Part shown: positions 1 to 64,000 of the stretch, piece after piece
How positions within the stretch are numbered: position 1 is the first letter of the stretch
How the letters are laid out: each line of letters opens with the position of its first letter
Assembly (NCBI GenBank): GCA_905250055.1
Contig: CAJNOF010000042.1
Span: 403,805-467,804 of the forward strand
Length of the DNA stretch: 64,000 nt
Direction of reading: 5' to 3'
Source of the DNA: Rotaria sp.
Lineage: Eukaryota
Notes under the pieces: model-generated
The model's database searches: none
What the model was told of the DNA's origin: nothing
The model's input: only the letters and a program-made list of their open reading frames with translations
Translations under genes and position numbers: made by a program

Positions 1-193
1 AAAAGTTGAAGTTTTAATTAACTAAGTATATCATTCTGTGTAATTCAGCAAGAGCAAATTATAAACTCACAATAAAATAGATTATACTGCCACTCATTAA
101 GGTTGATAAATTCATAATATTTTCATGCGAAAAGCAATTTTAATCAGTACGAGTTAGCTAGTAGCAAATCATGAAAACTTTCTTTTCTAACCA

Positions 194-3100
194 TCAAAGT
201 ACAACTGCTTCAAGACTCATTTTCCAGAGTCGTTCGACCGATGTTTGATCAGTTGCCAATGGCGATGGCTGTGCAATAGCACAATTTCTAAAAAAAAATA
301 TACACACACATATAATCTATTTTTTTCTGTTTCCAGACATGCGACTTACTGAAAATATAAACCATTTGATTTTTCCAGTGTCGGTTCAACAGCACAATAA
401 ACAACTGTATGTGCACCGATTTCAGTCGTTTTAGCAAATACGAATTTCAAATAACGCACGAATGGATAAGACAGATTGAATGCTAACCAACTAATGACGT
501 GTGCTGATGATCTACTGTGTGAAGTTGATAACCAGCCGGGAGTCAACGCAAAGACATCGATATGTTCCGCTTAAATGAAAATACCTTCGAAACAAATGAT
601 AATTATCCCATTGACATAATACCGAATAAATCCTGTTTCAGTTTGACTGTCGATAGAATTTGGAATAGCTTCGATGATGGATAAGCACCATGCCAATGAG
701 GATTTCGAAACTGAGTAAAAATATCTGACCAATTAATTGATTCTATACCTAATTTTAATTTCAAAAAAGAAAGATCTCGTATTTCTTATTCATCAGTTTA
801 TTACTGTCATGCAGTTCAGATGATACATTGATTATACGACTTGGTCGACATTTTTTCAATTTATCTAATAGAAGGTTTGTAAGAAGAAAATGGCCAAGAT
901 AATTGGCTTGAATCACTGCATTGAAACCATCTTTAGTCATAATAGGCGATGACCAACTAAGACGAGCATTACAAATCAAGATATCCAATCTTTCTTCCTC
1001 TTCATTGTATAGTTTGGCAAAAGTTCGAACCGATTCCAATGAACAAAGATCACATTCCATCAATCGAATATTGTTTGTATTAGCACTGGTTTCCACGAGA
1101 AGCTTCTCCATTGCTAGACGTCCTTTATGCAGATTTCGACAAGCAATAATAACTCGAGCTCCTAAATATCGATTCATTCATATTGGAAGACTATGATGTG
1201 GCTGAATTGTGGGAGTGTGAATTTAAGTTAGTGTTCTATTTAATTTACGAGCAAATTATGTTAAATTAAGCTTGTTTGCACTTCATAATTTATCACATAA
1301 AAAATTAGATTAGATCATTCAATGCCTTTCTGATATTCTACGTAAGAAATATTGCTCTGAAGGCGAACAAGCACGCTCGTAAATGAGTCTACGATGATAG
1401 ACAGAGATTCTCCACGGTTTTCGTGCATGATGAGCGCATGCAAACATAGCGTCAATTAACAATTTCCGTATACGGAGACTGAAACAAAATAGGAAGTTTT
1501 GGAAAAGTATTCCTTGATTCTCCATTTATGAAGTTAAACGCCTATGGTATACGATCGTCCTATATTTGTAATATCGGATGGTATTTTTAACTATACATAT
1601 TAATTCAACAATTTTTTACAATAATATAAGCATTCTAAAACTATAATTATACAGTTTTTGATCGAAAAATCGCTTTCAAAAATTATTCCTAGGGTCATTG
1701 AACTAGAGAATATTATAACGAAAAAAGAAGCATTCTAAAGGTACGAAAGAATTATAGGTCGAAGGTATAACTATAGTACACAGAACAAATCCATAAAACT
1801 GTTTAATGCAAAGATCTTTCCACTTGCGTCCTTCATTGATATCGGTTAAATGATACACGAGGAAGCAAGAGAAAGAGGAAAGAAAAAAACATCTTTACAT
1901 GGGCCTGGCTAACCATATAGTACCCCGCTTTGCTTTATTTTCTATTATCATGTAAAAAGTCCAATCATATTCAGGTCAAATTATCACCGTCATCGCTTAT
2001 CTACTAAATTTAAAATATTAACTACGGATGACTGTCTGATATGAAATTATTTAGCCCCTTAACGAACGATAGAACACGATTTTTAGGACTCAATAATTGC
2101 ATACAAGACAGCCATCAGCAGCTAATGTTTTAAATGTAGTAGTTTAGCGATAGAGATGATAATTTGGCCGGAATATGGCTAGACTTTTTAAATTTTAATA
2201 GAAAGAAAGCGAAACGAAATATCTTATGGTTGACCACGCCTTAAATACTCTGTACTTTCTTTAGTAAGTTTATTTTATTAATTTTTCCTCTTCTTATAAT
2301 GAAAAGAGATACTATTCTACTGTGTGACTCAAAAGTAGCCTGATAGAGACTTCTTTTCGACTTTCTTTTCTGTATAGATCTATAGGTCAATTTGATATTT
2401 GGACCACATATACTAGATGACAATAAAGAGAGAAAGAACCTATTATCAGATTTCAATTGCAAGAATTCGTTCGAAAATATCCGAATATCTTTCGTATACT
2501 CTTATATGACTGTCACATAAATTCGATAGTGTCTAATCGAAGTAAATGTCTTTTTTCATTATATCTTGTTTTTGAAGAGTTTTCTATGTCACGAGTCTGA
2601 AACAACATAAAGATCAATAGAATTCAAACAGACCAAAAGATAGAAGCACAACTCTACTAGAAAACTAGAAACTTATGTGATAATCATATAAGAATGTACG
2701 GAAGATAGTTGGATATTTTCTGACAAATTCTTATAATCAAGCGCTGAGAATAGGTTCTTTTTCTGATTATTCTCATCTAGTATCTATGATTCAAATATGA
2801 GATCAAACTATAGATCTATAAAGAAAAAAAAGCCGACAAGAACTCTATGTTAGGTTATTTTTTTGGCTACCTTGTATGTTTAAATTTGAATTTATTTTAC
2901 ATTAATAGGAAAATGACACTACCGCTGAATCGAACCTCGTTGAAGCAGATCTTTTACTGTGTCATAGCCAACACCAGTATTTCCTCCTGTGATTAGTACA
3001 GTTTTGCCTTGTATAGATTGTTGACTCGGATAAGATCGACGACTGATCCATAGTTTATTAAACAGCCATGTTGCCGTCACTACGTACAAAAACAGAACGA

Positions 3101-3277
3101 TGAAAATAATTGAAGAATGTTGGTGTGTAGTAGAATACCAGTACTACTAGCGATGAGAATAGTCGTACGATATTGATCGAGAAATCGTTGAATGATAAAA
3201 GATGATTCATGAATGATTGTGGCAGACATTTTTCTTGCGCCGTTGACTTTTGTATGACGTTGACAACTGATTGCCAT
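194..3277 (-). CDS. Short-chain dehydrogenase/reductase, retinol-dehydrogenase (RDH11/12)-like; multi-exon gene
   Basis: Minus-strand ORFs 346..546 and 761..1177 plus hand-traced exons (minus coordinates): 3079-2936 encodes ...QGKTVLITGGNTGVGYDTVKDLLQRG (TGxxxGxG Rossmann motif); 1161-805 GARVIIACRN...LDILICNA...NYLGHFLLTNLLL...RIINVSS; 748-623 ...FRNPHWHGAYPSSKLF (YxxxK catalytic motif); 569-350 ...LTPGWLSTSH...EIGAHTVVYCAVEP...GLYF; 287-194 ...SVERLWKMSLEAVVL then stop. Introns of 53-62 nt with GT..AG ends, plus one ~1.77 kb intron (2935-1162). The first exon is uncertain: either 3277-3139 (MAISCQ..., spliced through a 59-nt intron) or an unseen upstream exon. Confidence 0.7.
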
Positions 3278-4131
3278 ACGGGGTCAGACTGTGATTCAGT
3301 ATTTATTTACCGACGTACAAGACAAGATCTATAGATGTCATGTATAATCGTAAAATTTATATAAATTTGTTGAAAACGAGCGACATCAAGGTTGGCAGTT
3401 CTTTATCGCATATGGCATTGTTAGAAGCGAACTTTCGTCCGATTCTTAATGGCAATATAAGTTGATGCAATCAAGTAGCCCTCGTCAAATTCAAATTACA
3501 CAATTCTTCGTACAATCGAATCGAAACGTTTCTTATACTTTCTTATGAGGAGCTAAAAAAGCTATCATTCATCTTTCTCAAAACCAATTTATATGTCATT
3601 ATTTTTAATGATGACTAATTGTGAAAGATAATTAAATTATTCGATTGTAGACTCGTTCATAAAAAAGAGTGGCGATATGTCTGAAAAAGAGTATTTTTGA
3701 AGTTACGTGTCTTAAAGAAAGAAATCAATAAATAATTCATGTACTGCTATATGGTTCAGCATGATGATTCATCTGACAACCACGGTCAATCACTGCGAAT
3801 GATATGTGATGAAATAACCTCCCGTTCGAATTCTTACAATACAAAACGCCTATAGTCGATCCTGAATGCATTTCTGCATGATATCATTGATTGATTTAGA
3901 ATTTGGGTGGCATTGAATCTTATTTTTCACTTACTATCGTAGTAAATATTCAAAGGTATGTCAATTATTTAATCCGAGATACGTGCATACAATACAATAG
4001 AAAAATTGAAATCAACACATGTCAAGGTAAAATATTGTTACACAAATAAGTCAGTGTGAGACGAGTGCATTGGTGATGCTTTTACTGGTTGAGACAATCT
4101 GCCATTGCCAAACTTATTAATAAATATGGGT

Positions 4132-4452
4132 TTAGAATTCCATGACGTATTTAAGTTGCTCATTTTCGGCACACATTTCACGAAACTTTTTTTCAGATAT
4201 TTTTTCTTTACCAGCAAATGACTTGTTGATACTGCTGTTGAGTGCAACTATGAAGTTTTTCATTTTCTCGTCTTCACTTTTGTAATTATCAGCACATAGT
4301 AACAAGACGAATTCTACAACATTGACGACTTCAGTTTGGCTAGGAAGACCATCACGATTAGCATCGCACAGCTTGAAGAATACTGTCATTTGTATGAGTG
4401 ATCTCTTCGTATCGAATGCTGCTCTCCACATCAAAAGTTTCGTATAGATCAA
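4132..4452 (-). CDS. EF-hand calcium-binding protein, terminal exon (partial gene)
   Basis: ORF 4132..4452 (-) contains the canonical EF-hand loop DANRDGLPSQTEV (D-x-N-x-D-G-x-x-x-x-x-E) flanked by helices, and ends in a stop. The ORF begins at a non-ATG codon, so upstream exon(s) were not located. Confidence 0.45.
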   Translation of the reverse strand: MIYTKLLMWRAAFDTKRSLIQMTVFFKLCDANRDGLPSQTEVVNVVEFVLLLCADNYKSEDEKMKNFIVALNSSINKSFAGKEKISEKKFREMCAENEQLKYVMEF

Positions 4453-4476
4453 TCATGCGTACAAATTATACAGTAG

Positions 4477-4900
4477 TGTTAAACTTGAAAGTTGAACTCA
4501 AGTATTCAATTTTTCAATTAGTCAACGCCTGCAATATCACCAGAATCACCTAACATCGACAGGTACTGTCTGGAATGCTACTAGCATCACCTGGCGCGCA
4601 CGCCACAGGGTTCTCTAAAATGCTGTCAGTGTGACGTAGGATGTTGCAAGCATCACCTAGGATGCTTCATACATTATTCGAGATGCTGCAAGAAGTATGT
4701 GAGAATCTTAAGCTACAGTACAGCAGTGAGTAGGAATAATGGTGCACACAGAGATGTGCATGGGTCGTGGCTCTTTGGGAAGCGCGAAGCGCCCCTACGC
4801 TGCGACGCTGAATCAAAAGATTTCCCCATTGAATATCCGCAGAACACTTGAGAAGTTAAAATATGAATAGTTGAATACTTGAATTCAAGTTTCAAGTTTG
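4477..4900. mobile_element. MITE-like element: ~30-bp terminal inverted repeats around a GC-rich ~360-bp core
   Basis: Left end aaacttgaaagttgaactcaagtattcaa (about 4481-4510) is the reverse complement of the right end ttgaatacttgaattcaagtttcaagtttgac (about 4868-4900). The core is about 50% GC in a ~30% GC context and carries three direct catcacc(t/g) motifs (catcacctaacatcg, catcacctggcgcgc, catcacctaggatgc). No ORF. Confidence 0.4.
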
Positions 4901-6674
4901 ACATATATGATAAAGTAAAGCCTTTCCGTATCCTATACTCTATGGTGAAGAATATTTCTAGTCTTATCCTATCCTACCATGCGATTTTTTGATTTCGCTA
5001 CATCTCTTTTAATAAACATTGAACTATTTGAAATAATTTTAAAGGCATATTCGTCTCAACATCATGATGTAAAAATGCTAATGTTCGTCATGTTAATTAT
5101 TGATTATATTCATCAAATCTTAAAAAAAATAAATATTATTCTCTGAACTAAGTACATCATTGTAAATAACATCTAGTTTGAACTATTACAAGAAAGGAAT
5201 TTTTCTCTGTTGATATGGTCTACAATTTTCGGAATTTTCTGCATTCGACACTGAAACGTTGCCATAACCATTGTCATTTAGTATCGATCAATCTCATTTT
5301 CAACGTGGTTATATTTCGTGTAAAATTTGATGTTGATTTTATTTGAAATCACAGCATTACCTTCCAGAAAAAAAACATTTTTTCTACATTTTCATTTTAT
5401 TTTAAGGAATTTCCTTTGGAAATATTCATCTTCATGTGGAGTTACAGTAAAATATTTCAATTATTAAACATTCTTAAAATGATTAACTAATGCAGGTCAT
5501 TCTTTCAGAATTTTTCAAGTTTTACAAATACTTCACAATTGTTTGGTAACACTTTTGAATGTACATAAGGTTCTATTGAATATGCTTCAAAAGTAAAATA
5601 ATCAACAATTGTTGATTGTATTTGCTTATTGGAAAAACGATGTTGAACTTTGTTTCATTGATATATTTAATGATTCAATACCATTTTGAACTGTCCCAAT
5701 AGAATCATACTATTTTTATCTTCGATATTAGAGCCAGTTCAAATATTTATATTGCACAGGTATTGTTTGATGAAGGGATTTTTCTATTAAAATCAATTTT
5801 CTTTTGTTATGATGTGGGATTAACGACACAGCCAATAAGCATAAGCTTTTTGTTTAAAACTACTTATCAATTATTAAAGTTTGTCGAAAAGAATGTGCAT
5901 CATTCTATTGAAGAATTGGTAATATTCGATATGGATCGGATACCATCTGATTAATTTTGTGCTGTGACTTGTATTCATCATTATGTCAACAAGTTCTAAA
6001 TCTTATTTATAATCAATATTTTTATATTTATATGAAATATCTTCAGGTATATAACAAAAATATTTGCAGTTGTTGTTGTACACATGGTTTAAGTTAAAAT
6101 CAAAAAGATGTTTATATATGTACACATTGCTTGACGAAGGAAACGACGTGTAACAAAACATTTTTTTTGCTTCCCTATACATAAACTAGTGAATTATTTC
6201 TATATTCATGAGTAAAGATGTAGAAGGATCACAAGAAAGAAAATTTAATGAGACCGAGATCAAAAAAACTTGGTCCCACAATCTCTCTATTCGCGAATCA
6301 TGACTAATTTTAAATACCTAATCGTATAAATTTTGAGTTAAAATCAATCTGAAGAATCCATTGATATTATTGTATTTCTATTTGGTTTCACATGCAATAA
6401 TAAATACATAACCAAATTCAAGATGCCATCAATGTATACTTTTCTTTCTTTTTATTTTTGCTGTCGGTTTAACAAAAAAAAACCATGAAATGATTTCTAT
6501 AAGTTGAAGGAAGGATTAAGACGATATATCGCAATAATTCGATTACAATTTTTCTTAATTATAACTCTAGTAAGATTATGTATGATTTATTTAATTTAAG
6601 TAAATGAAATTCTAGCTATTTCATTATGAATATTAATCTATTTTTAAAAAGGTTCGAAAAACCAAAGAATAAAG

Positions 6675-7492
6675 TTATTTTTTTGTTTCAGCAAGTGTTG
6701 CCATATATTCGCTTTCTTTTGATGATCCAGTAATACGTTTAAATAATAAACCTTTACTAAAATAATTAGCTAACGCTGGTCGTTCTTTCATGATTTGTTC
6801 GTGTTTTATTAATGCTTGACGATCTTCTTCATTTGGCAATACAATTTCATGATAATCACGAGCTAATGTAAATGCTTCAAAAACAAAATAATCAGCAATT
6901 GTTGGTTCTTGTTGATCATAATAAAGTGATGTTGAACTTTTTTTAAGTAAATTATTTAAGGCTTTTAAATTGTTTGAAATCATTCTCAATAAACGATACG
7001 ATGGATTATTTTTATCAGTAAAATTCAAATTGCTGAATATACAAGTTATAACATTCGATATAATATCAGTATATGCACATGAAACAACACCATCAATATA
7101 GCCATGTAAAAAGTCTTCATTATCAATGGATGGTGTTAATTTACCATATAAATCAAATTTTCGTGCTAATAGTTGTCCTATGAAAATAAAAAATTAATGA
7201 AGTTTAGTTTTTATTAATTGAACAAACCTAATGTTAAAGTTTGACCAAAAGTATGTGTATCATTCCAATGAAGTACAGGTAAATTATGGAATGGTCCGGA
7301 TATTGTTTCATCAGCCTTGTGTGTAGGCCATAATTCAGCACTTGTCGCAAGTAATTCAAAATCTTCTTTGTAATCAATATTTTTATGTGCATATGCTATA
7401 TCTTCAAGCATATAACGAACACTTTGAATACGACCACGACAATTCCAGTAATAAAGTCGAAGTTTAATATCACCTGATGTTTTTGTTGACAT
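6675..7492 (-). CDS. Glutathione S-transferase (sigma/mu-like cytosolic GST), 2 exons
   Basis: Exon 1 (minus 7492-7228): MSTKTSGDIKLRLYYWNCRGRIQSVRYML...FHNLPVLHWNDTHTFGQTLTL, the thioredoxin-like GST N-domain with the conserved cis-Pro (LPVL). A 50-nt GT..AG intron lies at 7227-7178. Exon 2 (7177-6675): GQLLARKFDLYGK...DYFVFEAFTLARDYHEIVLPNEEDRQALIKHEQIMKERPALANYFS..., the GST C-terminal helical domain (LARKxxLYGK signature). ORFs 6675..7028 and 7214..7504 in the track match. Confidence 0.8.
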
Positions 7493-9387
7493 GATGCGAT
7501 TCACAGCAAGAAGATACTGAATACAAATAAGAAATTAAAGAAAAACTTCAGTCCTTATATACACAGCATGCGACTATAGACAGAGAACGGAACGTATAAG
7601 AATAAATTGAAATATAATCAAAACAACAAAAAAAAAGAGGAAATATGATCCAATGAAAGATAGTAAAATGATATTTCAGTGGAATATTCATTTTTTTTCT
7701 TTCGATACGGATCCATCCATAGAAAATGTCTAGACAATTACTATGAATATATTCTTTTTCTCTTACACAACATTCAGCTAAATTTTCAAAGTTAGTTTGT
7801 TTTACAGTTCATATTTAAATAGGAAATCAACTAAATAAATCAACTGAATATGAATTCGATATTGGAATATTTTCAAGATAAGTTTTATTTGTTGTTTATG
7901 ACATGTGTTTTTTCAGTTCTATCTTTGATTCACTTATTGAATGAACTAAAGTTTAATTTAAAAAAAATAAGCAATATAGCTGAGCAAGCAGACTTTTTCT
8001 CAAACTTTTTTTTTTATACCTAGCATCCCGGAGGAAGGGAAGGGGGTCGAATATTGCCATTTGTACCTGAAGGTCATTTATAGATAATCGTTAACACATT
8101 CATATAAATAGATATGACGAAAATTAAAGGATTTTTAATGTTGAAACCTTGAATTTGTTTTTCTTCGCAATTGAAATATCATCTTTCCGATGAATATATA
8201 TGAAAACTAAGCAATCCAATTTCATTTATATAGAATTCAACAAAAGTAAGTTCGTTTGTAATTTAAAATACCTCTAGGCATTGATGAAGCTATAGTATAC
8301 ATCAATGATCAATCCATTCTGATGTGAATCTTTTAATAGATAATATTTATAATAAAATCATGCTATCAATTTATCCCCATTTATTTTTTCATAAATTTAA
8401 ACAGAATCAATGTTTATTCTTTATTTGTAAAATCTAATTCGATAAAAGAAAAAAGTTCACTAGTTCATTGTTAATATATTATGTGAGTATATTTTTTGTC
8501 TAATCAAAAGTCACTCAAATATTTCAATGATATGTTGTAAAAAAATGAAATATAAGACAATCGACATTATCCTTCAAGAATGATCTTAAACGAATGAAAT
8601 TCGATATTGACAAGTAAATAAACAAAAATAATAAAATATTAATCAATATGATGCTAGACAGCTTGTCTAAACAATACCAAATGAGTAACATATTTATTTT
8701 CGACTTACTTTTCTGAGACTCGAAAGAAAAAGAAATTCTAAAATCGATTAGACTCATATTTAATCATCTTAGATCTGATGTATTTAGTCTTCCAATGATC
8801 AAAGGAAGAAGTATATTGATTAGTTAATATAGGTATATGTTTATGCCAAAATTTGAATAAGAAAGATCTCAAAAAATACAAAGTTAATGTCTTCATTACA
8901 TCGTTGTTCGTTCCATCTACGGAACAATCTATGCTCAGAAATTTTTTTTGAAACACTCATGGTTTTGTTTTTATAACCCTTACTTAAGGATACCATTGTG
9001 AAATAACAGAAAAGATGTTTTACGCTGCTTTCTTGTTTTTTTTTGTACATGAAGAAACTTTTGTCCATCTTGTTTTATATGAAAGAAAAAGAAGCTAAAC
9101 AAAAAGTAATCAATTTTGATATTCATCAAGAATAATTCCTTTTGTTGATGAAGTGTCAGTAACATCTTATTCTGACTCGTCAATTGTTGTTTAAAACAAC
9201 AAGTGAAACTCGATGGAAAGATATGTCAGTACTTTTTTTTAGGTGAAAAAATGATAAGGATCTTATGTAATGGACGTGGATTGTTGACTTTGACATGAGT
9301 GTGCAACAACTTTTTGTTATAGTTTTTTTGTGTCACATGATCAAGTTAGAAAGGTAAAAAGTGCTGAATAATTTGATTAAATAAATA

Positions 9388-11649
9388 ATGAAAAAATCAT
9401 ATTATTGTCTATGGATTTTTCTTATTACAATACAAAAATTTCTTCAATACGGTCAAACTCAATCCATCAATGATGATTCATTAGATCCATTGAGTATGGA
9501 TGAAGCTTATTTAACAATTAGCAATAAAAATTATTCAGAGTCTATTATATTTATGTATAATTTAGTCGTATGTGAAAAATGTAATTTTGAATTCTTAGGT
9601 GATGTTATTCCATATAATTCAAGTGAAACAGTTATAATTAATACAAAATATGCTCATGATTTTCAAATTTTTACTAAATCTACCAATAAAACATTACAAT
9701 GTTCAATAAAATCACATAAATTTTTCGAACATGGATCATATTTATTTGAAATTATTGAAATAGCACAAAATCAAGATATTTGTTCAATAAAACAAACAAA
9801 AGAATCAAGTTATTATTGGTTACCTATAATTATTGGAATGTCAATTCTTTTAACATTTATTTTATTGATTCAATTATGCCATCCGATATCACGTAGTCGA
9901 CTTGTTACTCGTTTTCTTCCAAATGTTATTCAACAAGGATTAATAAATAATGATTTAATTGTTTCATTACCAAATAATCCAACAACAATTACTAATGATC
10001 CTAATGATGATATTATTCGTACACTTTCAACTAGTAGTGAATTACCATTAGTTGGATCAACACGATTATCAAATAATACAATACGTATAACAAAACTTTT
10101 ACCAAAACGACTTCGTTCATTGGATACTTTTCGAGGATTTTCATTGATGGTAATGATATTTGTTAATTATGGAGGTATGATTTAAAGAATAATTTCATTT
10201 ATTAATATATTTATTACTTATTTATTAAAGGTGGTGGTTATTGGTTTTTTAAACATTCAAGTAAGTTTATTTGTTTTCAACATATGAAAGATTTCTATTG
10301 TTATATGTAGTATGGAATGGTTTAACTGTTGCTGATTTAGTTTTTCCATGGTTTACTTGGATAATGGGTGTATCAATTGTTTTTTCACATTGTTCTATGC
10401 GTGCAAAAAGTGTACGAAAAAGAATAATTTTTTTAAAAATATGTCGACGAACTCTCATACTTTTTATTTTAGGTAAGATAAGCAAAAAAAACAAAGAAAA
10501 TTTTTGTTTTTATTTCATTTTATTGTAAAATTTTAGGTTTAATATTACAAGGTGGTTATTCACGATGGGTATATATTCGAATTTTTGGTGTTCTTCAACG
10601 TTTAGCATTATGTTATTTTTTTGCTGCTATACTTGTTTTAATTTTTGATGATGCAGAAGATGAACCATATTCATCACAATGGCCAATACGTAAAAATTTA
10701 ACTTAAAAAAAAAAGAATTAAATTTAAATATTTGTTAATTAAGGTAATGATGTTCGTCAACAAGTATGCACAGAATTATCAAATACTTTCTTTCATTTTT
10801 GGCCACAATGGATTTTTATATTATTAATAACTCTTCTTTGGATATTGATTACATTTATTCCTAAATTTGAAAATTGTCCAAGAGGTTATTTAGGTCCCGG
10901 TGGAAAACATGAACATGGAAAATATCAAAATTGTACTGGAGGTTATTGAACAAAAACAAAATAATTTTATTGATTAATTAAATCATTTTATTTTTTTTAG
11001 GAGTTGCTGGATATCTTGATCGATTAATTCTTCGAAATTCTCATATGGATAATCATCCAACATGTAAAGATATTTATGATACTCAAATACCATATGATCC
11101 TGAAGGTAAGAACAAAACTAAAAGATATCAAAAATTATTATTTTTTATTTTTTATTATTAGGTCTTTTGGGTATTTTAACTGGAACTTTACTTTGTTATC
11201 TTGGTGTTCAAGCTGGTCATAGTTTTGCTCATTCAACACGTATACGTCGTGTTTGTGCACATTGGCTTATATCTGGTTTTATTTGTGGATCTATTGGTTT
11301 ATTATTATCTAAAGGTGGTTATTCAGATGGTTGGATACCAATTAATAAAAATCTTTGGTCACTTAGTTTTATACTTGTTTTAGCTGGTTTAGCTTTTATT
11401 ATTTTAACAATACTTTATTTACTTATTGATGTTTATAAATGGTTTACTGGTGAACCATTTTTATGGTTAGGTATGAATTCAATTGTTATTTATGTTGGTC
11501 ATGAAGTTTGTTCAAAAACATTTCCTATACAATTTCAAGTCGAAGAAACAACACATGCACAATTACTTGCTATGCATCTTTTTGGAGTTTTCTTTTGGAC
11601 AATCATTGCTGGTATTATGTATCGTAAAAAAATATTTATTGCGATTTAA
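9388..11649 (+). CDS. HGSNAT: Heparan-alpha-glucosaminide N-acetyltransferase (lysosomal, multi-pass membrane), 7 exons
   Basis: Exons traced: 9388-10174, 10231-10260, 10311-10472, 10537-10689, 10744-10941, 11001-11105, 11162-11649. All introns are GT..AG, 48-64 nt, and phases are consistent. The product aligns along its whole length to HGSNAT: ...[30 protein letters not shown](I)WNGLTVADLVFPWFTWIMG...RIFGVLQRLA...FWPQW...[33 protein letters not shown]...YDPEGLLGILTGTLLCYLGVQAGH...INKNLWSLSFILVLAGLAFII...LWLGMNSIVIYVGHEV...YRKKIFIAI stop. Confidence 0.85.
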
Positions 11650-11878
11650 TTCTATTGTAATGAATAGCTTCTGTTTTTTTTTCTTTTTCTTTTTTTGAAA
11701 ATAGCTGAATCAATAAATTTTACAATAGTTTTCGTTTTCTTTTTTTTGCATTTTGATAGCATGCTCCCTCTGTTGAAAATTTCTATTGATGAGAACTAAA
11801 AACCTATGTGTTTTATGTAGGTGTATGTGATGAGTAAATGTTATTGTTTCAATACAATATTGAAATTACATTAATAAG

Positions 11879-13188
11879 ATGAGTTATAACGTAGAACTAA
11901 TACCAATTTCTGAAGGTAATCGTATAACAGTAAAAAAAAATGAAAAAGTTATTATTGGACGTGGATCATCATTAGGTGTATGTTACAAAAAGATAATTGA
12001 TTTTTTATTGTTTACAAATTTTTTGAATTTTTTTTTTAAATAGTGTAATGATAAAAAAATTTCTCGTCAACATGCTGAATTATTACTTAAAAATGATGAA
12101 ACACTTTGGATTAAACCAATTCATACTAATCCAGTATTTTATCGCACTTTTCATGGTAAAACAATTCATTTGACTAAAGATATTGAACAAGAATTAAAAG
12201 ATGGTGATCAAATTGGTTTATTACCAACAAGTTTTTTCTTTCGTATTAGTTTTTCTATGAATACAAATAATAATAAAGACGATTTATCTACATCATCAAA
12301 TCAACAGTCACATTATTCAGTAAATAATATTGCGTCTGATAATCTAAAATCAACTAAAATATCATCTCAAGATACTTTATCTAAAATAAAAAGTCCTGAT
12401 GTTGAACCAAAACCATACATTTCAGATATTGATGATTCTACTTCTTCTTCTATAAAAAATCAAGTATATTTTTATGATATTAATATGTTGTACTTTATGA
12501 ATGTAGTTTATAGAATGAATATGAATCAGTTGATTCAAATAATAAATCACGTATATTACCAACATGGATGATAGCATCAACAAAGACTACATCCAATTCT
12601 TCCTGTCTACATGATTCATCATCTAGTGATCGTCCTGCTGTTAAACGGCAATGTAAGTACATATTTATTATAATGAGTCTATCTCAAATAAATTCTCAAC
12701 AGTGAATTCAGAAGAAGATAACAAAAGTAATACAAATGATTTATCAAATACGTCTGGTAAATTCTATTATATCTTGTTTATCTATTTTTCCTTTTTGTTC
12801 TTTATTTGTTTTTTTAGACGCATCAGTTACAAAGTCAAGTAAATCATCCGTAATAAAAAGCTTTGATAGTGATAGTAGTGATGGATTTGATTCTGTTACT
12901 ACAAAAAAAAGTATTCATAAATATTTATTATTGATTATTGACTACAGTTTGAATTTAGTTAAATCAAATGATAAACGTCGTCCAGTTTGTTCATATGGTG
13001 CATCATGTTATCGAAAAAATCCAACGCATCGTACTGAACAATCGCATCCAGGTGATTCTGATTATGAGGATGAAAAACAAACGAATAATGATAGTAAAGA
13101 TGATAATGATATTGATAAACCGATATGTCCTTATGGTAAATCTTGTTATCGACAAAATCCTCAACATAAACGTGACTACACGCATTAA
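11879..13188 (+). CDS. APLF: APLF-like NHEJ scaffold: FHA domain + Ku-binding motif + two PBZ (PAR-binding) zinc fingers, 5 exons
   Basis: Exons 11879-11977, 12044-12463, 12514-12652, 12703-12756, 12818-13188 (GT..AG introns 50-66 nt, phases consistent). N-terminal FHA-like domain: MSYNVELIPISEGNRITVKKNEKVIIGRGSSLG|CNDKKISRQHAELLLKNDETLWIKPIHTNPVFY...DGDQIGLL. Exon 3 carries the Ku-binding motif NKSRILPTWM. The C-terminus has two C-x5-C-x6-H-x5-H PBZ fingers: PVCSYGASCYRKNPTHRTEQSHP and PICPYGKSCYRQNPQHKRDYTH. This domain combination is diagnostic for APLF. Confidence 0.8.
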
Positions 13189-15360
13189 GTTCGGTATTTT
13201 TTTTTACTAGTTAAATAACCGGTGATTATACATAAATGAGACATTCTGTTTTAGAAATTATTGTATTTGTATGTATATAGTCTATGTAGTAAAGGAAGAT
13301 CTCTAAGTGCAAGTCTCTATTATCCATCGGCTTTCTACCAGTTTATAGAATTCTATGAACTGATCACGATAACGTCAAGTGTATTGTTCTCCATAGACTA
13401 TCTTTAAGAAGTTAAATGGATCTCAAACTTCATCGATACATCTTAATTGACTGTATACATATACGCATAGTCAACATAAATAGAAGTCCCAATGAGTTCT
13501 GTACTTTTTAATATTATTAATACGGTGATTTTATGGAATTAAATAATTTATGTTTATGTTGATGTGGATAGATAATGAAGGGGTATTTAATGTTAATGTT
13601 TTTGATGCTGAGAACTAAACTAGCATAAGAGCTACAATTTACGAAATAATAGCTTACAGTCATTTTTCAGAAGTTGAGATCAAAGTAACTCCTCAAAAGA
13701 TATTCTATGGAGAAGAATGTACAATGTTATTGTGATTAGATCAGAGAACTCTACAAACTGGTATAAAGCCAAATGGCAACGGTGACTTACACCTATAAAC
13801 CTTCTTTCGTCAGTGTATTGTTGCTACAGGATGTTGAAAAAAAACAACAACAGTGTATTTGAGAATGAAACTTTGAAATGAATTATTTTTAAATGATTGA
13901 TTGTGATACTATTTTAGGTTATTTTGTTTGAATAATGTACTGATGCTCTAATTGAAGTTTTACTAAATAAAAATACATATAATCAAGCTTATGTTAAGCA
14001 TAAGCATTTAATGAATGTTACTATTTGATTTTTTCGATCTGACAAAAACTATTAAATATTTTGTTCAGACGATTACATTTATATTTTATTTATATAAAGT
14101 AACAAAATAATTACTTTGTATCGTGAATAGACGATTGTGTCTATCTCAGAAGAACTGTAAACAAAAGAATTCATCGAAGTATTGTTCACACTATTGTTAG
14201 ATTTTTTTAATTAAAATGCTAACCACATTTATTTTTGAATAACTTTCGATTATATACAACTATTAGAATCGAATTTTCATCACTAGATAGATCAATTTTG
14301 AGGACATCAAACTGTGTAATATTCATTAGATTCTAATATGTTCTTCATGCATATGTGTAGGTAAGAGAGTCATGTTTTCCCATAAAATTCCCAGATTTCA
14401 GAAAGCTTCCCTTAAAACATCAATCCAGAATAAGGATAAAAAAATCGAACAATTGTATATAAGTAATAGAACACTCTTCGTGCTATATTTTGGCTTGATT
14501 TGAGCCTAAATTTTCTACGAAAACTTGTATAAATCGGCAACGAAAAACATATCCATTTTGAAAATATTTATGAAGAATTTCTTTGAAATAGATGAATGTT
14601 AGACAAATAGGCATCTCTAAAATTGCTTCATTTAATGACGAATACTCAACCTAAATAGCTATGAACGATCGAAAACTATTCAAAAAATGGTGATTGATAT
14701 TTTAATAAAAATTTGACAATAGAGTTATACTACGATTAATAATTTTCAAATAGCAAAACAATCAATGTAGATGAAAAAATTTCTTGTATTAAAAACAAAC
14801 TATTTAACATCTACAAAAACAAATGCACAGATGTTTTGTGCCGGTGTACTTCTATAGTGACTTATTTTCATTATTTTTATGTATTTTTGTTGATATTTTA
14901 CGTACGTTTTTTCATCTTCTATATACAGAAGATACATAAATATAAGAGATATATCTCTATATGTCATATATTTGAATTGGAATAAGTTTCCAGAAAATCT
15001 ATAAAAGTCTAAAAAGACAGATAATGAGTTTTGTTATACTAATCATTCATTATCGCATGTATTAATTTGATCATCGTATTAGAGGCTGAAGCGAATAAAA
15101 AAATCTCCATTCGAGTTTGATTCGATTCTGTTCAGGCGATTACTGTCCGAATGGAAAGTAGTCGAAAAAATATGATTAAAAGCTGATTTACAACAAAAAA
15201 TAGATAGATGTCATTTGACACTCGGTATTTTATTAAAAGCAACGCATGTTGCTTTAATATACGCATATGATTACTGAATATTAAAAGATTCACTCAAGTA
15301 AACGGTGTTTAAATTGAATTATACATCTGTGATATACTATTAACTTTCCGCATCTAAAAT

Positions 15361-15840
15361 TGCCTATTGTATATAAACTGCTATTGGGTATGGCCAGCTA
15401 ACTCTGCTACCGGAGTGAAATTCCGTAACGTTTTTCGCTTATTTTGTTTTCTCGATAAATATCAGGCAGTAGCACATGAAGAGTTGCGAGACGTCTTAAA
15501 TTAAAGAGACAAGTCTTGTACATATTTTAAGATATTTTTCGCTTTTGGAACATTTGTCGTTTCCAAGATATAACAAAAGAATTGAACACCACTTTTGAAA
15601 AAGTAATAATTTTCAGAATTGAAAAGTAGTTATCAGTTTTTTAATTATATTTTGGAAACGACAAACGTTCCAAAAGCGAAAAATATCTTAGAATATGTAC
15701 AAGACTTTTCTCTTTAATTTAAGACGTCTCGCAACTCTTTACGTGCTACTGCCTGATATTTATTGAGGAAACAAAATAAGCGAAAAACGTTACGGAATTT
15801 CACTCCGGTAGCAGAGTTAGCTGGCCATACCCTATTGTTT
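15361..15840. repeat. Near-perfect long inverted repeat (foldback element), arms ~200 bp, loop ~40 bp
   Basis: 15375-15600 (ctattgggtatggccagctaactctgctaccggagtgaaattccgtaacgtttttcgcttattttgttt...) reappears as its reverse complement at about 15640-15838 (...aaacaaaataagcgaaaaacgttacggaatttcactccggtagcagagttagctggccataccctattg). The arms are nearly identical along their whole length and carry no ORF. Confidence 0.65.
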
Positions 15841-17359
15841 TCTTTTGCATATATGCCATGAAATATTAATGTATTAATTTAATCAGTGCCGATTTCATCA
15901 CGAAACATAAGAATTCAAACTTGTTTAAGAAAACCTTTTATGCCTTGTTATGAAAGTTTTCAGTGGTTTTTGTCATGAATATTTCATAAGGACCAACTTT
16001 TATATCCATGTTTCTCGTTTTATCGTGCTTAATTGTTACTGAAGTGCTCCTTCAATACTGCGAGTTGCAGATGATTATTAAAAAAATACTTAAAAAAATT
16101 GATGATTATGCTACTTTTTTTTTCTACTGAATGATAGATGATCCACATATTTTTGTTCTTCATCAAGCTGTAATGAAATATTTTTCAACTTCGTTCTTTT
16201 CTACCGTTCCTATGATTTTTCTTGCGGATCGATTATGTGCTTTAGAGAATGAAGCGGATATAGACATCTTCATTTGATTTGATTCGATTTTGGTCTTTGC
16301 ATTATAGTGACTCATCATCTATTTTATTGAGTGTCATATATGTAAATTGTGTATTGTATGGACTTTTTTTAACGATGTTGTTCTCTCCTTCTTTCATATA
16401 GCTTTGATAGCAACTTCGATTAAATTAAATAAAAATGATAAAACAAGTGATGTACTTGAAGTTGATCTTGGCGAAAATAATGATTTTTGTATTTCGATAG
16501 TCAATCGAATATTTTCGAGAACAATTCGACTCAAGTGAATGAATGCAACATCGAGTCCGATTAGATCTGATCATATCTGAATAGTCGACAAAATTCGATG
16601 AGAATTCAGACGGCTAAATCACTAATGAATTCGATGGCCGGGTTAGGATCGCATTCCTATAGAATCATACCAATCATTTTCAATTTTCGACCAGTCTTGT
16701 TTGTTCTGATTAGGGGTGTGCCATTAGAACTCTACAAGAATACATTCAATCAGACGCTATTTAACAGGACAGCGTTTTTTGTTTTATCCTGTCGTACGCT
16801 CATGGAAGATTTTATAAATTGTGTTTGTTTATGAACAAGATTATTAGTTGAATAAAATGAAAAGATCTTTTTCAAATTTAATATTTGTAAGCAAGTCATA
16901 TCATTTCTAAATACTGATACTATTCAACTAGACACATCTGAAAAACCCTCCGTTTCAGAAATTTTTACCAAATAGTTCTTTTTCCTACTGAGCAAGTAGA
17001 GCTTGCTTAAAAAAATCTTCACTCTCTTATAATCGTATCGATAGAACATCGGCACCATCACCCTGGATGTATTGAAGAGAAGACCTACACTCACTTACTG
17101 TCTCAACGATTGTCATACTGTAAAATACTTTTAGACAGTTTTAGGTATCGACATGAATAAACATATCCTATTAGAGTTTCAAAATTTTCCACTACTTTCT
17201 TAAAAATAATTCCGTTCTCAAGACATTAAGTCGCATTAAAGAAAATAGTTGACCCCTAGTTGTGACAGTACGGCATCGAAACGTCAAAACATTAGCTCAT
17301 ATTTTTCATTGATATATTACTGATGGTTTATCATAGGTGAAGAATCTGAACACGACGTC

Positions 17360-17446
17360 AGATTTTTGATTTTTTTGAATATTTTCTTTATGAATCGTTG
17401 ATTAATTTAGGTATCTTTCATAGCACTTGACGTCGTATACATTCAA
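17360..17446. promoter_or_regulatory. Two CRE-like palindromes (TGACGTCA / TGACGTCG) ~80 bp apart, ~520-600 bp upstream of the DGK start codon
   Basis: cacgacgtcagatt at about 17360-17373 and acttgacgtcgtat at about 17433-17446. Each has the palindromic ACGT core of cAMP-response/bZIP sites. Purely motif-based. Confidence 0.15.
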
Positions 17447-17959
17447 AATTGTAGAACTCGAAGATTTAGTTCGAATGAAAAACTAACTTTTTCAATAGCT
17501 ATATTTACTTCCAATATTGTACTGTTCAACTGTTGGATATAATAGTTGCAATCGTTCCTCATATTTTCTATAGAAATTGACCAGAGAACTATCATAGACG
17601 AATAATCTGAAGTCTATATCAGGTTTCAATTTTTTTAAATATTTCATAATATGAATTACCAAACAGTTTTTTTTATGATATTCAGATAAAAAGATTACTA
17701 TACGATGTATTCTCATTTACATGTAACAAGATGCCTAATGCATCGACTAGAGTCGAGCTGATCATGATTATCGATTAGTTCTTAAATTCTGAACACATTG
17801 TTATATGATCTAAAGAGTTAAGCAAATTATGCTGGTCTTTTTTTCTAGCATGTTTTATTTCGAATCTATTTGTTTGATTCTAGATTTTTTGTCTAAGTTT
17901 CACAGACATATCATCTGTTTCTATTTCTCCAGAAGACTGTTTAATATCTGTGATCAATT

Positions 17960-20901
17960 ATGACTACATTACCATCTGCTGCGTCAACCGATTCGACTTT
18001 GCCCATCGATGACAATAGTGAATTGGGTGATTTTCATACTGTAATGAAAGAAAATCCGTCGACTAATATTAATCAATACAATCGAGAACCAACTTCTTGC
18101 TCACTTGAACATGATCTACATCGATTAGACTTAAGCGATAGTCCAAAAGTAGTAGAAAATATAAAAGTGAAACGATCGAATTCTTTACCGACGATTTTGT
18201 TTGATCCGATCGATAGATCTTTATCGCCATTCAACCATCAGAGATTACCTGTAAACTATATAAATGATGATCATGGTGTAAAATTTTATTTGTTTCCATC
18301 ATCGACCCATAATGTGGTAGCTGGTCAACCATCACCTCTTTGTGATCAATGCTTGCCGAGAGAAGATAAGCAACCAATCGAATCTCAGTCACTCATCGTC
18401 TTGAATCAGATAAAGTATTTACGGAGCGCCTTATGAGAAAAGAACAACAGGTTGCTTGTTTTTTGTTTTTCAGAGTTTCCCAACCACTTCTGACTACTAA
18501 ATCAGTGGGAACGTTCTCTGGATCCTGTAGCAAAGCTTCCATCTCATATGGAGTCGATTGGAGCGAACGTGCTCATCCCACATCTCACTGTTGGTTTCCC
18601 TTCATATGCAAGGATCCATCGACGGATCAATTATGTGCCCACGTATCTTGTATAGGTGTAAAACCAAGCTATCAATCTGAATTTGTACAATGTGGATCAT
18701 GTGATTTGGTTGCACATTCGTATCACTTGAAAGATTCACGGGTAATCGAAGCCAATTTTCTTCCACCCTGTCGTCCGTCCTTTGTCGACAACACAACACT
18801 TGGAAATTCACTTCCCGAGAGCGAAAATAATCCATCGAAATACGATGAACATTTTTGGTCTCATGTGAGCGTACTTCCGAAACCGTGCATGTACTGCCAA
18901 CAGATATCAACGACAAAAACCCTATTCAAAAGTAGAAGTGGTCGATTATTGGGAGCGTCTGCTTTAGATATCATCGGTCAGGCCACGTCGGCTATGAATT
19001 CTATATCGAGCAATTGCAGTTTAAATGTATCTGGATCTTCTGAAGGCCTCGCTTGTTTATGGTGTTTACGAAGCTATCATCGGCCGTGTTGGAAAAGTCT
19101 TGCTGATGAAGATAAAAATACTCAATGTGACTATGGAATATTTCGGTAAGTTTTTAATGATGATTATGCAGGTCAAATAAAAAGAAACCTTGCATGTTTG
19201 TAATGCCTACGAGAATGCTCGGTCATACTTCTTGTTAGATTTATCATTATCTTGACACTTTTCTACTACTGTTCATTAATGATTATTACTTAAGTTTGAT
19301 TTGATCGTAGAATCAATGGATATTGAAGCATGCTTACAAATATGCAGAGTTCGAGATATATTCAAAAGAAAATCCTTTCCGTTTTTTGAGTTCATCGAGA
19401 AATTGTTTAGAATGCTTTGATCGTTGTCTTCCTTCAACTCTAATCACTCGTTGAGATCAATATGTTGATTTTCTTCGATAGAAATATTATTGTTCGACCG
19501 CAGTGGCTCAGTCGTTCCAGCGAATCTTCAACTGATTTCAAAGCTCGTTTGTCTTTGCATGCGACTAATAGCAACTTTGAATCAAACTCTTTTCCGTATA
19601 CACCCGTTATTGTATTCATAAATAAACGTTCTGGTGGCCAACAAGGAGAAAAAATTTATCGGAAACTATTACGAAAACTCAATCCACGTCAAGTATTTCT
19701 TCTAGAAGACAATGCTACAATCACACATGCTCTTAACATCTACTCGTCGCTACCTAATATCCGTTTTTGCGTATGTGGAGGTGATGGAACCGTGGGTTGG
19801 ATTCTTGGCCGTCTAGCTGAGGCTTATCCATCGAAAAATAATCCACCAGTAAGCATTTGTCCTTTAGGAACGGGTAATGATCTTTCACGCGTATTAGCTT
19901 GGGGCGAACAATACGATTCAAAACGTCTTTTTGATATGCTCGTACAAATTCCACAAGCTAAAGTAGTTGCACTCGACCGTTGGGAAGTTCAGCTTGAACA
20001 ACTCGACGTAACAACATTGTCTTCACAGACACAAGCAAAGCAAAAGAAAGGATTTCAAATCGGTCATCCATTTCAAGTGCTAGTCAAGCATCCGAAATTT
20101 GTTCGCGAAAAAAAGCAAGTCTCCTATGAACATCATCAGAAGTTACCAAATACACACTTTATCAATTACATGAGTTTCGGTTTAGACGCAGCCATTACAC
20201 TAGATTTTCATGATAAACGCACACGTGATCCATCGAAATTTTCGTCACCATGGAAGAATAAGCTCATGTATGTAAATAGAAGTTGCAAATATTTCAGTGA
20301 TTTTGCTCAAGCAAATATGTGGAATCTTGGCTCTTATATTCGTTTGATATGCGATGGTCGTGATCTAACTAATGCTATAGGTGATTGCCATACATTAGTC
20401 GTACTTAACATTCCAGGTTATGCAGCCGGTACGAATCCGTGGGGAAAATCTTCATCGACAAACTCAGTTTTCTTCTATGGTGATCAATCGTCGATCTTTC
20501 AAAGAGATAATGATTCTGCCGATGCCAAGGTAATAAGTGCAGTTAATGTATTCGGTTCATTAGCTGCTACACGCGAAGCTATTAAATCTGTTACTTTGAA
20601 TGAAGATGATATGCATCAAATGGCTAGCTCATCGACAACAGCAATCTCAACTGTTTGTGTCGAACAACAAGATTTTGGCGATCAAAAACTCGAAATTGTT
20701 GGCTTGAATACTACACATATGGCTACAATTCATATGGGTTTTACTGGCAATCGGATCACTCAATGTAATCAATTGCGAATAGAACTGCGCAGTCCAATGA
20801 CGGCACAAATGGATGGTGAACCATTCTATCTTCCTGCTTCAGTAGCTGTCAACATTAATCATTCTGGCCAAGTACTTGTGTTAAAAAATCAGAACGAATA
20901 G
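17960..20901 (+). CDS. Diacylglycerol kinase with two C1 (phorbol-ester/DAG-type) zinc fingers + DAGK catalytic + accessory domains; 3 exons
   Basis: Exons 17960-18414, 18474-19145, 19482-20901 (introns 59 and 336 nt, GT..AG, phases 2/2). Exon 2 has two Cys/His-rich C1 fingers (HCWFPFICKD...CAHVSC...CGSCDLVAHSYH and HFWSHVSVLPKPCMYCQQ...LACLWCLRSYHRPCW). Exon 3 has the DAGKc signature PVIVFINKRSGGQQG...LNPRQVFLL...FCVCGGDGTVGWILG...PPVSICPLGTGNDLSRVLAWG and the accessory domain. No EF-hand, PH, SAM or ankyrin domain was seen, so a simple (type III/epsilon-like) architecture is the best guess. The ~150-aa N-terminal exon-1 region is unassigned. Confidence 0.85.
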
Positions 20902-21974
20902 ATAAAAATATTAACTTTTGTGCGTGGTTGCAGTGCATACACTAAATCTAGCACTATTTTCGATTGATAAAATAAAAACATGTTGAACTTTGAATGAAGT
21001 TCATCGCTGAGTATCAACGATGTCGATTGTTACTTTTTTCTCCAGAAGATTTTTTAACAATGGTCTCAACACCCTGACTGAGAAGAAAATCGGCTTGAAT
21101 AAGTCATCGCCTTTAAGGTCTTATTTCTGCTCAACATGAAGGACTTTGAGAGTAAAATACCTGTGCAATATTTCAGGCTCATAGTACAGTTTTCTTGAGC
21201 TATAGTCATTTTTGATGAACCTTTTAGTTGTAGCGAGCTATTTTGTTTCCAAGTTTTAGCAACAATAGATCTGTCTTTTGCAACTTATTAGATTTATCAA
21301 AGAAAGCAATAAATCCTTCTCTTAGCATAGACACAAGAATGAAGTCGTTTCATGAACCTAATATCTTGAGGAAGTATTTTATGGTTAATTTGATAGAAGT
21401 CGTGTCGAAAATATTGAAAATCTTTATTATATGATGATTTTTGGAATACCCTGTATTGTCAATATTTTCTTTGATCACAGTTGAACACAACAAGTCTACT
21501 TCAGTATAAATCCTATAGGAAAGAGGACAATGGGTTCTATTTTATATACAACAAACGGAAGACAGGAAACGACGTAAACCATCACAATTATTGTTGATAA
21601 TCATATCGATAGTTTCAACATTTTCGATCACAATCAAGACTAACTTCTCTGGATAATTTTTACACGCTAATGTCAAAGTTTAGCCTTCTATCGAATACAG
21701 CCATCGTTGAATTATATGAGCATATTAAATTTAAGAATAAATAAACTTTGAAAAATGTCTCGATTTTTCGATCCTCTCTCACATATTCTATTAAATGCCT
21801 AACAGATCTAAATACTGTTATTTGTACACGTTGTAGATATATGATTATACTAATAGTGAAAATGTAAAACTGTGCTAGTAATCAAACAATGAGAATGAGA
21901 TTACCAGTTACATCTATCTATGTATTCAATAGAATATTAGTTGAAACTGACAAGCACGACAAGAGTCAATAATG

Positions 21975-24900
21975 TCAAAAACGAGTAACTAGTGGTGGTG
22001 TTGGAAATGGGACTGATATTGGTGGTTTGAATTTTTCATCCAATAATTTTTTCTTTTCTTGATATTCAAGTATTGCCAATTGTTTCCAACTATCTATAAG
22101 TATTTGTGCACTGTATTCGATCTCTTCTTGATCTTTCATGGAATCGAGTAAGCCACGATGTCTACCCATGCACATAACAAGTATGATCACAACTTTGCTT
22201 GGTGAGCTGAGAACAGAGACAAGACTCGGCATTCCTTTCGCCAATCCCATTGAAAGGCCACATCCACCAAAAGCACTCATCACTTCGAATATCACACGGA
22301 GTACTGTAATAGTTGGATCATTAGGTGTCATACGAGGCGATTCAAAACTGCAAATAAGAAAGATAAAAATAAATAGCCATGCTCGAGTCGATATAAGAAG
22401 ACTGAAGAAACTGAGAATGACATGTCGACAGAAAATGATCAAAAAGAGTTTCATACGAAGTAGAGATATATGAATATTGCTTTGATTGAATTCTTCATTT
22501 CGATTTCTTATATAACCCAGATCAGCGGATACAATACTCAAACGATGTTGATTTCGTTTGTCATTCAGTTCCTCAAGAGCTGCTTCAACACGATTGAGAG
22601 AAATCGTTGAAGCAAAATATCTATTTGCTTGAGCTTTAGTAATCGAGCCTTTTCGCAAAAGATAATTTTGCATTCGATTAAATGGTAAGAAAACTTTAAA
22701 GTTGGCATTTTGGCTACCATTCGATACGTTATTTTCTAATGTTTGTTGCGTTTGCAAAAGAATCCATTCCATTTCAAAGGGCGTTTCATCAATTGCACAC
22801 AACTAAAAAGGAGAAAATGGTTATGTGTTATGTGTCGGAAAAAATTGTCGTGACACTTCGAAAGAATAAAAATGTCAATGCAACAGGGTAGTTTCAATCG
22901 TGAAAAAGAACGAAATTTTCGCCTTATTCATTAGTACTATCAGGTTAAGTTTAACCCATCTGAGTACAAAGATCTATGAAAAATGACCAACAACTATACG
23001 TTCCTCTGCTGAAGAGCGAACTTATTCGAAGCTAACAAAGAATACAATTCAATAGAAAAATATTGACAGGCAAATTAAGGGTTGTTACTAATGTCGGATT
23101 TATTTTTAACAATAACAACGATCATTTTTTATGTGTAGAATTCATTATTTTCGAATAGTTTTCAGATTGATACTATTTTCGTTACTGATTGTCATTAGTT
23201 TATAGAGCAACTTCAAGTAAAACTAAACCAAATTTAGTACAAAATCGTCCTTTTCCTATGGAAGATTATCATTTTTTTTAATAAAATTCTGTTAAAATGG
23301 TGTCAAATAGATAATAAGATCATATGAAAATTCTCTAATGATTTCGATCCGTAAAAGTTCAACTGTAATTCATAATCATATTTGACAAAAGAACAGTAAA
23401 CGTACCATTTGAGGCTTGATACCCATCAAGAGAATAAAAATAATCAAAGTTCCCGCAGAAAGTACGCTTATATCGATTGTTGCATAACCTTTCACAACAA
23501 AAACAAAAATAAGTGTACATTTTTCCACTAAAATATACTAATCACTCAGTACCTCCAAAACGAGTGTTCACTGTCTGAAGCATAAATATCATGAATCGTT
23601 GACCTTGGCTATATATCACCAATGCATCGTTATGAAAATCGTTCACCAAACACACTGCTACACCAACTGAAATAATGAAAAAAAACAATAAGTTAAACTA
23701 TTCGACAATATGATCACTGACGTATCTGTAACAAAACGGTAATAGTAACATAGAGTCGTGTTTGAACAGATGGATATATCACAGTAGATAGCCGATGATT
23801 ATTCAATAAGATATAATCAAAATAGATCTTATGTCGCCAACTGAAAATAGTAATATTTTAATTAGCTATTTTAAAATTTAATGTGAAGGAGGAATCAGTA
23901 AAAATACTTACGGTACCATATATTTGAGTAATTCGACAATTCCATGAAGAATGGCCGGAAATAAAGATGTACCAGACATGACAATAAGCATGATGATTAT
24001 GTTCATGAAGACATCCGTGACAAAACGTGACATACCGCCTTTCCTAGAAACACTTTTCTTTTATACAAAAGATCTGTCAACAAGTATAAATTTCTGACAA
24101 AAAAATTATTCAAACTCTATCACTTTTGAAACTATGTATATAGACACATAGAATAAAATATTAAATACGATACCATAGTGAAAGGCCATTTTGATTGAAA
24201 CCGGTCAGAGTGATGACAATTGAAGCATAGAACGGATCCACTGTTCTGTTGTCTTGACGTAAAAATTGTGGATCATAATGATATTTAAGCCACATACTAA
24301 TGGTAAGAAATGAGATAAGATAAATAGCGAAACAAGTCGAAAGAATGAGAATAATTAGGATGATATATGCTGTAGTACGAAGATCTTTTGGACTAGGCAG
24401 TAATCGAAGACGTTGGTCCAATATGGGATCAGTAGAATTGATTCGAACAAGTTTTGTAATTGGTAAGCTATTGTCATTGATAGTCGATGAAAGTGTTTCT
24501 TCATCAGGTGTTATTTCGCGTTTGACTCGATAAATCTTGATGAAAATAGCAGGAAGTGTACTGACCGTAATGCCTGTATGATAAACACACAGAAAAATCA
24601 TAGATGATCTGTTTTGATTAAAAGTTTCGTTTCTTTTCTATCATTTTTGTCCTATTACCTGAAATTACAGTAAAAATAAGTAATACAATTTGTGATGCTA
24701 GACTGTATGATCCAAAATCGTAAGTTTCCAATCCACATGTAAATACACATGTTGCACTCGAAAACCAACAATCGAGATAGGATACACGTTGTTGTTCAAT
24801 GTTCCAAATGATGACGCCGCACAAAAGTGTATTGCAGAAAAATACCGATAGATGTATGTAAAAATAATGTCGCATACGCCATTCATAATTATCCCAAAAT

Positions 24901-25049
24901 TTTCTCCATTTTGAACACCAAATGCCTAATGGAATGACGGCATCAGCAGTAGCATTGATCATATTGATCTCTGCTTGAACCATACTGCGTTCAGTTTCAG
25001 TCACAGATGTAACCGATGGTTTTCGATCAAAGCCGAAATTATTCATCAT
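21975..25049 (-). CDS. TRK/HKT/TrkH-family K+(Na+) transporter, ~6 exons
   Basis: Exons (minus, approximate): 25049-24659 (MMNNFGFD...RHYFYIHLSVFF...YLDCWFSSATCVFTCGLETYDFG...QIVLLIFTVISG, the first M-P-M selectivity segment and the fungal TRK HYFYI motif); 24573-24176 (...STDPILDQRLRLL...ITLTGFNQNGLSL, the second pore loop); 24043-~23912 (KGGMSRFVTDVFMNIIIMLIVMSG...); ~23666-23553 (...QGQRFMIFMLQTVNTRFGG); 23488-23406 (GYATIDISVLSAGTLIIFILLMGIKPQM); 22802-21975 (...TVLRVIFEVMSAFGGCGLSMGLAKG...VVIILVMCMGRHRGL..., the last pore loop and the GRHRG motif typical of Trk/HKT). Introns 80-600 nt, GT..AG. One junction (exon 3/4) has an unresolved phase. Confidence 0.75.
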
Positions 25050-28000
25050 TCAGATAATGACTTTTTGTTTGTCTAACTTATGTCGTTATCGCAGTAGCGG
25101 AAACTTGAAATGAAATATTTTACTTTTCACCTTCAATTGCTTCCTTAGTGATTCTTTTATTTATCTTGATTCTCTTTTCTAAACGTAATTTACTCTTACA
25201 ATAATAAATCACTTCTGCATTCTATCATTATTTTTTAGAAAAACAAATACAAATACACTTCACAGTATTTGCGTGCAATATTTTTTCACCTAAGGCTATA
25301 TACTAACAACATTCATGATCAACTGAAATACGCAATTCATATTCATTTCTTTTCATCTAATTAAGAAAACTTGATTATTATTGTGAATGAATAACAAATC
25401 TTGTTTTTGCTTAGTGATACGATTGTAGAATTATAATAAACTCTTTGCTTCAAGTCTAATAACATTCGCGATCCTAAATTTATTATTCAACAAAGTGTTG
25501 CGAAAGAACAACAGCATTCATTACAGGTTATTAGAAGGGCCATAACTAATTAATATTTTTAGTATATTACTTTTTCTTGTTTCTTTACATTTTGCTACAA
25601 TGACAATCATTTGATGAAGACAGTCTCTCACGCTTTTACCTTTAGAAAATAAATGTAGCACGAGTTAAATTGAATTAGAATGATTTTACAAATGGACATG
25701 TTCGATTAAACAAATAACGATGTTGCCAGTCTAAATTCATATGACTACATCATACCATTTGATAGACAAATTCATAACTATAGTGACTGTAAATTCATTT
25801 TGCAAAATTTTTTCACTTAAACATATGTATAAATAAAGAATTTTTTTTCGAACACTCTCCACTGATTGTTCAACACACAACTACACATACACGAATATGT
25901 CTCGGATATTTATACATTTTATATTTATTTACAATTTAGAATTTTACCAAAACAGTGTTTAATTATTTGTGATCATGATGAAAAAATCGAGGACAACTAT
26001 ATTTAAAATTTATTACATAAAAAGCTGAAACTAATACTATTAAATCTCATATTAAATCGAATGAGCTTCAGTGTAAGTAGTACACACGTTATTTCGTGTA
26101 AGATGATTATTAATGAGTGCCAACTCATATACTAAGAAAATTGAATCTCAGACTCGCTCTAAATTTCGTAAGAGGCATTTTTGGCCTGATCCCAGGTAGT
26201 GAAGGATGTATCGGCATATTATTTCTTTAACATTCACACGAATCGTAATATATTAACAGCTTGTCATTGTGTACAGTCGAAGTTGCTTCATAATGCTTTA
26301 CATTTTGAGTTTTTTTAGCAGAAACATTTTTCTTGCTAATAAAATGGATTTTGCTTTTAGTTATTCATGATAGACGATCTCAATGTGTTACAAAATAACA
26401 AAAGATAAATTCAACGATTGCTGAATGACAGACGAAAGTATGTCATGAAGCAATTTGATATAGAATTTAGAGAAAAACTCGATGATAATATTTCTATTTG
26501 ATGATTGATCAGAGAACATTCCTAAATTGTTTTGACTTCGTAGTTTGATTGCAAGTAAATATCTCGAGAATCATTAGAAGTCTGAATATTTTCGGAAACA
26601 TGATCTATTTAGAAAGAGTTGCAAACATTATACTGATTTTTTAACAATATTATATCTAAGGATAGATCAAATAGAGATCAAAGCTCTTCTGAAAATGTTT
26701 ACAGAAAGATCTATTAATTTTAGACATATTTATTCCGATTCTTGTTTCCCATACGGTTTTGTCCACATGAATGACATTTTGATCTACTTGACACTTTTAT
26801 CACATCTTTCACTAATGATTTATAATCATTCCAGCAAGTTTTAACTAGAATTTGAGCCTTTATACTAATATGTGTATAGATTATCTATGCTATCATAACG
26901 TATGATTGTATAATAACCAGAAGCCATTTTTGTGACACGTACTATCATCAAAAACACGTCCTAAAAGTGTATGGCGATGACTCTAAACTAACACTATTGA
27001 CTATAGCATTTCTATTGGTTCACATCAACAAAATTGTTCATATAAGCTATGAATAACGATTACATGGTACACCACTCTCCTAATTCGAGCAAAACTGGAG
27101 AGATTTTTTATTTTATAAGTAATGTTCGCAGTGGGGTACAAAATAACAAGAGATCTCAAAAAAAAAGAACTTCTCCAATGCAAATTTGATAGAAGAACAC
27201 TAATTCAAAAATTATAAATAGTATACACAGACGTGACAAACATGATGTACGAGTAGATTTCATTCATTGCATTTTATCTTTTGATTCCTGAAAAACTACA
27301 ATACAGATTTATAATGAATTAGGATTTGCATTGTTTCAAAATTCAATGTCGAGTTAAACATGAACTATTGAATATATTAGAATTTCTGTAACTGTTTTTA
27401 AAAGAAAATATGTTCGCACTTGATCTCTTGCAATATGAAAATATACAACGATTTCAACTAGTTACATACAACAATACTCAATCTTCGTATTGACAAGACT
27501 CACAGTAAATTACAAAGTCAGAGCATCAACCTACATCAACGTATTGAAAACAATAATAATACGTTTCAATGTATTTCCAATGATATTCTGTACTTTTTTA
27601 TAATCATTTTATTTGTTGGTGAAGATGATTATCGTGTGCTAATCACCAATTTTTCACTCCATTGTAACACGGGTAGAGATATTTCAAAGTTTTAAGAGTT
27701 AAATATGCTCACAAACAAAAAACTTTTATTTTAGCAATGACTAAAATTCAACAGGACCAATATTTGTCCTGTATCATGAATAAAAAAAACAAAGTTTATT
27801 GTTAAACAACTGATTCATTTATGACACAATCAACTCTTTTCAGCAGGTCAATCGTACAGAATGAAATGTCAGTTATCAACGATAATATCAAATATTAACA
27901 ATATTTTGAGAAATCGTAAGAAACTGACATAAGAATAAAAAACTTTGAAAATATCGATCTGTTGTGTGAGTGAACAGGATGTCAATACTCACACTCATGT

Positions 28001-28980
28001 CTTCTGACATAGGCACCATTTTATTTTCCACATATTGGTTTCTATGCAAAATATGAGTGAACGATTGTGAGAAAATGATAACTTGAAAGAGCTAGTGTTG
28101 TTAAGCATTTTTTATTTGTAAAAAACTAATTAAAACAACTTTTTTGATTCTAAAAAAAAATTTATCTCATAGTTTTCTTCGTAATCTTTTTACTGACATA
28201 AAAGAAAGCAAACAGAAAAATTAGATTATTCAACAAATCATAAAACAACTATTAGAAAACTAATAATGAAACCATTAAATGAAGTGCATTCAATAGCAAA
28301 TATAATGTTCATAGAGAAGATTTTATTATCGAATGGTTCAAAACACTTACCCTTTGTGTAATATTTTTTTTTGCACTGGTATCATTAACTTTTTAGTCCA
28401 AATCTTGTTGCAAGAAGTAGAGCTGAAACAAACCTACTATAAAATACTTTGAGTTCAAATGCCAACTTGACTTGAGATTCAACATCAATGAGATGCATGA
28501 TTGAACTAGGTTGAATTTTAATATACAGAGAGAAAGGATCATTTCCGAAAACTGACGAGTGTTAGTACAACAGATATAATAGGCTGATTTTCTACGAAAA
28601 TCAAAGAATGTATTTGATGGAAATATTCACGATTTGTGCTGTACGAAGTGAAGGAAACTTCGAAGTGAATTAATACAAAAATTCCATAAAGAATATCGAT
28701 AGAAAAAATCTTTGGTATGACAAGAATAAGATGAGAATTGAAGCAAAAAGATTTTCATCAATTGTCAATGAACAAAACTTATAGCAAGCTGAAACACTTT
28801 GCAAACATTGGTAATTGTTAAGGACAACAACTTGATAAGAAATGAAGTAACAACAGTGGCTTTGAATAACATAAATTAAAAACGGAATTTTTTTGAAAAA
28901 AAACTAACTATTCACCTATTTACATTGCTGAAAAAGAAAACGCCAGGTCTTGAAGATGGTAGTAGGAGGGAAGAAGACTT

Positions 28981-28994
28981 GAGAGGGGGGGGGG
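28981..28994. repeat. G homopolymer (~11 G) inside a GA-rich patch
   Basis: gagagggggggggggagctgagagtgaagg at about 28975-29005. Isolated in a ~30% GC intergenic region, ~660 bp upstream of the cupin gene. Confidence 0.5.
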
Positions 28995-29652
28995 GAGCTG
29001 AGAGTGAAGGTAACATTCCAAAGAATACACTAAACATCACCGCTCCCTTTCTGCATTATCAAGATTTTCTTCTGAATTCTTCTGTGTGTTTAAGGAGTAA
29101 AAGATCTTGAAACACACAGAGAAGAAGTTTTATTCTTTCTTTCTATATCTTTTGTTTGTTTGTTTGTTCTGATATGTGTGCTGTTGGGTTATTAACTTTG
29201 GCAACATATAGAGGCAAACGTTGTTGCGATAAGCAAATTTCTACGAAACTAGCAGAGTCAAGCAGAAATATAATTGTTGCAGCTACTTTCATTTCTGAAA
29301 GGAAATCTGTAGAAGAAAAATAAGGTAGAACTTAACTAATTATCTTATGCAGTGAAATTGTGACCTAACAAGTTTAAACAAAAAAAGAAGGTTTCAGTCA
29401 TCAAAATTGCATAATAACCTAAGCAAAAGGTGACAATAATCAGTATCTATTGCATAGTTATGTTACTTCATTTATTATAGCTTTACTTTTTTATATTATC
29501 TTCTCCATATCGCATATTTTGTCTCTTTTTCATATTCTGCAATAAAGAAGTATATCAGAAAAGCAATATCAGAATCCTCGAGCTTCATTTTCTTTTAGAC
29601 AAAATGCTAAATATACGTTAAAATACGTTTCATCAGTATTTGATTATCAGTC

Positions 29653-30127
29653 ATGGATGAACATAAACCTAAACCTGTTTTTCGCTGTGTTGACGATTGT
29701 GAAACTCAAGAATGGAATCATCCAAAGCGTGGTTATGTGAAGTGGTGGGAACTAATCAATGGTGACATAACATCAACAACAGGGCTCACTATGGGTATTG
29801 CAGAAGTTCCAGTGGGAGCTCCTCCTACGAAACGTGGTCATACACACGATGCAGAGGAAGTGTACGTTGTTTATTCAGTATCATTTTAAAGTCTATTTTG
29901 TTTTTCTTGTTCGTCCAGATATTATTTTTTAAGTGGAACAGGAAGAGTTCACATCGATGGTATGGAAACAGATGTCAAACCGGGCACATCAGTATGGATA
30001 CCTGCCAATGCTGAACATTTTTGCTACAATACCGGCACAGAACCGCTAAAACTCTTATTTGTATTCGCGCGCGATAAATTCAGTGATGTACATTACTGCT
30101 TTCCAGCAGAAACGGAATTTGAGTCAT
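29653..30127 (+). CDS. Small single-domain cupin (RmlC-like/cupin_2 barrel), 2 exons
   Basis: Exon 1 (29653-~29877): ...VPVGAPPTKRGHTHDAEEVYVVYS, cupin motif 1 (G-x5-H-x-H-x3-E-x6-G). Exon 2 (~29935-30127): GTGRVHIDGMETDVKPGTSVWIPANAEHFCYNTGTEPLKLLFVFARDKF...ETEFES then stop, cupin motif 2 (G-x5-P-x-G-x2-H-x3-N). The ~57-nt intervening segment contains a stop. The exact splice junction could not be resolved from the sequence as read. Confidence 0.55.
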
Positions 30128-30670
30128 AAACATATTTCTTCTAAATTTATTCCATGTTCAAAAGCAATAAAAATTCACGCTTTTTTTAAATCTGAATAGA
30201 GTGATCATTTCTCCGTCGAAAGTGCGCTGAAACTCAAGAAAGAGTCGAAGTTTTCATGAAAATTATGAGAACAGATTGCAATGTAGCACAAATTTACGTA
30301 AGAATTTGAAATGTCAGAATAAGTCTAATCGACAGTAATGGGTAAGCATTTGTTGAATGCTTCTTAATTGTGCTATACTTGAACTTCTAGGAAAGTTAAC
30401 ATAGGCAGACGCTACTTCGTCGATTGACGTATTCTTAGAAATTCAATTGTGCTTAGCATTTATCTGTCTTAACCTATAGAAAAAATTCAATTTAGTTGCT
30501 AAAGATTATGTTGAAGGCAACTTTCAATGATCAACAACATGCGTATGGGTTTTTTTTTATAAGTTTATCTTACTCTTATCTTGTTCTACCCTCTCGTTTT
30601 TTTTTCTTTACCTGATGAAAAAAAAATAACATTATGAAAGGATCAAAAAGCATTTCGTAAAATCATTGTA

Positions 30671-31858
30671 ATGAAAGCTGCTATCTATTCAAAGAATTCC
30701 ACCAATAGTGTGAGGCTCGCCACCGTTCCACGTCCAACACTAACAACAACAGTGTATGAGCCGACTTCCACTAACATAATCCGTTTTTGGTCTTTTCAAA
30801 TAATCAATCTTGTTTTCACTTGCATTAGTCATTTTATGTGCCTACTACGTTGGTTGTTTCCTAGTATTCCGGGTCCTTATGGTGAAGTGACTGACCGCCA
30901 GTGGGTACTATGCCGTGTATATTGCGGTGGCGTGAATCCGGTAGATGCAAAATTTCTTTATGGAGACAAATTGCCTCACTTCTGTTTACCTCTGGTGAAA
31001 TGGTTTGTTGAGAGCAGAATTTGCGGCATTGACTTCAGTGGTATAGTAGTCGAAGCTCCTCCAGGTTGTAAGTATACAGTGGGCGACGCAGTTTTTGGTA
31101 CAATTCCTCCGTTTTGCGGCTCGTTCGCAGAGTATGTAAGGGCACCAACTGATTTCATCTGCCACAAACCCAATAACAAATCGTTTGCCGAAGCATGTGC
31201 GATACCTTTAGTTGGTTTGACGGCTCTGCAAGCTTTCGAGGACAATAATCTAATGGTTGGACAGCATGTTCTGGTTCTGGGCGCTTCGGGTGGAACTGGA
31301 CATGTTGCCGTACAAATAGCCAAGATCAAAGGCGCAAGAGTGACTGCAGTAACTAGTTCACGTAATGCAGATTTCGTTAAAGGTCTTGGCGCAGACGAAA
31401 TTCTCTTCTACGATCTATCTACAAATATATTAGAGGATTTACATGTTGTTACATTACGTCATGGTCCATTTGACTTAGTTTTTGACTCTGTTTCCTCCCA
31501 TGATCTGCGAGATGCAAATTTTGCTTATGAAACTCGAATTCGTAATACGAAACCCAAATTAGTTACTGGAATGTATATTTTAATTGGAGGTATCGTAACG
31601 GACTGGGTTCTTGCACACATCAAACGATTTTTTGGTATTGACTGGTTCGCAAATGGCAGACAGCTATTCTGGGTCAGATTTCCGGATAGCACTAGGAGGC
31701 TCGAATCATTGCGTCAATTTTGTGAGGCCAACCAGCTCAAGGTAGCAATAGCCAATCGTATGCCATTTACAGAAGAAGGTATTCAGGAAGCATTTCGTTT
31801 GCAAATGAATCGTCGTACTGTAGGTAAAATCATTATTGAAATGATTTCCGAAAAGTAA
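30671..31858 (+). CDS. Medium-chain dehydrogenase/reductase (zinc-binding ADH / quinone oxidoreductase / RTN4IP1-like), 2 exons
   Basis: Exon 1 30671-30753 (MKAAIYSKNSTNSVRLATVPRPTLTTT), exon 2 30865-31858. The 111-nt intron gtatgag...cctag is AT-rich, in-frame and stop-free, which is why the track shows one 395-aa ORF. MDR hallmarks: GEVTDRQWVLCRVYCGGVNPVDAKF (GroES-like N-domain), NAD(P) fold VLVLGASGGTGHVAVQIAKIKGARVTAVTSS, C-terminal ...RRTVGKIIIEM. Coding GC is visibly higher than the rest of the window. Confidence 0.8.
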   Translation: MKAAIYSKNSTNSVRLATVPRPTLTTTVYEPTSTNIIRFWSFQIINLVFTCISHFMCLLRWLFPSIPGPYGEVTDRQWVLCRVYCGGVNPVDAKFLYGDKLPHFCLPLVKWFVESRICGIDFSGIVVEAPPGCKYTVGDAVFGTIPPFCGSFAEYVRAPTDFICHKPNNKSFAEACAIPLVGLTALQAFEDNNLMVGQHVLVLGASGGTGHVAVQIAKIKGARVTAVTSSRNADFVKGLGADEILFYDLSTNILEDLHVVTLRHGPFDLVFDSVSSHDLRDANFAYETRIRNTKPKLVTGMYILIGGIVTDWVLAHIKRFFGIDWFANGRQLFWVRFPDSTRRLESLRQFCEANQLKVAIANRMPFTEEGIQEAFRLQMNRRTVGKIIIEMISEK

Positions 31859-32629
31859 TAAAATAACTCTAATTGAAAATATTCTATATTGGCATAGTCA
31901 AGCATAGCGATCATACGAGAAGGCAATGATCAGACAAGGAGAGAATGAATACTAGGCCAATAAAGAGGAAGAAATTAAAATAAAGATGATATAATTCGTT
32001 ATGCCACTGAATTTGATTGATCACTCAAAACTGTATTTTCAATCGAATATGTTTTCAAAAACCTCTAACAAAACAAAATATGAGTGTGGGTGCGAGGTTG
32101 GTGTGAATGTGTGATGGTGGGGGTGAATATGAGTGTAAATGTCGAACATGAGTACACCTACACACCCACACCCCAGCAATATTCAGTGCACTTTGGAAAA
32201 CCATGTGTTCAAAGGTCAGGCTTTTTCTTTGAAAGATTTATTATTATGCTATCAGATGTAAAATTTGATTCTTAACAAAACTGTGTAAAGATGAAATTCA
32301 ACAATGAAAATATTTAGGTTGCCTCAAATTGAAATAACAAAAACATCATAAATTTACTAGAGAAGGACTTTTATCGTTTATGTTACATTTTTGTACTTCG
32401 AAAACTGTTTCTTCTAAGGTTCTCTTCTAAAATTCTGAAACACTCAATCAATAATGCAGAATTTTACAAAAAAGTTGATGAAATGCTTAAACTTTTACCA
32501 AAACTTTCATCAAAACATTGTCATTAGTTTTCGTTTTATTGATCGGTGTAGTTGGACAACTAAGTAAGTTCAGATTAGCACAATTTCTCGTGGAACATGC
32601 GCACTTTTATTTACTTAGATTAACATTAT

Positions 32630-32760
32630 TCGATATTTGATGTCATCGCTTGGATTCTATCAAGATAATTGTCTTATTTTATTTTATTAAGTAGAAATGT
32701 ATGAAAATCAATAAAAATTTTCATCGTACTCAAAATGATTATGCAACGCGAGTTAAGTAT
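32630..32760. repeat. Dispersed ~100-bp repeat, copy A
   Basis: ...ttgtcttattttattttattaagtagaaatgtatgaaaatcaataaaaattttcatcgtactcaaaatgattatg... This is ~75% identical to 37030-37135 (...tagtcttattttatcttcgtaacctgaaatgtatgaaaaccaataaaagtttacatcatactcaaatgatcatg...). Confidence 0.4.
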
Positions 32761-35220
32761 CTTATTCAAATATCGATATTTCATATGAAAAGAAGTTCAG
32801 CATATGGTTATAATTGGTTGAGGTAATCATTCTCAATAAAAAGATGAGTATCAATGGAAAATGATCCAATTGGCATCATGTTAGACTCTATAATATATTC
32901 AGTACAATGAATGAGTTAAATGAAGAACTGATTATGAGTTTTCAATCTAGAGAGATGAAACTTTTCAGCCTTTATTTTTCTAAAATTCCATCTCTTAGCT
33001 ACATATTTGTGATTAAGTTAATAATATACGATCAAATGATACTTCAAGAGGGTGTGATATATTATCAGAAAATTTCATCGTTAAATGTTGAGTCATAGTG
33101 AAACTGGACGTATAACAAAGTGAAAAGGTCAATTTTTGTCGGACAGAAAGCTTTTAGACGGTCTTTTAAATTGATTTCTGTCTGGAATTGTTCGAAAGAA
33201 CTGAAGCCATATAAATAGAACGAGCAAAACACGAGCTATCTTTTGATAAATAAACCTTTCTATAAATAAATAACTATGAATTGAAATAAATATTTCATAA
33301 AAGACAACTGACACTGTTCCTGTAAACTCTTTATCATTTCTATATGCGGAATATTCGTCTCGGAAATATCATATTTGAAAGAGCATGGGACGTTGAATAT
33401 TTAGCAGAAAATGAGGTTTCAAAATCAAAAAACGTCTTTGCCCGAAACTTAAAATCATCTCTAATCTTATACAACGTCCGACGCACTTTCGAATATGATA
33501 GTTGGAAAACTCTTCCCATGCATGTTGGAATCTATAATGTTGTATCACATTCAGTCAATAGCATGAAAAATCTACGTGCTTTAACCATCTTCTCTCCAGA
33601 TGATTCATGAAGGATGAAACTTGATTGTGGTCGGCTTCCATCAGAAGAAAACATGCATGTCAAACGGCTGCAGCTACATTTGCCATCTACATGTACAACA
33701 TCAATTATTAAATTACTTCTGAATAAGATTTGATTGTAGATGCATTAATGAAAACAAAAATTATATTTATAATTTTTGATTAGGTTTTGCATAAATGATC
33801 GAGATTCGAAACCAGTTTGTTTCCATGTTTTTCGATATTCTAAAATCTCCAGGTATTTTTGAATGAGACGTCTCTTAATTGGCATACAAGATACATTATG
33901 TATCTAAATAAAAATAATCATTTTATATCTTTCTTTGTCGAAGTGTTTCAGATATCTCTAGTATATAGCTCCAAAAACGATTGATTTCGCATAAACTCGG
34001 TGTCATTGGACAATCTACCATGTTCGAATAGAAATAGTATAGAAAATCTAGGCTTTTTTATATATTAAATGTAGGGAATGGCATTGTCATCTATTTGTTG
34101 GCATGCTACTTTTTATCGTAACTCTCTTGAATGTTATATTCTATTAGACACAGGTTATTGGCCTAAGATTACTCTTACTATGAACAAAAATGATACACAC
34201 CTAGTGTGCAAGTTAATTAAGGAGAAGATGAAGATGAATTAATGATTTCATCGTGCATTGTGATCTATTATTCTATACCAATCTGTCATGTATTCAGTGA
34301 ATGTGAAGCATATTGAGTAGTGCGATGAGATTGAACTTACTCACTTTCTGTATATATTTTCTCTTTTGTGCGTAACTGACAACGAATCTCTCAAACAAAA
34401 AAAGAACTTTTTTATCGATGAGAAGAGTTCATGTTTGTTCTTTTATCTATTTTCAGTGAGACTACTCCATTAATAAATATTGTCATTTTTTTAAAAATTC
34501 ACGTTGGTAACATATCAATCCATTCTTCTTGTAGGAATTTTATGAAAGGTAATATTTGACTGTAGGACATCCAGTTTTAATAGTTTTCGAAAGTCTCAAA
34601 TATTCACTTTTACCCAACATAAACAAATTTAACAACACTACTTTTTACTTGATATTGACACTGAAGAAAATCTATTCATTAAATTCTCACGTGCTATAGC
34701 TCATCCTATGCATTATTCTACAAACTTTGGACACAATATTTTATTTGAAAATCATAACGTAAAATTAACCCTATCAGTGTTCCTCTATGAAAGAGACCTA
34801 CCGTCAACAATGCTCCACTCACTATTATGCACAAGTCTTGACAATGATCACTTCTACAAAAATGTATCCGAGCAGTTATCAAAGAGATCATTGGCTCTCA
34901 TAAATATGATCACCGTTGATATGTGGTTGAAGAACGCATCGATTCCTGAATGAAGAAAGTTTCTAATCTCATACTAATCTTCAACAAATACACTACAGCG
35001 ATTCAATATTCGAGTGTTCAATAACGACATTTCGGCTTCAAAAATTTGAATTATATCGTATGCTGGAAATCATAAATTAGTCTGTGGCTGTGGACTAAAA
35101 CAAAATGTACTCTAAGAAGCTAACCCACAATCTGTATGTGATCAAATCACATGCATTAAAAGATTTATGAAAAGTTAATTTGGATCACTTATCTGACAAC
35201 CATGCATTAAGACTAGTTAT

Positions 35221-35600
35221 TGCTTTCCTACAGCTATAGTTGTAACCCATTTCAATATGACACGCTACCGATACATATGTTGACACAAAATGACACAAAA
35301 ATTACTCAAGTCTTAGAATAACGAAATATTTCGTTTACAATTTTTAAAGCATTTTGACATATAATGACACGCTGGCATACATGTGTCCAAGGGTGACAAT
35401 ACTTCATGTGTCAAAACGTTTAAAAAACCAAAATGACACATGAAGTACTGTCACGCTTTGACACATGTTATACCAGCGTGTCATTATGTGTCAAAATTTT
35501 TTAAATCTTGTAAACGAAATATTTCGTTATTCTAAGACTTGAGTAATTTTTGTGTCACTTTATGTCGACACATGTGTCGGTAGCGTGTCATTTTAAAATG
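35221..35600. repeat. Near-perfect long inverted repeat (foldback element), arms ~180 bp
   Basis: 35226-35420 (...gacacgctaccgatacatatgttgacac...ttactcaagtcttagaataacgaaatatttcgtttacaatttttaaagcattttgacatataatgacacgctgg...) is mirrored as its reverse complement at 35430-35600 (...ccagcgtgtcattatgtgtcaaaattttttaaatcttgtaaacgaaatatttcgttattctaagacttgagtaa...gtgtcgacacatgtgtcggtagcgtgtca). Internal tgacac/gtgtca sub-palindromes. No ORF. Confidence 0.65.
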
Positions 35601-37020
35601 GGAAGCTGACATATATGTTTCGATATATATGATCGGCTCATAACACTATCCTCATTCTGTCTATTATATTTCTAGGAGTCAAACTGAGAAGTTGGTTTAT
35701 TTATCTTGGCATATAATTATTTTATCAGCTGTTAAATATTGGCTTTCGTAAACAGAGGCATAAAATGTAAAGTATAAGAAAAATGAAAGAAGTTGTTATT
35801 AGAATTAAAACAAACATAAACCAAAAAACAACAACAAGATAAATGCATAAATCAATAGCTAGAGCTATGAAGAACATGATCATCCATGCAGGAAACAATA
35901 GAATTGATAAACTACTCTCTCGACGATGACGATTGCTTAGCTGATAGTGTCGAAAATAAGACCAAACTGGAGTAGAAAGTTGTTTATGTGTTCTATTAAT
36001 TTTATGAATGAGTCGATCACGGAAATTCATTATATTCAAACACTATGTTGTTATGTGTACAATTGATCAGCAATGTTCCTATGAAAAAAATCAAAATTAA
36101 AAGTGAGCACGGATATATTTTGTGTATTATTCTGAAAAAGGAAATTGTCTTGGCTTCTTTCTAGTGCAAAATACACTTTTTTAGCAAGAATATCAGAATT
36201 GTTTTCAGATCCTGAAGACGAACTAGACAAAGATGGGTGGGTAATTCTAAATTTCCTCTTTGTCAGTACCCACATCCATGACAGAGAAGGTAGTCTTGCC
36301 ATTTAGCAAGGTTTTCAAATCACTCAGTAGTCTTTATTCTAGTTAGAAAATCCGATAGAGATGAATGAATCTTCTGTTATTCGCTGACCACCAAGATATC
36401 GTATTTCGTATCATAGTTCACACTCGATTCGAGTTCGAATCCGGTCTAGTTAGTTTTCAAGAACGTTGGATAACATAAAGAATATAAAAGTAAAGATTCC
36501 GTAAAATATGGACGTTGACCCGAATTCTTATATCAAAAGATTAAAGCACAAAAGTTTTACCCATTGCAGCCATATAATAGAAAAAAAAACACGCACTTCA
36601 AAACTGCATCAATAAGAAAAGCAACAGTCACTCTTGAGAGCATGCTGCCATAAAAATATTTTCATCGAAAGAAAGAAAAAACTCTTGAGTACAAAATGCA
36701 TTTCAACATAAAACAAAAAGTTCACCATATAAAACAAATCAACAAATGTGAAAAAAATGTGCTTAGTTATATTTGTCGACGATAGGAGCCTGTGCTGTAA
36801 AAACATATCTTTGAAAGGAAAAAAGCATGGATGTTATTTGGGGTAGATGTGAATAGGACAAGATGAAACTAGGATAAAGCTTGAAATTCTCTATCGCTAG
36901 GTATAAGAGCGAATTTTCTTTCAGGATAAAGAAACGAGAGAAAAATACACTGAGATTTAGTGCAATGTCTCTTGAAACATCTGTATTTTTAATCAATTAG
37001 ATAAATATTATACAAAATTT

Positions 37021-37140
37021 GATATCATTGTTTGAATTACATCATGACAATAGTCTTATTTTATCTTCGTAACCTGAAATGTATGAAAACCAATAAAAGT
37101 TTACATCATACTCAAATGATCATGAATGTGGGTGTAGTGT
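37021..37140. repeat. Dispersed ~100-bp repeat, copy B (see 32630-32760)
   Basis: Shares tcttattttat...gaaatgtatgaaaa(c/t)caataaaa...catc(a/g)tactcaaa(a)tgat(c/t)atg with copy A. It is immediately followed by a GT-rich/CA-rich hairpin (37121-37195). Confidence 0.4.
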
Positions 37141-37599
37141 GTGAATAAAGAAAAGATGCAAACACCGATAATCACACTTACACTTCACCTTATTGAATGA
37201 GGAGGATCACTGAGATTATCTCATTCTGGTACAGGAACAAACACATCGTTATTAAAGTTCATATCTTTTACTAGAACACTCCAGCAGTGGACAATTGGAC
37301 CAGTCGATGAGAGAAGTTGTTCCACTTTATGGAGAAACGCTTCACCCCACATAAAGTCATACATATCAAGGAGAAATGGAAACAAAGAATAAAAAAATAT
37401 CTATATACATATAATCTATTATACGATATTGTACATATACTTGAATTTAAAACACTAGGAATCTGCACCAATCACAAATATTCAGATTCATGACGACTAA
37501 TTATATCTCTACTGTGTAAAATATATTTTCACCAGATAATCGTTAAAAAAAATCTCGTCTATATCAGTTCGAAGATCTTCTTCAGATAAAAAAAAATTA

Positions 37600-38330
37600 C
37601 TGTATTCTCTTTGAATATTTTCCATTTCTTCTTATTAGTAGAGAAATAAATGAAGCACTCCGCAGAAATAGTTTAATCATTTCTGCTACTGAAAATCGAT
37701 ATCTGCTACAAGATCTTTTTAAGATAAACTCTAAGTCTTTCAGACTTCTTGTGAATGGATACATAATCCAGCACTTCTTCTTTACATATAACCATTTCTA
37801 CTAAAAACACCCCTTAAGATGAAAAAAGTCAAATGATCCATTTGTATTCAAGTCCTTTCTACTTCTGTTTGTGACTGGAGATGTGAATGAAATATTTCTC
37901 CTGAAAAAATAACCATTTCAACTAGAAAAAATCCATTTCTACTAGAAACAGCCCTTAAGATAAAAAAATAAAAGGATCCATTTCTCTCTCACCCTCTTCG
38001 ACTTCTTCTAGTGAATGAAAATATGGATGAAGTACTTGCCTGAAAATATAATGATTTTATAATAGTAAAAATGCATTTCTACTAGAAACATCCCTTAAGA
38101 TGGAAAAAGTAAAATGATTCATTTTCCTCCAAGTCATTTAGACTTCGGCTAGTGAATGGAGATGTGGATGAAGCATTTCTCATTAAAAAATAACGATTTC
38201 TAATAGAAAAAATCCATTTCTACTAGAAACAGCGGTTAACATGAAAAAAGTCAAATGATCCATTTCTCTGTAAGTCTTTCCGACTTCTGTTTTTGTAAAT
38301 GGAGACATCGATGGAGTAGTTCTGTTTGTT
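37600..38330. repeat. Tandem repeat array, unit ~140 bp, ~5 copies (satellite-like)
   Basis: The recurrent unit ...ccatttctactagaaaca(g/t)cccttaagat(g/a)aaaaaagt(c/a)aaatgatccatttc...gacttc(t/g)...tagtgaatggagatgtg(g/a)atgaag(c/t)atttctc...aaaaaataac(c/g)atttc(a/t)a(c/t)tagaaaaaatc begins near 37790, 37935, 38075 and 38215. More diverged partial copies lie from ~37600. Confidence 0.7.
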
Positions 38331-38975
38331 ATTTTTCGTTTTCTCTTGTAGTGATGTGTTCGAATAAAGGTAGTGTGTTTGTGAAAAAGCGTTTCTTTCT
38401 GACTTTATGTGATTGAAGCATTTATGCTTGAAGTGGAACAGTTTCTCTTTGATAGGGGGATATGGTCCAGTCCTGGAATACTCGTGAGTGCGTAAGTTAT
38501 ACTTTGTGTCATACTTCAATCAAAGATTTTTAAATTCTTGGAAAACCTAAAGCATATTATTCGGCTATCAGTTGTCCATTGTACACAACAATTATGGCTT
38601 GTGTACGAGTAAATTTAATTCAATCTCATTTAAAATAAACACATCATGGTATACTATCTGGATTCATATCGGTGAGTATTGCTACATTGAATATTTGATG
38701 ACGAATATCTTCTTCCATTAATTCATTGCTTGCTGTTATACTGAGTCTGTTCCGATAGATAGATTAAAAATAGCTAATGTTCACATGAAGTTCTTTGCAT
38801 AATCACGAGAGTATCATTTTTGCATTTGCCATTAATTAAATATAATCAATGTGTCACTCACAAGTTAGTAGAATAAAAAAAAAAACAGTTTGACACATCA
38901 CGCAATTATTACTTAAACAGCGGGTGGTATTTTTTGCTTTCCATCTTCTTTTTTTTGACATCACTGTCGAATACA

Positions 38976-39938
38976 ATGTCAACCAGTATCACTTCTACAT
39001 TGGCAATATTTACATTTGAATCAAATCGCTATTTGTCCATGTTTATTCTTTTATTCGGTACTATTGGGAATGTTTTAAATTTGTTAATATTTTATCAACC
39101 TAAACATCGTACAAATCCGTGTGCTGTCTATTTTTTCTATGCATCAATTGCTGGCTTAATTGCTCTTTATTCAGGTTTACTGAGTCGATTTTTTGTCGGT
39201 TTCTCACTTGATGCATCTGCAACAAATGCTATAATATGTAAATTACGCGCATTCATTGTTTGGGTATCAACAACGGCTTCATCCTGGTTTTTGACTTATG
39301 CCACTATTGATAGGTATTTTATAAGTTGTCGTGATGTACAACGTCGGAGTCTAAGCAATCTTCGTTTTACACGGAGATTAATGATCATTACAGTTGTTGG
39401 TGGATCATTAATATTTGCCGAAACTTTCTATTGCTATATACCAAATCTTCGCAATTCTCCATTGACATGCTATGGTCAAAATATGATATGTCGTTTATAC
39501 AATGAAATTGCTTCAGCAGTAGTATTCGTTTTTATACCATCAACAATTATGTTAATATTTGGGTATGCAACTGTACAAAATGTGAGAAAATTACTTTATC
39601 CCATAGTATCGATGGTTAATTCACGTGGAATAGCAATAACAATGAAAAAAACAGATCGACAATTGATTCAAATGTTAATTGTTCAAATTATTCTATTGAC
39701 TATATTCAATATTCCATTGGCTATTCAACGTCTATATTTGACATCAACATTAAATATACAAAAAAGTTTGTTAAGATCTACAATTGAAAATCTTTGTTTT
39801 CAAGTATTTTACCTTCTAAGTTTTATGAGTTTTGGAATGCCATTCTATATTTACACATTAACCGGAACAGTATTTAGACATGACTGTATAAACTTAATTA
39901 GATCCGTTTATCGAAAAGTGAAAATAGCTGTATTTTAA
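38976..39938 (+). CDS. Class A (rhodopsin-like) G-protein-coupled receptor, intronless, ~320 aa
   Basis: ATG at 38976, in-frame within ORF 38934..39938. Seven hydrophobic segments. TM1 has GNVLNLLIF (conserved N1.50), the TM3 end has ATIDRYFIS (DRY motif), and TM7 has the NP/FY-like region (...FGMPFYIY). Short termini and no signal peptide suggest a peptide/amine-type orphan receptor. Confidence 0.8.
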   Translation: MSTSITSTLAIFTFESNRYLSMFILLFGTIGNVLNLLIFYQPKHRTNPCAVYFFYASIAGLIALYSGLLSRFFVGFSLDASATNAIICKLRAFIVWVSTTASSWFLTYATIDRYFISCRDVQRRSLSNLRFTRRLMIITVVGGSLIFAETFYCYIPNLRNSPLTCYGQNMICRLYNEIASAVVFVFIPSTIMLIFGYATVQNVRKLLYPIVSMVNSRGIAITMKKTDRQLIQMLIVQIILLTIFNIPLAIQRLYLTSTLNIQKSLLRSTIENLCFQVFYLLSFMSFGMPFYIYTLTGTVFRHDCINLIRSVYRKVKIAVF

Positions 39939-40623
39939 AAATCAACAAATAATTGTATTAATAACTCTCGTAAAAACATGCTCGATAAACAATGTTAATG
40001 TATATATTCATAGCAAGCAAAATAATCTTTTCTGTTTTTCATCTGTAATGTAACAAGAGTTTTCATGGGCGATTGAACAACTACAGTGTAATTTCACATT
40101 TTAATCTCGTATGAATTGTACTGAAAGCTTTTTCATTCTAGTCATCACTGCATACATACTGTAAATAAATATTACTATTATTGTGGTGTGAAAGTTGATC
40201 TTGTTATTATATTTTGTCAAATTTTATTGATAAAAATTCTATCAACAAAATAAATATTGATATATTTTCAGGTCAAACAATCTTATCAACATAGTTCAAT
40301 ATCTTATAAGATCTTGTAAAATTATATCTTCGATTTTTTTCTGGCTAAAATAACTTTGTATGGCCGCATTTCAATTTATGGAAAAGAAGTGTATGAGTAT
40401 ACAGTGTGGCTTTTCTCTTCTTTCATGTCCAAACCTACATCCACACCCTCGCATATTTATGTTCTATTTTCAGTAATAATTGGTAATGGCCTTAATGATT
40501 TTCGATGAAAATCTCTTTATTGCAGTCGACAAGTAAATAATGTTAGAAAACTTCACGATTAGAATAATAAAAATGAAAAGTAAAATTATCAAGAAAGAAT
40601 AAATATCACTCAACTCTTATTTC

Positions 40624-42940
40624 TTAATTATTGTCACGATCAATTCCGATAAGAATACGTTGAATAAACATATCCCACGATGAAACGTTCAATTCTAATT
40701 GTCTACAATATACATTATTACGTTGACTAGCTAGTTTATAGAATTTGATCGCTTTGTCAATTTGTTTGCTCATGTTAGCAGGTGAATAGTTGGAAAGATC
40801 AACCTTAGCAAGATATAGACATTAGGTTAGGGAAAATGAGAAGGTAGAAAAATATCAATTTACTTTGATTAGCTCACTGTTAAATAAAAAGCCAAATGTA
40901 TTTTGTTGTGAAGCTCCAGTTTGAAGAACGAGCCAAAGTAGAATAACACCCGTACCGATCAAACGAAGAATTTCATTACGTATGTTTAAAGCTAACAAAA
41001 TTGAAGTACGTGTTTCAATATGTTAATAATAAATTATTCGATCTTACCAAGAGAGTTAAAACCTTGTTCATATAAATAGCGTTCAAGATCATTGAAAGTA
41101 TCAAGATTGATGTGAAGTATGTCAGCTAAGTCTTTATTTAGCGTAAATGAACCATCCTAGATTCATAATTGAATGTCAAACAATAAATAATTAATGGAAT
41201 TTCAAATTGATTCTACCTCGAATTGAAGTTTGAGAAGTTCTTCAATCATTGTTTTTGTTGATTGAACATCTTTCAGTTTACTGAGAAGTGGAATATCAAC
41301 CTTTGCATCTGAATTCATATATAGTTATTATTGCAGTATATCTCACAAATAATAACAAAAGACAAATTACCGAATGAGGTAACGGATTCACCACAGAAGT
41401 TGTGTATTACATTTTCAGTTTGACCATCAAGCTGACAAAAAACAAAAAGTGGACAACCAAATTATGATAAAACGATATGATACATACCATGTACAATGGA
41501 TTACTAGGCTTGCGATCATAAACTACAAAATAACAACAATTAAATATCATTTACTTTTTTTAACACTGACTAGATTCCGCTGCGAAATCTGCATCACTTT
41601 GTACATATTGAATATGTCGCTTTATATCATCGCTTGTGAGTCCTAAACACATTGAAATGATATTTAATTATGATATCAAACATCAAATTAATTATCGTAC
41701 TTTTCTGACTACTGGGGTCAACAGTGAATGAAGCTTTGGCACCCGAACGTACTTCCTCAGCGTCGATACGAACTATACCATAGGCATCGACATCCATGCG
41801 AATAGCAATTTCGAGCGTTTGAGCAGCGAAATTGCTTGATAGACCAGAGAGACTAAACTCACCCAAGAATATCTACAATAGAGAATGCTAACAAATAATA
41901 TTTATATATGTAGGAAACTACATACATTGTATTTTGTAAGCGCATGTTCGCCTTCATATATGCGAATAGTAGCTGTTGTCTGATAGGCATAAGCATTTGT
42001 GAATACTGGAAAAAGTTGAGTTTTCGTTGGAATTGTTGTATTACGACGAATGAATGTGTGCATGTGACCATGAATGTCTTCAATGCCCAGACCAAGTGGA
42101 TAGACATCGAGGAGCAGTAAGTCGGAACGAGATGTATCGGACATTGACACAAAGTTCATATTTGATTTAATGCTAAATTTTTAGTTTAGTCACATTTCAA
42201 AAGTACCATCAATAAAGAATGACGATGAATAATTAATCATCGTATGCCTCTGTGGAATTTTTTATAACTTACCATTTTCTTTTTACCTTCCTTCCGCGCC
42301 GCATGGATTCTGATCTTCTACTTTCAAGTTCGTAGTCTAGCATATCGTCGTCATCGTCATAGCCTTCCTCCTACACATAAACAAAATCTCAAAAAAAAAA
42401 AGAACTTATATTTATGTACATACTATGGTCGGTCTAACCCGTTTTTCTATTGAGATATGACCTTCGTTACACATCTCAAGAATTCTTGAACCTTGATCTC
42501 TATGAAAGGACATCGAATACATTTGGGGTGTGTCATTCTGCGCTACACCACTTGAGCTGCGTGATTTACTCACAGCACCCCAAGCGCGATCATATTCATC
42601 ATCACGTGACGAGGTGCGTGGCCGTCTTTCTATGTCTATTGTTCATTCATCAAAATAATCAAGGAATCAATATAATTCTAACTTACTGATACTGATGCGT
42701 GAATTAGACTGTGATGCCTTTGAAGGATTCACACAATATGTACTTATGCTTGATGGTGATGACTTCCTCTCTCTTGACAATGATATTGTTGAGTATGATA
42801 GTGCCGGTGGCGGTGGTGGCGGTGGTGGTACCAGTGGTGGTGGTGGTAGGGGAGGAGCAGTAAAACCAAATTGTGAACTATTAGCAGTATAGGCATGCGA
42901 CTCATATAGCGATGGAATGTCGACACCTAAAACAAACATT
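40624..42940 (-). CDS. Gene encoding an Hsp70 substrate-binding-domain (SBD-beta)-like region with proline-rich/acidic upstream exons; no nucleotide-binding domain found
   Basis: Minus ORFs 41902..42159 and 41627..41866: IKSNMNFVSMSDTSRSDLLLLDVYPLGLGIEDIHGHMHTFIRRNTTIPTKTQLFPVFTNAYAYQTTATIRIYEGEHALTKYN and ...LGEFSLSGLSSNFAAQTLEIAIRMDVDAYGIVRIDAEEVRSGAKASFTVDPS. They align to the Hsp70 SBD (LLLLDVTPLSLGIET...IKRNTTIPTK...VYEGER.MTKDN.LLGKF.L.GIPPAPRG.PQIEVTFDIDANGIL.V.A). Further minus exons near 41580-41450 (LTSDDIKRHIQYVQSDADFAAES, lid-like), 41440-41380, 41330-41240, 41160-41055, 40985-40865 and a terminal exon to the stop at 40624. Upstream exons encode EEGYDDDDDMLDYELESRRSESMRRGRK (42360-42265) and PPLPPPPLVPPPPPPPP (ORF 42667..42939). 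Exon boundaries are approximate. Confidence 0.5.
42786..42860 (-). repeat. (GGT/GGC)n trinucleotide tract encoding poly-proline on the minus strand (poly-Gly on plus)
   Basis: gccggtggcggtggtggcggtggtggtaccagtggtggtggtggtaggggagg. It lies inside the proline-rich exon of the Hsp70-SBD-like gene. Confidence 0.7.
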
Positions 42941-43516
42941 TACTTAAAAGATAGCACATCTAACATGTACAACTGGCAGTAGACTATTGAGGATGCCGTA
43001 CTACAACAGACAACGTTCTTATTATTGTTCTTTCTGCTTTAAGAAAAAATTAAGAGAGAACGTAGACGATATTGATGGAAAATGACACATATAACTGCTA
43101 TAATTCTCTAGACAAGCTAAAAGATAGGCGATTACTCGACGAATGAATCTTCATTCAATATGAAAATATCATTTCCAAAAAAAATTATTGGTAATTCGAT
43201 ATCTATCATCGAATATTGGAGGTTTAATATAGTCTTTTATCAACGTATCATGATTTGTTATTGATATTGATCATATTTTATGCTGCAATGTAATATTGAA
43301 AGAAGACAAGAACTAGCTAGTTGTCGACCAACAGGAGATAATGATTCTTTAGCAAAAAATTATCCAGGTAATTAATGAATACGCTAGCACATGAAACATC
43401 TGGAAAATCATGACGGTAACTAATGTCAGTCGAGGCAAATTGCAGGCAGTACAATCCATCATTAACGGAAGATATATACCATTATGATTCTTTTGAGAAA
43501 TTTTAGAGACCGTCCG

Positions 43517-43530
43517 GATATATATATATA
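43517..43530. repeat. (AT)7 microsatellite
   Basis: ggatatatatatatatcc, read directly. Confidence 0.5.
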
Positions 43531-45119
43531 TCCTGAAATGTTTATGATGTCTTGAAAATCTTTTACATAGTTTTCCAAAGAACAAGAGTATCTATCATGA
43601 AAAATGGGGAACAAAACTTGCAATTGATACTTTCAAGCATGATGGTCAGAAGTTAAAATCCGATCGAATGTGATATTAAACTGTAAGATAAGAAATATGA
43701 AACTTTTAAATTTAAAAAAATTTATTTTCGACATTTTTCATAATTTTCTCATTTCGATTCAGTATAAAACTGCAAGTTTTCATGCTTCGAACTATCCTCT
43801 AAAACATGTTGTCCAATACATTTTTATCTGCTTAATCTTTTATTTTACACATCATAAATTATGTTTCTTACATCGATATTCTTGAATGATGTCATCTATC
43901 AAATGACTACTTTTAACGAATACACAAAAATATCTGTCATCTACTCTGTTCATCGTGAACATTATGATCAATGAACAATTCATTCACAATGTATTTGCGT
44001 TGTGGTTAAATAAAATGAACCCTTTATTGAGCAAGTTGTGCATATTTGGAGACAACTACTTATTTCACACAATCGTGAATAGAGCATAGAAATACACTAA
44101 AGGCTTTTAATTGATAGTTAACTCATGATGTATCTATCTTTGATGATAAATGTATACTTGCTGACTTTCTTAATCACTATGAAGAAATCGAAAGATTGTT
44201 GGTGTAGATGTGCTGATGTGGATGTCAGTAAGAGCGATTGAACAGACTCACACCTACACATTCACATCATCGAAATGTACATAGTGATACTATTTAACTG
44301 GTTAGCGTTTTCAGTATCAAAACTCTAACTAGTGATTCATTTTGCGCGTAGATTGGAAAAACCTTCCCGAGATTGTATATTTATTGATATATGAGTTGAC
44401 TGATTTCTTCCGTAATACTATTTATGTCTGTCAGAAAAAATTTGTTCTCGAAATAATTTGAATTTTACTGTTTATCATGTTTCTCCTTGTGTAGTTACTA
44501 CTCAATTATGTGACTAAATAAGCATATTTTTACTGAGCATGTGTGATGTACTCAGTTTGAATTTTCGAATGAAACATTCTACTGCGAACTTCGACTAACA
44601 ACAGAACTTACCAATAAATTAACCTATATGATACTGAACATGTACACATACGGATTTATTCACTGACACTTAAAGTGATCTCAAGATCTCAGAGGTAAGC
44701 AAACATGTTTCACGAAAAATATATGTGCTTATAATTCTATTTTCGTTTGTTGCTTATTTCTATGTTTCATTTTTCATCAAGACTACAAAAAAAAGAGCGA
44801 AACTACGAGAAAAGAACTGGCAACATCTGATTGTGCTATAAATTCCTATTGTACTAAATAGATTTTAATGTAGCTCGACTTTAATACAAATGAAGGAGCA
44901 GTATAAATACATAGAGACAAAAATTCAAATCTTACCTCCACCTAGAGTATCACTAGTAGTGGGAACTCGGTTAAGATAGCTAATTGATGATGATGATGAC
45001 GTTGTTGTTGGAAGAGGAAGCGGAGGAACACGAGCAAATTGAAATCCTAAGAAACTCGATTGTATTAATTCAAAAAGCGGCGGTATCGAGTGCAAAAATG
45101 AATATGATTCTTTTCATGA

Positions 45120-45750
45120 CTAACCAGGAACAAATGATTGTGCAGCATCAAAAACGCCACCTACACTTCTGCTTTTGCTACGGGAATCAAAATCTAAAAG
45201 AGAACGAAAGTGATATTTCTTGGGTAGCATTGACTGACCAGATGAGAAGCTTTGTGAATGGCTCTGCGGAATCATCATTGGCATATAAACGGCATTATTC
45301 TGAAATCCACAGGGAGATGAAGGTGAAAATGTGGCTTGCATCTGGGATCCCATAAACGGCAATGATAGGTTATTATTGTTGGTGTTGTTTGTTGTCGAGT
45401 AATCTGCAACAAAAAGTAATTCACTACTCGATGAATGCAACAATATTCCATGTGGCAACGTCTTACCAGGAAAAGGTTGTGGTGTTTTAAAAGCACTTTG
45501 AGATTGTGACTGTAGACTAGCACGAGGAGATTGTATCTCAGAAAACACCGTCGATGTGTTTCCTGTTAATGTCAGATCAGAAAAAAGCCCTGGCATCCCA
45601 TCTCTACTTCTAGCTACCGCTTTTTGTTGCATAAATTGTTGTGGTGGTTCTTGTGGTGGAGACGGTCGAGTAGATGGTTGCCAAGATACAGGTGGCGGCG
45701 GAGGTGGATGCGATGAAACTAACGATAAGAAGAAGATAAAATTTGATTGA
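45120..45750 (-). other. Low-complexity Ser/Gln/Pro-rich ORF (possible upstream exon(s) of the 40.6-42.9 kb gene, or an independent disordered protein)
   Basis: Minus ORF 45120..45632 extends upstream in frame to about 45720: ...SSHPPPPPPVSWQPSTRPSPPQEPPQQFMQQKAVARSRDGMPGLFSDLTLTGNTSTVFSEIQSPRASLQSQSQSAF... There is no recognisable domain. It persists as an open frame over 600 nt in a ~32% GC genome, which argues weakly for coding. Confidence 0.25.
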
Positions 45751-48700
45751 ACTTCGTATCAGTTAGATATTACTAGCTTATAAAGTAAAACCAATGGTTT
45801 CTTTTTGTAGTCAAATCGGACCTTTCTAGTTTCCGAAAGGAACTAATGAATCATAACAAGACTTATTCGGATACATTAAGAAAAAAAGTTTCCACTTGAA
45901 TTCTATCGGTACATGATAACGTCAAATTGTCAAGATTTAAAATATATTGAAGTCTGTGCATACACGTATCAACACATTTATAAATCGCATAGGACCTACA
46001 TTGAATAATTAGTGTAAGCAATCATTTAATCGAGGCAGATGTTCACTTAATATTGGGTTTATTGATGTAATAGAGTCATTTCAAATTAGAATATTAGTGT
46101 TTTAGTCTTCGAATACACAAACAGTTACACAACTATAGAGTTAGCATTTTTTACTATATTAGAAAGAGAAAAACTGGAACATATTTTAATGAGGTATATT
46201 CATATTTTCGAAGTTTTCAGAAGCTCAATAATCACATAGCAGTGTAAATCAAAGTTTTTGAGAAATATTGGAAATTAATTATAAGTGCGTTGGTATAACT
46301 TATTCTTGAATTCAAATAATCTTCAAAGACATTGAAATATGTTGCCTTAGTTTTTTGGCATGCTAACTTGTAATTGAGGATAGAAAGTCATAACCTAGTA
46401 AATCAACTTTAGGATCAGACTACGTTCAGTCGATGGATTATCAAGAAAGAGGTATTATTGATCACTATGAAATTCAAAATTTTGATCATTTTGTAACCTT
46501 CTGTTTTTAATTATGTTTGATATGGATTTTATCACGATACAAAAACTATGTGATATGTTTTCCTTCACTTTTCAACAGAATTACAGGTCGTTGATATTTA
46601 CTCTTATTTCCTTCAAAACAATGGCAAATGTATTAGACCCACGATCATATTGTAAAATAGTTCTGTTTTTATCTTTTGCACTAGTTGAACAATACTAGGA
46701 ATTAGAATAAGAAAATATAGTTTTGAAAGCAATTTAAACAACTTTGATTTTATTGAACTTTGCTCTCAATGCTCACTCTTGATAATAAAAGTTGCATAAC
46801 TCACGTGATGGCAAATTGTAGTACATGTCCATGTTTTCATTGAACAAAACGACATTCATATCAGCATGTTCGTTGCCTTTATCATCATCTGCTGATGCTT
46901 GCCATCTTGACCGTCGGCGTGATGAACGCTTTCCAGATGTACTTTTCGCTGCTAAAAATCAACACACACTTAAAGTAAAGAACGTTTCGATCAGACACAG
47001 AAACAAATCATCTATTCAGCTTTCGAAAAATAAATATTGTCAAAATATTGAAGTGCTAATTTTCCTTGTTCTTCTTATAATCATCGAAGAGAAATTGATG
47101 TTTTTTTCAATACCATCAACAAAATTTTTCAAGAATGATCTTCGCTTTGTCGATTTTTCACATCAAGAATTTGTTTTGAAATAAAATGAATAAGATATTC
47201 AGAATTGATGTAAAAAACTGCATGGAACAACATGTGTTTTTTTTTGCAAGCATATTTTTTGTGGCGTACCAAGTGTTGAATTTCAATTAAAACTAATTTC
47301 CTATGAAAAATATGTAGCACACTATGTTTTCTTTTTGTAAATTTATTTCGAATACTGTATTCATTTTATTTGAGCGCAAACTCTTGATGGTAAAAGTCTC
47401 AATATTAGGAGGATACTTATTTTTAAAGAGTATTATTACTAATGTTGAGAAATTGTAGATTTCTTAATGAAAGAATAAAAGAAACTTCATACTTTAATTC
47501 ATTACTAATCGATCGATGGTTACAATAAAGTATAACTAAAGATCATATTTCATAGAATATTAAATATCATTTTCAGTTGAACCCGTATGAATATAATTTG
47601 CTTATTATGATGTAAATACTTTTTCGACTAAGTTAAATATGAACAATATCAAGATGAAGTCTTCTCATTCGATTGAAAATCTTTCTCATTTTATAATTAG
47701 TAAATAATTTATAAGGACTTAATTCAAGAAAATTACATATTAGAGTAGTTGAGCAATAATGAAATGGTTAATATTCTGCAATTTTTTGATAACGTATCGT
47801 ACTCTTTCTGTATAAAGATTTGATGTGTATAGTATTAGAAATGTTAGCTGTATTTAGGAGCGATTTTTCATTTATTGATAATGATGACATAGAGAGTCCA
47901 TTAGTAGAGTCTGGTGTTTCACCTCACTGAAAAGAATATATCAATTTCGTTGTCATTCTCATATATTGTTTCATTTTGTGTTAATTCCTTCAGAACGGCT
48001 TCGAACATCTCGAAGTTAATTAAAACGAATAATACAGACTTCTTTGAAAAAGACTTCTGTTTGTTTTTTTTTCGTGCAAGTCATTGCGATGCTCTTAAAT
48101 GCTTTACTATACGTTAACAGTCATATATCGTATTTTTTTTTGAATGTATATCTTTTCGATGTCAAATATTTTAACTTTAAAACTAGACTATGAAGTTCTT
48201 TTACAGTATTCAAGCAAATCTGTTTTATTTCACTTTATTGAAATTCTCTAAAATGATTTTCTAGTTTTGTTGAAGTTTTGAAAATACAATATAATAGTTG
48301 TTCAATTTTGCTTTAGATCATTCATGCTATCAAATTTTCCTAGTCTAGACTCTAAAAATCCTACTTAGTACAATGTTCAACATATTTTAGATCAATAGCA
48401 ATAATATAGCTTTTAAAAAACGCATTGATAGAAAGATTATAATAAAATATGCTCCTCGTATATTGTGCTGAATTTGCATTTCAGATATGGATGCATACAA
48501 ACATAAACCCTATCCATTTCTATTGTTCATTGAGAGTTCATACGCTTCATATAGAAAATCACTTAGTATTCATCCAATTTTTTTTTGCTTTGGTTTTTTA
48601 GGTTATACTTCAATAACTACTATAAACTCTATCTCTAGCAGAATTGAGAAAAGAATACTTGTGTGTATGTTACTCCATAGTCAATTGACTTAGTCTGACA

Positions 48701-49368
48701 AAAATAAATATATATGTGTTACATATATGTTATCAATTATTAAGATTTTTTTGAGATTTATCAAGATTCACATGATACTAACAATTTTTGTTTCATTATT
48801 GTATGTGGAATTTAAAGATTAAAAATTCATGATAAAAATCGGACTCACCCTCTCTCAGTCTAACTCAAATGTATCGATAATTATTTGATTGTCGTATGTG
48901 TTTGAATCTCTTGAAATTTTGTGAATTCAATAGGAAAATGAATCTCTATTTATTCTCGAATTCGAAATAAAAGATATATCACTCCAGAAACCTACGATCG
49001 AAAGATAAAGACGACAACTTATTCTTGCTCTAGGTTGCTTCACACTCTGCAACTAAGTTTTTATCGTTTTCTGCCCATTGTTCGACTGTAATGAAACTAC
49101 TCAAATACTATAATATATACAAACTAAAAGAATCCAATGGTTTGTTTTTGCTCATCACTTTAATGATGAACAGCGTGTCTAAAAATTTAATTTTGTTCTA
49201 AATCATATGATCGCTCTCTTTCTCTCTCCCGCTCATTTGAGGTTTCTGAAGTTGAAATTCATGAGTTCTAATTATGATTCTTCTTACCGTCATGGTCGAA
49301 TAATAATTCACTAAAAGATAATGAACACGAAATTTTATTTTGAATATTTCCTTTCTTTCTTTTACGTA

Positions 49369-52300
49369 CTATTCATCATTTGTGATCATCAAATTATTAG
49401 CTTCACATCGTTGTTGTAATGCTTGTCGTTCTTCTGTCGTTGCACTAATCATTTCGATCTTAATATCTAGTTTATTTTTCAAAATTGACATTTGTGAATC
49501 TCTATTCTAGATTAATTAACATACCGTTTCGTATTTTGTCTTCAAGTTCATTTGCTTTTTCGTGTTCATTCAATGAATAACGATACGTATGTATAATAGA
49601 CATCATCATATCAAACTTAGGATCACCACCAGCTCGATAGGAAATTTTTTCACAAAGTTTTTCAATATCAACAATTGATTCTTTTTTGCTTTGAATCGAT
49701 GCACATTCGAGTGAAATACGTGCATCAATCAATTTTTGTTTAATCGAAACTAAATTTGTTACATCACCATTCCATTCAATGTATGGTAGTAAGTCAATAT
49801 CTCGATCAAGCATAACATCCAGAAGACGAACGCCTATCACAGAATGTATACAAATAAATATTCTCATTATTAATATACATTAGATTTTGACTAACCTGGT
49901 TGACGAATTTGTCTATCTGTTTTAGCATCACGTTCTTCGATGGCAACAAAACTAGTGTATTCACTAACGACAGAATGTTTGATACTTAGATCGATGAGAT
50001 CTCGTTTACATTGAACTTTGATTAGTTCATTTTCACTCTCGTTCACATGCAATAATCCATTTTCATAATCATTAATAATCGCTCGAGCAGTTAGACAATG
50101 TAGAATATGTCCTTTGGTCGTTGTTATCGGACTACTAAATACCGTCGTAACAAATTCTTGTCCATCGATAGTAGCTGTTAATGTTGCCTTGTGACAATTT
50201 TGTATAAATCGATAGACACTAAGTCGCATTCCGTTGAACAAAGATCGAATCATTTTCGGTGCTTGCATATTGAATTTTTGTTCTGTATCTAACTGACCAT
50301 GCCAATCGATTGATATACTTGTAATACAAGGTTGTCGGATTTGTTCGAGGATATTTAAAATTTTTGTTTTCCATTTTGATCGATAGTTCGAATCGAATAT
50401 TGTTGCTAGACCGCCTCCACATGCTCCACGAGCTAATTGTTTCAAACTGTGTTTGTCAGCAATATTACCTATTGCACATGTAAATAAACGATCATGACGC
50501 ATAATCGATTGATGTTCGAGCAGTGTAAGAATCGATTTGAAATCATGAATATGCCCATCGGATAGAAGAATGAATTGACGGCCAAATTTCGATGATGTTA
50601 ACGATGGTAAAAGTGAATAACGATGAAGAACAGAAAATAGATCTGTATTACCACGATGGATAAGTGAATGCTAGAAAATATGTCGAATGTATACATTTCA
50701 GTGAGAAAAATTATGTTCAAGATAAAATTACCAACCAGAACAAAATGTTTGGCTTTATCAAGATTTTCTTTTGTTGTTAGTGTTGAAATCGGAAAACATT
50801 CATCATTATCTAAATAATTGAAATTTGCACAGTAGAATAATACTATTGACAACCATCTTATTACCTGATCCAAAAGTAACTACATTGAAAATTGTATTTC
50901 TATCATTAACTTTTAAATTCATAAGAAATAAATGAGCTAATTGTTTAGCCTGTTGTACATGACTACCATCCATCGAATTGGATACATCAATAATAAAAAT
51001 AATTTCAATTTGTTCGTTCGAATTCATTAATGTTTCAAATCGCGGATAAAATGTAAGCATACATGCTTGAGAATTATTGTTCGATGTTGCTGTTGTTGTT
51101 GTTGTGACTTGGTCATCATCCAATGACAATGTTTCATTTGATATTCGAGGTAAATTAGCACTTTTGAGTGTTATAGAAAGAACAAAATCTCGATCAAGTA
51201 AGACGTTATCGACAAGTTCAACCATAGCTATACAATCAGTTAATTTTCGACGAAGACGATGTGTTGGTGAAAATAATTTGATGATTTCATATGGCATTCG
51301 AATCGATGCTTTGAAACTGAATTCAACTTTTTCATCAACAATACCAATAGATCGTACAATCGATTGATCTTTTGCTTCAATTGCTTGTTTCGATTGCCAT
51401 GAAGCCATTTTAGCTGGAAGACGAAAGATGATATCACCATTTTCGATTTCTAACTCAGCAACATAGGTTATCTTAATGATGACTTCATTATTCGCTGGTA
51501 AATTACCAACAGCTACGCTAAACACTTGAGCTTGTTCTTGATGCATCAAATAGGCACCATGACCTTTTTCGATTGCTTTTCGATATTCTTGTTTGGCTTG
51601 TTCTTTTTCTTTAACGACGCCTTTTATAACTTTATTGTTGATATGTGCTTCAAAACCGCATACAGCCGAATTTTCATCAAGAGGAAACACATATTTAGCT
51701 TCGATCGGTGTTGAACTTGTGTTGTGGTAGACTTGATAGAGAACAACCTTTTTTTTTTGTTAAAAAGAAATATGATAAACTAGTTATACTTTAACAAAGC
51801 GACAGATATATTTTACTTCAACTGTAGAATCAACAATTTGAGCACGAATATGAAATGATTTAAGTGGTACAAGTTTTCCTGACGATGGACATACTAAACC
51901 ATAGTCTTGTTCGGCTACTTCAATGACTTCATCATCCATTGTCAATGGAACTTCGACTAGAACATACAATATCATCTGATCGAATTTTATTCGAATAAAA
52001 CAGAATCATTAGTACCATTTTCACTCAATTTTAATGCATGTTGTTGATGATGAACAATTGGCAATCGCTCTAATTCGATATTAAGAGCATCGTTCGGTGC
52101 CCATGAAACTTCTATAATGTATAGTAAACGCTGTTGATCGAGTTGATAGATCGCATATTCATTATCCTATTTTGATAAAAATCTTATTAGTGATTGCACG
52201 ATTAAGCATATTGCTAGACCAAAGTCGACATAAAAGTCTTGGATCCAAATGTATCTCTCATATTGGATCTTGATTTTTATCTCTAGTAGATTCATATTAA

Positions 52301-55300
52301 TGTTTCACATCGATGTTAACAATGGAAGCAAATGAATAAAGATTTAGCTGAGACAAAAACCTAAGACTCTCTATCTTATACCATGTCTATGTTCAAGTCC
52401 TAGGATGTATATAAGTTTGATTATTTCGGATTTTTCCGTTGAAATGAAATTAAGAGCAATTCTAACATAGATCATAGATCGACTTTCAGTGATGCATCAT
52501 GCGCTTTGGGTATGATATAGAACTCTGCCTTATGTAAAAGGACATGCATTGATTGAATTATGTTTTACTTTCCACTTCAAAATGATACTTCAGTCAAGTT
52601 AAATGTGCATTTGTAGCTCAATTTTCTATTCCAGAGTACAAGAAAACAGTTAAAACGCTTGTTTCCTAGATTGAAGTTCTGGATACATTAGATGATCTGA
52701 AATCTTCTATTCGATCTCTTAGAGAAATGTTGTTTTTAGATGCACTCAGTGACAGTTATCATTACTATATAGACTATTGTTTGATAGATTATACTTATTT
52801 TGGCTTTCATTCACAATGACATTGTCATGAAACAAAGCGAAATGCATCTTTCATTACAACACTATTCTTTACATAATGAGGTCTTGGAAAGCAGTTGAAA
52901 GTACTCCGGATTTTGTAGCTTTTTAGTCATTGAATAAAAAAAAACGGAAAGCTTTTGTATAACATTCTACATGAAATTTGACGAATACCACTTTTATACA
53001 AGACACTTGTCGAAACGTTCGTCTCATGTTTGCATACTTGTTTGGTTTCAATTTAATTGTCAAAAAAATTACTTATAGAACCTATGGGCACTATATCAAC
53101 TTTAAAGTACACTGCATAGAAGGCAATAAAGTCTCGTTCATCTGTTCTACAAAATAATCTATGTAGTATCGATTCAAAACGTGGAAAATTCTTTAAAAAG
53201 TTCTATTAATTCGAATCAGTTTAGATTCATAACATTAGTGTCTGTTCAACTTTTAGAGCTCTTTTTAATGATGTACGTTAAAGTTAAAAGTTTTAATCAT
53301 TTTGTTTTGCAATTAAATTAAAAAATTTGCCCATTGAGTGTTATATGTTTTTAAAAACACTTCTTATCAAAATACAGCCTATTCAAATTGACATCGAACG
53401 GTACATAAAAGAGTTTTTCAGCATGAATGCAACGATCAAAGTCGTCAATATGAACATTTATCACATAAACAAAGGATACTGCGCAGGATCTGTCGAGAAA
53501 ATCTAATATGAATCTTATTTTGTGCAATCATAACATGTATCCTTTTTCTTCATGATTAATTTAACCAATGGAAACTACAGAACGAGTGATAAATATTTTA
53601 GAACTTAGCAACACGTTGTAGTACGCACATGAAATATGATGAAATACTTTTTTCTCTATGATGCAAAAATTTTAAAAATGAATGACGTGCTTGTGTATAA
53701 ACACTTTGCTTTTATTATCAAATGAATCATGATGATATCTCGACATTTTAGTTAAAAATGAAAATGATATTCATGAACAGACTTGAGTGACACAACATGT
53801 ACTCTTTTTGTTATTCAGCGATAGGATTCTCTCTTGATTATCACTAAACTGATAACATTTCAAACGAAATAAATCAAATCTTACATTTTTACTTGAGAAA
53901 AAAAAAGTTAGGTTCGTTGATTCTATCCAATCAGCCAAAATTTTCGAAAATATTCTTTTTTTCTTTGATGAAACATAAGAACTCTGTAAACTACTTACGG
54001 TAAACATTGAATGATTTTCTTCTGTTCGTTTGACTCCATGTGTACTATGAAAGCCGTCAGGAGGTTTGGTGAGATTCGGTGAAAATGAATAATAGTTGGC
54101 TGATTCGCCTAGAGCTACTTGACAAATGCACAATAATCGTCGACCTGGTCGTGTTGTGCTTGATGTCGTATATTTTAGAGATGTAGAAGCAGAATCTGAA
54201 AAGTAAATTCCATAGCCAAGACAACCAATATCAGTGCGTATGACACCTAATTCTTCAACTACTATTTTTGGCATAGTCAAACCACTAAATGTATATAGCC
54301 AAACTATAAATAATGTCTAGAAGATAAAATGAATATTTTACCGTGAAAGAATTCCAAGAAAGTTGGCATATTTTGATCCATGAAACAGTGACCGTTGATG
54401 AGATAATGATGTACAAAAATTCAGTGCATCTATCTGTTTGGCTACGTTGAATACATGGTGAATAACAATTTTTTCACTACTAGTGAACAAAAGCAAAACT
54501 ATCATTATCAAATCAAATGTTAATGTTTCTTATACCTATTTGTCGATGATTGAATAAGTTCGGCAATATTCTTATATTCGGGTGTTGAACTATCAACTGT
54601 TTCAATGTGACATTTCAATGCTCGATATTTGGCTTCGATCGGTGCTTTAATATTCCAATTGGTTAGTTCATTGACTGTTAGCATATCTCGAAGCATCTGG
54701 AAGAACGAAAGATTAAAGTAAGCAATGGAAGGAAATAGACGTACTTGACACAAGTCAATTTTTTCGGTTAATACTCGACGATTCTTTAGCAGATCAACTT
54801 TGTACTGTGATTGATGGGGAATAAGTGAATAAAAACGACGTACAGCAGCAGGATCATTGTTCGATCGAAGTTCAAGCAAAGCTGCTTCAGCTTCGATGAT
54901 CTATTTAATAGTTGGGAGAAAAAAACCTAGTTTGAATGTAGTAAAATAAATGTGTATACCGCTTTGAGAGTGATTGATTCCGGTGGCACGCTCAACATTT
55001 TATTCAAATCACCAATAGATTCTAGCCAAATTGATTCTATCAATTGACATACATTCTCATCAAGTATTTGTGTATCGATACGATGAGTAAATAAAGTCTG
55101 AAAAGAGTTTTTTTTTGAATATTATTTCTTTTTGTTAACGTCATTTATGTACTTACGCGTAACAATAGTTTTGATCCTAATTTATCAGGTAACACCTCAC
55201 GAATTCGTGTTATACGTGGCATTGTAGCCACTCGATAATAGTATGATGCAAACAATTGTTGCTGTTCATTTGGATCATCACTGAATGCATACTGTATCAA

Positions 55301-56122
55301 TACTTTTTTATCTTGTTGTTGTCCTCTGTCCGTAATAGTCTGTTTTTCGTATCGAAACCGTAGTCTATAATCAGTCATTGTTCGATCATAGTATTGTTCA
55401 GGAATAACTTGAAGTTCGAGAACAAAATACACATCCAAATTATCGTTGGTTTCCTGTGATAAGTAGTAGAAATATTAACGAACAATAGGTTTATATACGC
55501 ATAGAACTATACTTTGAAAATGGCCCATTTGCCAATTTCACAATGTGTAGACTCATCAAAACGAGGCAAATCAGCATCGTCCCAATTCCATAGTTTGATT
55601 TTATTCAAATCAAATTTATTGATCTTGATGGCACTCGTCCGTGGTCCTAATAAACAAGTATGTCCGGCATGTTATTTAAGAAAGAAAAAACTTTGAATAC
55701 CTGCGACGGAAATAGTGCCGGTCTTTGTAAAATTTTCCTGATCTTCAACCGATTTGATGATATATTTACTAATATCTAATGATGTTTGGTCTGGTGGCAA
55801 GCGACGATATTCGTATACATATTCAACATTGATCAATGGCAGGCCGAGTTGTTTAGCACGACGTGTCTTGTAGGTATTTACATTATTCGTGACCAAAATG
55901 TAGTCAGTCTAAAGAAAAAAGTCACCTGCGACAGCATGTTTGTGGAATAGAACAAAAACGTACACTCGCTGTAAGAATATATGAAATGTGTGCTTGCTGT
56001 TCTCGTAAATAGTTTATCAGTTCTTGCTTAGCTTTGAAGCCTATTTCATGGCCAAGTTCAAGTACAATCGTTTTGCCATTGAATGGTGACAAAAATGAAG
56101 TAGATGTAATAGTTTGTTTCAT
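49369..56122 (-). CDS. PARP4: PARP4 (vault poly-ADP-ribose polymerase)-like: BRCT + PARP regulatory + PARP catalytic + VIT + vWA, ~16 exons
   Basis: Hand-traced minus exons (approximate): 56122-55964 and 55908-55701 (BRCT: FNGKTIVLELGHEIGFKAKQELINYLREQQAHISYILTAS|TDYILVTNNVN...AKQLGLPLINVEYVYE); 55646-55513; 55453-55157; 55097-54960; 54900-54745 and 54696-54536 (PARP alpha-helical regulatory domain: SIGDLNKML...PPESITLKA, IIEAEAALLELRSNNDPAAVRRFYSLIPHQSQ...); 54479-54351 (...SHQRSLFHGSKYANFLGILSR, the H of the H-Y-E triad); 54283-53989 (GLTMPKIVVEELGVIRTDIGCLGYGIYFSDSAS...PDGFHSTHGVKRTEEN); 52168-52002 (DNEYAIYQLDQQRLLYIIEVSW..., catalytic Glu, end of the PARP fold); 51975-51817 (...LVEVPLTMDDEVIEV...GKLVPLKSFHIRAQIVDSTVE, VIT start); 51747-50865 (VIT: EAKYVFPLDENSAVCGFEAHINNKVIKGVVKEKEQAKQEYRKAIEKGHGAYL...; vWA MIDAS: IEIIFIIDVSNSMDG...VVTFGSG); 50809-50736; 50670-49896 (GNTDLFSVL...ILLSDGHIHDF...RLFTCAIGNIADKHSLKQLARGACGGG...HCLTARAIINDYENG...VSEYTSFVAIEE); 49833-49525; 49466-49369 then stop. 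All junctions GT..AG. The catalytic C-terminus and the VIT start are joined through a 26-nt GT..AG segment (52001-51976). Confidence 0.75.
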
Positions 56123-59100
56123 CTGAAAGTGATCAATGATTTCTTTAACGAACCTACGAATGTATTCATTTTTACTGTTGTTTTCGCATAGATGTCATAA
56201 TACCATTACAATGGATACTCAGAGTTAAATATCAGAGTATCATAAATAATATTTAAGTAAAGTGTATTTACCTTAATACTCTAAATATTATTTCCACAAG
56301 TAATTATCACCTCAGTACTCTCAAGTCAAATATATATTGAGTGTGGATGCACTTGCGTGGAAGATGGAGTATGTAGTTATGGGACTGGAGTGGATGTGAA
56401 TGAATGAAACTATACATTATAGCGCTGAAGTCATTACTCCGTTAGATGATGTTTGTGTGATGGAAGTGAATACCCTTCACTTGGGTACTTTAGTTGATAT
56501 TGTACTTTGTAAATATCGATAGTGGGTATAGCAGTATTAGGATATCACTCTGTTTTCACTTGCAATAGAATACAGAAATAGAAATGATTGCTATCACGTG
56601 TTTTCAATGTAATCGTGTGGAAGTACATGCGCTAGTTCCTGATTACTAACACAATTACCTGAAATCTGGCTTACAGAAAAAGAAAAGAAAAAATGCATGT
56701 TGTTCGCATTATTCTTCATACCACTACGCACGTTGTGCATGTTGTGTTATTACACAAGCTAACAAAACAGGTATATTGTGGAAATATTGACAAGTCATGG
56801 AGCACAACATTAATGCATTTCATTAGTGACATCGTCGCTAACTGCACATATCCGTGTATTATTCATTCGTCAAAATTGTGATATTTGATATCTAAATTAG
56901 AGGACTTACAAAATTCACAGCAAGCAGATTTCAAGAATTCTGTAACGTGGATAAGAAGTACAATCATAATTACATACAAATATTAAAAAAACACTCCCTT
57001 CTTTCTAATAGATGCAAGAGATGTAACATATACGTTAATGAATTTCACAAAAGAAGGCTTTCTACCAGGCAAGGTAGGCTATATTTTGATAATAATAAAA
57101 CTGTTGATGCATAGAAAAATGAGCGAACTATTTAAAAAACGTTTGGTAACGCGCTGGCAACACTTTTCTAAATAAATATCCTAGAATATATATATCAGTT
57201 TAGAATGCCAAATTAAGAATGTTAATATGTAGGTGAAGCTATTACAATTGTTTGTATGTTAATAATGTTTTCTTTTGTTTTCGAAACGAAATAGTGTTCT
57301 CGATAAGATAGAAGAAGATAAAGTCGCACACAGATTAGTGAAGTTTGAAAAGTAATTGTCATTTCTTTTCATAACTATTATCACCAACTTAAATCGACGC
57401 ATAAAATATAAAAGCTTACATAAGGCCTGTAGATTAGTATGATTGGTTGTCTTGTTTTCGAGAACTTGAGTGTCCAGTCTCAATTCTTCTGGTTTACCGT
57501 TAGTGAAATAAGCTTTGTTATTGTTTCAAATTACTATTTCAGCACAATTCTAGAAGCTGGTTTGTGTTCTTGTATTCAATCAAATTCTGTTTATTGACGA
57601 TTCTTATACATAAAAGCTAAACATGATCTACAAATTGTATGGCTATAAGCATAAAATTGACCATACTTGCAGGTGTATTTTGATACACTTGAAACTGATA
57701 CTTCAGTTTGTAGCTCATTCGAGGATTACTGTACGTGTAATTTCAGATATATTCCTGAGTTGATGCGAAGTGGAAAGCTTGAGGGTGTGGATATGAGCCT
57801 TGTCTCCATGCCTTACACACCCACACTCTCTTTTATTGACCTTGGTCCTCTTGTGTGAACTTAATTTATTTTTTACAATAACACATAACTGTTGTGTCTT
57901 TTTATTAGCTTTTTTAGAAAAACAAATGCCAACACACACCGTACAGTGTTTGTGTGCAGTATTTTTGAGCTTAAGTTACATACTGACAATACTCATGATT
58001 AGGCGATATGCATAGTTCGTATTCATCTTTTCCATCTTATTGAGAAAGTTTGACTGTCTCTGTAAATAGATAAGCTTTGTTTTTTTCTATTGATATGACT
58101 GTTGAACATCGAAGATTGAAATGAAGAAAAGTGATCGAAGAACTGTTTAGTTAAATCTATTGTTTGTAAAAGAATTATAACAAACTCTTTGATTCGAGTC
58201 TAAGAACATGTGTGATCCTGAATTTATTATTCAGTATGTCAATAAAGTAAATTTGAAACGAGGTAGACTAATGTGCATAAAATCAGTTGATGCTAAAATT
58301 TCTACAATAATGAATGCATGACAATGATAGAAATAGTTTAGAAAAAAAAACAGCATTCATTAACGGGTTATTACGGTCATATAACTAATTAATATTTGTA
58401 GTGTATTATTTTTTCTTATTCTTTTTATATTTTACTAAGATGGCAAGTGATTAAATTTACAGTTAAAATATCTATAGAAAAACGAAACCACTTGCATATA
58501 AAAAAAAACAAACTTGACATTCCACTAATATCTAATGAAGAAAAAATTGTCTGTCGAAATTTCATAATTGAATATCAAGTTTTATTAATTTATTTTGACT
58601 TAATTCTTAATTTTAAATCTAAATAAATTTTCATCTTAACAAAATTTAAAGGAATAAAGAAGAGTAGTTTACCAAAAAATATTAACTGAAAAAAAATCAG
58701 ATGTCGCAGAATCACTGATTAAAATGTGTAACAATAGCTTGTGTTGTAATGAATATGTTTAACTTACTACTGTAGGAATTGTGTATCGTTGATAATTCAT
58801 GCTGCTAAAAGCGAATTATATCAAATGATTTTTTTTTCTAAATGAGAAATAGAGTCCAGTTCGAAATCTAGCCAAGATTGTCTTCAACTCATTTCTTTTA
58901 TTAAAAGACTGAGCTTGAAGTATTTCAGAGCTTCTCGTCGTTTGCTACAAAAGAACTTTTTATACATTGCAGCCAACACGTTTTTTGCCCATGGATATGA
59001 AATAAGTATGAATTGTTCAAACTGATTTCTTTGTCATGCTGGAAGATTTGATCTTTGATGAAATCATGAAGTCGCAAAACGTGTCTTTTTTTGTATAAAA

Positions 59101-60089
59101 TGAAAGCCATAACGAAAATCTTTGGAGTTTTCTCATGGAATTCTTGAGAGATCCAATACGTTTCCTTCAGTAATTCTTCTAGAAGAAAAAAGTTGTATTC
59201 TACAAAGAACAAAATTCAGCGTATAAAATAAGCAATAAAAACTCGTTTTAACATTGTCGATAACAATGTTTTAAAATCAACGATAGCTCTATGAATCATT
59301 GAAACATCTTTTCAAAAATAGATTCTTATTCAATGCAGTTCGATTTCGGTTCCATTCTTCTTTGATGTTTCTTAGTCGTATCATGTAAAGGAAAATCGGG
59401 AGAAATTTCCTTTTGTTTTTGTTCAAACAAAAATTGATTGTAGATGATCCTTTGTCGCGCATCAAATGTTTTTAGAAAGAATTATTTCTAAGAAATATTC
59501 ATATGATTAAATAATACACCTTTGGCTGTTAAACAAAGCTTCCAATTAAAGAAACTGATAAATAAAAGTCATGAGTTTTCTTTCTCTTATATTGATTCTT
59601 TCAGTTTCAGAACTTAGTTCATGTACTTTTTTTAGTATATTTGAGATATGTAAAGGTACTGATTTGCCTGTGAATAAGTATGTAGGAAGAAATACTCTCC
59701 TCAACAGCGAACCACACCCTATACTAATTTGTTACGTTTTTCTATCTTTCAGTAAGGGTACTAAATGGGTTAACTGTTGACGTGTGACTTCAACAAAGAA
59801 TTTGTTGTTCTATTACAAAGATTGTTCGGTAAACATCAAGAACAACGGAAACAGATCACTAACGAACAAATCAAAGGATTCATGATGCCGAGATCGATGA
59901 AATTTGAATAATCTAACCATTACCATGTTCGAAACAATAACATTGGTCATTTTTGTTATCAATAAATTTGTATGATACCACCTTATTCAGTTTGTTTCGA
60001 ATAAAATACGTCCAAATATAGATTATTATATTGCACTCGAGCTGAAGTTGCGCACTTCTTGAAGCAAACAGAGTAACCTAGATTATTTT

Positions 60090-60740
60090 CCTTTTCTTCT
60101 ATGAGTTACGTCCATCCTCTTTCGATATCTTATAAGAGAAACGGAAAATCTTTATTTAGTTTAATCTACTTTTTCTTTCTTTGCTTATCTCAATAGTATT
60201 TGCGCATGTCATAAAAGAAATGTAATCAAAACGATATCTTCGCATCTTTTATACAACAAACCGAATAACCTAATTTGCCTTCTTTTTGTTATATGAGTTA
60301 TTCTAATACTTTTCTAGCATCTTGTGAGAGTAATGGAAAAAAATTAGTTTACTTTACTTCACTCTTTCTTTATTCACTTATCCTGATAGTTCTTGCACAT
60401 CTTGTACTTATGAGAAATGTAATCAAAAAGTTAACTTTACTTTTTTTATTATTTTGTTATCCTTATAGTTGTAACGTATTCTATATGAGAATTAGAATGA
60501 GAAAACTAACATTAGTTTTCTGTTTGTCATTCAGTTATCTTGATAGCTGTCAACCATCTGATTAGAGGAAAGTGCATAAATTACTATGTTTGGTATTTGT
60601 TTTTCTTGATTATTTTCTGTAATGGTTTTCTTACGTCTTGTGAGAGAAACCTATTAAGATAGGTAACTTTTACTTTTTCTTAATTAAGTTCTGCTTGTAT
60701 TTGTCAAACATCTAATGAGAAGAATGTAATACGTCAATTT
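60090..60740. repeat. Degenerate tandem repeat, unit ~170-180 bp, ~3.5 copies
   Basis: Recurrent blocks: ...cttatc(t/c)(c/t)(a/g)atagt(a/t)(t/c)ttgc(g/a)cat(g/c)t...(a/g)a(g/a)aaatgtaatcaaaa... near 60195, 60380 and 60700; ...tcttgtgagag(t/a)aa... near 60322 and 60639; ttagtttactttactt / ttagttttctgtttgtc near 60343 and 60513. Confidence 0.5.
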
Positions 60741-62014
60741 AGGATTCCTTTCTTTTCAAAATTCACTTTCTTGATATTTGTTTAGAGTTTTGTGACGATA
60801 AATAGAATAAAATTTTTTTAGCGCAGTTGCTTTGGAGCTAAAATGCAGAGTTCATATATGTTGCTTAGCCTCAATAAACTACTTCAAAAATTGATAAAGT
60901 GAAAAATCGCTTGTAGAGTATGGCTCTTTTACAAGATAATTGATTAGGAAAGTAAAGATTTGTCATATTTGTTTCTGCATTTTCAAGAGAATTTTCCCGA
61001 TTTTTTACGGACGCTCTATTGTTTGGTCTTGTTTCTATTTGCTCGTATTTGTTCATATTTTAACATGATTATTAATGTAAGCATAGAATTAATTGACAAA
61101 TAAGTCTGTCACACATATTCATTATATCTAAAGCAATATATCGTAATACATTGTTGTGTACCTTAATCAGCTCACAAACACTAATATTAATTATTATCTA
61201 ACTTTCTAACTTGATCAATTCACGCTTTCTATATTTTTCATATGACAATAGTTGCAAATCAATGCATTACTACGCATCATCATTGACATGTTGTTTATAA
61301 ATTTTTATCGACTCAAAGAGCCCAAAACTACACTATTCAACGTATTCAGAAACGTATTTTGTATTTGAGCCATTCAGATTTCGAAAAAACCTTTGGAATG
61401 TTATAGAGCAATGTAAGTCATGTCGTACATCATCATTTTTCATTTCTCAAAAACTCTTTGAAAAGGGATCCGACGTCTATTATCTTCGATTGCTTCTGAA
61501 CTAATATTCTGTACATAAGATAAATTCCATAGAGATCTTGTGTCCAGATTAATAGGCATGTTATATACTGACAAGTTGAATGATTTTATTTCAGCCTGAT
61601 CTTTTTCACTGTCCAGAAAACAGAAAGCTCTGACATCTGTTGCAGAATATGATTAATTTTTGGGAATTTCATATCTTGAGAAGGAAATATTCTTTTGTGC
61701 TAAAATTTTTAGGACATTCAACTGACAAATAGATTTGTCTGTTAGTAGAATCTCAGGTCAAAATATCGTCATCCGACATGTTGATATATACTATGTCAGA
61801 GGCTAAAACTCTAGTAAAATGCCTATAACTCTAGATAGAAGGTTTAGGAAAATTTATTCTTTTGAGGCTTTGTATATCTCCATGAAATCCTTCTTATATA
61901 CAGCGTTCAATATCAAAAGTAAATGCTCAGTTGAAAACATTTCCTCATTAGAAAGTACAATAAGAGTAAAGAGTAAAAGAAAGAAATCTTTTTTTCAGAT
62001 CAGAAGCAAATGCC

Positions 62015-63855
62015 ATGCATTGTCCCTACAAAGAATCAATAACTAATGGCCTCAACAACAGCAACAGCAATAATGTCAAAATTAATAAACAGACAATAAC
62101 AACAAATCTTGTTAACAATGGTAGTCATCAACCAGCAATACAAAAAGAACCATTGAATTACACAACCTATTTGCGCACTGATTTACTGTTTACTGCACTC
62201 AAGTGTCGTAGTCATATTGATCCATTAGACGACAACAGCCCACATGTACATGACGAGCACTTTTTTATTTTAATTCATCAGGGTTAGTGATAGTAAATTT
62301 TCAATGTCAATCAGTATGTGTCTGTGTTTTTTTGTAGTGTTCGAATTATGGTTCAAACAAATTTTATTCGAGATTGATTCAATACGAGACATTTTTCGTA
62401 ACATTACTTGCTCAGAAGATATAATGTATTCGATGTTTAACATTAACACTAGTCTTAATCGTTGTGTTAAAATCTGGAATATTTTACTCGATCAATTTCA
62501 ATTGCTTGAAACAATGACACCAATCGAATTTCTCGAATTTCGTGATTATATTATACCAGCTAGTGGTTTTCAAAGCTTACAATTTCGCTTAATAGAATTT
62601 AAACTCGGCTTAAACGATAAATTAAGACATCATTATCACGAAAACTATTTCACTCATGTAATGTTTAAAAATCAACAGGCTGAAGAATTGAAAAATGCAG
62701 CTAGCGAACAATCGTTACTTGCTTTGCTTGAAGTAAGTTATCTGAATAAGTCTATCTTTATTCTGATAGTAATATCACCAATATTTGTATTTATATAGAG
62801 ATGGCTTGAACAAGTTTATGACAGCACATCATTTGATTTTCTGGAAGTATATCAAACGTCTGTAGAACGCTTTATCGAACATACAAAAGAACAGAGATTG
62901 GCGGTTAGTGAAAATTTACAGTTTTGAACTGATGTCTTAGAATATTTTTGAATTTTCTTCATTTTTGTTGTGTTTTATTCTGGATAGAATGGCATATCAT
63001 TTGATAGTGTCAATATCGAAGCAGAAAATTTGAGACGGCAGTTTTCAAACATGCTTAATCAAACTCAGTATGCACAATTGAAATTAATGAATGAACGTCG
63101 GATGAGTCATAAAGCAATGTTGGCTGCACTCATGATATCAGTCTATCATCAACAACCTTGTTTTCAACAAGCCTATCAAATGCTGTATTTACTCATGGAT
63201 ATTGATGCTCTCATTGCCAATTGGCGTCGTATGTCGAAAAAAACAACATTATATTTCTCCAAGGGTTTTTTGTTTTCTCGTTCTATTAACAGAAAAACAT
63301 ATTCAACTTGTTCAACGTCACATTGGTAGAAAACCAGGCACGGGAGGTACGGATGGCTTTTCTTATTTGGTAGAAACACTCGGGTATGTATTTCGTATGT
63401 TGACATAAAATATTTTCTAATCAGAACTCATGATAAAGATTTGTTTTCAGCATTTGAAAAAAAAAACAACTGAAGTGATGTCGATTTAGGTTTAGATGAG
63501 TTTCTGAGAGATAGTATTCGAATTGCTTTTTTCATTTAACTCTAGTGAACGATATCAAGTCTTCGTCGACTTGTTTAACGTAGCATCTTATCTAATTCCA
63601 CAAAGATTCTTGCCACCATTAAGCGATAGTTCAAATGCATCTACTGAACCAGCAAAAATTCAATCGCCATCCATGCTGATCATTCATCCTTATCGACAAG
63701 TGCCTATCGTTGTTTCACGATCAGCTTCACCACAATTCGAAATCAATTCATCAAATCACACTCTATTCATACTTACTTATGGAATAGTTTTGTTGATTCC
63801 ATTCTTAACGGTATGGATGTTGACGAATCTTATACACAGACTTTTCTTGTCGTAA
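62015..63855 (+). CDS. TDO2: Tryptophan 2,3-dioxygenase, 6 exons
   Basis: Exons 62015-62282, 62338-62732, 62799-62903, 62988-63228, 63293-63383, 63546-63855 (GT..AG introns 55-162 nt, phases consistent). The product matches TDO along its length: MHCPY...YTTYLRTDLLFTALKCRSH...HDEHFFILIHQ|VFELWFKQILFEIDSIRDIF...LLETMTPIEFLEFRDYIIPASGFQSLQFRLIEFKLGL...|RWLEQ...|...LLMDIDALIANWR|QKHIQLVQRHIGRKPGTGGTDGFSYLVETL|GERYQVFVDLFNVASYLIPQRF... This includes the heme-pocket H (HDEH), SGFQS and GTGGS motifs. Confidence 0.85.
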
Positions 63856-64000
63856 ATAACAATATCATGTCTTTTTTTTTCTTGTTTTTTTTTAAATTAC
63901 TCTAGCGACAATTTAAAATTGAACAAGACACTTCAATGAATCTTAATTTCGACACTCAGTTTATTCATAGTAATACTGTGCAAATAGTTTCCGCTCTATT

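Follow-up and report, generated by a model that had tools for sequence, protein, structure and literature searches.

Gating of the bacterial TrkH and KtrB proteins depends on TrkA and KtrA, and the eukaryotic TRK and HKT proteins lack these partners. According to the glycine-filter hypothesis for HKT and Trk proteins, four Gly go along with K+ permeability, and the Na+-selective HKT1s have a Ser in pore loop A. Genes that bdelloid rotifers gained by horizontal transfer were reportedly described by Gladyshev et al. in 2008. The papers found, e.g. PMC4714889 in its abstract, treat Trk/Ktr/HKT transporters as bacterial, archaeal, fungal and plant proteins. In the literature, no account naming or analysing a bdelloid transporter of the TRK/HKT type was found. 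Here, such a gene is characterised in a window of 64,000 nt (the whole stretch of DNA that was analysed). The window is bdelloid rotifer (Rotaria-like) DNA, and all named close matches of the TRK protein came from bdelloid rotifers. With a probability of roughly 75%, the gene goes back to an ancient eukaryote-to-animal transfer into bdelloids, which would have been followed by duplication, intron gain and maintenance.

Gene structure

In the spliced translation, the TRK gene starts with an ATG at 25049 and ends with a TGA at 21975 on the minus strand. Both positions match exactly the coordinates and strand given in an earlier note on this DNA. The gene has the following features:

21975-25049, minus strand: whole TRK gene from ATG to TGA, 7 exons and 6 introns, 2067-nt open frame, 688-aa product
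24659-25049, minus strand: exon 1, 391 nt; N-terminus, HYFYIH, M1A and pore loop A
24852-24869, minus strand: HYFYIH motif, aa 61-66, in exon 1
24720-24758, minus strand: pore loop A, SATCVFTCGLETY, aa 98-110, in exon 1, with filter Gly106
24574-24658, minus strand: intron 1, 85 nt, GT..AG, phase 1; same position and phase in the homologs P0001 and P0002
24174-24573, minus strand: exon 2, 400 nt; M2A, cytosolic A-B loop, M1B and pore loop B
24185-24205, minus strand: pore loop B, TGFNQNG, aa 254-260, in exon 2, with Gly260
24044-24173, minus strand: intron 2, 130 nt, phase 2
23912-24043, minus strand: exon 3, 132 nt; M2B
23841-23911, minus strand: intron 3, 71 nt, phase 2
23722-23840, minus strand: exon 4, 119 nt; M1C
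23667-23721, minus strand: intron 4, 55 nt, phase 1, donor GTCAGT
23553-23666, minus strand: exon 5, 114 nt; pore loop C, NTRFGG, aa 381-386, the codon of filter Gly386 being split by intron 5
23489-23552, minus strand: intron 5, 64 nt, phase 1
23406-23488, minus strand: exon 6, 83 nt; M2C and start of the clade-specific 8-aa insertion (KPQM/LCAI)
22803-23405, minus strand: intron 6, 603 nt, phase 0; 573 nt in the ortholog of Rotaria sp. Silwood-2 (contig L001)
21975-22802, minus strand: exon 7, 828 nt including the TGA; C-D loop, M1D, pore loop D and M2D
22467-22790, minus strand: cytosolic C-D loop, about 110 aa, in exon 7
22245-22277, minus strand: pore loop D, SAFGGCGLSMG, aa 589-599, in exon 7
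22152-22166, minus strand: GRHRG in M2D, aa 626-630, in exon 7
22125-22142, minus strand: clade motif SMKDQE, in exon 7

All six introns are of the GT-AG type, with lengths of 85, 130, 71, 55, 64 and 603 nt. The earlier note had counted five, with intron 4 overlooked; the open frame requires six and thus seven exons. A non-GT donor for intron 4 gives a frameshift, and the donor GTCAGT restores the frame. All motifs quoted at that time are present in the spliced translation. Annotated genes of Adineta steineri and Rotaria sordida have the same seven exons, and so does the Silwood-2 ortholog. When rebuilt, this ortholog displayed an intact ORF with exon lengths identical to those of the window gene. 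It has GTG in place of the first ATG and therefore, the second ATG at 25046 may be the true start. The dN/dS of the ortholog pair was 0.166, and the gene is under purifying selection.

Family membership and predicted function

A HMMER comparison with Pfam TrkH (PF02386), as proposed in the earlier note, gave 108.3 bits (E 4.5e-31, GA 27) in three stretches of the protein, far more than chance would produce. The profile match, the motifs and the fold bear out its placement in the Trk/Ktr/HKT superfamily. The best NCBIfam model was the eukaryotic TRK TIGR00934 (2a38euk) with 145.5 bits, which is below the cut-off of 441.9. The bacterial model TIGR00933 was not reached either (66.3 bits, cut-off 331). 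As the score on TIGR00934 is far under its trusted cut-off, the rotifer protein is not a typical fungal-type TRK. The best relatives of solved structure by sequence were plant HKTs (E 6e-14) followed by KtrB (E 1e-5).

For the exhaustive search and for structural modelling, the window protein was represented by P0001, a bdelloid homolog with 65% identity to it. Its AF2 model matched HKT structures with an E of 3e-13, a probability of 1.00 and a target TM-score of 0.77-0.80; the next structural matches were KtrB, TrkH and KdpA, likewise with a probability of 1.00. The confidence of the model is moderate with a pLDDT of 66.5, reaching 70-92 in the membrane core. As modelled on P0001, the single chain with four M1-P-M2 repeats is predicted to adopt a pseudo-tetrameric K+-channel-like pore fold. 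The window protein has the filter glycines G106, G260, G386 and G592/G595, as do 100% of the bdelloid sequences. GRHRG does not vary among bdelloids and hardly varies among the 125 aligned sequences. No RCK/TrkA domain was detected with Pfam in the 20 large window ORFs scanned. By analogy with fungal TRK and plant HKT proteins, it would mediate K+ uptake, possibly K+/Na+, across a cell membrane, driven by the membrane potential and without an RCK/TrkA partner. That it transports ions, and its selectivity, its place in the cell and its role in the animal, are predictions throughout.

Genomic setting

The gene next to TRK encodes a diacylglycerol kinase (DGK):

19462-20901, plus strand: last large exon of DGK, with Pfam DAGK_cat and DAGK_acc; animal-type linkage partner

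The two genes are convergent: the DGK ORF lies on the plus strand with its end at 20901, and 1,073 bp separate it from the stop codon of TRK, in good agreement with the distance of about 1 kb noted before. Of the neighbours named previously, DAGK, PBZ/APLF, 7tm_1, PARP with VIT and VWA (PARP4-like) and Trp dioxygenase were also recovered at the Pfam level. L001, an independent contig of Rotaria sp. Silwood-2, is collinear with positions 9368-24612 of the window at 79-87% DNA identity and has the same order TrkH-DAGK-APLF. The physical linkage to metazoan-type genes is reproduced in the window and in L001. The 62-65% relatives of A. steineri and R. sordida do not have the gene order of the window around them; among the loci compared, the TRK neighbourhood is common only to the close Silwood-2 copy.

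Nothing beyond the non-animal affinity of the protein suggests that a foreign gene became attached to rotifer DNA by contamination with a protist or fungal read or by chimeric assembly. Since the independent Silwood-2 contig carries the TRK-DGK-APLF block, both are excluded, and the chance of such an artefact is negligible. The dS between window and L001 is 0.38 for TRK and 0.41 for DGK, and the match of the two values also speaks against a chimeric boundary between them, which had been raised before. The GC3 of TRK (0.30) is like that of the neighbouring DGK (0.29). In addition, three other bdelloid genomes have the six short GT-AG introns at the same positions and in the same phases, while the examined protist relatives are intronless. 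The earlier judgement that the gene is no contaminant thus stands.

Phylogeny and protist affinity

The exhaustive phmmer search with P0001 as query yielded 1395 matches. In the best 150 of these, the named non-bdelloid matches were protists, algae and fungi, with no land plants. Of the word-indexed profile searches of proteins, one led to bdelloids only and another was dominated by bacterial TrkH. Among the named matches of the protein searches, there was no TRK from a named non-bdelloid animal, and none from monogonont rotifers, other Metazoa or unicellular holozoans; many matches are unnamed.

A neighbour-joining tree with simple distances was calculated from 125 full-length proteins (439 columns, 100 bootstraps). 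The bdelloid TRKs were monophyletic with 100% bootstrap, and together with 18 protist or metagenome sequences they formed one clade, again with 100/100. Its named non-bdelloid members are only Heterolobosea (Naegleria, Acrasis, Percolomonas). Most of the non-bdelloid members are unnamed environmental sequences and therefore, the donor lineage could be an unsampled group instead of Heterolobosea proper. The sister group of the bdelloids inside the clade had a support of <20%. Fungi, Amoebozoa, Paratrimastix, Cyanophora and Chlorokybus were placed outside.

Independent of the tree is an 8-residue insertion after M2C, KPQMxCxL, which occurs only in bdelloids and the heterolobosean-type clade. It was seen in 72-100% of the clade members, whereas the other 92 aligned TRKs, fungi and Amoebozoa included, all (100%) have a gap there. 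SMKDQE after GRHRG is likewise common to bdelloids and the heterolobosean-type clade and absent from the other 92. The window TRK carries IKPQMLCAI as insertion and GRHRGLLDSMKDQE as C-terminal motif. In the full alignment, its identity was 27-31% to the protist clade and 20-25% to fungal TRKs. The closest relatives beyond bdelloids are non-metazoan. The gene had been described as of fungal, plant or bacterial type; the tree, the insertion and SMKDQE place it nearest to heterolobosean-type protist TRKs instead.

Paralogs and introns in bdelloids

Bdelloids (Adineta, Rotaria, Didymodactylos) have several TRK genes, which form a family of at least four paralog clades, and paralog clades span Adineta and Rotaria. 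One family member of A. vaga is found in UniProt as B3G4R2_ADIVA under the name 'unknown'; its accession presumably points to a deposit of 2008. The annotated N-terminus of another A. vaga gene model, P0039, is probably wrong. The sequence P0068 is a genome fragment and not a transcript.

In A. steineri and R. sordida, the six introns have the same positions and phases as in the window, within the paralog clade of the window gene only. A. vaga paralogs from two other clades have one intron each, at a different site. The Naegleria TRK gene and three metagenome/Logan relatives are intronless. Because the examined protist relatives have no introns and the six introns are confined to one bdelloid paralog clade, the latter appear to have been gained after the transfer.

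Origin of the gene

Most likely, the ancestor of living bdelloids acquired TRK by horizontal transfer. The donor would have been a microbial eukaryote with a heterolobosean-type TRK, whose named carriers are Naegleria, Acrasis and Percolomonas. The acquired gene would then have been duplicated, giving rise to the paralog clades, while its composition drifted toward that of the host. Spliceosomal introns would have been gained separately, six in the paralog clade of the window gene and one at a different site in two others. The earlier note had named an intronised ancient transfer and ancestral retention side by side; the tree, the insertion and the intron comparison favour the transfer.

A fungus as donor of a TRK1/TRK2-type transporter is highly unlikely. 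The best NCBIfam model, TIGR00934, is built mainly on fungal TRKs, the TRK of Orbilia was the only named non-rotifer match in the first word-indexed search, and fungi are often cited as donors of bdelloid foreign genes. However, the score on this model was only one third of the cut-off, and Orbilia P0067 and Aulographum P0200 lie with their clade outside the 100% clade of bdelloid and heterolobosean-type sequences. Fungal TRKs also contain neither the 8-residue insertion nor SMKDQE, and they are less similar to the rotifer protein than the protist clade is. Vertical retention, in which the animal ancestor had TRK and, of the animals sampled, only bdelloids kept it, would agree with the fully host-like composition, introns and linkage of the gene. 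The family is widespread across eukaryotic supergroups, which makes an ancestral eukaryotic origin of TRK plausible, and its absence from close rotifer relatives is based on named protein-search matches. Still, no named non-bdelloid animal was among these matches, and many independent losses would be required. The bdelloids group with Discoba protists and not with fungi, the other opisthokonts in the tree, which agrees with the shared indel. Furthermore, the paralog clades of bdelloids do not have their introns in common, as would be expected from recent gain rather than from ancient inheritance. Retention is likewise highly unlikely.

Concerning function, the gene could be real and conserved, but no longer serve K+ uptake, e.g. 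as Na+-selective, anion-leak or organellar channel. The residues flanking the filter are unusual, with Cys-rich pore loops A (TCGLE) and D (GGCGL), the AF2 model of P0001 has a long, conserved and partly helical cytosolic insert between repeats C and D, and the scores are well under the subfamily cut-offs. Moreover, Cl- currents also pass through fungal TRKs, and the HKT1s of plants select for Na+. Given that all four filter glycines are present and GRHRG in M2D is conserved, such a change of function is unlikely.

The gene is far less anomalous than it first seemed because the host is a bdelloid rotifer, in which foreign genes are commonplace. Its acquisition is an ordinary kind of event for bdelloids, and the family was already in the databases without a name. 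A selectively maintained and expanded TRK family in an animal is nevertheless a real exception to the description from bacteria, archaea, fungi and plants; it overturns nothing, as the well-known gene acquisition of bdelloids explains it. We would give even odds to the further proposal that bdelloids run a working K+ uptake system of several paralogs from protist-derived TRK, the first functional Trk/Ktr/HKT-type transporter in an animal. If true, the system could help bdelloids to scavenge K+ in dilute fresh water or to recover ions when they rehydrate, and it would provide a clean, datable eukaryote-to-animal transfer with a subsequent gain of six introns in one paralog lineage. As a case study, the locus is of value because the shared insertion narrows the donor type, and the lineage-specific intron gain in recipient copies is relevant to the way and the time in which transferred genes acquire introns. 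It also offers a testable hypothesis on K+ uptake in a freshwater, desiccation-tolerant animal.

Comparison with known systems

The most similar proteins beyond bdelloids are the uncharacterised TRKs of Naegleria lovaniensis (XP_044548726), Acrasis kona (KAL0489516, annotated as 'low-affinity potassium transport protein') and Percolomonas cosmopolitus (A0A7S1PEQ0), all in the same 100% clade. They share with the rotifer TRK the KPQMxCxL insertion after M2C, GRHRGxxxSMKDQE, the N-terminal motif WRxxYFYIH and the long C-D loop. They differ in sequence (27-31% identity) and in their intronless genes, compared to six introns in the window gene, and the bdelloid TRKs make up a separate clade on a long stem, which comprises several paralogs.

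Fungal TRK1/TRK2, e.g. the low-affinity potassium transporter of Orbilia oligospora, are also single-chain, four-repeat proteins without an RCK partner, with four filter glycines and GRHRG in M2D. Their identity to the rotifer TRK is only about 20-25%, and the insertion and SMKDQE are missing. Fungal TRK1 has a very long hydrophilic A-B loop that is missing from the rotifer TRK, in which this loop comprises about 45 aa.

Plant HKTs are the closest solved structures in sequence and fold (PDB 8k69 OsHKT2;2, 8k66 OsHKT2;1, 8w9n AtHKT1;1). The Gly in pore loop A of the rotifer protein resembles K+-permeable class II HKTs; still, the identity is about 15% over the structural alignment, and between repeats C and D, the rotifer TRK is longer by about 110 residues. 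Bacterial TrkH/KtrB with their TrkA/KtrA RCK rings share superfamily and fold, while their sequences are much more distant.

The pattern of the locus, with a non-metazoan gene beside metazoan genes that is ameliorated, intron-bearing and shared across bdelloid genera, is the same as in ancient bdelloid transfers (Eyres et al. 2015, PMC4632278; Nowell et al. 2024, PMC11258130). The supplement of Eyres 2015 (PMC4632278) gives 'potassium_transporter' transfer candidates, but their best hits are bacterial and their GO terms do not match a TRK. The bdelloid TRK differs from the other bdelloid transfers in that its nearest relatives are eukaryotic protists and not bacteria, fungi or plants.

Gene structure and family membership

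The TRK gene starts with an ATG at 25049 and ends with a TGA at 21975 on the minus strand, exactly the span given in the earlier note. ORF pieces were joined at canonical splice sites, and a 2067-nt open frame was obtained only with seven exons. The predicted product has 688 aa and contains every motif quoted at first reading.

Exons of the TRK gene in the splice model (window positions)
25049-24659, minus strand, exon 1
24573-24174, minus strand, exon 2
24043-23912, minus strand, exon 3
23840-23722, minus strand, exon 4
23666-23553, minus strand, exon 5
23488-23406, minus strand, exon 6
22802-21975, minus strand, exon 7

Introns 1 to 6 measure 85, 130, 71, 55, 64 and 603 nt and are all of the GT-AG type. 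Five introns had been counted from the sequence; the one overlooked is the 55-nt intron 4 with the donor GTCAGT. Intron 6 (22803-23405) is far longer than the other introns (55–130 nt) and its middle part did not align to the 573-nt counterpart in L001, a contig of Rotaria sp. Silwood-2. The long introns lie elsewhere in Adineta steineri (intron 1, 883 nt) and R. sordida (introns 1 and 5, 1000 and 700 nt). At the gene start (25046-25049), the window reads ATG ATG and the Silwood-2 ortholog GTG ATG (L001 2586-2591). Because the first ATG is replaced there, the second one (25046) is probably the true start codon.

The product matched Pfam TrkH (PF02386) with E 4.5e-31 and 108 bits, the gathering score being 27. 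The best NCBIfam model was the eukaryotic TRK TIGR00934 with 145 bits, and the bacterial TrkH TIGR00933 reached 66 bits, both scores being far under the curated cut-offs. The nearest solved structures by sequence were plant HKTs (E 6e-14), followed by KtrB. The AlphaFold model of P0001, the 65% identical A. steineri homolog, has an overall pLDDT of 66.5 and 70–92 in the membrane core; its fold matched HKT structures (E 3e-13, target TM-score 0.77–0.80) and then KtrB, TrkH and KdpA. The filter glycines G106, G260, G386 and G592/595 as well as the GRHRG motif in M2D are present and invariant among the rotifer homologs. Membership in the Trk/Ktr/HKT superfamily is therefore secure. The original description as a TRK/HKT transporter holds at this level; membership in the strict fungal TRK subfamily is not secure.

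Genomic context

The 47 best database matches to the window TRK were all from bdelloid rotifers, namely, a partial protein of Rotaria sp. Silwood-2 (89% identity), A. steineri (65%), Rotaria species (about 62%), Didymodactylos carnosus (47%) and A. vaga (44%). These bdelloid assemblies stem from Nowell et al. 2021 (PMC7943196). None of the database proteins matched the window TRK exactly; thus, the window stems either from a near relative of Rotaria sp. Silwood-2 or from a diverged second copy of this region.

L001 aligns collinearly to window 9368-24612 with 79–87% DNA identity and shares the gene order TrkH, DAGK, FHA/PBZ (APLF-like). Its rebuilt TRK ortholog has seven exons of the same lengths and an intact ORF. 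Between window and L001, dS was 0.38 for TRK and 0.41 for the neighbouring DGK exon, dN 0.064 and 0.112, and dN/dS 0.17 and 0.27; GC3 was 0.30 and 0.29, respectively, in a window of ∼31% GC. TRK and DGK were thus inherited together, and TRK is under purifying selection and has host composition. A contaminant, already discounted at first reading, and a chimera are ruled out by the collinear contig, the intact ortholog and the dS and GC3 values matching DGK. The other neighbours are of animal type at Pfam level (PBZ/APLF, 7tm_1, PARP+VIT+VWA and tryptophan dioxygenase), as had been proposed.

One uninterrupted 395-aa ORF at 30671-31858 (plus strand) resembles medium-chain (zinc-type) dehydrogenases or quinone oxidoreductases. 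Its GC of 0.42 is the highest in the window, with a GC3 of 0.35 compared to 0.09–0.30 in other exons. As it is intronless and of odd composition, it may also have been acquired horizontally.

Origin and introns of bdelloid TRK

An exhaustive phmmer search with P0001 yielded 1395 homologs. Beneath the bdelloid-like matches ranked full-length proteins with 29–37% identity, the named ones being from Heterolobosea: Acrasis kona (three proteins), Naegleria lovaniensis and Percolomonas cosmopolitus. In a neighbour-joining tree (125 full-length proteins, 439 columns, 100 bootstraps), bdelloids, these proteins and 13 unnamed environmental sequences formed one clade with 100% bootstrap, outside of which fell Amoebozoa, Paratrimastix, Cyanophora, Chlorokybus and fungi. 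All bdelloids and most of the protist clade share an eight-residue insertion after M2C, (I/T)KPQMxCxL, which is a gap in 92 of the 92 other aligned TRK sequences, and SMKDQE after GRHRG. Both mark the same grouping independently of the tree. Since branching within the clade was poorly supported (<20%), the donor is best described broadly, as a putative microbial eukaryote carrying a heterolobosean-type TRK.

The bdelloid TRKs were monophyletic (100%) and comprised four or more paralog clades, each with members from Adineta and Rotaria; support was 100% for three and 78% for one. The acquisition and at least some duplications are therefore older than the split of the sampled bdelloid genera. 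A Didymodactylos sequence was placed as sister of the window's clade with weak support (55%). No A. vaga protein fell into this six-intron clade (best match 44%), and the paralog may be lost or unannotated there.

A. steineri (P0001), R. sordida (P0002) and the Silwood-2 ortholog have all six introns at the same positions and in the same phases. In sharp contrast, the A. vaga loci L006 6001-8197 and L007 6001-8073 encode members of two other paralog clades (P0016 and P0026) with a single phase-0 intron at a shared site near window residue 284, which differs from all six. Introns are lacking in the Naegleria gene and in three close environmental relatives, of which one lies on a compact 75-kb eukaryotic contig beside alpha-actinin, Spo11 and PLD genes. 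Hence, the simplest reading is that introns were gained after transfer, six of them on the stem of the window's paralog clade prior to the divergence of Adineta and Rotaria. In the Logan contig L014, a P0016-type protein of 715 aa is encoded contiguously, without space for the single phase-0 intron, which fits a putative spliced transcript. Metagenome proteins of ∼400 aa (40–43% identity) begin just past the single-intron site of the other paralog clades and are interpreted as the second exons of bdelloid genes from environmental samples.

The earlier note had left the choice between an ancient, intronised transfer and vertical retention. Transfer is favoured by the clade with heterolobosean TRKs, the shared insertion and the intronless relatives. 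Against retention, no named non-bdelloid animal was among the matches of any search; the main gap in this argument is that rotifer sister groups and unicellular holozoans were judged from named protein matches only.

Annotation and prior knowledge

Bdelloid homologs are deposited as 'unnamed protein product', including A. vaga B3G4R2_ADIVA. Some public models are apparently mis-annotated: P0031 (ENA, 878 aa) seems translated through the single intron and has an unrelated tail, P0017 (R. socialis, 887 aa, 'F-box domain-containing') appears fused to the adjoining gene, and P0011 (Rotaria sp. Silwood-2, 471 aa) omits exons intact in L001 DNA. TRK paralogs have further ion-transport genes as neighbours, in A. 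vaga a CorA-family Mg2+ transporter (L007 8377-9678) and in A. steineri a Na+/H+ exchanger (L003 12362-16000); CorA-type genes may be further non-animal-type transporters and are candidates for foreign origin.

The literature search found no description of a TRK/HKT-type transporter in bdelloids or any other animal. A transfer-candidate table (Eyres et al. 2015 supplement, PMC4632278) lists Rotaria tardigrada RTART0002259 (275 aa) as 'potassium_transporter' with bacterial best matches and GO terms for K+ transport and nucleotide binding. It resembles a TrkA/RCK-type protein more than a TRK membrane subunit. Horizontal gene acquisition is a well-known bdelloid trait (PMC4632278, PMC11258130), and bdelloid TRK is a good example of it rather than a surprise. 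Of modest interest are its apparently protist donor and the intron gains documented here.

Proposed transport mechanism

By homology, the four pore loops of one TRK chain would form a K+-channel-like selectivity filter. Four filter glycines accompany K+ permeability in the TRK/HKT family; Na+-selective HKT1s carry Ser in pore loop A. Common to the clade are the KPQM insertion, where M2C ends on the cytosolic side, and a partly helical loop of ∼110 residues between repeats C and D. A physiological role in fresh-water K+ scavenging or in the recovery of ions after desiccation is speculative. Fungal TRK and plant HKT proteins transport without an RCK partner and are driven by the membrane potential, and the same is proposed for bdelloid TRK by homology.

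Follow-up and report, generated by a model that had tools for sequence, protein, structure and literature searches.

Two neighboring genes in the genome of the bdelloid rotifer Rotaria encode a cupin and an MDR oxidoreductase, both of which look prokaryotic. Did they come from bacteria, did they come together, and do their products act together? We addressed these questions within a 64,000-nt stretch of contig CAJNOF010000042.1 (hereafter, the window), for which a sequence-only reading had proposed a horizontally acquired and since domesticated gene pair. We conclude that the pair is probably an anciently acquired, domesticated foreign module of two genes.

The locus and its host context

Both genes are real and, as first described, they are adjacent and on the same (+) strand, with the cupin at 29653-30129 and the MDR at 30671-31858. 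The features of the locus are:

Cupin exon 1, 29653-29861, + strand: codons 1-69 and two bases of codon 70, with the HxHx3ExY motif (H63, H65, E69); from the ORF/splice model, Pfam, and alignments
Cupin intron, 29862-29918, + strand: 57 nt, GTACGT...CAG, GC 0.30, with an in-frame TAA
Cupin exon 2 including the stop codon, 29919-30129, + strand: Y71, H103 (in NAEH), and Y129; from alignments and the AF2 model
Intergenic spacer between cupin and MDR, 30130-30670, no strand: 541 nt, GC 0.305
MDR oxidoreductase gene, 30671-31858, + strand: 395 codons and the stop in one unbroken ORF; from Pfam, orthologues, and AF2
Hydrophobic helix insertion in the MDR, 30754-30864, + strand: 37 codons; from in-frame conservation, codon-position bias, the AF2 helix, and hydropathy
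Local GC maximum, 30868-31398, no strand: 0.473, covering the MDR's GroES-like and Rossmann core

Ordinary animal-type genes adjoin the pair both in two Rotaria assemblies and in the chromosome-level assembly of Adineta vaga; the neighbors are GPCR, PARP4-like, DAGK, and TDO genes. In particular, 12.85 kb of the window (29011-41859) is 99.2% identical to scaffold CAJNYZ010000050.1 of Rotaria sp. Silwood1, on which the pair is found upstream of genes for a 7tm_1 GPCR and a PARP4-like protein. The cupin-then-MDR order is also found on a metagenomic bdelloid contig and on A. vaga chromosome CP075493.1, 0.95 Mb from the end of this 18.1-Mb chromosome and with a spacer of 163 nt, so the adjacency has been kept between Adineta and Rotaria. 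Substitutions in the MDR favor the third codon position (42, 24, and 132 at positions 1, 2, and 3, over 331 codons), which implies purifying selection.

The flanks had been described as gene-free and repeat-rich, and the first part holds: neither 25.05-29.65 kb nor 31.86-38.88 kb has any tRNA, any Rfam match, or any ORF that reaches 90 codons and matches a family. (The tRNA and Rfam scans of the whole window found no RNA genes, and a search of PDB sequences with an upstream TrkH-like exon gave no match.) Repeats are few, though: a 141-nt tandem array of 3.5 copies (37792-38289), a foldback (35246-35602), and one 160-nt pair. The image of an island among repeat-rich deserts is thus weakly founded.

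One public scaffold (L007) has an N gap at about 7730-7763, just upstream of the pair, and the window has an adjoining poly-G run. As this scaffold is dissimilar to the window upstream of 29011, we had considered a haplotype breakpoint there, and we dropped it because the site coincides with the N gap and the poly-G run.

Gene structures: a genuine intron and a coding helix

The cupin is a single-domain protein of 139 amino acids, close to the length of about 140 that had been predicted, with the expected motifs and a match to Cupin_2 (PF07883; 63 bits against a cut-off of 27.2, 2e-17). Its AF2 model is an all-beta barrel (pLDDT 92.7). The residues H63-T-H65-D-A-E-E69-V-Y71 and N-A-E-H103 are invariant or at least 90% conserved across 56 relatives. 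The short, AT-rich GT..AG intron that had been read from the sequence is genuine: the spliced product aligns to bacterial homologues without gaps, and the intron's position is common to Rotaria, A. vaga, the metagenomic bdelloid, and Didymodactylos carnosus; its sequence and length vary among them.

The MDR was also thought to have one short AT-rich intron and to encode about 360 amino acids, but here the segment in question (30754-30864) is coding and the protein has 395 residues. The alignments, the codon-position counts, and the AF2 model (pLDDT 93.9) rule out the spliced model of 358 amino acids, so that of the two proposed introns only that of the cupin stands. The protein has Pfam matches above the cut-offs to ADH_N, ADH_zinc_N, and ADH_zinc_N_2, and a GASGGTGH motif. 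In Rotaria, Adineta, and the metagenomic bdelloid, the segment keeps the reading frame, has no stop codon, and measures exactly 111 nt; its substitutions are biased towards the third codon position; and it is kept as protein in about 17 bdelloid sequences. All of the bdelloid orthologues (68-78% identity to the Rotaria MDR) have it in frame. AF2 confidently predicts a helix here (residues 36-62), and the segment's 19-residue Kyte-Doolittle mean is about 1.7. Outside of the bdelloids, the insertion is present in transcriptome-derived homologues from protists (a kinetoplastid, a chrysophyte, and Syssomonas) and absent from the Anaerolineae proteins, while one bacterial homologue (L160) has only a degenerate counterpart. 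This case is a caution for scans of raw sequence: an in-frame GT..AG segment turned out to be a conserved coding helix, not an intron.

Base composition

The sequence-only reading had noted a coding GC content in the mid to high 40s over 30.87-31.40 kb, and indeed the GC of 30870-31400 is 0.47, and 30868-31398 is the most GC-rich 531-nt window in the whole 64 kb (mean 0.314, sd 0.041). That every other gene lies at 30-35% was an overstatement, as the DAGK exons have 39-42% GC and other 531-nt windows reach 0.43-0.44. Within the peak, the excess sits in codon positions 1 and 2 (GC1 0.59, GC2 0.45, GC3 0.37), so the peak reflects amino acid composition rather than silent sites. Across the entire genes, the cupin has a GC3 of 0.286 and the MDR one of 0.347, compared to 0.088-0.291 for the native genes of the window, and the bacterial relatives have 61-67% GC; the silent-site composition of the pair is close to that of the host. 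GC3 had been put forward as evidence that would count against a foreign origin if it resembled that of native genes. By this measure the cupin looks native and the MDR is marginal, but GC3 is not a suitable criterion for an ancient transfer.

Origin of the two genes

Outside of the bdelloids, the relatives of the cupin are bacterial or metagenomic only, with a best identity of 61-64%. Searches with the single sequence gave 49 matches and profile searches gave 2104; the best 120 of the profile matches were all from bdelloids, Ilumatobacteraceae, or metagenomes, with none from EukProt or MMETSP, and the genomic contexts that we inspected were typically bacterial. Support for a clade of the bdelloid cupins is 92-95%. 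(All of our phylogenies are neighbor-joining trees with bootstrapping, in which the bdelloid clades are resolved and the sister groups are weakly supported.) For the MDR, the nearest relatives are Anaerolineae proteins (about 61-67% identity, or 66-67% over the core; 479-498 bits), whereas identity to eukaryotic proteins is 48-60% (50-56% for Syssomonas). A scan of prokaryotes that covered one genome for each of 185,579 species, limited to two short peptide patterns, gave only two Anaerolineae MAGs whose proteins reach 61-62% identity. Among the best 120 MDR matches there was no named animal other than the bdelloids (about a quarter of the proteins in the database have names). Thus, the taxonomic breakdown agrees with the suspected foreign ancestry. 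The alternative that had been raised, that the MDR is simply the native RTN4IP1, does not hold up: human RTN4IP1 is only 22% identical and scores 90.8 bits, against 479-498 bits for the Anaerolineae proteins, and, like the bacterial homologues, the rotifer protein has the first beta-strand at its very start, with no N-terminal presequence.

Foreign genes in bdelloids have been recognized by an hU of at least 30 (the best non-metazoan bit score minus the best metazoan one) together with linkage to host genes (PMC3499245). With names on about a quarter of the database proteins, the best scores were 498 bits (P0017) versus below 207 for any named non-bdelloid animal for the MDR, and 184 bits versus no animal match at all for the cupin, so that both genes lie above this threshold. 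As to linkage, the pair shares its contig with animal genes, is kept among bdelloids, and has features of eukaryotic genes. Homology and synteny, not composition, support the view that both genes are of foreign (microbial) origin and would have been acquired long ago and domesticated. The original proposal survives in this form, without its compositional signature and with intron gain confined to the cupin.

Horizontal acquisition of genes by bdelloids is already well known (PMC3499245, PMC4632278, PMC5916493, PMC11258130). The pair resembles those genes in having non-metazoan best matches, a spread across genera, an intron gained (in the cupin), and a host-like composition; it differs in that the two neighbors match a bacterial operon, as discussed below. 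Full-text searches of the literature found no paper that ties DddK (the closest solved relative of the cupin, see below) to rotifers or bdelloids to this cupin, and a keyword search of two papers on HGT in bdelloids found no mention of cupins or operons.

Two explanations would remove one or both genes from the list of acquisitions. Bacterial contamination or a chimeric assembly might be suspected because both products are prokaryote-like and because of the N gap in one public scaffold next to the poly-G run of the window, but a contaminant would not have a spliceosomal intron whose position is kept in three bdelloid genera, nor silent sites like the host's when its bacterial relatives have 61-67% GC. 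Also, the flanks are AT-rich rotifer DNA, two assemblies join the pair to the GPCR and PARP4-like genes, and in A. vaga the pair sits inside an 18-Mb chromosome; contamination is effectively refuted. The other explanation is that only the cupin is foreign, and that the MDR is an old, vertically inherited eukaryotic gene that most animals have lost and that came to lie beside the cupin secondarily. The family does occur in many microbial eukaryotes (Syssomonas, kinetoplastids, chrysophytes, and algae), including a holozoan transcriptome, some protists share the hydrophobic insertion, and an intronless gene with host-like GC3 bears no direct compositional mark of foreign origin. Nevertheless, we consider this very unlikely: the bdelloid MDR is nearer to Anaerolineae than to any eukaryote, the lack of named non-bdelloid animals among its best 120 matches would require many independent losses, and the linkage of MDR and cupin in bacteria would be left unexplained.

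One transfer or two?

In four bacterial contigs (L010/L014, L013, L077, and L160), an MDR gene is immediately followed by a cupin gene of the same family as the rotifer's (42-47% identity to it). The genes overlap by 4 nt in L160, and the spacing ranges from -4 to about 200 nt over the four contigs, which represent two lineages (MDRs 68% identical and cupins 62-66% identical between them). The existence of this operon favors the transfer of both genes together. In our trees, the bdelloid MDR is sister to operon-bearing bacteria with 44% bootstrap support, while the sister of the bdelloid cupins is an operon-containing group in a tree of 47 taxa (46%) and another bacterial group in a tree of 128 taxa (31%). 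The contigs of the closest bacterial cupins (those from Ilumatobacteraceae, L157, L158/L159, and L161) have no MDR next to the cupin, and no cupin lies beside the insertion-bearing MDR homologues from outside the bdelloids in L078, L092, or L136. The only find in a search of plasmids with the cupin was a 35%-identical cupin, which has no MDR close by, on a plasmid from a marine Acuticoccus.

Several observations count against co-transfer. The rotifer order is cupin then MDR, which is the reverse of the bacterial operon. The rotifer cupin is nearer to another bacterial group (61-64%) than to the cupins of the operons (42-47%), and in the one contig of that group that was inspected, L161, no MDR gene adjoins the cupin. 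Neighbor-joining support for the sister groups is weak (cupin, 31-46%; MDR, 44%), and the MDR insertion is shared with protists and absent in Anaerolineae.

These same observations fit two independent transfers, with a cupin from an actinobacterial-type donor near the 61-64% group and an MDR from another bacterium or a protist, and with adjacency due to a shared integration hotspot or to later rearrangement: the two genes do not have the same nearest relatives among those sampled, the order is not that of the operon, the insertion is common to protists, and foreign genes are described as clustered in bdelloid genomes (PMC3499245 and PMC11258130). But we infer that, among tens of thousands of genes, chance would place side by side on the same strand the two families that make up an operon in the closest bacterial relatives of the MDR only about 1 time in 10^4; this adjacency has been kept between Adineta and Rotaria; and support for the trees in which the donors are separate reaches only 31-46%. 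We regard independent transfers as rather unlikely and consider co-transfer of both genes, as one unit, to be about an even call. In this history, which we consider the likeliest, both genes would have entered the bdelloid ancestor from an operon-carrying bacterium ahead of the split between Didymodactylos, Adineta, and Rotaria. Eukaryotic signals for expression would then have arisen separately for each of the two, the cupin would have gained its intron, and the silent sites would have drifted to the composition of the host.

There is a precedent for the acquisition of a bacterial operon by a eukaryote: a siderophore operon in Wickerhamiella/Starmerella yeasts, which was presented as noteworthy (10.1101/399394). 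In both cases, linked neighboring bacterial genes have remained adjacent in a eukaryote. The rotifer pair differs in that it comprises only two genes, in permuted order, in an animal host, and with weakly supported sister groups.

Predicted functions

The best PDB sequence match of the cupin is the DMSP-cleaving lyase DddK from Pelagibacter ubique (4e-18; 37% identity over 119 residues, with a range of 32-37%), and the pairwise E value is 2e-23; the bacterial relatives of the cupin are similarly distant from DddK (35-36%). The six best PDB fold matches of the cupin model are all DddK (TM about 0.70-0.77). In DddK, the metal ligands are His56, His58, Glu62, and His96, the catalytic residue is Tyr64, and Tyr122 binds the carboxylate (PMC10686828). 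These correspond to H63, H65, E69, H103, Y71, and Y129, which are invariant or nearly so in 56 family members. The cupin also has the Cupin-DLL signature of His-x-His...Glu-x-Tyr plus the His of the second motif (10.1101/161257). Of the five residues in the aromatic cage that surrounds the dimethylsulfonium group in DddK (Tyr21, Trp26, Phe108, Trp110, and Phe117; PMC10686828), the rotifer cupin keeps only three (W31, F124, and, in place of Trp110, the aromatic F117), with Phe108 replaced by L115 and Tyr21 by R26.

Gene 1 is, by its predicted function, a bacterial-type, metal-dependent cupin of the Cupin-DLL (DMSP lyase and lyase-like) superfamily, and DddK (PDB 5TFZ, 5TG0, and 6A53-6A55) is its closest solved relative. 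Both are single-domain cupins of about 130-140 amino acids that share the metal ligands, both tyrosines, and the HxHx3ExY motif. Unlike DddK, the rotifer cupin has two of the five cage aromatics replaced and is encoded by an animal nuclear gene with an intron, and its relatives are from freshwater and soil bacteria instead of SAR11. It is doubtful that DMSP itself is the substrate. Bdelloids and the bacterial relatives live mostly in freshwater or soil, where DMSP is scarce. Also, it has been suggested that several of the Cupin-DLL enzymes cleave DMSP only as a promiscuous activity (10.1101/168930).

Gene 2 appears to encode a zinc-free MDR reductase of non-animal origin, nearest to Anaerolineae-type MDRs and resembling enone and alkenal reductases. 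Its best fold matches are human RTN4IP1 (2VN8), the strawberry enone oxidoreductase (4IDA), and the Arabidopsis chloroplast alkenal/one (gamma-ketol) reductase (5A3J), and it also matches the Burkholderia 2-haloacrylate reductase (1WLY). With these, which are its best PDB matches by sequence as well, it shares the GroES-like and Rossmann folds and the GxSGGxG motif for NADPH; it differs in that identity is just 20-28%, in the 37-residue helix, and in having no mitochondrial or plastid presequence. By NCBIfam scores relative to the curated cut-offs, it is not of the AcuI/YhdH type (MDR012; NF051456, 54.1 bits versus a cut-off of 440, and TIGR02823, 69.5 versus 297.25) or of the PIG3 type (TIGR02824, 82.8 bits versus 296.8).

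A reductase gene beside a cupin lyase gene is also seen in the acuR-acuI-dddL operon of Rhodobacter sphaeroides (PMC3017554), and acuI-like genes are beside dddL in 4 of 15 genomes (10.1101/161257). As in the bacterial relatives of our pair, the gene for an MDR NADPH reductase is immediately upstream of that for the cupin lyase, and the logic would be the same: the lyase makes acrylate and the reductase removes the toxic unsaturated product. The differences are that the MDR here is outside AcuI/YhdH, that the cupin is like DddK and not DddL, that there is no acuR, and that the rotifer has the two genes in the opposite order, each on its own. In the likeliest scheme, the cupin, with help from its metal and a tyrosine, would catalyze the beta-elimination of a 3-substituted propionate (with DMSP or a related onium compound as the model substrate) to give an acrylate-type alpha,beta-unsaturated acid, and the MDR would use NADPH to saturate the reactive double bond of this product or one derived from it, for detoxification or salvage. 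We view such a coupling of lyase and ene-reductase as a tentative possibility with somewhat less than an even chance. Two of the five sulfonium-cage residues are replaced and the MDR is outside AcuI/YhdH, which count against this function, as do the scarcity of DMSP in these habitats and the promiscuity of Cupin-DLL enzymes noted above.

Could the pair be foreign without its products sharing a pathway? The cupin might be an isomerase, a dioxygenase, or a KdgF-like sugar-acid enzyme, and the MDR a general quinone/alkenal reductase for oxidative stress. The generic cupins TM1287, TM1459, and KdgF fit the fold as well, the reductases that the MDR matches best have broad specificity, an MDR gene is often missing beside the cupin's closest relatives, and the sulfonium pocket is only partly conserved. 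On the other hand, HxHx3ExY with both tyrosines is the DddK/Cupin-DLL signature and is invariant in the family; DddK ranks well above the generic cupins (32-37% versus about 20% identity, and E values of 1e-10 versus 1e-7); and overlapping or nearly abutting operons in two bacterial lineages argue for coupling. Separate functions therefore seem unlikely to us.

Implications

In bdelloids, one more pair of foreign genes is unsurprising in itself. If the two were co-transferred, however, they would be among the few candidates for an operon-sized functional unit that was moved into an animal and kept linked. Furthermore, the intact DddK-like catalytic residues provide a concrete and cheap hypothesis, of a lyase with an ene-reductase, for an animal lineage. 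The full reading is that an operon arrived in one event and stayed linked since before the sampled bdelloid genera split, that the cupin is a true Ddd-type lyase, and that the MDR, anchored by its helix, detoxifies the acrylate-type product. Taken as a whole, this is quite improbable. If true, it would be the first Ddd-type lyase for DMSP (or for a related onium-propionate) in an animal, and the rotifers could release DMS and process acrylate from their algal or bacterial food.

Gene structure

The gene pair, the cupin intron and the GC peak on which the sequence-only reading based its proposal of a horizontally acquired mini-island all hold up, while its MDR intron and its argument from composition do not. 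Horizontal transfer itself is supported, on other grounds than those it offered.

The cupin gene (29653-29861 and 29919-30129, + strand) is co-oriented with the MDR gene and encodes 139 amino acids, with a confirmed Pfam match to Cupin_2. Its intron is real: the 57-nt GT..AG segment has an in-frame stop, and splicing it out gives the sequence EVYYFLSG and a gap-free alignment with bacterial homologues. As the intron interrupts the same codon in Rotaria, Adineta, a metagenomic bdelloid, and Didymodactylos, despite varying in length and sequence, we consider it to be old and genuine. (A second copy of the cupin, P0124, lies on a 1.87 Mb contig of Rotaria sp. Silwood1. It is 76% identical and is probably a homoeologue. 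With the substitutions H63Y and H65N, two of its four metal ligands are gone, and the copy may have lost its activity or taken on a new role.)

The MDR gene is a single open reading frame of 395 codons (30671-31858, + strand) with the Pfam domains ADH_N and ADH_zinc_N/ADH_zinc_N_2. An intron had been proposed at 30754-30864, which has GT and AG ends, but this segment codes for protein. Its length is exactly 111 nt in Rotaria, Adineta vaga, and the metagenomic bdelloid, and in all three it keeps the reading frame and has no stop codon. Differences at codon positions 1/2/3 number 12/5/13 relative to A. vaga and 8/4/16 relative to the metagenomic bdelloid, and at the protein level about 17 bdelloid sequences conserve the segment. 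In the AlphaFold2 model of the 395-residue protein (pLDDT 93.9), the insertion forms a helix (residues 36-62).

This insertion (37 residues, hydrophobic) may be a membrane anchor. The Anaerolineae MDRs have none. Homologous insertions occur in transcriptome-derived proteins from the kinetoplastid Apiculatamorpha, Syssomonas, a chrysophyte (Paraphysomonas), and another MMETSP protist (the kinetoplastid, chrysophyte, and Syssomonas homologues are proteins P0023, P0031/P0257, P0032, and P0042), and the MDR of a GC-rich bacterial contig (L160, 2495-3769) has a degenerate counterpart in the corresponding position. The helix is a rare character and is useful for tracing the history of the family.

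Base composition and genomic setting

With a mean GC of 0.31 the window is rich in AT, and the GC peak reported for it is real: 30868-31398 reaches 0.473, the highest in 64 kb, followed by windows at 0.441 and 0.439 (the latter in the diacylglycerol kinase gene). Within the peak, GC is 0.59, 0.45, and 0.37 at codon positions 1, 2, and 3, and GC3 is 0.347 for the MDR gene and 0.286 for the cupin gene, versus 0.088-0.291 for the other genes. We therefore attribute the elevation to amino-acid content. At silent sites the pair matches the host or comes close to it, which is what an old transfer would be expected to show, and on this comparison composition neither proves nor refutes a foreign origin.

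Other genes of the window, with strand and GC3
764-1177, - strand, SDR, 0.268
6.7-7.5 kb, - strand, GST, 0.137
9.4-11.6 kb, + strand, HGSNAT-like (label from the sequence-only reading), 0.088
12.0-13.2 kb, + strand, FHA+PBZ protein, 0.119
17.9-20.9 kb, + strand, diacylglycerol kinase (DAGK), 0.290
22.0-25.0 kb, - strand, TrkH-family transporter, 0.276
38.9-39.9 kb, + strand, rhodopsin-type GPCR, 0.227
49.5-56 kb, - strand, PARP4-like, 0.230
62-63.9 kb, + strand, tryptophan 2,3-dioxygenase (TDO), 0.291

Silent-site GC varies about 3-fold among the native genes, from GC3 of 0.09-0.14 in the GST, HGSNAT-like, and FHA-PBZ genes (6678-13185) to 0.29 in the genes for DAGK (17954-20898) and TDO (62274-63852). 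Within this genome, composition varies greatly from place to place. The diacylglycerol kinase gene includes a single exon of 485 codons (19444-20898, + strand) with a GC of 0.39, so long exons and a GC near 40% are not peculiar to the cupin-MDR pair. The exons of the HGSNAT-like gene have no Pfam match.

Upstream of the cupin gene, at a distance of 4.6 kb, a multi-exon gene (21975-25049, - strand) encodes a TrkH domain (PF02386, 1e-13). The TrkH family is known from bacteria, fungi, and plants rather than from animals. The gene is possibly another acquired one, and it could enlarge the "island."

The stretches around the pair (25.05-29.65 kb and 31.86-38.88 kb) contain no long open reading frame with a family match, no tRNA, and no Rfam match, and their repeats, which had been described as abundant, are modest. 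In the downstream stretch we found a foldback (35246-35602, with 134-nt arms that are 90% complementary and an 89-nt loop) and a 141-nt tandem repeat (37792-38289, 3.5 copies, 76% matches).

Positions 29011-41859 (12.85 kb) are 99.2% identical to scaffold CAJNYZ010000050.1 from the bdelloid rotifer Rotaria sp. Silwood1. Upstream of 29011 the two diverge, and the scaffold has genes for PIG-U, PP2C, Alba, and ParB_N upstream of an N gap that are missing from the window. As this gap (about 7730-7763 of L007, our handle for the scaffold) coincides with a poly-G run in the window (28985-28995), we do not take the mismatch as biological; a join made in scaffolding probably accounts for it, and not a difference between haplotypes.

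Evidence for a foreign origin

The MDR has orthologues in Adineta and Rotaria (68-78% identity), and its next best matches are bacterial and protist proteins; no named non-bdelloid animal is among the best 120. In a scan with two short peptide patterns that covered 185,579 prokaryotic species, one genome each, two Anaerolineae MAGs alone reached 61-62% identity, and every other match was at or below 41%. Core identity is 66-67% to Anaerolineae and 48-60% to the protist proteins. By neighbor joining, the bdelloid MDRs group together (89%) and join Anaerolineae-type bacteria, at only 44% support. As an alternative it had been suggested that the MDR is simply the native RTN4IP1, which it is not: human RTN4IP1 scores only 90.8 bits at 22% identity, and the rotifer MDR has no presequence. 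(An alpha/beta-hydrolase gene adjoins the MDR gene in L160, at 1388-2254, and also in the compact eukaryotic contig of protein P0029, where ribosomal protein L28e is encoded too.)

When 5.8 billion proteins were searched with the cupin as the single query, 49 relatives came up, from bdelloids (Rotaria spp. and Didymodactylos), Ilumatobacteraceae, and unnamed metagenome proteins. A profile search gave 2104. The best 120 of these are all from sources other than EukProt and MMETSP, and none bears the name of a eukaryote outside the bdelloids; the nearest non-bdelloid cupins among them are 61-64% identical. The contigs of the relatives that we inspected are dense bacterial DNA with 61-67% GC. The bdelloid cupins form one clade (92-95% bootstrap). 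The HGT index of both genes is far above the threshold of 30 given by Boschetti et al. (PMC3499245), and gene transfer into bdelloids is well documented (PMC3499245, PMC4632278, PMC5916493, PMC11258130).

Were the two genes transferred together?

An Anaerolineales MAG contig (L010) has the MDR gene at 8001-9071 and, next on that strand, a Cupin_2 gene at 9273-9722; the product of the latter and the rotifer cupin share 42% identity (E 2e-33). The MDR-then-cupin arrangement occurs in three further places: a second Anaerolineae MAG (L013), a JGI metagenome contig (L077), and the distant L160, where the two reading frames overlap by 4 nt. L010, L013, and L077 are syntenic relatives, and L160 represents a second lineage (MDR 68% and cupin 62-66% identical to theirs). 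In bdelloids the order is cupin-then-MDR, with a spacing of 163-541 nt, and the pair is kept in A. vaga (CP075493.1, at 17.19 of 18.15 Mb), Rotaria, and the metagenomic bdelloid.

For chance alone to place side by side, in an animal, two gene families that the closest bacterial relatives of the MDR carry as an operon would be a remarkable coincidence, so we favor a joint transfer of both genes. Joint transfer is less than proven because the rotifer gene order is reversed relative to the bacterial operon; because the bacterial cupins that are closest (the 61-64% group) have no MDR neighbor in the one contig inspected; because the operon cupins fall in another, weakly supported clade of 20 members; and because the MDR insertion is common to rotifers and protists.

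Likely function

Among solved structures, the cupin is closest to that of DddK, the Pelagibacter DMSP lyase; a search of PDB sequences aligns almost the whole protein with it at E 4e-18, and the identity is 37%. The six best fold matches to its AlphaFold2 model (pLDDT 92.7) are all DddK, and generic cupins come next, at about 20% identity. In DddK, the metal ligands are His56, His58, Glu62, and His96, Tyr64 acts as base, and the carboxylate of the substrate is held by Tyr122 (PMC10686828). All six are identical in the rotifer protein (ligands H63, H65, E69, and H103; base Y71; carboxylate Y129) and are invariant or nearly so among 56 relatives. HxHx3ExY is the signature that defines the Cupin-DLL superfamily of DMSP lyases and lyase-like proteins (10.1101/161257). 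Five aromatic residues surround the sulfonium group in DddK, and the rotifer cupin keeps three of them, so its substrate may not be DMSP. (An APH/EcKL-type kinase gene recurs 1-4 genes upstream of DddK-like cupin genes in Ilumatobacteraceae [L001, 1215-2279] and in another bacterial lineage [L158, 3437-4489], which hints at a different conserved cupin neighborhood in those bacteria.)

The MDR is a zinc-free reductase. The solved structures nearest to it are those of RTN4IP1, the enone oxidoreductase of strawberry, and the chloroplast gamma-ketol (alkenal/one) reductase of Arabidopsis; 2-haloacrylate reductase matches as well. It does not belong to the AcuI/YhdH family. In acuR-acuI-dddL, a known precedent, an MDR reductase gene lies beside that of a cupin DMSP lyase (PMC3017554). 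AcuI-type enzymes protect against acrylate (PMC3338564, PMC4029986). We propose that the cupin would remove the leaving group from a 3-substituted propionate to give an acrylate-type product, whose activated double bond the MDR would then reduce. The correspondence to a bacterial operon and the DddK-like active site make this pair a worthwhile and testable case.

Follow-up and report, generated by a model that had tools for sequence, protein, structure and literature searches.

A PARP4 gene of the bdelloid rotifer Rotaria sp. Silwood1 that probably includes a vault-docking domain and an adjoining Hsp70 substrate-binding module

A single minus-strand gene running from 56122 to 40624 probably encodes a PARP4 orthologue in which both an Hsp70 module and an MVP-interaction domain are included; we put the probability of this reading at about 0.7. 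The gene lies in a 64-kb stretch of DNA (the window) from the bdelloid rotifer Rotaria sp. Silwood1, whose public models at this locus, labelled 'unnamed protein product', are 99% identical. A first-pass annotation had described a complete vault-PARP architecture of ~1700 aa ending at 49369. The span it covered actually encodes 1368 aa and is incomplete, because further in-frame exons down to 40624 include the vault-docking domain. To judge from the reading frames, the gene probably does not stop at 49369 and most likely continues to 40624, ~9 kb further on. The part already annotated is an ordinary orthologue, PARP4 having been predicted publicly before, and the feature that defines a vault PARP sits outside it. 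The features are collected in Table 1.

Table 1. Features of the proposed PARP4 gene (positions in the window; aa, residues of the 2138-codon product)
Feature	Residues	Position	Strand	Structure or basis
Whole proposed PARP4 gene		40624..56122	(-)	32 exons, 2138 codons + TAA at 40626-40624
First-pass span		49369..56122	(-)	exons 1-16, 1368 codons
BRCT domain	12-118	55714..56089	(-)	AF2 model + Foldseek match
Beta-rich domain	137-255	55190..55605	(-)	lies where PARP4 has its WGR domain
PARP helical/regulatory domain	267-400	54589..55097	(-)	PDB 8sx1 match; Pfam PARP_reg 2.5e-4, below cut-off
ADP-ribosyltransferase domain	404-585	52089..54579	(-)	Pfam PARP 6e-25; interrupted by intron 9
Triad codons	H451, Y491, E562	54382-54380, 54205-54203, 52160-52158	(-)
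Intron 9		52167..53998	(-)	1832 bp, GTAAGT...AG, phase 0, inside catalytic domain
VIT domain	629-751	51463..51900	(-)	Pfam VIT 1e-38
vWA domain	904-1057	50425..51006	(-)	Pfam VWA_3 6e-13, VWA 5e-11
Rest of ITIH-like region + helical tail	1058-1368	49372..50424	(-)	collinear with human PARP4 up to residue 1220
Low-complexity Pro/Ser-rich linker		42273..49310	(-)	exons 17-23 + two long introns
Long introns of the linker		49287-45719, 44935-42927	(-)	3569 bp and 2009 bp
Hsp70 exons 24-26	~1782-1937	41571..42172	(-)	linker motif, SBD beta-sandwich, start of lid helix A
C-terminal helical domain	1985-2138	40627..41264	(-)	homologous to PARP4 MVP-interaction (MINT/MVPID) domain

Exons 1-16 start with an ATG at 56122 and end at a TAG at 49371-49369, which is in frame only when intron 16 is left unspliced. 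All 15 of their introns are GT-AG; 14 measure 48-69 bp and the other 1832 bp. When the public models P0001, P0003 and P0022 were used in tblastn, further same-strand exons were found down to 40627. The 32-exon model has GT-AG introns throughout (28 of 48-100 bp and three long) and a frame without a stop. Public models P0001 and P0152 match exons 1-18, 20 and 27-32; in the linker they contain exons 17, 18, 20 and most of exon 21. Exons 25-27 agree with P0121, a model from another assembly of the same species. Exon 19, a 3' extension of exon 21 and exons 22-23 are candidate exons placed only by open frames and phase-matched GT-AG sites, and gave no homologue match in the dN/dS comparison with orthologous loci. 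From the continuity of the frame, all 32 exons would be joined in one mRNA. A C-terminal read-through end at 49502 was set aside in favour of the exons mapped from the public models, and a 25-nt intron there was discarded for being too short; a pseudogene reading was rejected given the absence of stops and frameshifts and the low dN/dS.

The assignment to PARP4 in the first-pass annotation held. The protein aligned collinearly and in one piece with human PARP4 (query 228-1263 against 208-1220, E=5e-191), and its identity to human and vertebrate PARP4 was 33-39% over ~1000 residues in a single alignment. PARP1, PARP2 and PARP3 matched over the catalytic domain alone with E ~1e-16 to 1e-20 (PARP2 4e-20, PARP1 1e-18), and ITIH4 matched at 2.4e-10, far more weakly than PARP4. 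Vertebrate PARP4 proteins were the best named non-rotifer relatives among the matches listed. The gene is supported as the bdelloid orthologue of PARP4 (vault PARP, PARP clade 5A), with the same domain order as in human and vertebrate PARP4: BRCT, (a possible WGR), helical, H-Y-E ART, VIT, MIDAS vWA, disordered linker and MVP-interaction domain. The block of VIT and vWA domains (ITIH-like) is also present in VWA5A and the ITIH heavy chains, which, unlike the rotifer protein, lack a BRCT or PARP half. PARP4 occurs in many animals, though Drosophila, C. elegans and fungi lack it (PMC2964712); a supplementary table for A. vaga already carries the label 'PARP4-like' (PMC10809525).

As described in the first pass, the BRCT, PARP, VIT and vWA parts lie on one strand, in minus-strand exons 1-16 that are joined by GT-AG introns and collinear with human PARP4. 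The domain scan that had been proposed for the assembled protein recovered VIT, PARP catalytic and VWA_3 in Pfam, but PARP_reg and BRCT fell below the cut-offs. The BRCT match had E=0.03 here, although the A. vaga orthologue scored above the cut-off, and a profile of the N-terminal sequence gave only non-significant BRCT matches in the PDB (DNA ligase, E=1.6). With the sequence alone being weak, the predicted N-terminal BRCT domain was confirmed by structure prediction: residues 1-266 as modelled by AF2 (mean pLDDT 76.5) matched 9dfp and 9dev, crystal structures of the human PARP4 BRCT domain, with TM(target) 0.73-0.76 and rmsd 2.4 Å (Foldseek). In the same model the beta-rich domain that follows consists of strands and then a helix, most blocks having a pLDDT of 67-88; the Foldseek list for the model was dominated by matches to its BRCT domain. 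A Pfam search of the spliced product gave no WGR match; the position of the domain agrees with an AF2-based scheme of human PARP4, in which WGR lies between the BRCT and helical domains (PMC10450202).

The helical and catalytic domains together matched PDB 8sx1 (PARP4 HD + ART) with E=6e-61 over query 267-585. The H-Y-E triad noted earlier was recovered as H451 (LFHGS), Y491 (GIYF) and E562 (DNEY), each aligned to the corresponding human PARP4 residue, and the protein may be catalytically active as an ADP-ribosyltransferase. The step from this triad to poly-ADP-ribosylation fails, since human PARP4 has the same residues and is called a mono-ADP-ribosyltransferase in its PDB entries. In the vWA domain an intact MIDAS was found, with D910-x-S912-x-S914, T984 and D1013 all present and aligned to human DCSSS, GNTD and SDGH; the 'TFGS' previously counted with it is no MIDAS element. 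The VIT domain had a dN/dS of 0.04 in comparison with each of the two orthologous loci (R. sordida and A. vaga).

The end of the PARP fold had been described as read in the same exon/transcript direction immediately before the start of VIT. They belong to separate exons, exon 10 (52166-52016) and exon 11 (51956-51817), 59 bp apart; the true junction reads ...KLSEN followed by VEVPL, and the 'LV' of the supposed VIT start 'LVEVPL' is intron read-through. The claimed continuity from PARP to VIT across ~53.9 kb is nevertheless upheld. Intron 9 is not a gene boundary, because in Adineta vaga the orthologous intron measures only ~58 bp, and in R. sordida ~199 bp, and the exon 3' of it carries the catalytic Glu and lies 59 bp from the VIT exon.

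Three introns, 1.8-3.6 kb long, stand out against a norm of ~55 bp in this gene, and two of the three could hide a terminator and a promoter. Self-BLAST of the three against the window found no repeats. Compared by BLASTN and TBLASTX with the corresponding loci of R. sordida and A. vaga, they gave only short collinear patches, every one with stop codons; the two linker introns have such non-coding patches in common with the R. sordida locus, and intron 9 had no similarity to either locus. Missed exons or transposon genes in the long introns were rejected on this ground, the patches being taken as conserved non-coding sequence.

The automated models of the locus disagree, giving proteins of 1368 (with the stop at 49369), 1412, 1583, 1755, 1759 and 1801 aa, with a separate 257-aa model, P0121, covering the C-terminus. 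They could reflect two genes: a PARP4 core that ends at the 49369 TAG (1368 aa) or a little beyond it and lacks an anchor, and a separate protein of Hsp70 SBD and MVP-interaction domain that enters vaults alone. P0153 (1368 aa) ends at this TAG, it and P0158 both stopping at ITNDE*, and PF00012 and PF26156 are the only domains in many entries of 250-610 aa from Rotaria and Adineta. The two parts are moreover separated by gaps of 3.6 kb and 2.0 kb, and an AATAAA lies ~35 nt 3' of the TAG, though this hexamer is frequent in DNA of 30% GC. Against such a division, P0121 and P0124 start in the middle of the Hsp70 beta-sandwich; because these starts fall at an internal Met, we regard the split models as prediction artefacts. 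The linker exons are open and phase-compatible, and the A. vaga orthologue is a compact gene of 7.35 kb whose introns are short throughout and which is unbroken through the linker. Sponge and vertebrate PARP4 also hold the same C-terminal domain on one polypeptide. Taken with this evidence, two genes seem unlikely, and we keep to a single gene that extends through the linker to the C-terminal domain.

That domain was identified with a profile of seven bdelloid C-termini, for which human PARP4 1574-1699 was the sole significant match in the PDB (E=3e-6). A Pfam search of the domain itself gave no match, and its identity rests on this profile together with precomputed PF26156 (PARP4_MVP-ID) matches, which are weak, on the orthologues. 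Its dN/dS was 0.14-0.32. The rotifer domain can be aligned with PARP4 of the sponge Ephydatia and of vertebrates, and since both have it, the domain is ancestral to PARP4. Of the four positions through which human PARP4 contacts MVP, as defined at the MINT-MVP interface (PMC12280208), three are changed in all aligned bdelloids (K1618 to N, Q1682 to R and R1689 to Q), leaving S1614 as the only one kept. By its homology the rotifer protein may bind MVP.

A vault system in this organism had been deduced from the domain order. This deduction is now backed by the MVP-interaction-like domain downstream on the same strand and by the MVP genes of A. vaga. The latter are annotated, for instance FUN_011957, with E=2.5e-274 to a Lottia gigantea protein and annotated major vault proteins as the next-best matches, and after irradiation of A. 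vaga MVP genes are induced, as are PARP4-like genes (log2FC 1.8 and 4.5) (PMC10809525 supplement). No MVP gene was found in the 64-kb window, and an Rfam scan of the whole window reported no family at threshold, hence no vault RNA there.

Immediately upstream of the anchor, exons 24-26 encode a part of Hsp70 (Pfam HSP70 6e-26, covering 383-516 of the 599 profile positions) that matched the SBD of BiP and Hsc70 in the PDB at 1.5e-23. The interdomain linker DLLLLDV and a complete beta-sandwich are shared with the Hsp70 chaperones (BiP, Hsc70 and DnaK), at ~40-45% identity to BiP and Hsc70, and the NTTIPT motif is kept. By comparison with DnaK, the hydrophobic arch and pocket positions are probably largely kept as well. 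The rotifer module differs from the chaperones in a 2-residue insertion, in a His-rich loop (GIEDIHGHMH), in the absence of the nucleotide-binding domain and in a lid reduced to its first ~20 residues. The Pfam match is confined to profile positions 383-516 and takes in no ATPase domain, the sequence upstream being low-complexity linker, and the alignment stops within the first helix of the alpha-helical lid, after which ~55 non-Hsp70 residues lead to the anchor domain. An ATP-driven chaperone cycle is therefore impossible for this module. A model of the paralogue P0024, not of this gene's own sequence, folds as an SBD (5e85, rmsd 2.8 Å; 2op6, TM 0.71; Foldseek), with low confidence over the Hsp70 part (pLDDT ~45-60). 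The module may bind peptides.

About 12 bdelloid PARP4 models from Rotaria and Adineta have the module at the same position. Since it lies between two PARP4 parts, it is internal to the gene. Vertebrate PARP4 differs in this respect: the beta-domain is an insertion ~55 residues before the anchor, and no Hsp70 (PF00012) was given for any vertebrate PARP4 among the matches listed. An Hsp70 module beside a vault anchor appears to be undescribed and was found only in bdelloids. In the annotation published for A. vaga, Hsp70, PARP, VIT and vWA stand together in single genes labelled PARP4-like (PMC10809525 supplement), which speaks for one gene.

Among the public models of the locus for which a sequence or domain list was examined, none includes the Hsp70 exons in the PARP4 protein. 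The joined models whose C-terminal sequence was read (P0001, P0151 and P0152) skip them by splicing 42745 to 41522, a junction that keeps the frame and yields the same Ile codon. These exons might accordingly stand outside the main mRNA of a single gene, as a skipped cassette or a decaying remnant, with a product of 1755-1759 aa. We consider this improbable. The three exons have canonical splice sites and contain neither stops nor frameshifts, and their dN/dS against R. sordida and A. vaga, 0.13-0.20, is equal to or below that of the anchor domain; the Hsp70 and anchor exons are both under purifying selection. The junctions of exons 25, 26 and 27 are used in P0121, and the orthologues and paralogues of other Rotaria species and of Adineta include the domain.

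Some bdelloid paralogues carry a calmodulin-like insert in the linker, which presumably resembles canonical calmodulin and in A. steineri begins with 'MADQLTEEQ'. A ribosomal P-stalk-like motif of the paralogues, 'DDMGFGLFDD', was searched for in this gene and is absent.

Because every model is automated, the Hsp70 piece and the calmodulin of the paralogues could conceivably be nested, independent genes that were merged into PARP4 by mistake in all bdelloid assemblies; the opening of the A. steineri insert, with its presumed likeness to calmodulin, would fit such an origin. The Hsp70 piece, however, has no ATPase domain and no stop, and the Met just 5' of it is not consistent among the paralogues. 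The PARP4 anchor follows it in frame. The calmodulin inserts likewise end without the last helix or a stop, their frame running on into the linker. Nested genes are thus highly improbable, and inclusion of the Hsp70 module in one PARP4 gene is retained as the preferred reading.

If so, the C-terminal domain would attach the protein to the inner face of the MVP-built vault shell, and the disordered linker would tether the PARP1-like half, for nucleic-acid sensing and ADP-ribosylation, and the protein-binding vWA block inside the particle. The Hsp70 module, held near the vault wall ~55 residues before the anchor, would be an ATP-independent clamp for hydrophobic peptides, which might capture unfolded segments of client proteins or bind the 'LLLL' linker motif that is kept in a neighbouring molecule. 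Foreign proteins are loaded into recombinant vaults by fusing them to the PARP4 mINT domain. Such engineered cargo has its functional domain directly 5' of the vault-docking domain, the same layout as in the rotifer gene; the rotifer arrangement differs in being natural and conserved within PARP4, where any packaging is putative. We tentatively suggest, as a doubtful but specific idea, that bdelloid PARP4 is a natural vault cargo adaptor, with an Hsp70-type clamp at the anchor and, in some paralogues, a calmodulin-like module in the linker.

A recent structural study proposes that the entry of PARP4 into vaults is confined to 'higher order organisms' (PMC12280208). The docking domain common to sponge, rotifer and vertebrate PARP4 argues, by homology, for an older association, so that docking of PARP4 to vaults would predate vertebrates, contrary to that proposal. 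The locus also flags a systematic annotation problem, in that public models are discordant and the Hsp70 exons are left out. What vaults do is an old and still unanswered question. An Hsp70 substrate-binding domain beside the anchor, in animals that survive desiccation and radiation, offers a concrete hypothesis about it, and raises the questions of whether the clamp binds peptides and what cargo enters the vault. If the hypothesis is true, client-binding and Ca2+-sensing modules would be placed within the vault lumen, and vaults would be tied to the handling of damaged proteins after desiccation or radiation, when the PARP4-like and MVP genes of A. vaga are induced together.

Assembly of the reported gene on the minus strand gave 16 exons, from an ATG at 56122 to a TAG at 49371–49369. 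GT-AG borders in compatible phases delimit all 15 introns, of which 14 are 48–69 bp long and one (53998–52167) is 1832 bp. Pfam detected the VIT (1e-38), PARP catalytic (6e-25) and vWA (6e-13) domains in the spliced product, with PARP_reg and BRCT below its cut-offs. An AF2 model of residues 1–266 (mean pLDDT 76.5) matched the human PARP4 BRCT crystal structures 9dfp and 9dev at a TM of 0.73–0.76 and an rmsd of 2.4 Å, confirming the BRCT domain at the level of predicted structure. The first-pass annotation's reading of BRCT, PARP, VIT and vWA consecutively on one strand with phase-compatible GT-AG junctions is thus upheld by the assembly, Pfam and the AF2 match. The triad residues of human PARP4 are matched by H451, Y491 and E562, in keeping with the H-Y-E assignment, and the MIDAS is intact as claimed (D910, S912, S914, T984 and D1013), although the ‘TFGS’ assigned to it is not a MIDAS element. 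The triad does not imply poly-ADP-ribosylation, as had been suggested, since the three residues are identical in the aligned human PARP4, an enzyme that PDB entries name a mono-ADP-ribosyltransferase. The span encodes 1368 residues rather than about 1700.

The 1832-bp intron (intron 9) lies inside the catalytic domain. At the orthologous position (...HSMFT / DNEY...) the intron measures about 58 bp in Adineta vaga against about 199 bp in R. sordida, and the exon 3′ of it encodes both the catalytic Glu and the final strands of the ART fold. An intron of 59 bp separates this exon from the VIT exon, so the end of PARP and the start of VIT are in adjacent exons and not in the same one as had been stated. 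A gene break near 53.9 kb was rejected on these grounds. Self-comparison revealed no repeats in the intron, and it had no similarity to the R. sordida or A. vaga loci.

A search against all PDB sequences aligned the protein with full-length human PARP4 in one collinear stretch (query 228–1263 to 208–1220, E = 5e-191), while PARP1, PARP2 and PARP3 matched in the catalytic domain only (~1e-16 to 1e-20) and ITIH4 matched at 2e-10. Among the matches listed from a search of 5.8 billion proteins, 42 bdelloid clusters were followed by a sponge (Ephydatia) protein and then by vertebrate PARP4. Judged by sequence, the window gene is a PARP4 orthologue, and the original identification holds on both the collinear alignment and the ranking. 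The gene in the reported span is ordinary in that public records already contain predictions of it: the spliced protein shares 99% identity with the public model P0001 (‘unnamed protein product [Rotaria sp. Silwood1]’), which makes the source a bdelloid rotifer, and the tail of another model of that species, P0152, is an exact match to the window allele. Citarelli et al. 2010 (PMC2964712) define clade 5 vPARPs by the order BRCT, PARP, VIT, vWA and report them solely from animals and Amoebozoa, with a distribution that follows that of vaults; fungi, C. elegans and Drosophila lack vaults. The stated absence of this order from nematodes, insects and fungi is consistent with that distribution. The predicted mislabelling of such genes as VWA5A/ITIH-like does occur, UniRef calling one of the four Rotaria models P0039–P0042 (887–979 aa) ‘VWFA domain-containing protein’. 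Pfam matched only VIT and vWA in these four, and the two whose N-termini were read (P0039 and P0040) have the BRCT region of PARP4 at their start. Either these models are paralogues that lost the catalytic domain, or they are mis-spliced predictions.

To locate further exons, P0001, the R. sordida model P0003 and the A. vaga model P0022 were mapped onto the window. Same-strand exons continued as far as 40627, so position 49369 is probably not the gene end that it was taken for, and the gene most likely reaches 8.7 kb beyond it. The extended model has 32 exons and 2138 codons without internal stops, ending in a TAA at 40626–40624; its introns are all GT-AG, 28 of them 48–100 bp long. Exons 17–23 form a Pro/Ser-rich, low-complexity linker containing two long introns (3569 and 2009 bp). 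Within it, exon 19, the exon 21 extension and exons 22–23 were placed by open frames and matching splice phases only.

Features of the window in and around the extended PARP4 gene
Feature	Position	Strand	Description
APLF-like gene	12044–13185	+	FHA (Pfam 3e-5), then two PBZ fingers (zf-CCHH 2e-23)
Anchor domain	41264–40627	−	helical, C-terminal; profile match to human PARP4
Hsp70 module	42172–41571	−	exons 24–26: linker motif DLLLLDV, complete substrate-binding beta-sandwich, lid start
Linker patches	48983–45833 and 44782–44533	−	contain stops; collinear with 8303–13868 and 14477–14669 of R. sordida locus L001
‘Intron 18’	45467–45403	−	63 nt, multiple of three, no stop
Open frame	45758–45123	−	212 codons, open throughout
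Neighbouring genes			short-chain dehydrogenase, GST, FHA + PBZ gene, diacylglycerol kinase, Trk-type transporter, zinc dehydrogenase, GPCR, tryptophan dioxygenase

The added exons encode a Hsp70 module and a C-terminal anchor domain. Pfam HSP70 matched the module at 6e-26 (profile positions 383–516 of 599) and BiP/Hsc70 substrate-binding domain (SBD) structures matched it at 1.5e-23; the ATPase domain is absent from it. In a structure model of a paralogue the Hsp70 part had low confidence and superposed on the BiP SBD 5e85 at 2.8 Å. The module occupies the same position in about 12 bdelloid PARP4 models (Rotaria, Adineta). Among the matches listed from a search with the last 353 residues, it was found together with the anchor domain only in bdelloid proteins, the next matches being ordinary Hsp70s (1e-19).

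We estimate a probability of about three in four, from sequence comparison, that the whole locus is one transcription unit. The two long linker introns could instead hide a terminator and a promoter, and the locus would then comprise two units. The public models of the locus disagree (1368, 1412, 1583, 1755, 1759 and 1801 aa, with the C-terminus also predicted on its own as a 257-aa model), and the joined models whose C-terminus was read (P0001, P0151 and P0152) skip the Hsp70 exons with the frame kept. However, the A. vaga orthologue is compact (7.35 kb), with short introns even in the linker, and the A. vaga annotation places Hsp70, PARP, VIT and vWA within single genes labelled PARP4-like (PMC10809525). 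Furthermore, the anchor domain aligns with sponge and vertebrate PARP4 C-termini and on this alignment is ancestral to PARP4, no start codon recurs consistently for the Hsp70 piece among the paralogues, and the split public models start at an internal Met within the beta-sandwich, an artefact. The same three joined models would also fit a joined product that leaves the Hsp70 exons out, and the Hsp70 SBD is absent from the public models of the locus examined. Against such skipping, dN/dS relative to R. sordida and A. vaga (at dS ~0.6–1.0) was 0.13–0.20 across the Hsp70 exons, compared with 0.14–0.32 in the anchor domain and 0.04 in VIT, and orthologue and paralogue models from other Rotaria species and from Adineta include the module. 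Inclusion of the Hsp70 exons in a major isoform appears likely.

The short conserved patches in the two long linker introns are common to the R. sordida locus and are non-coding; they may be regulatory or splicing elements. They show these introns to be old and not recent insertions. Because the 212-codon frame is open throughout, ‘intron 18’ may be kept as coding sequence rather than spliced out. If intron 16 is left unspliced the frame stops immediately (TAG 49371–49369), with an AATAAA ~35 nt further, so a 1368-aa short isoform without the vault anchor, as in the public model P0153, is possible.

Further elements occur in the linkers of some other PARP4 proteins. In the bdelloid paralogues P0017, P0018 and P0020, a near-complete calmodulin with four EF-hands (‘ADQLTEEQIAEFKEAF...’), without its last helix and without a stop codon, sits just after the ‘...ITNDE’ exon; tblastn of the window found no calmodulin exon. 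An A. vaga PARP4-like gene with EF-hands is radiation-induced (log2FC 2.1; PMC10809525 supplement). The disordered linkers of the bdelloid paralogues P0003, P0009 and P0026 and of the Ephydatia PARP4 P0043 have an acidic motif, ‘SDDDMGFGLFDD’, once or twice. It is similar to the tail at the C-terminus of ribosomal P-stalk proteins, and P0043 has a Pfam PF00428 listing; a pattern search of window 40000–57000 (−) did not find it in the window gene.

The window is AT-rich eukaryotic DNA (~31% GC) with very short introns, and the neighbours of the PARP4 gene are unrelated to it. No major vault protein (MVP) was found among the neighbouring genes in the window, and no RNA family by Rfam in the whole 64 kb. 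Some 27 kb separate the APLF-like gene from the PARP4 3′ end; PBZ is a poly(ADP-ribose)-binding zinc finger. The radiation-induced repair genes of A. vaga include APLF (PMC10809525).

A profile of seven bdelloid C-termini had a sole PDB match, human PARP4 1574–1699 (E = 3e-6), the MVP-interaction (MINT/MVPID) domain (PMC10450202, PMC12280208), and orthologues have a weak precomputed match to PF26156 ‘PARP4_MVP-ID’. Just one of the four human MVP-contact residues (S1614) is kept in all bdelloid sequences aligned, the others being changed in all of them (K1618 to N, Q1682 to R, R1689 to Q). With three of four contacts changed, docking of the rotifer domain on MVP is inferred by homology and would need co-evolution of rotifer MVP. 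A. vaga has MVP genes, of which five showed over-expression following radiation (Moris et al. 2024, PMC10809525), and its PARP4-like genes with a Hsp70 Pfam domain show log2FC of 1.8 and 4.5 (PMC10809525 supplement); neither PARP4 nor the fusion comes up in the main text.

We propose that the C-terminal domain would dock against the inside of the MVP shell, with the disordered linker tethering both the PARP1-like sensor/enzyme half and the vWA block with its MIDAS. The Hsp70 beta-domain, without ATPase or lid, would be an ATP-independent clamp for hydrophobic peptides ~55 residues from the wall, and could either capture unfolded clients or bind the LLLL motif that a neighbouring molecule retains. 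Such binding between neighbours occurs in lid-truncated BiP oligomers; one of these, 7a4u, was the top structural match of the paralogue model. Full-text searches (PARP4 + bdelloid; PARP4 + Hsp70 + vault) found no description of the architecture, and a conserved Hsp70 SBD adjoining a vault anchor, found only in bdelloids, is apparently undescribed. Lodwick et al. 2025 (PMC12280208) suggest that it was in ‘higher order organisms’ that PARP4 came into vaults; the anchor domain common to sponge and rotifer PARP4 argues that the association between PARP4 and vaults would be older than that.
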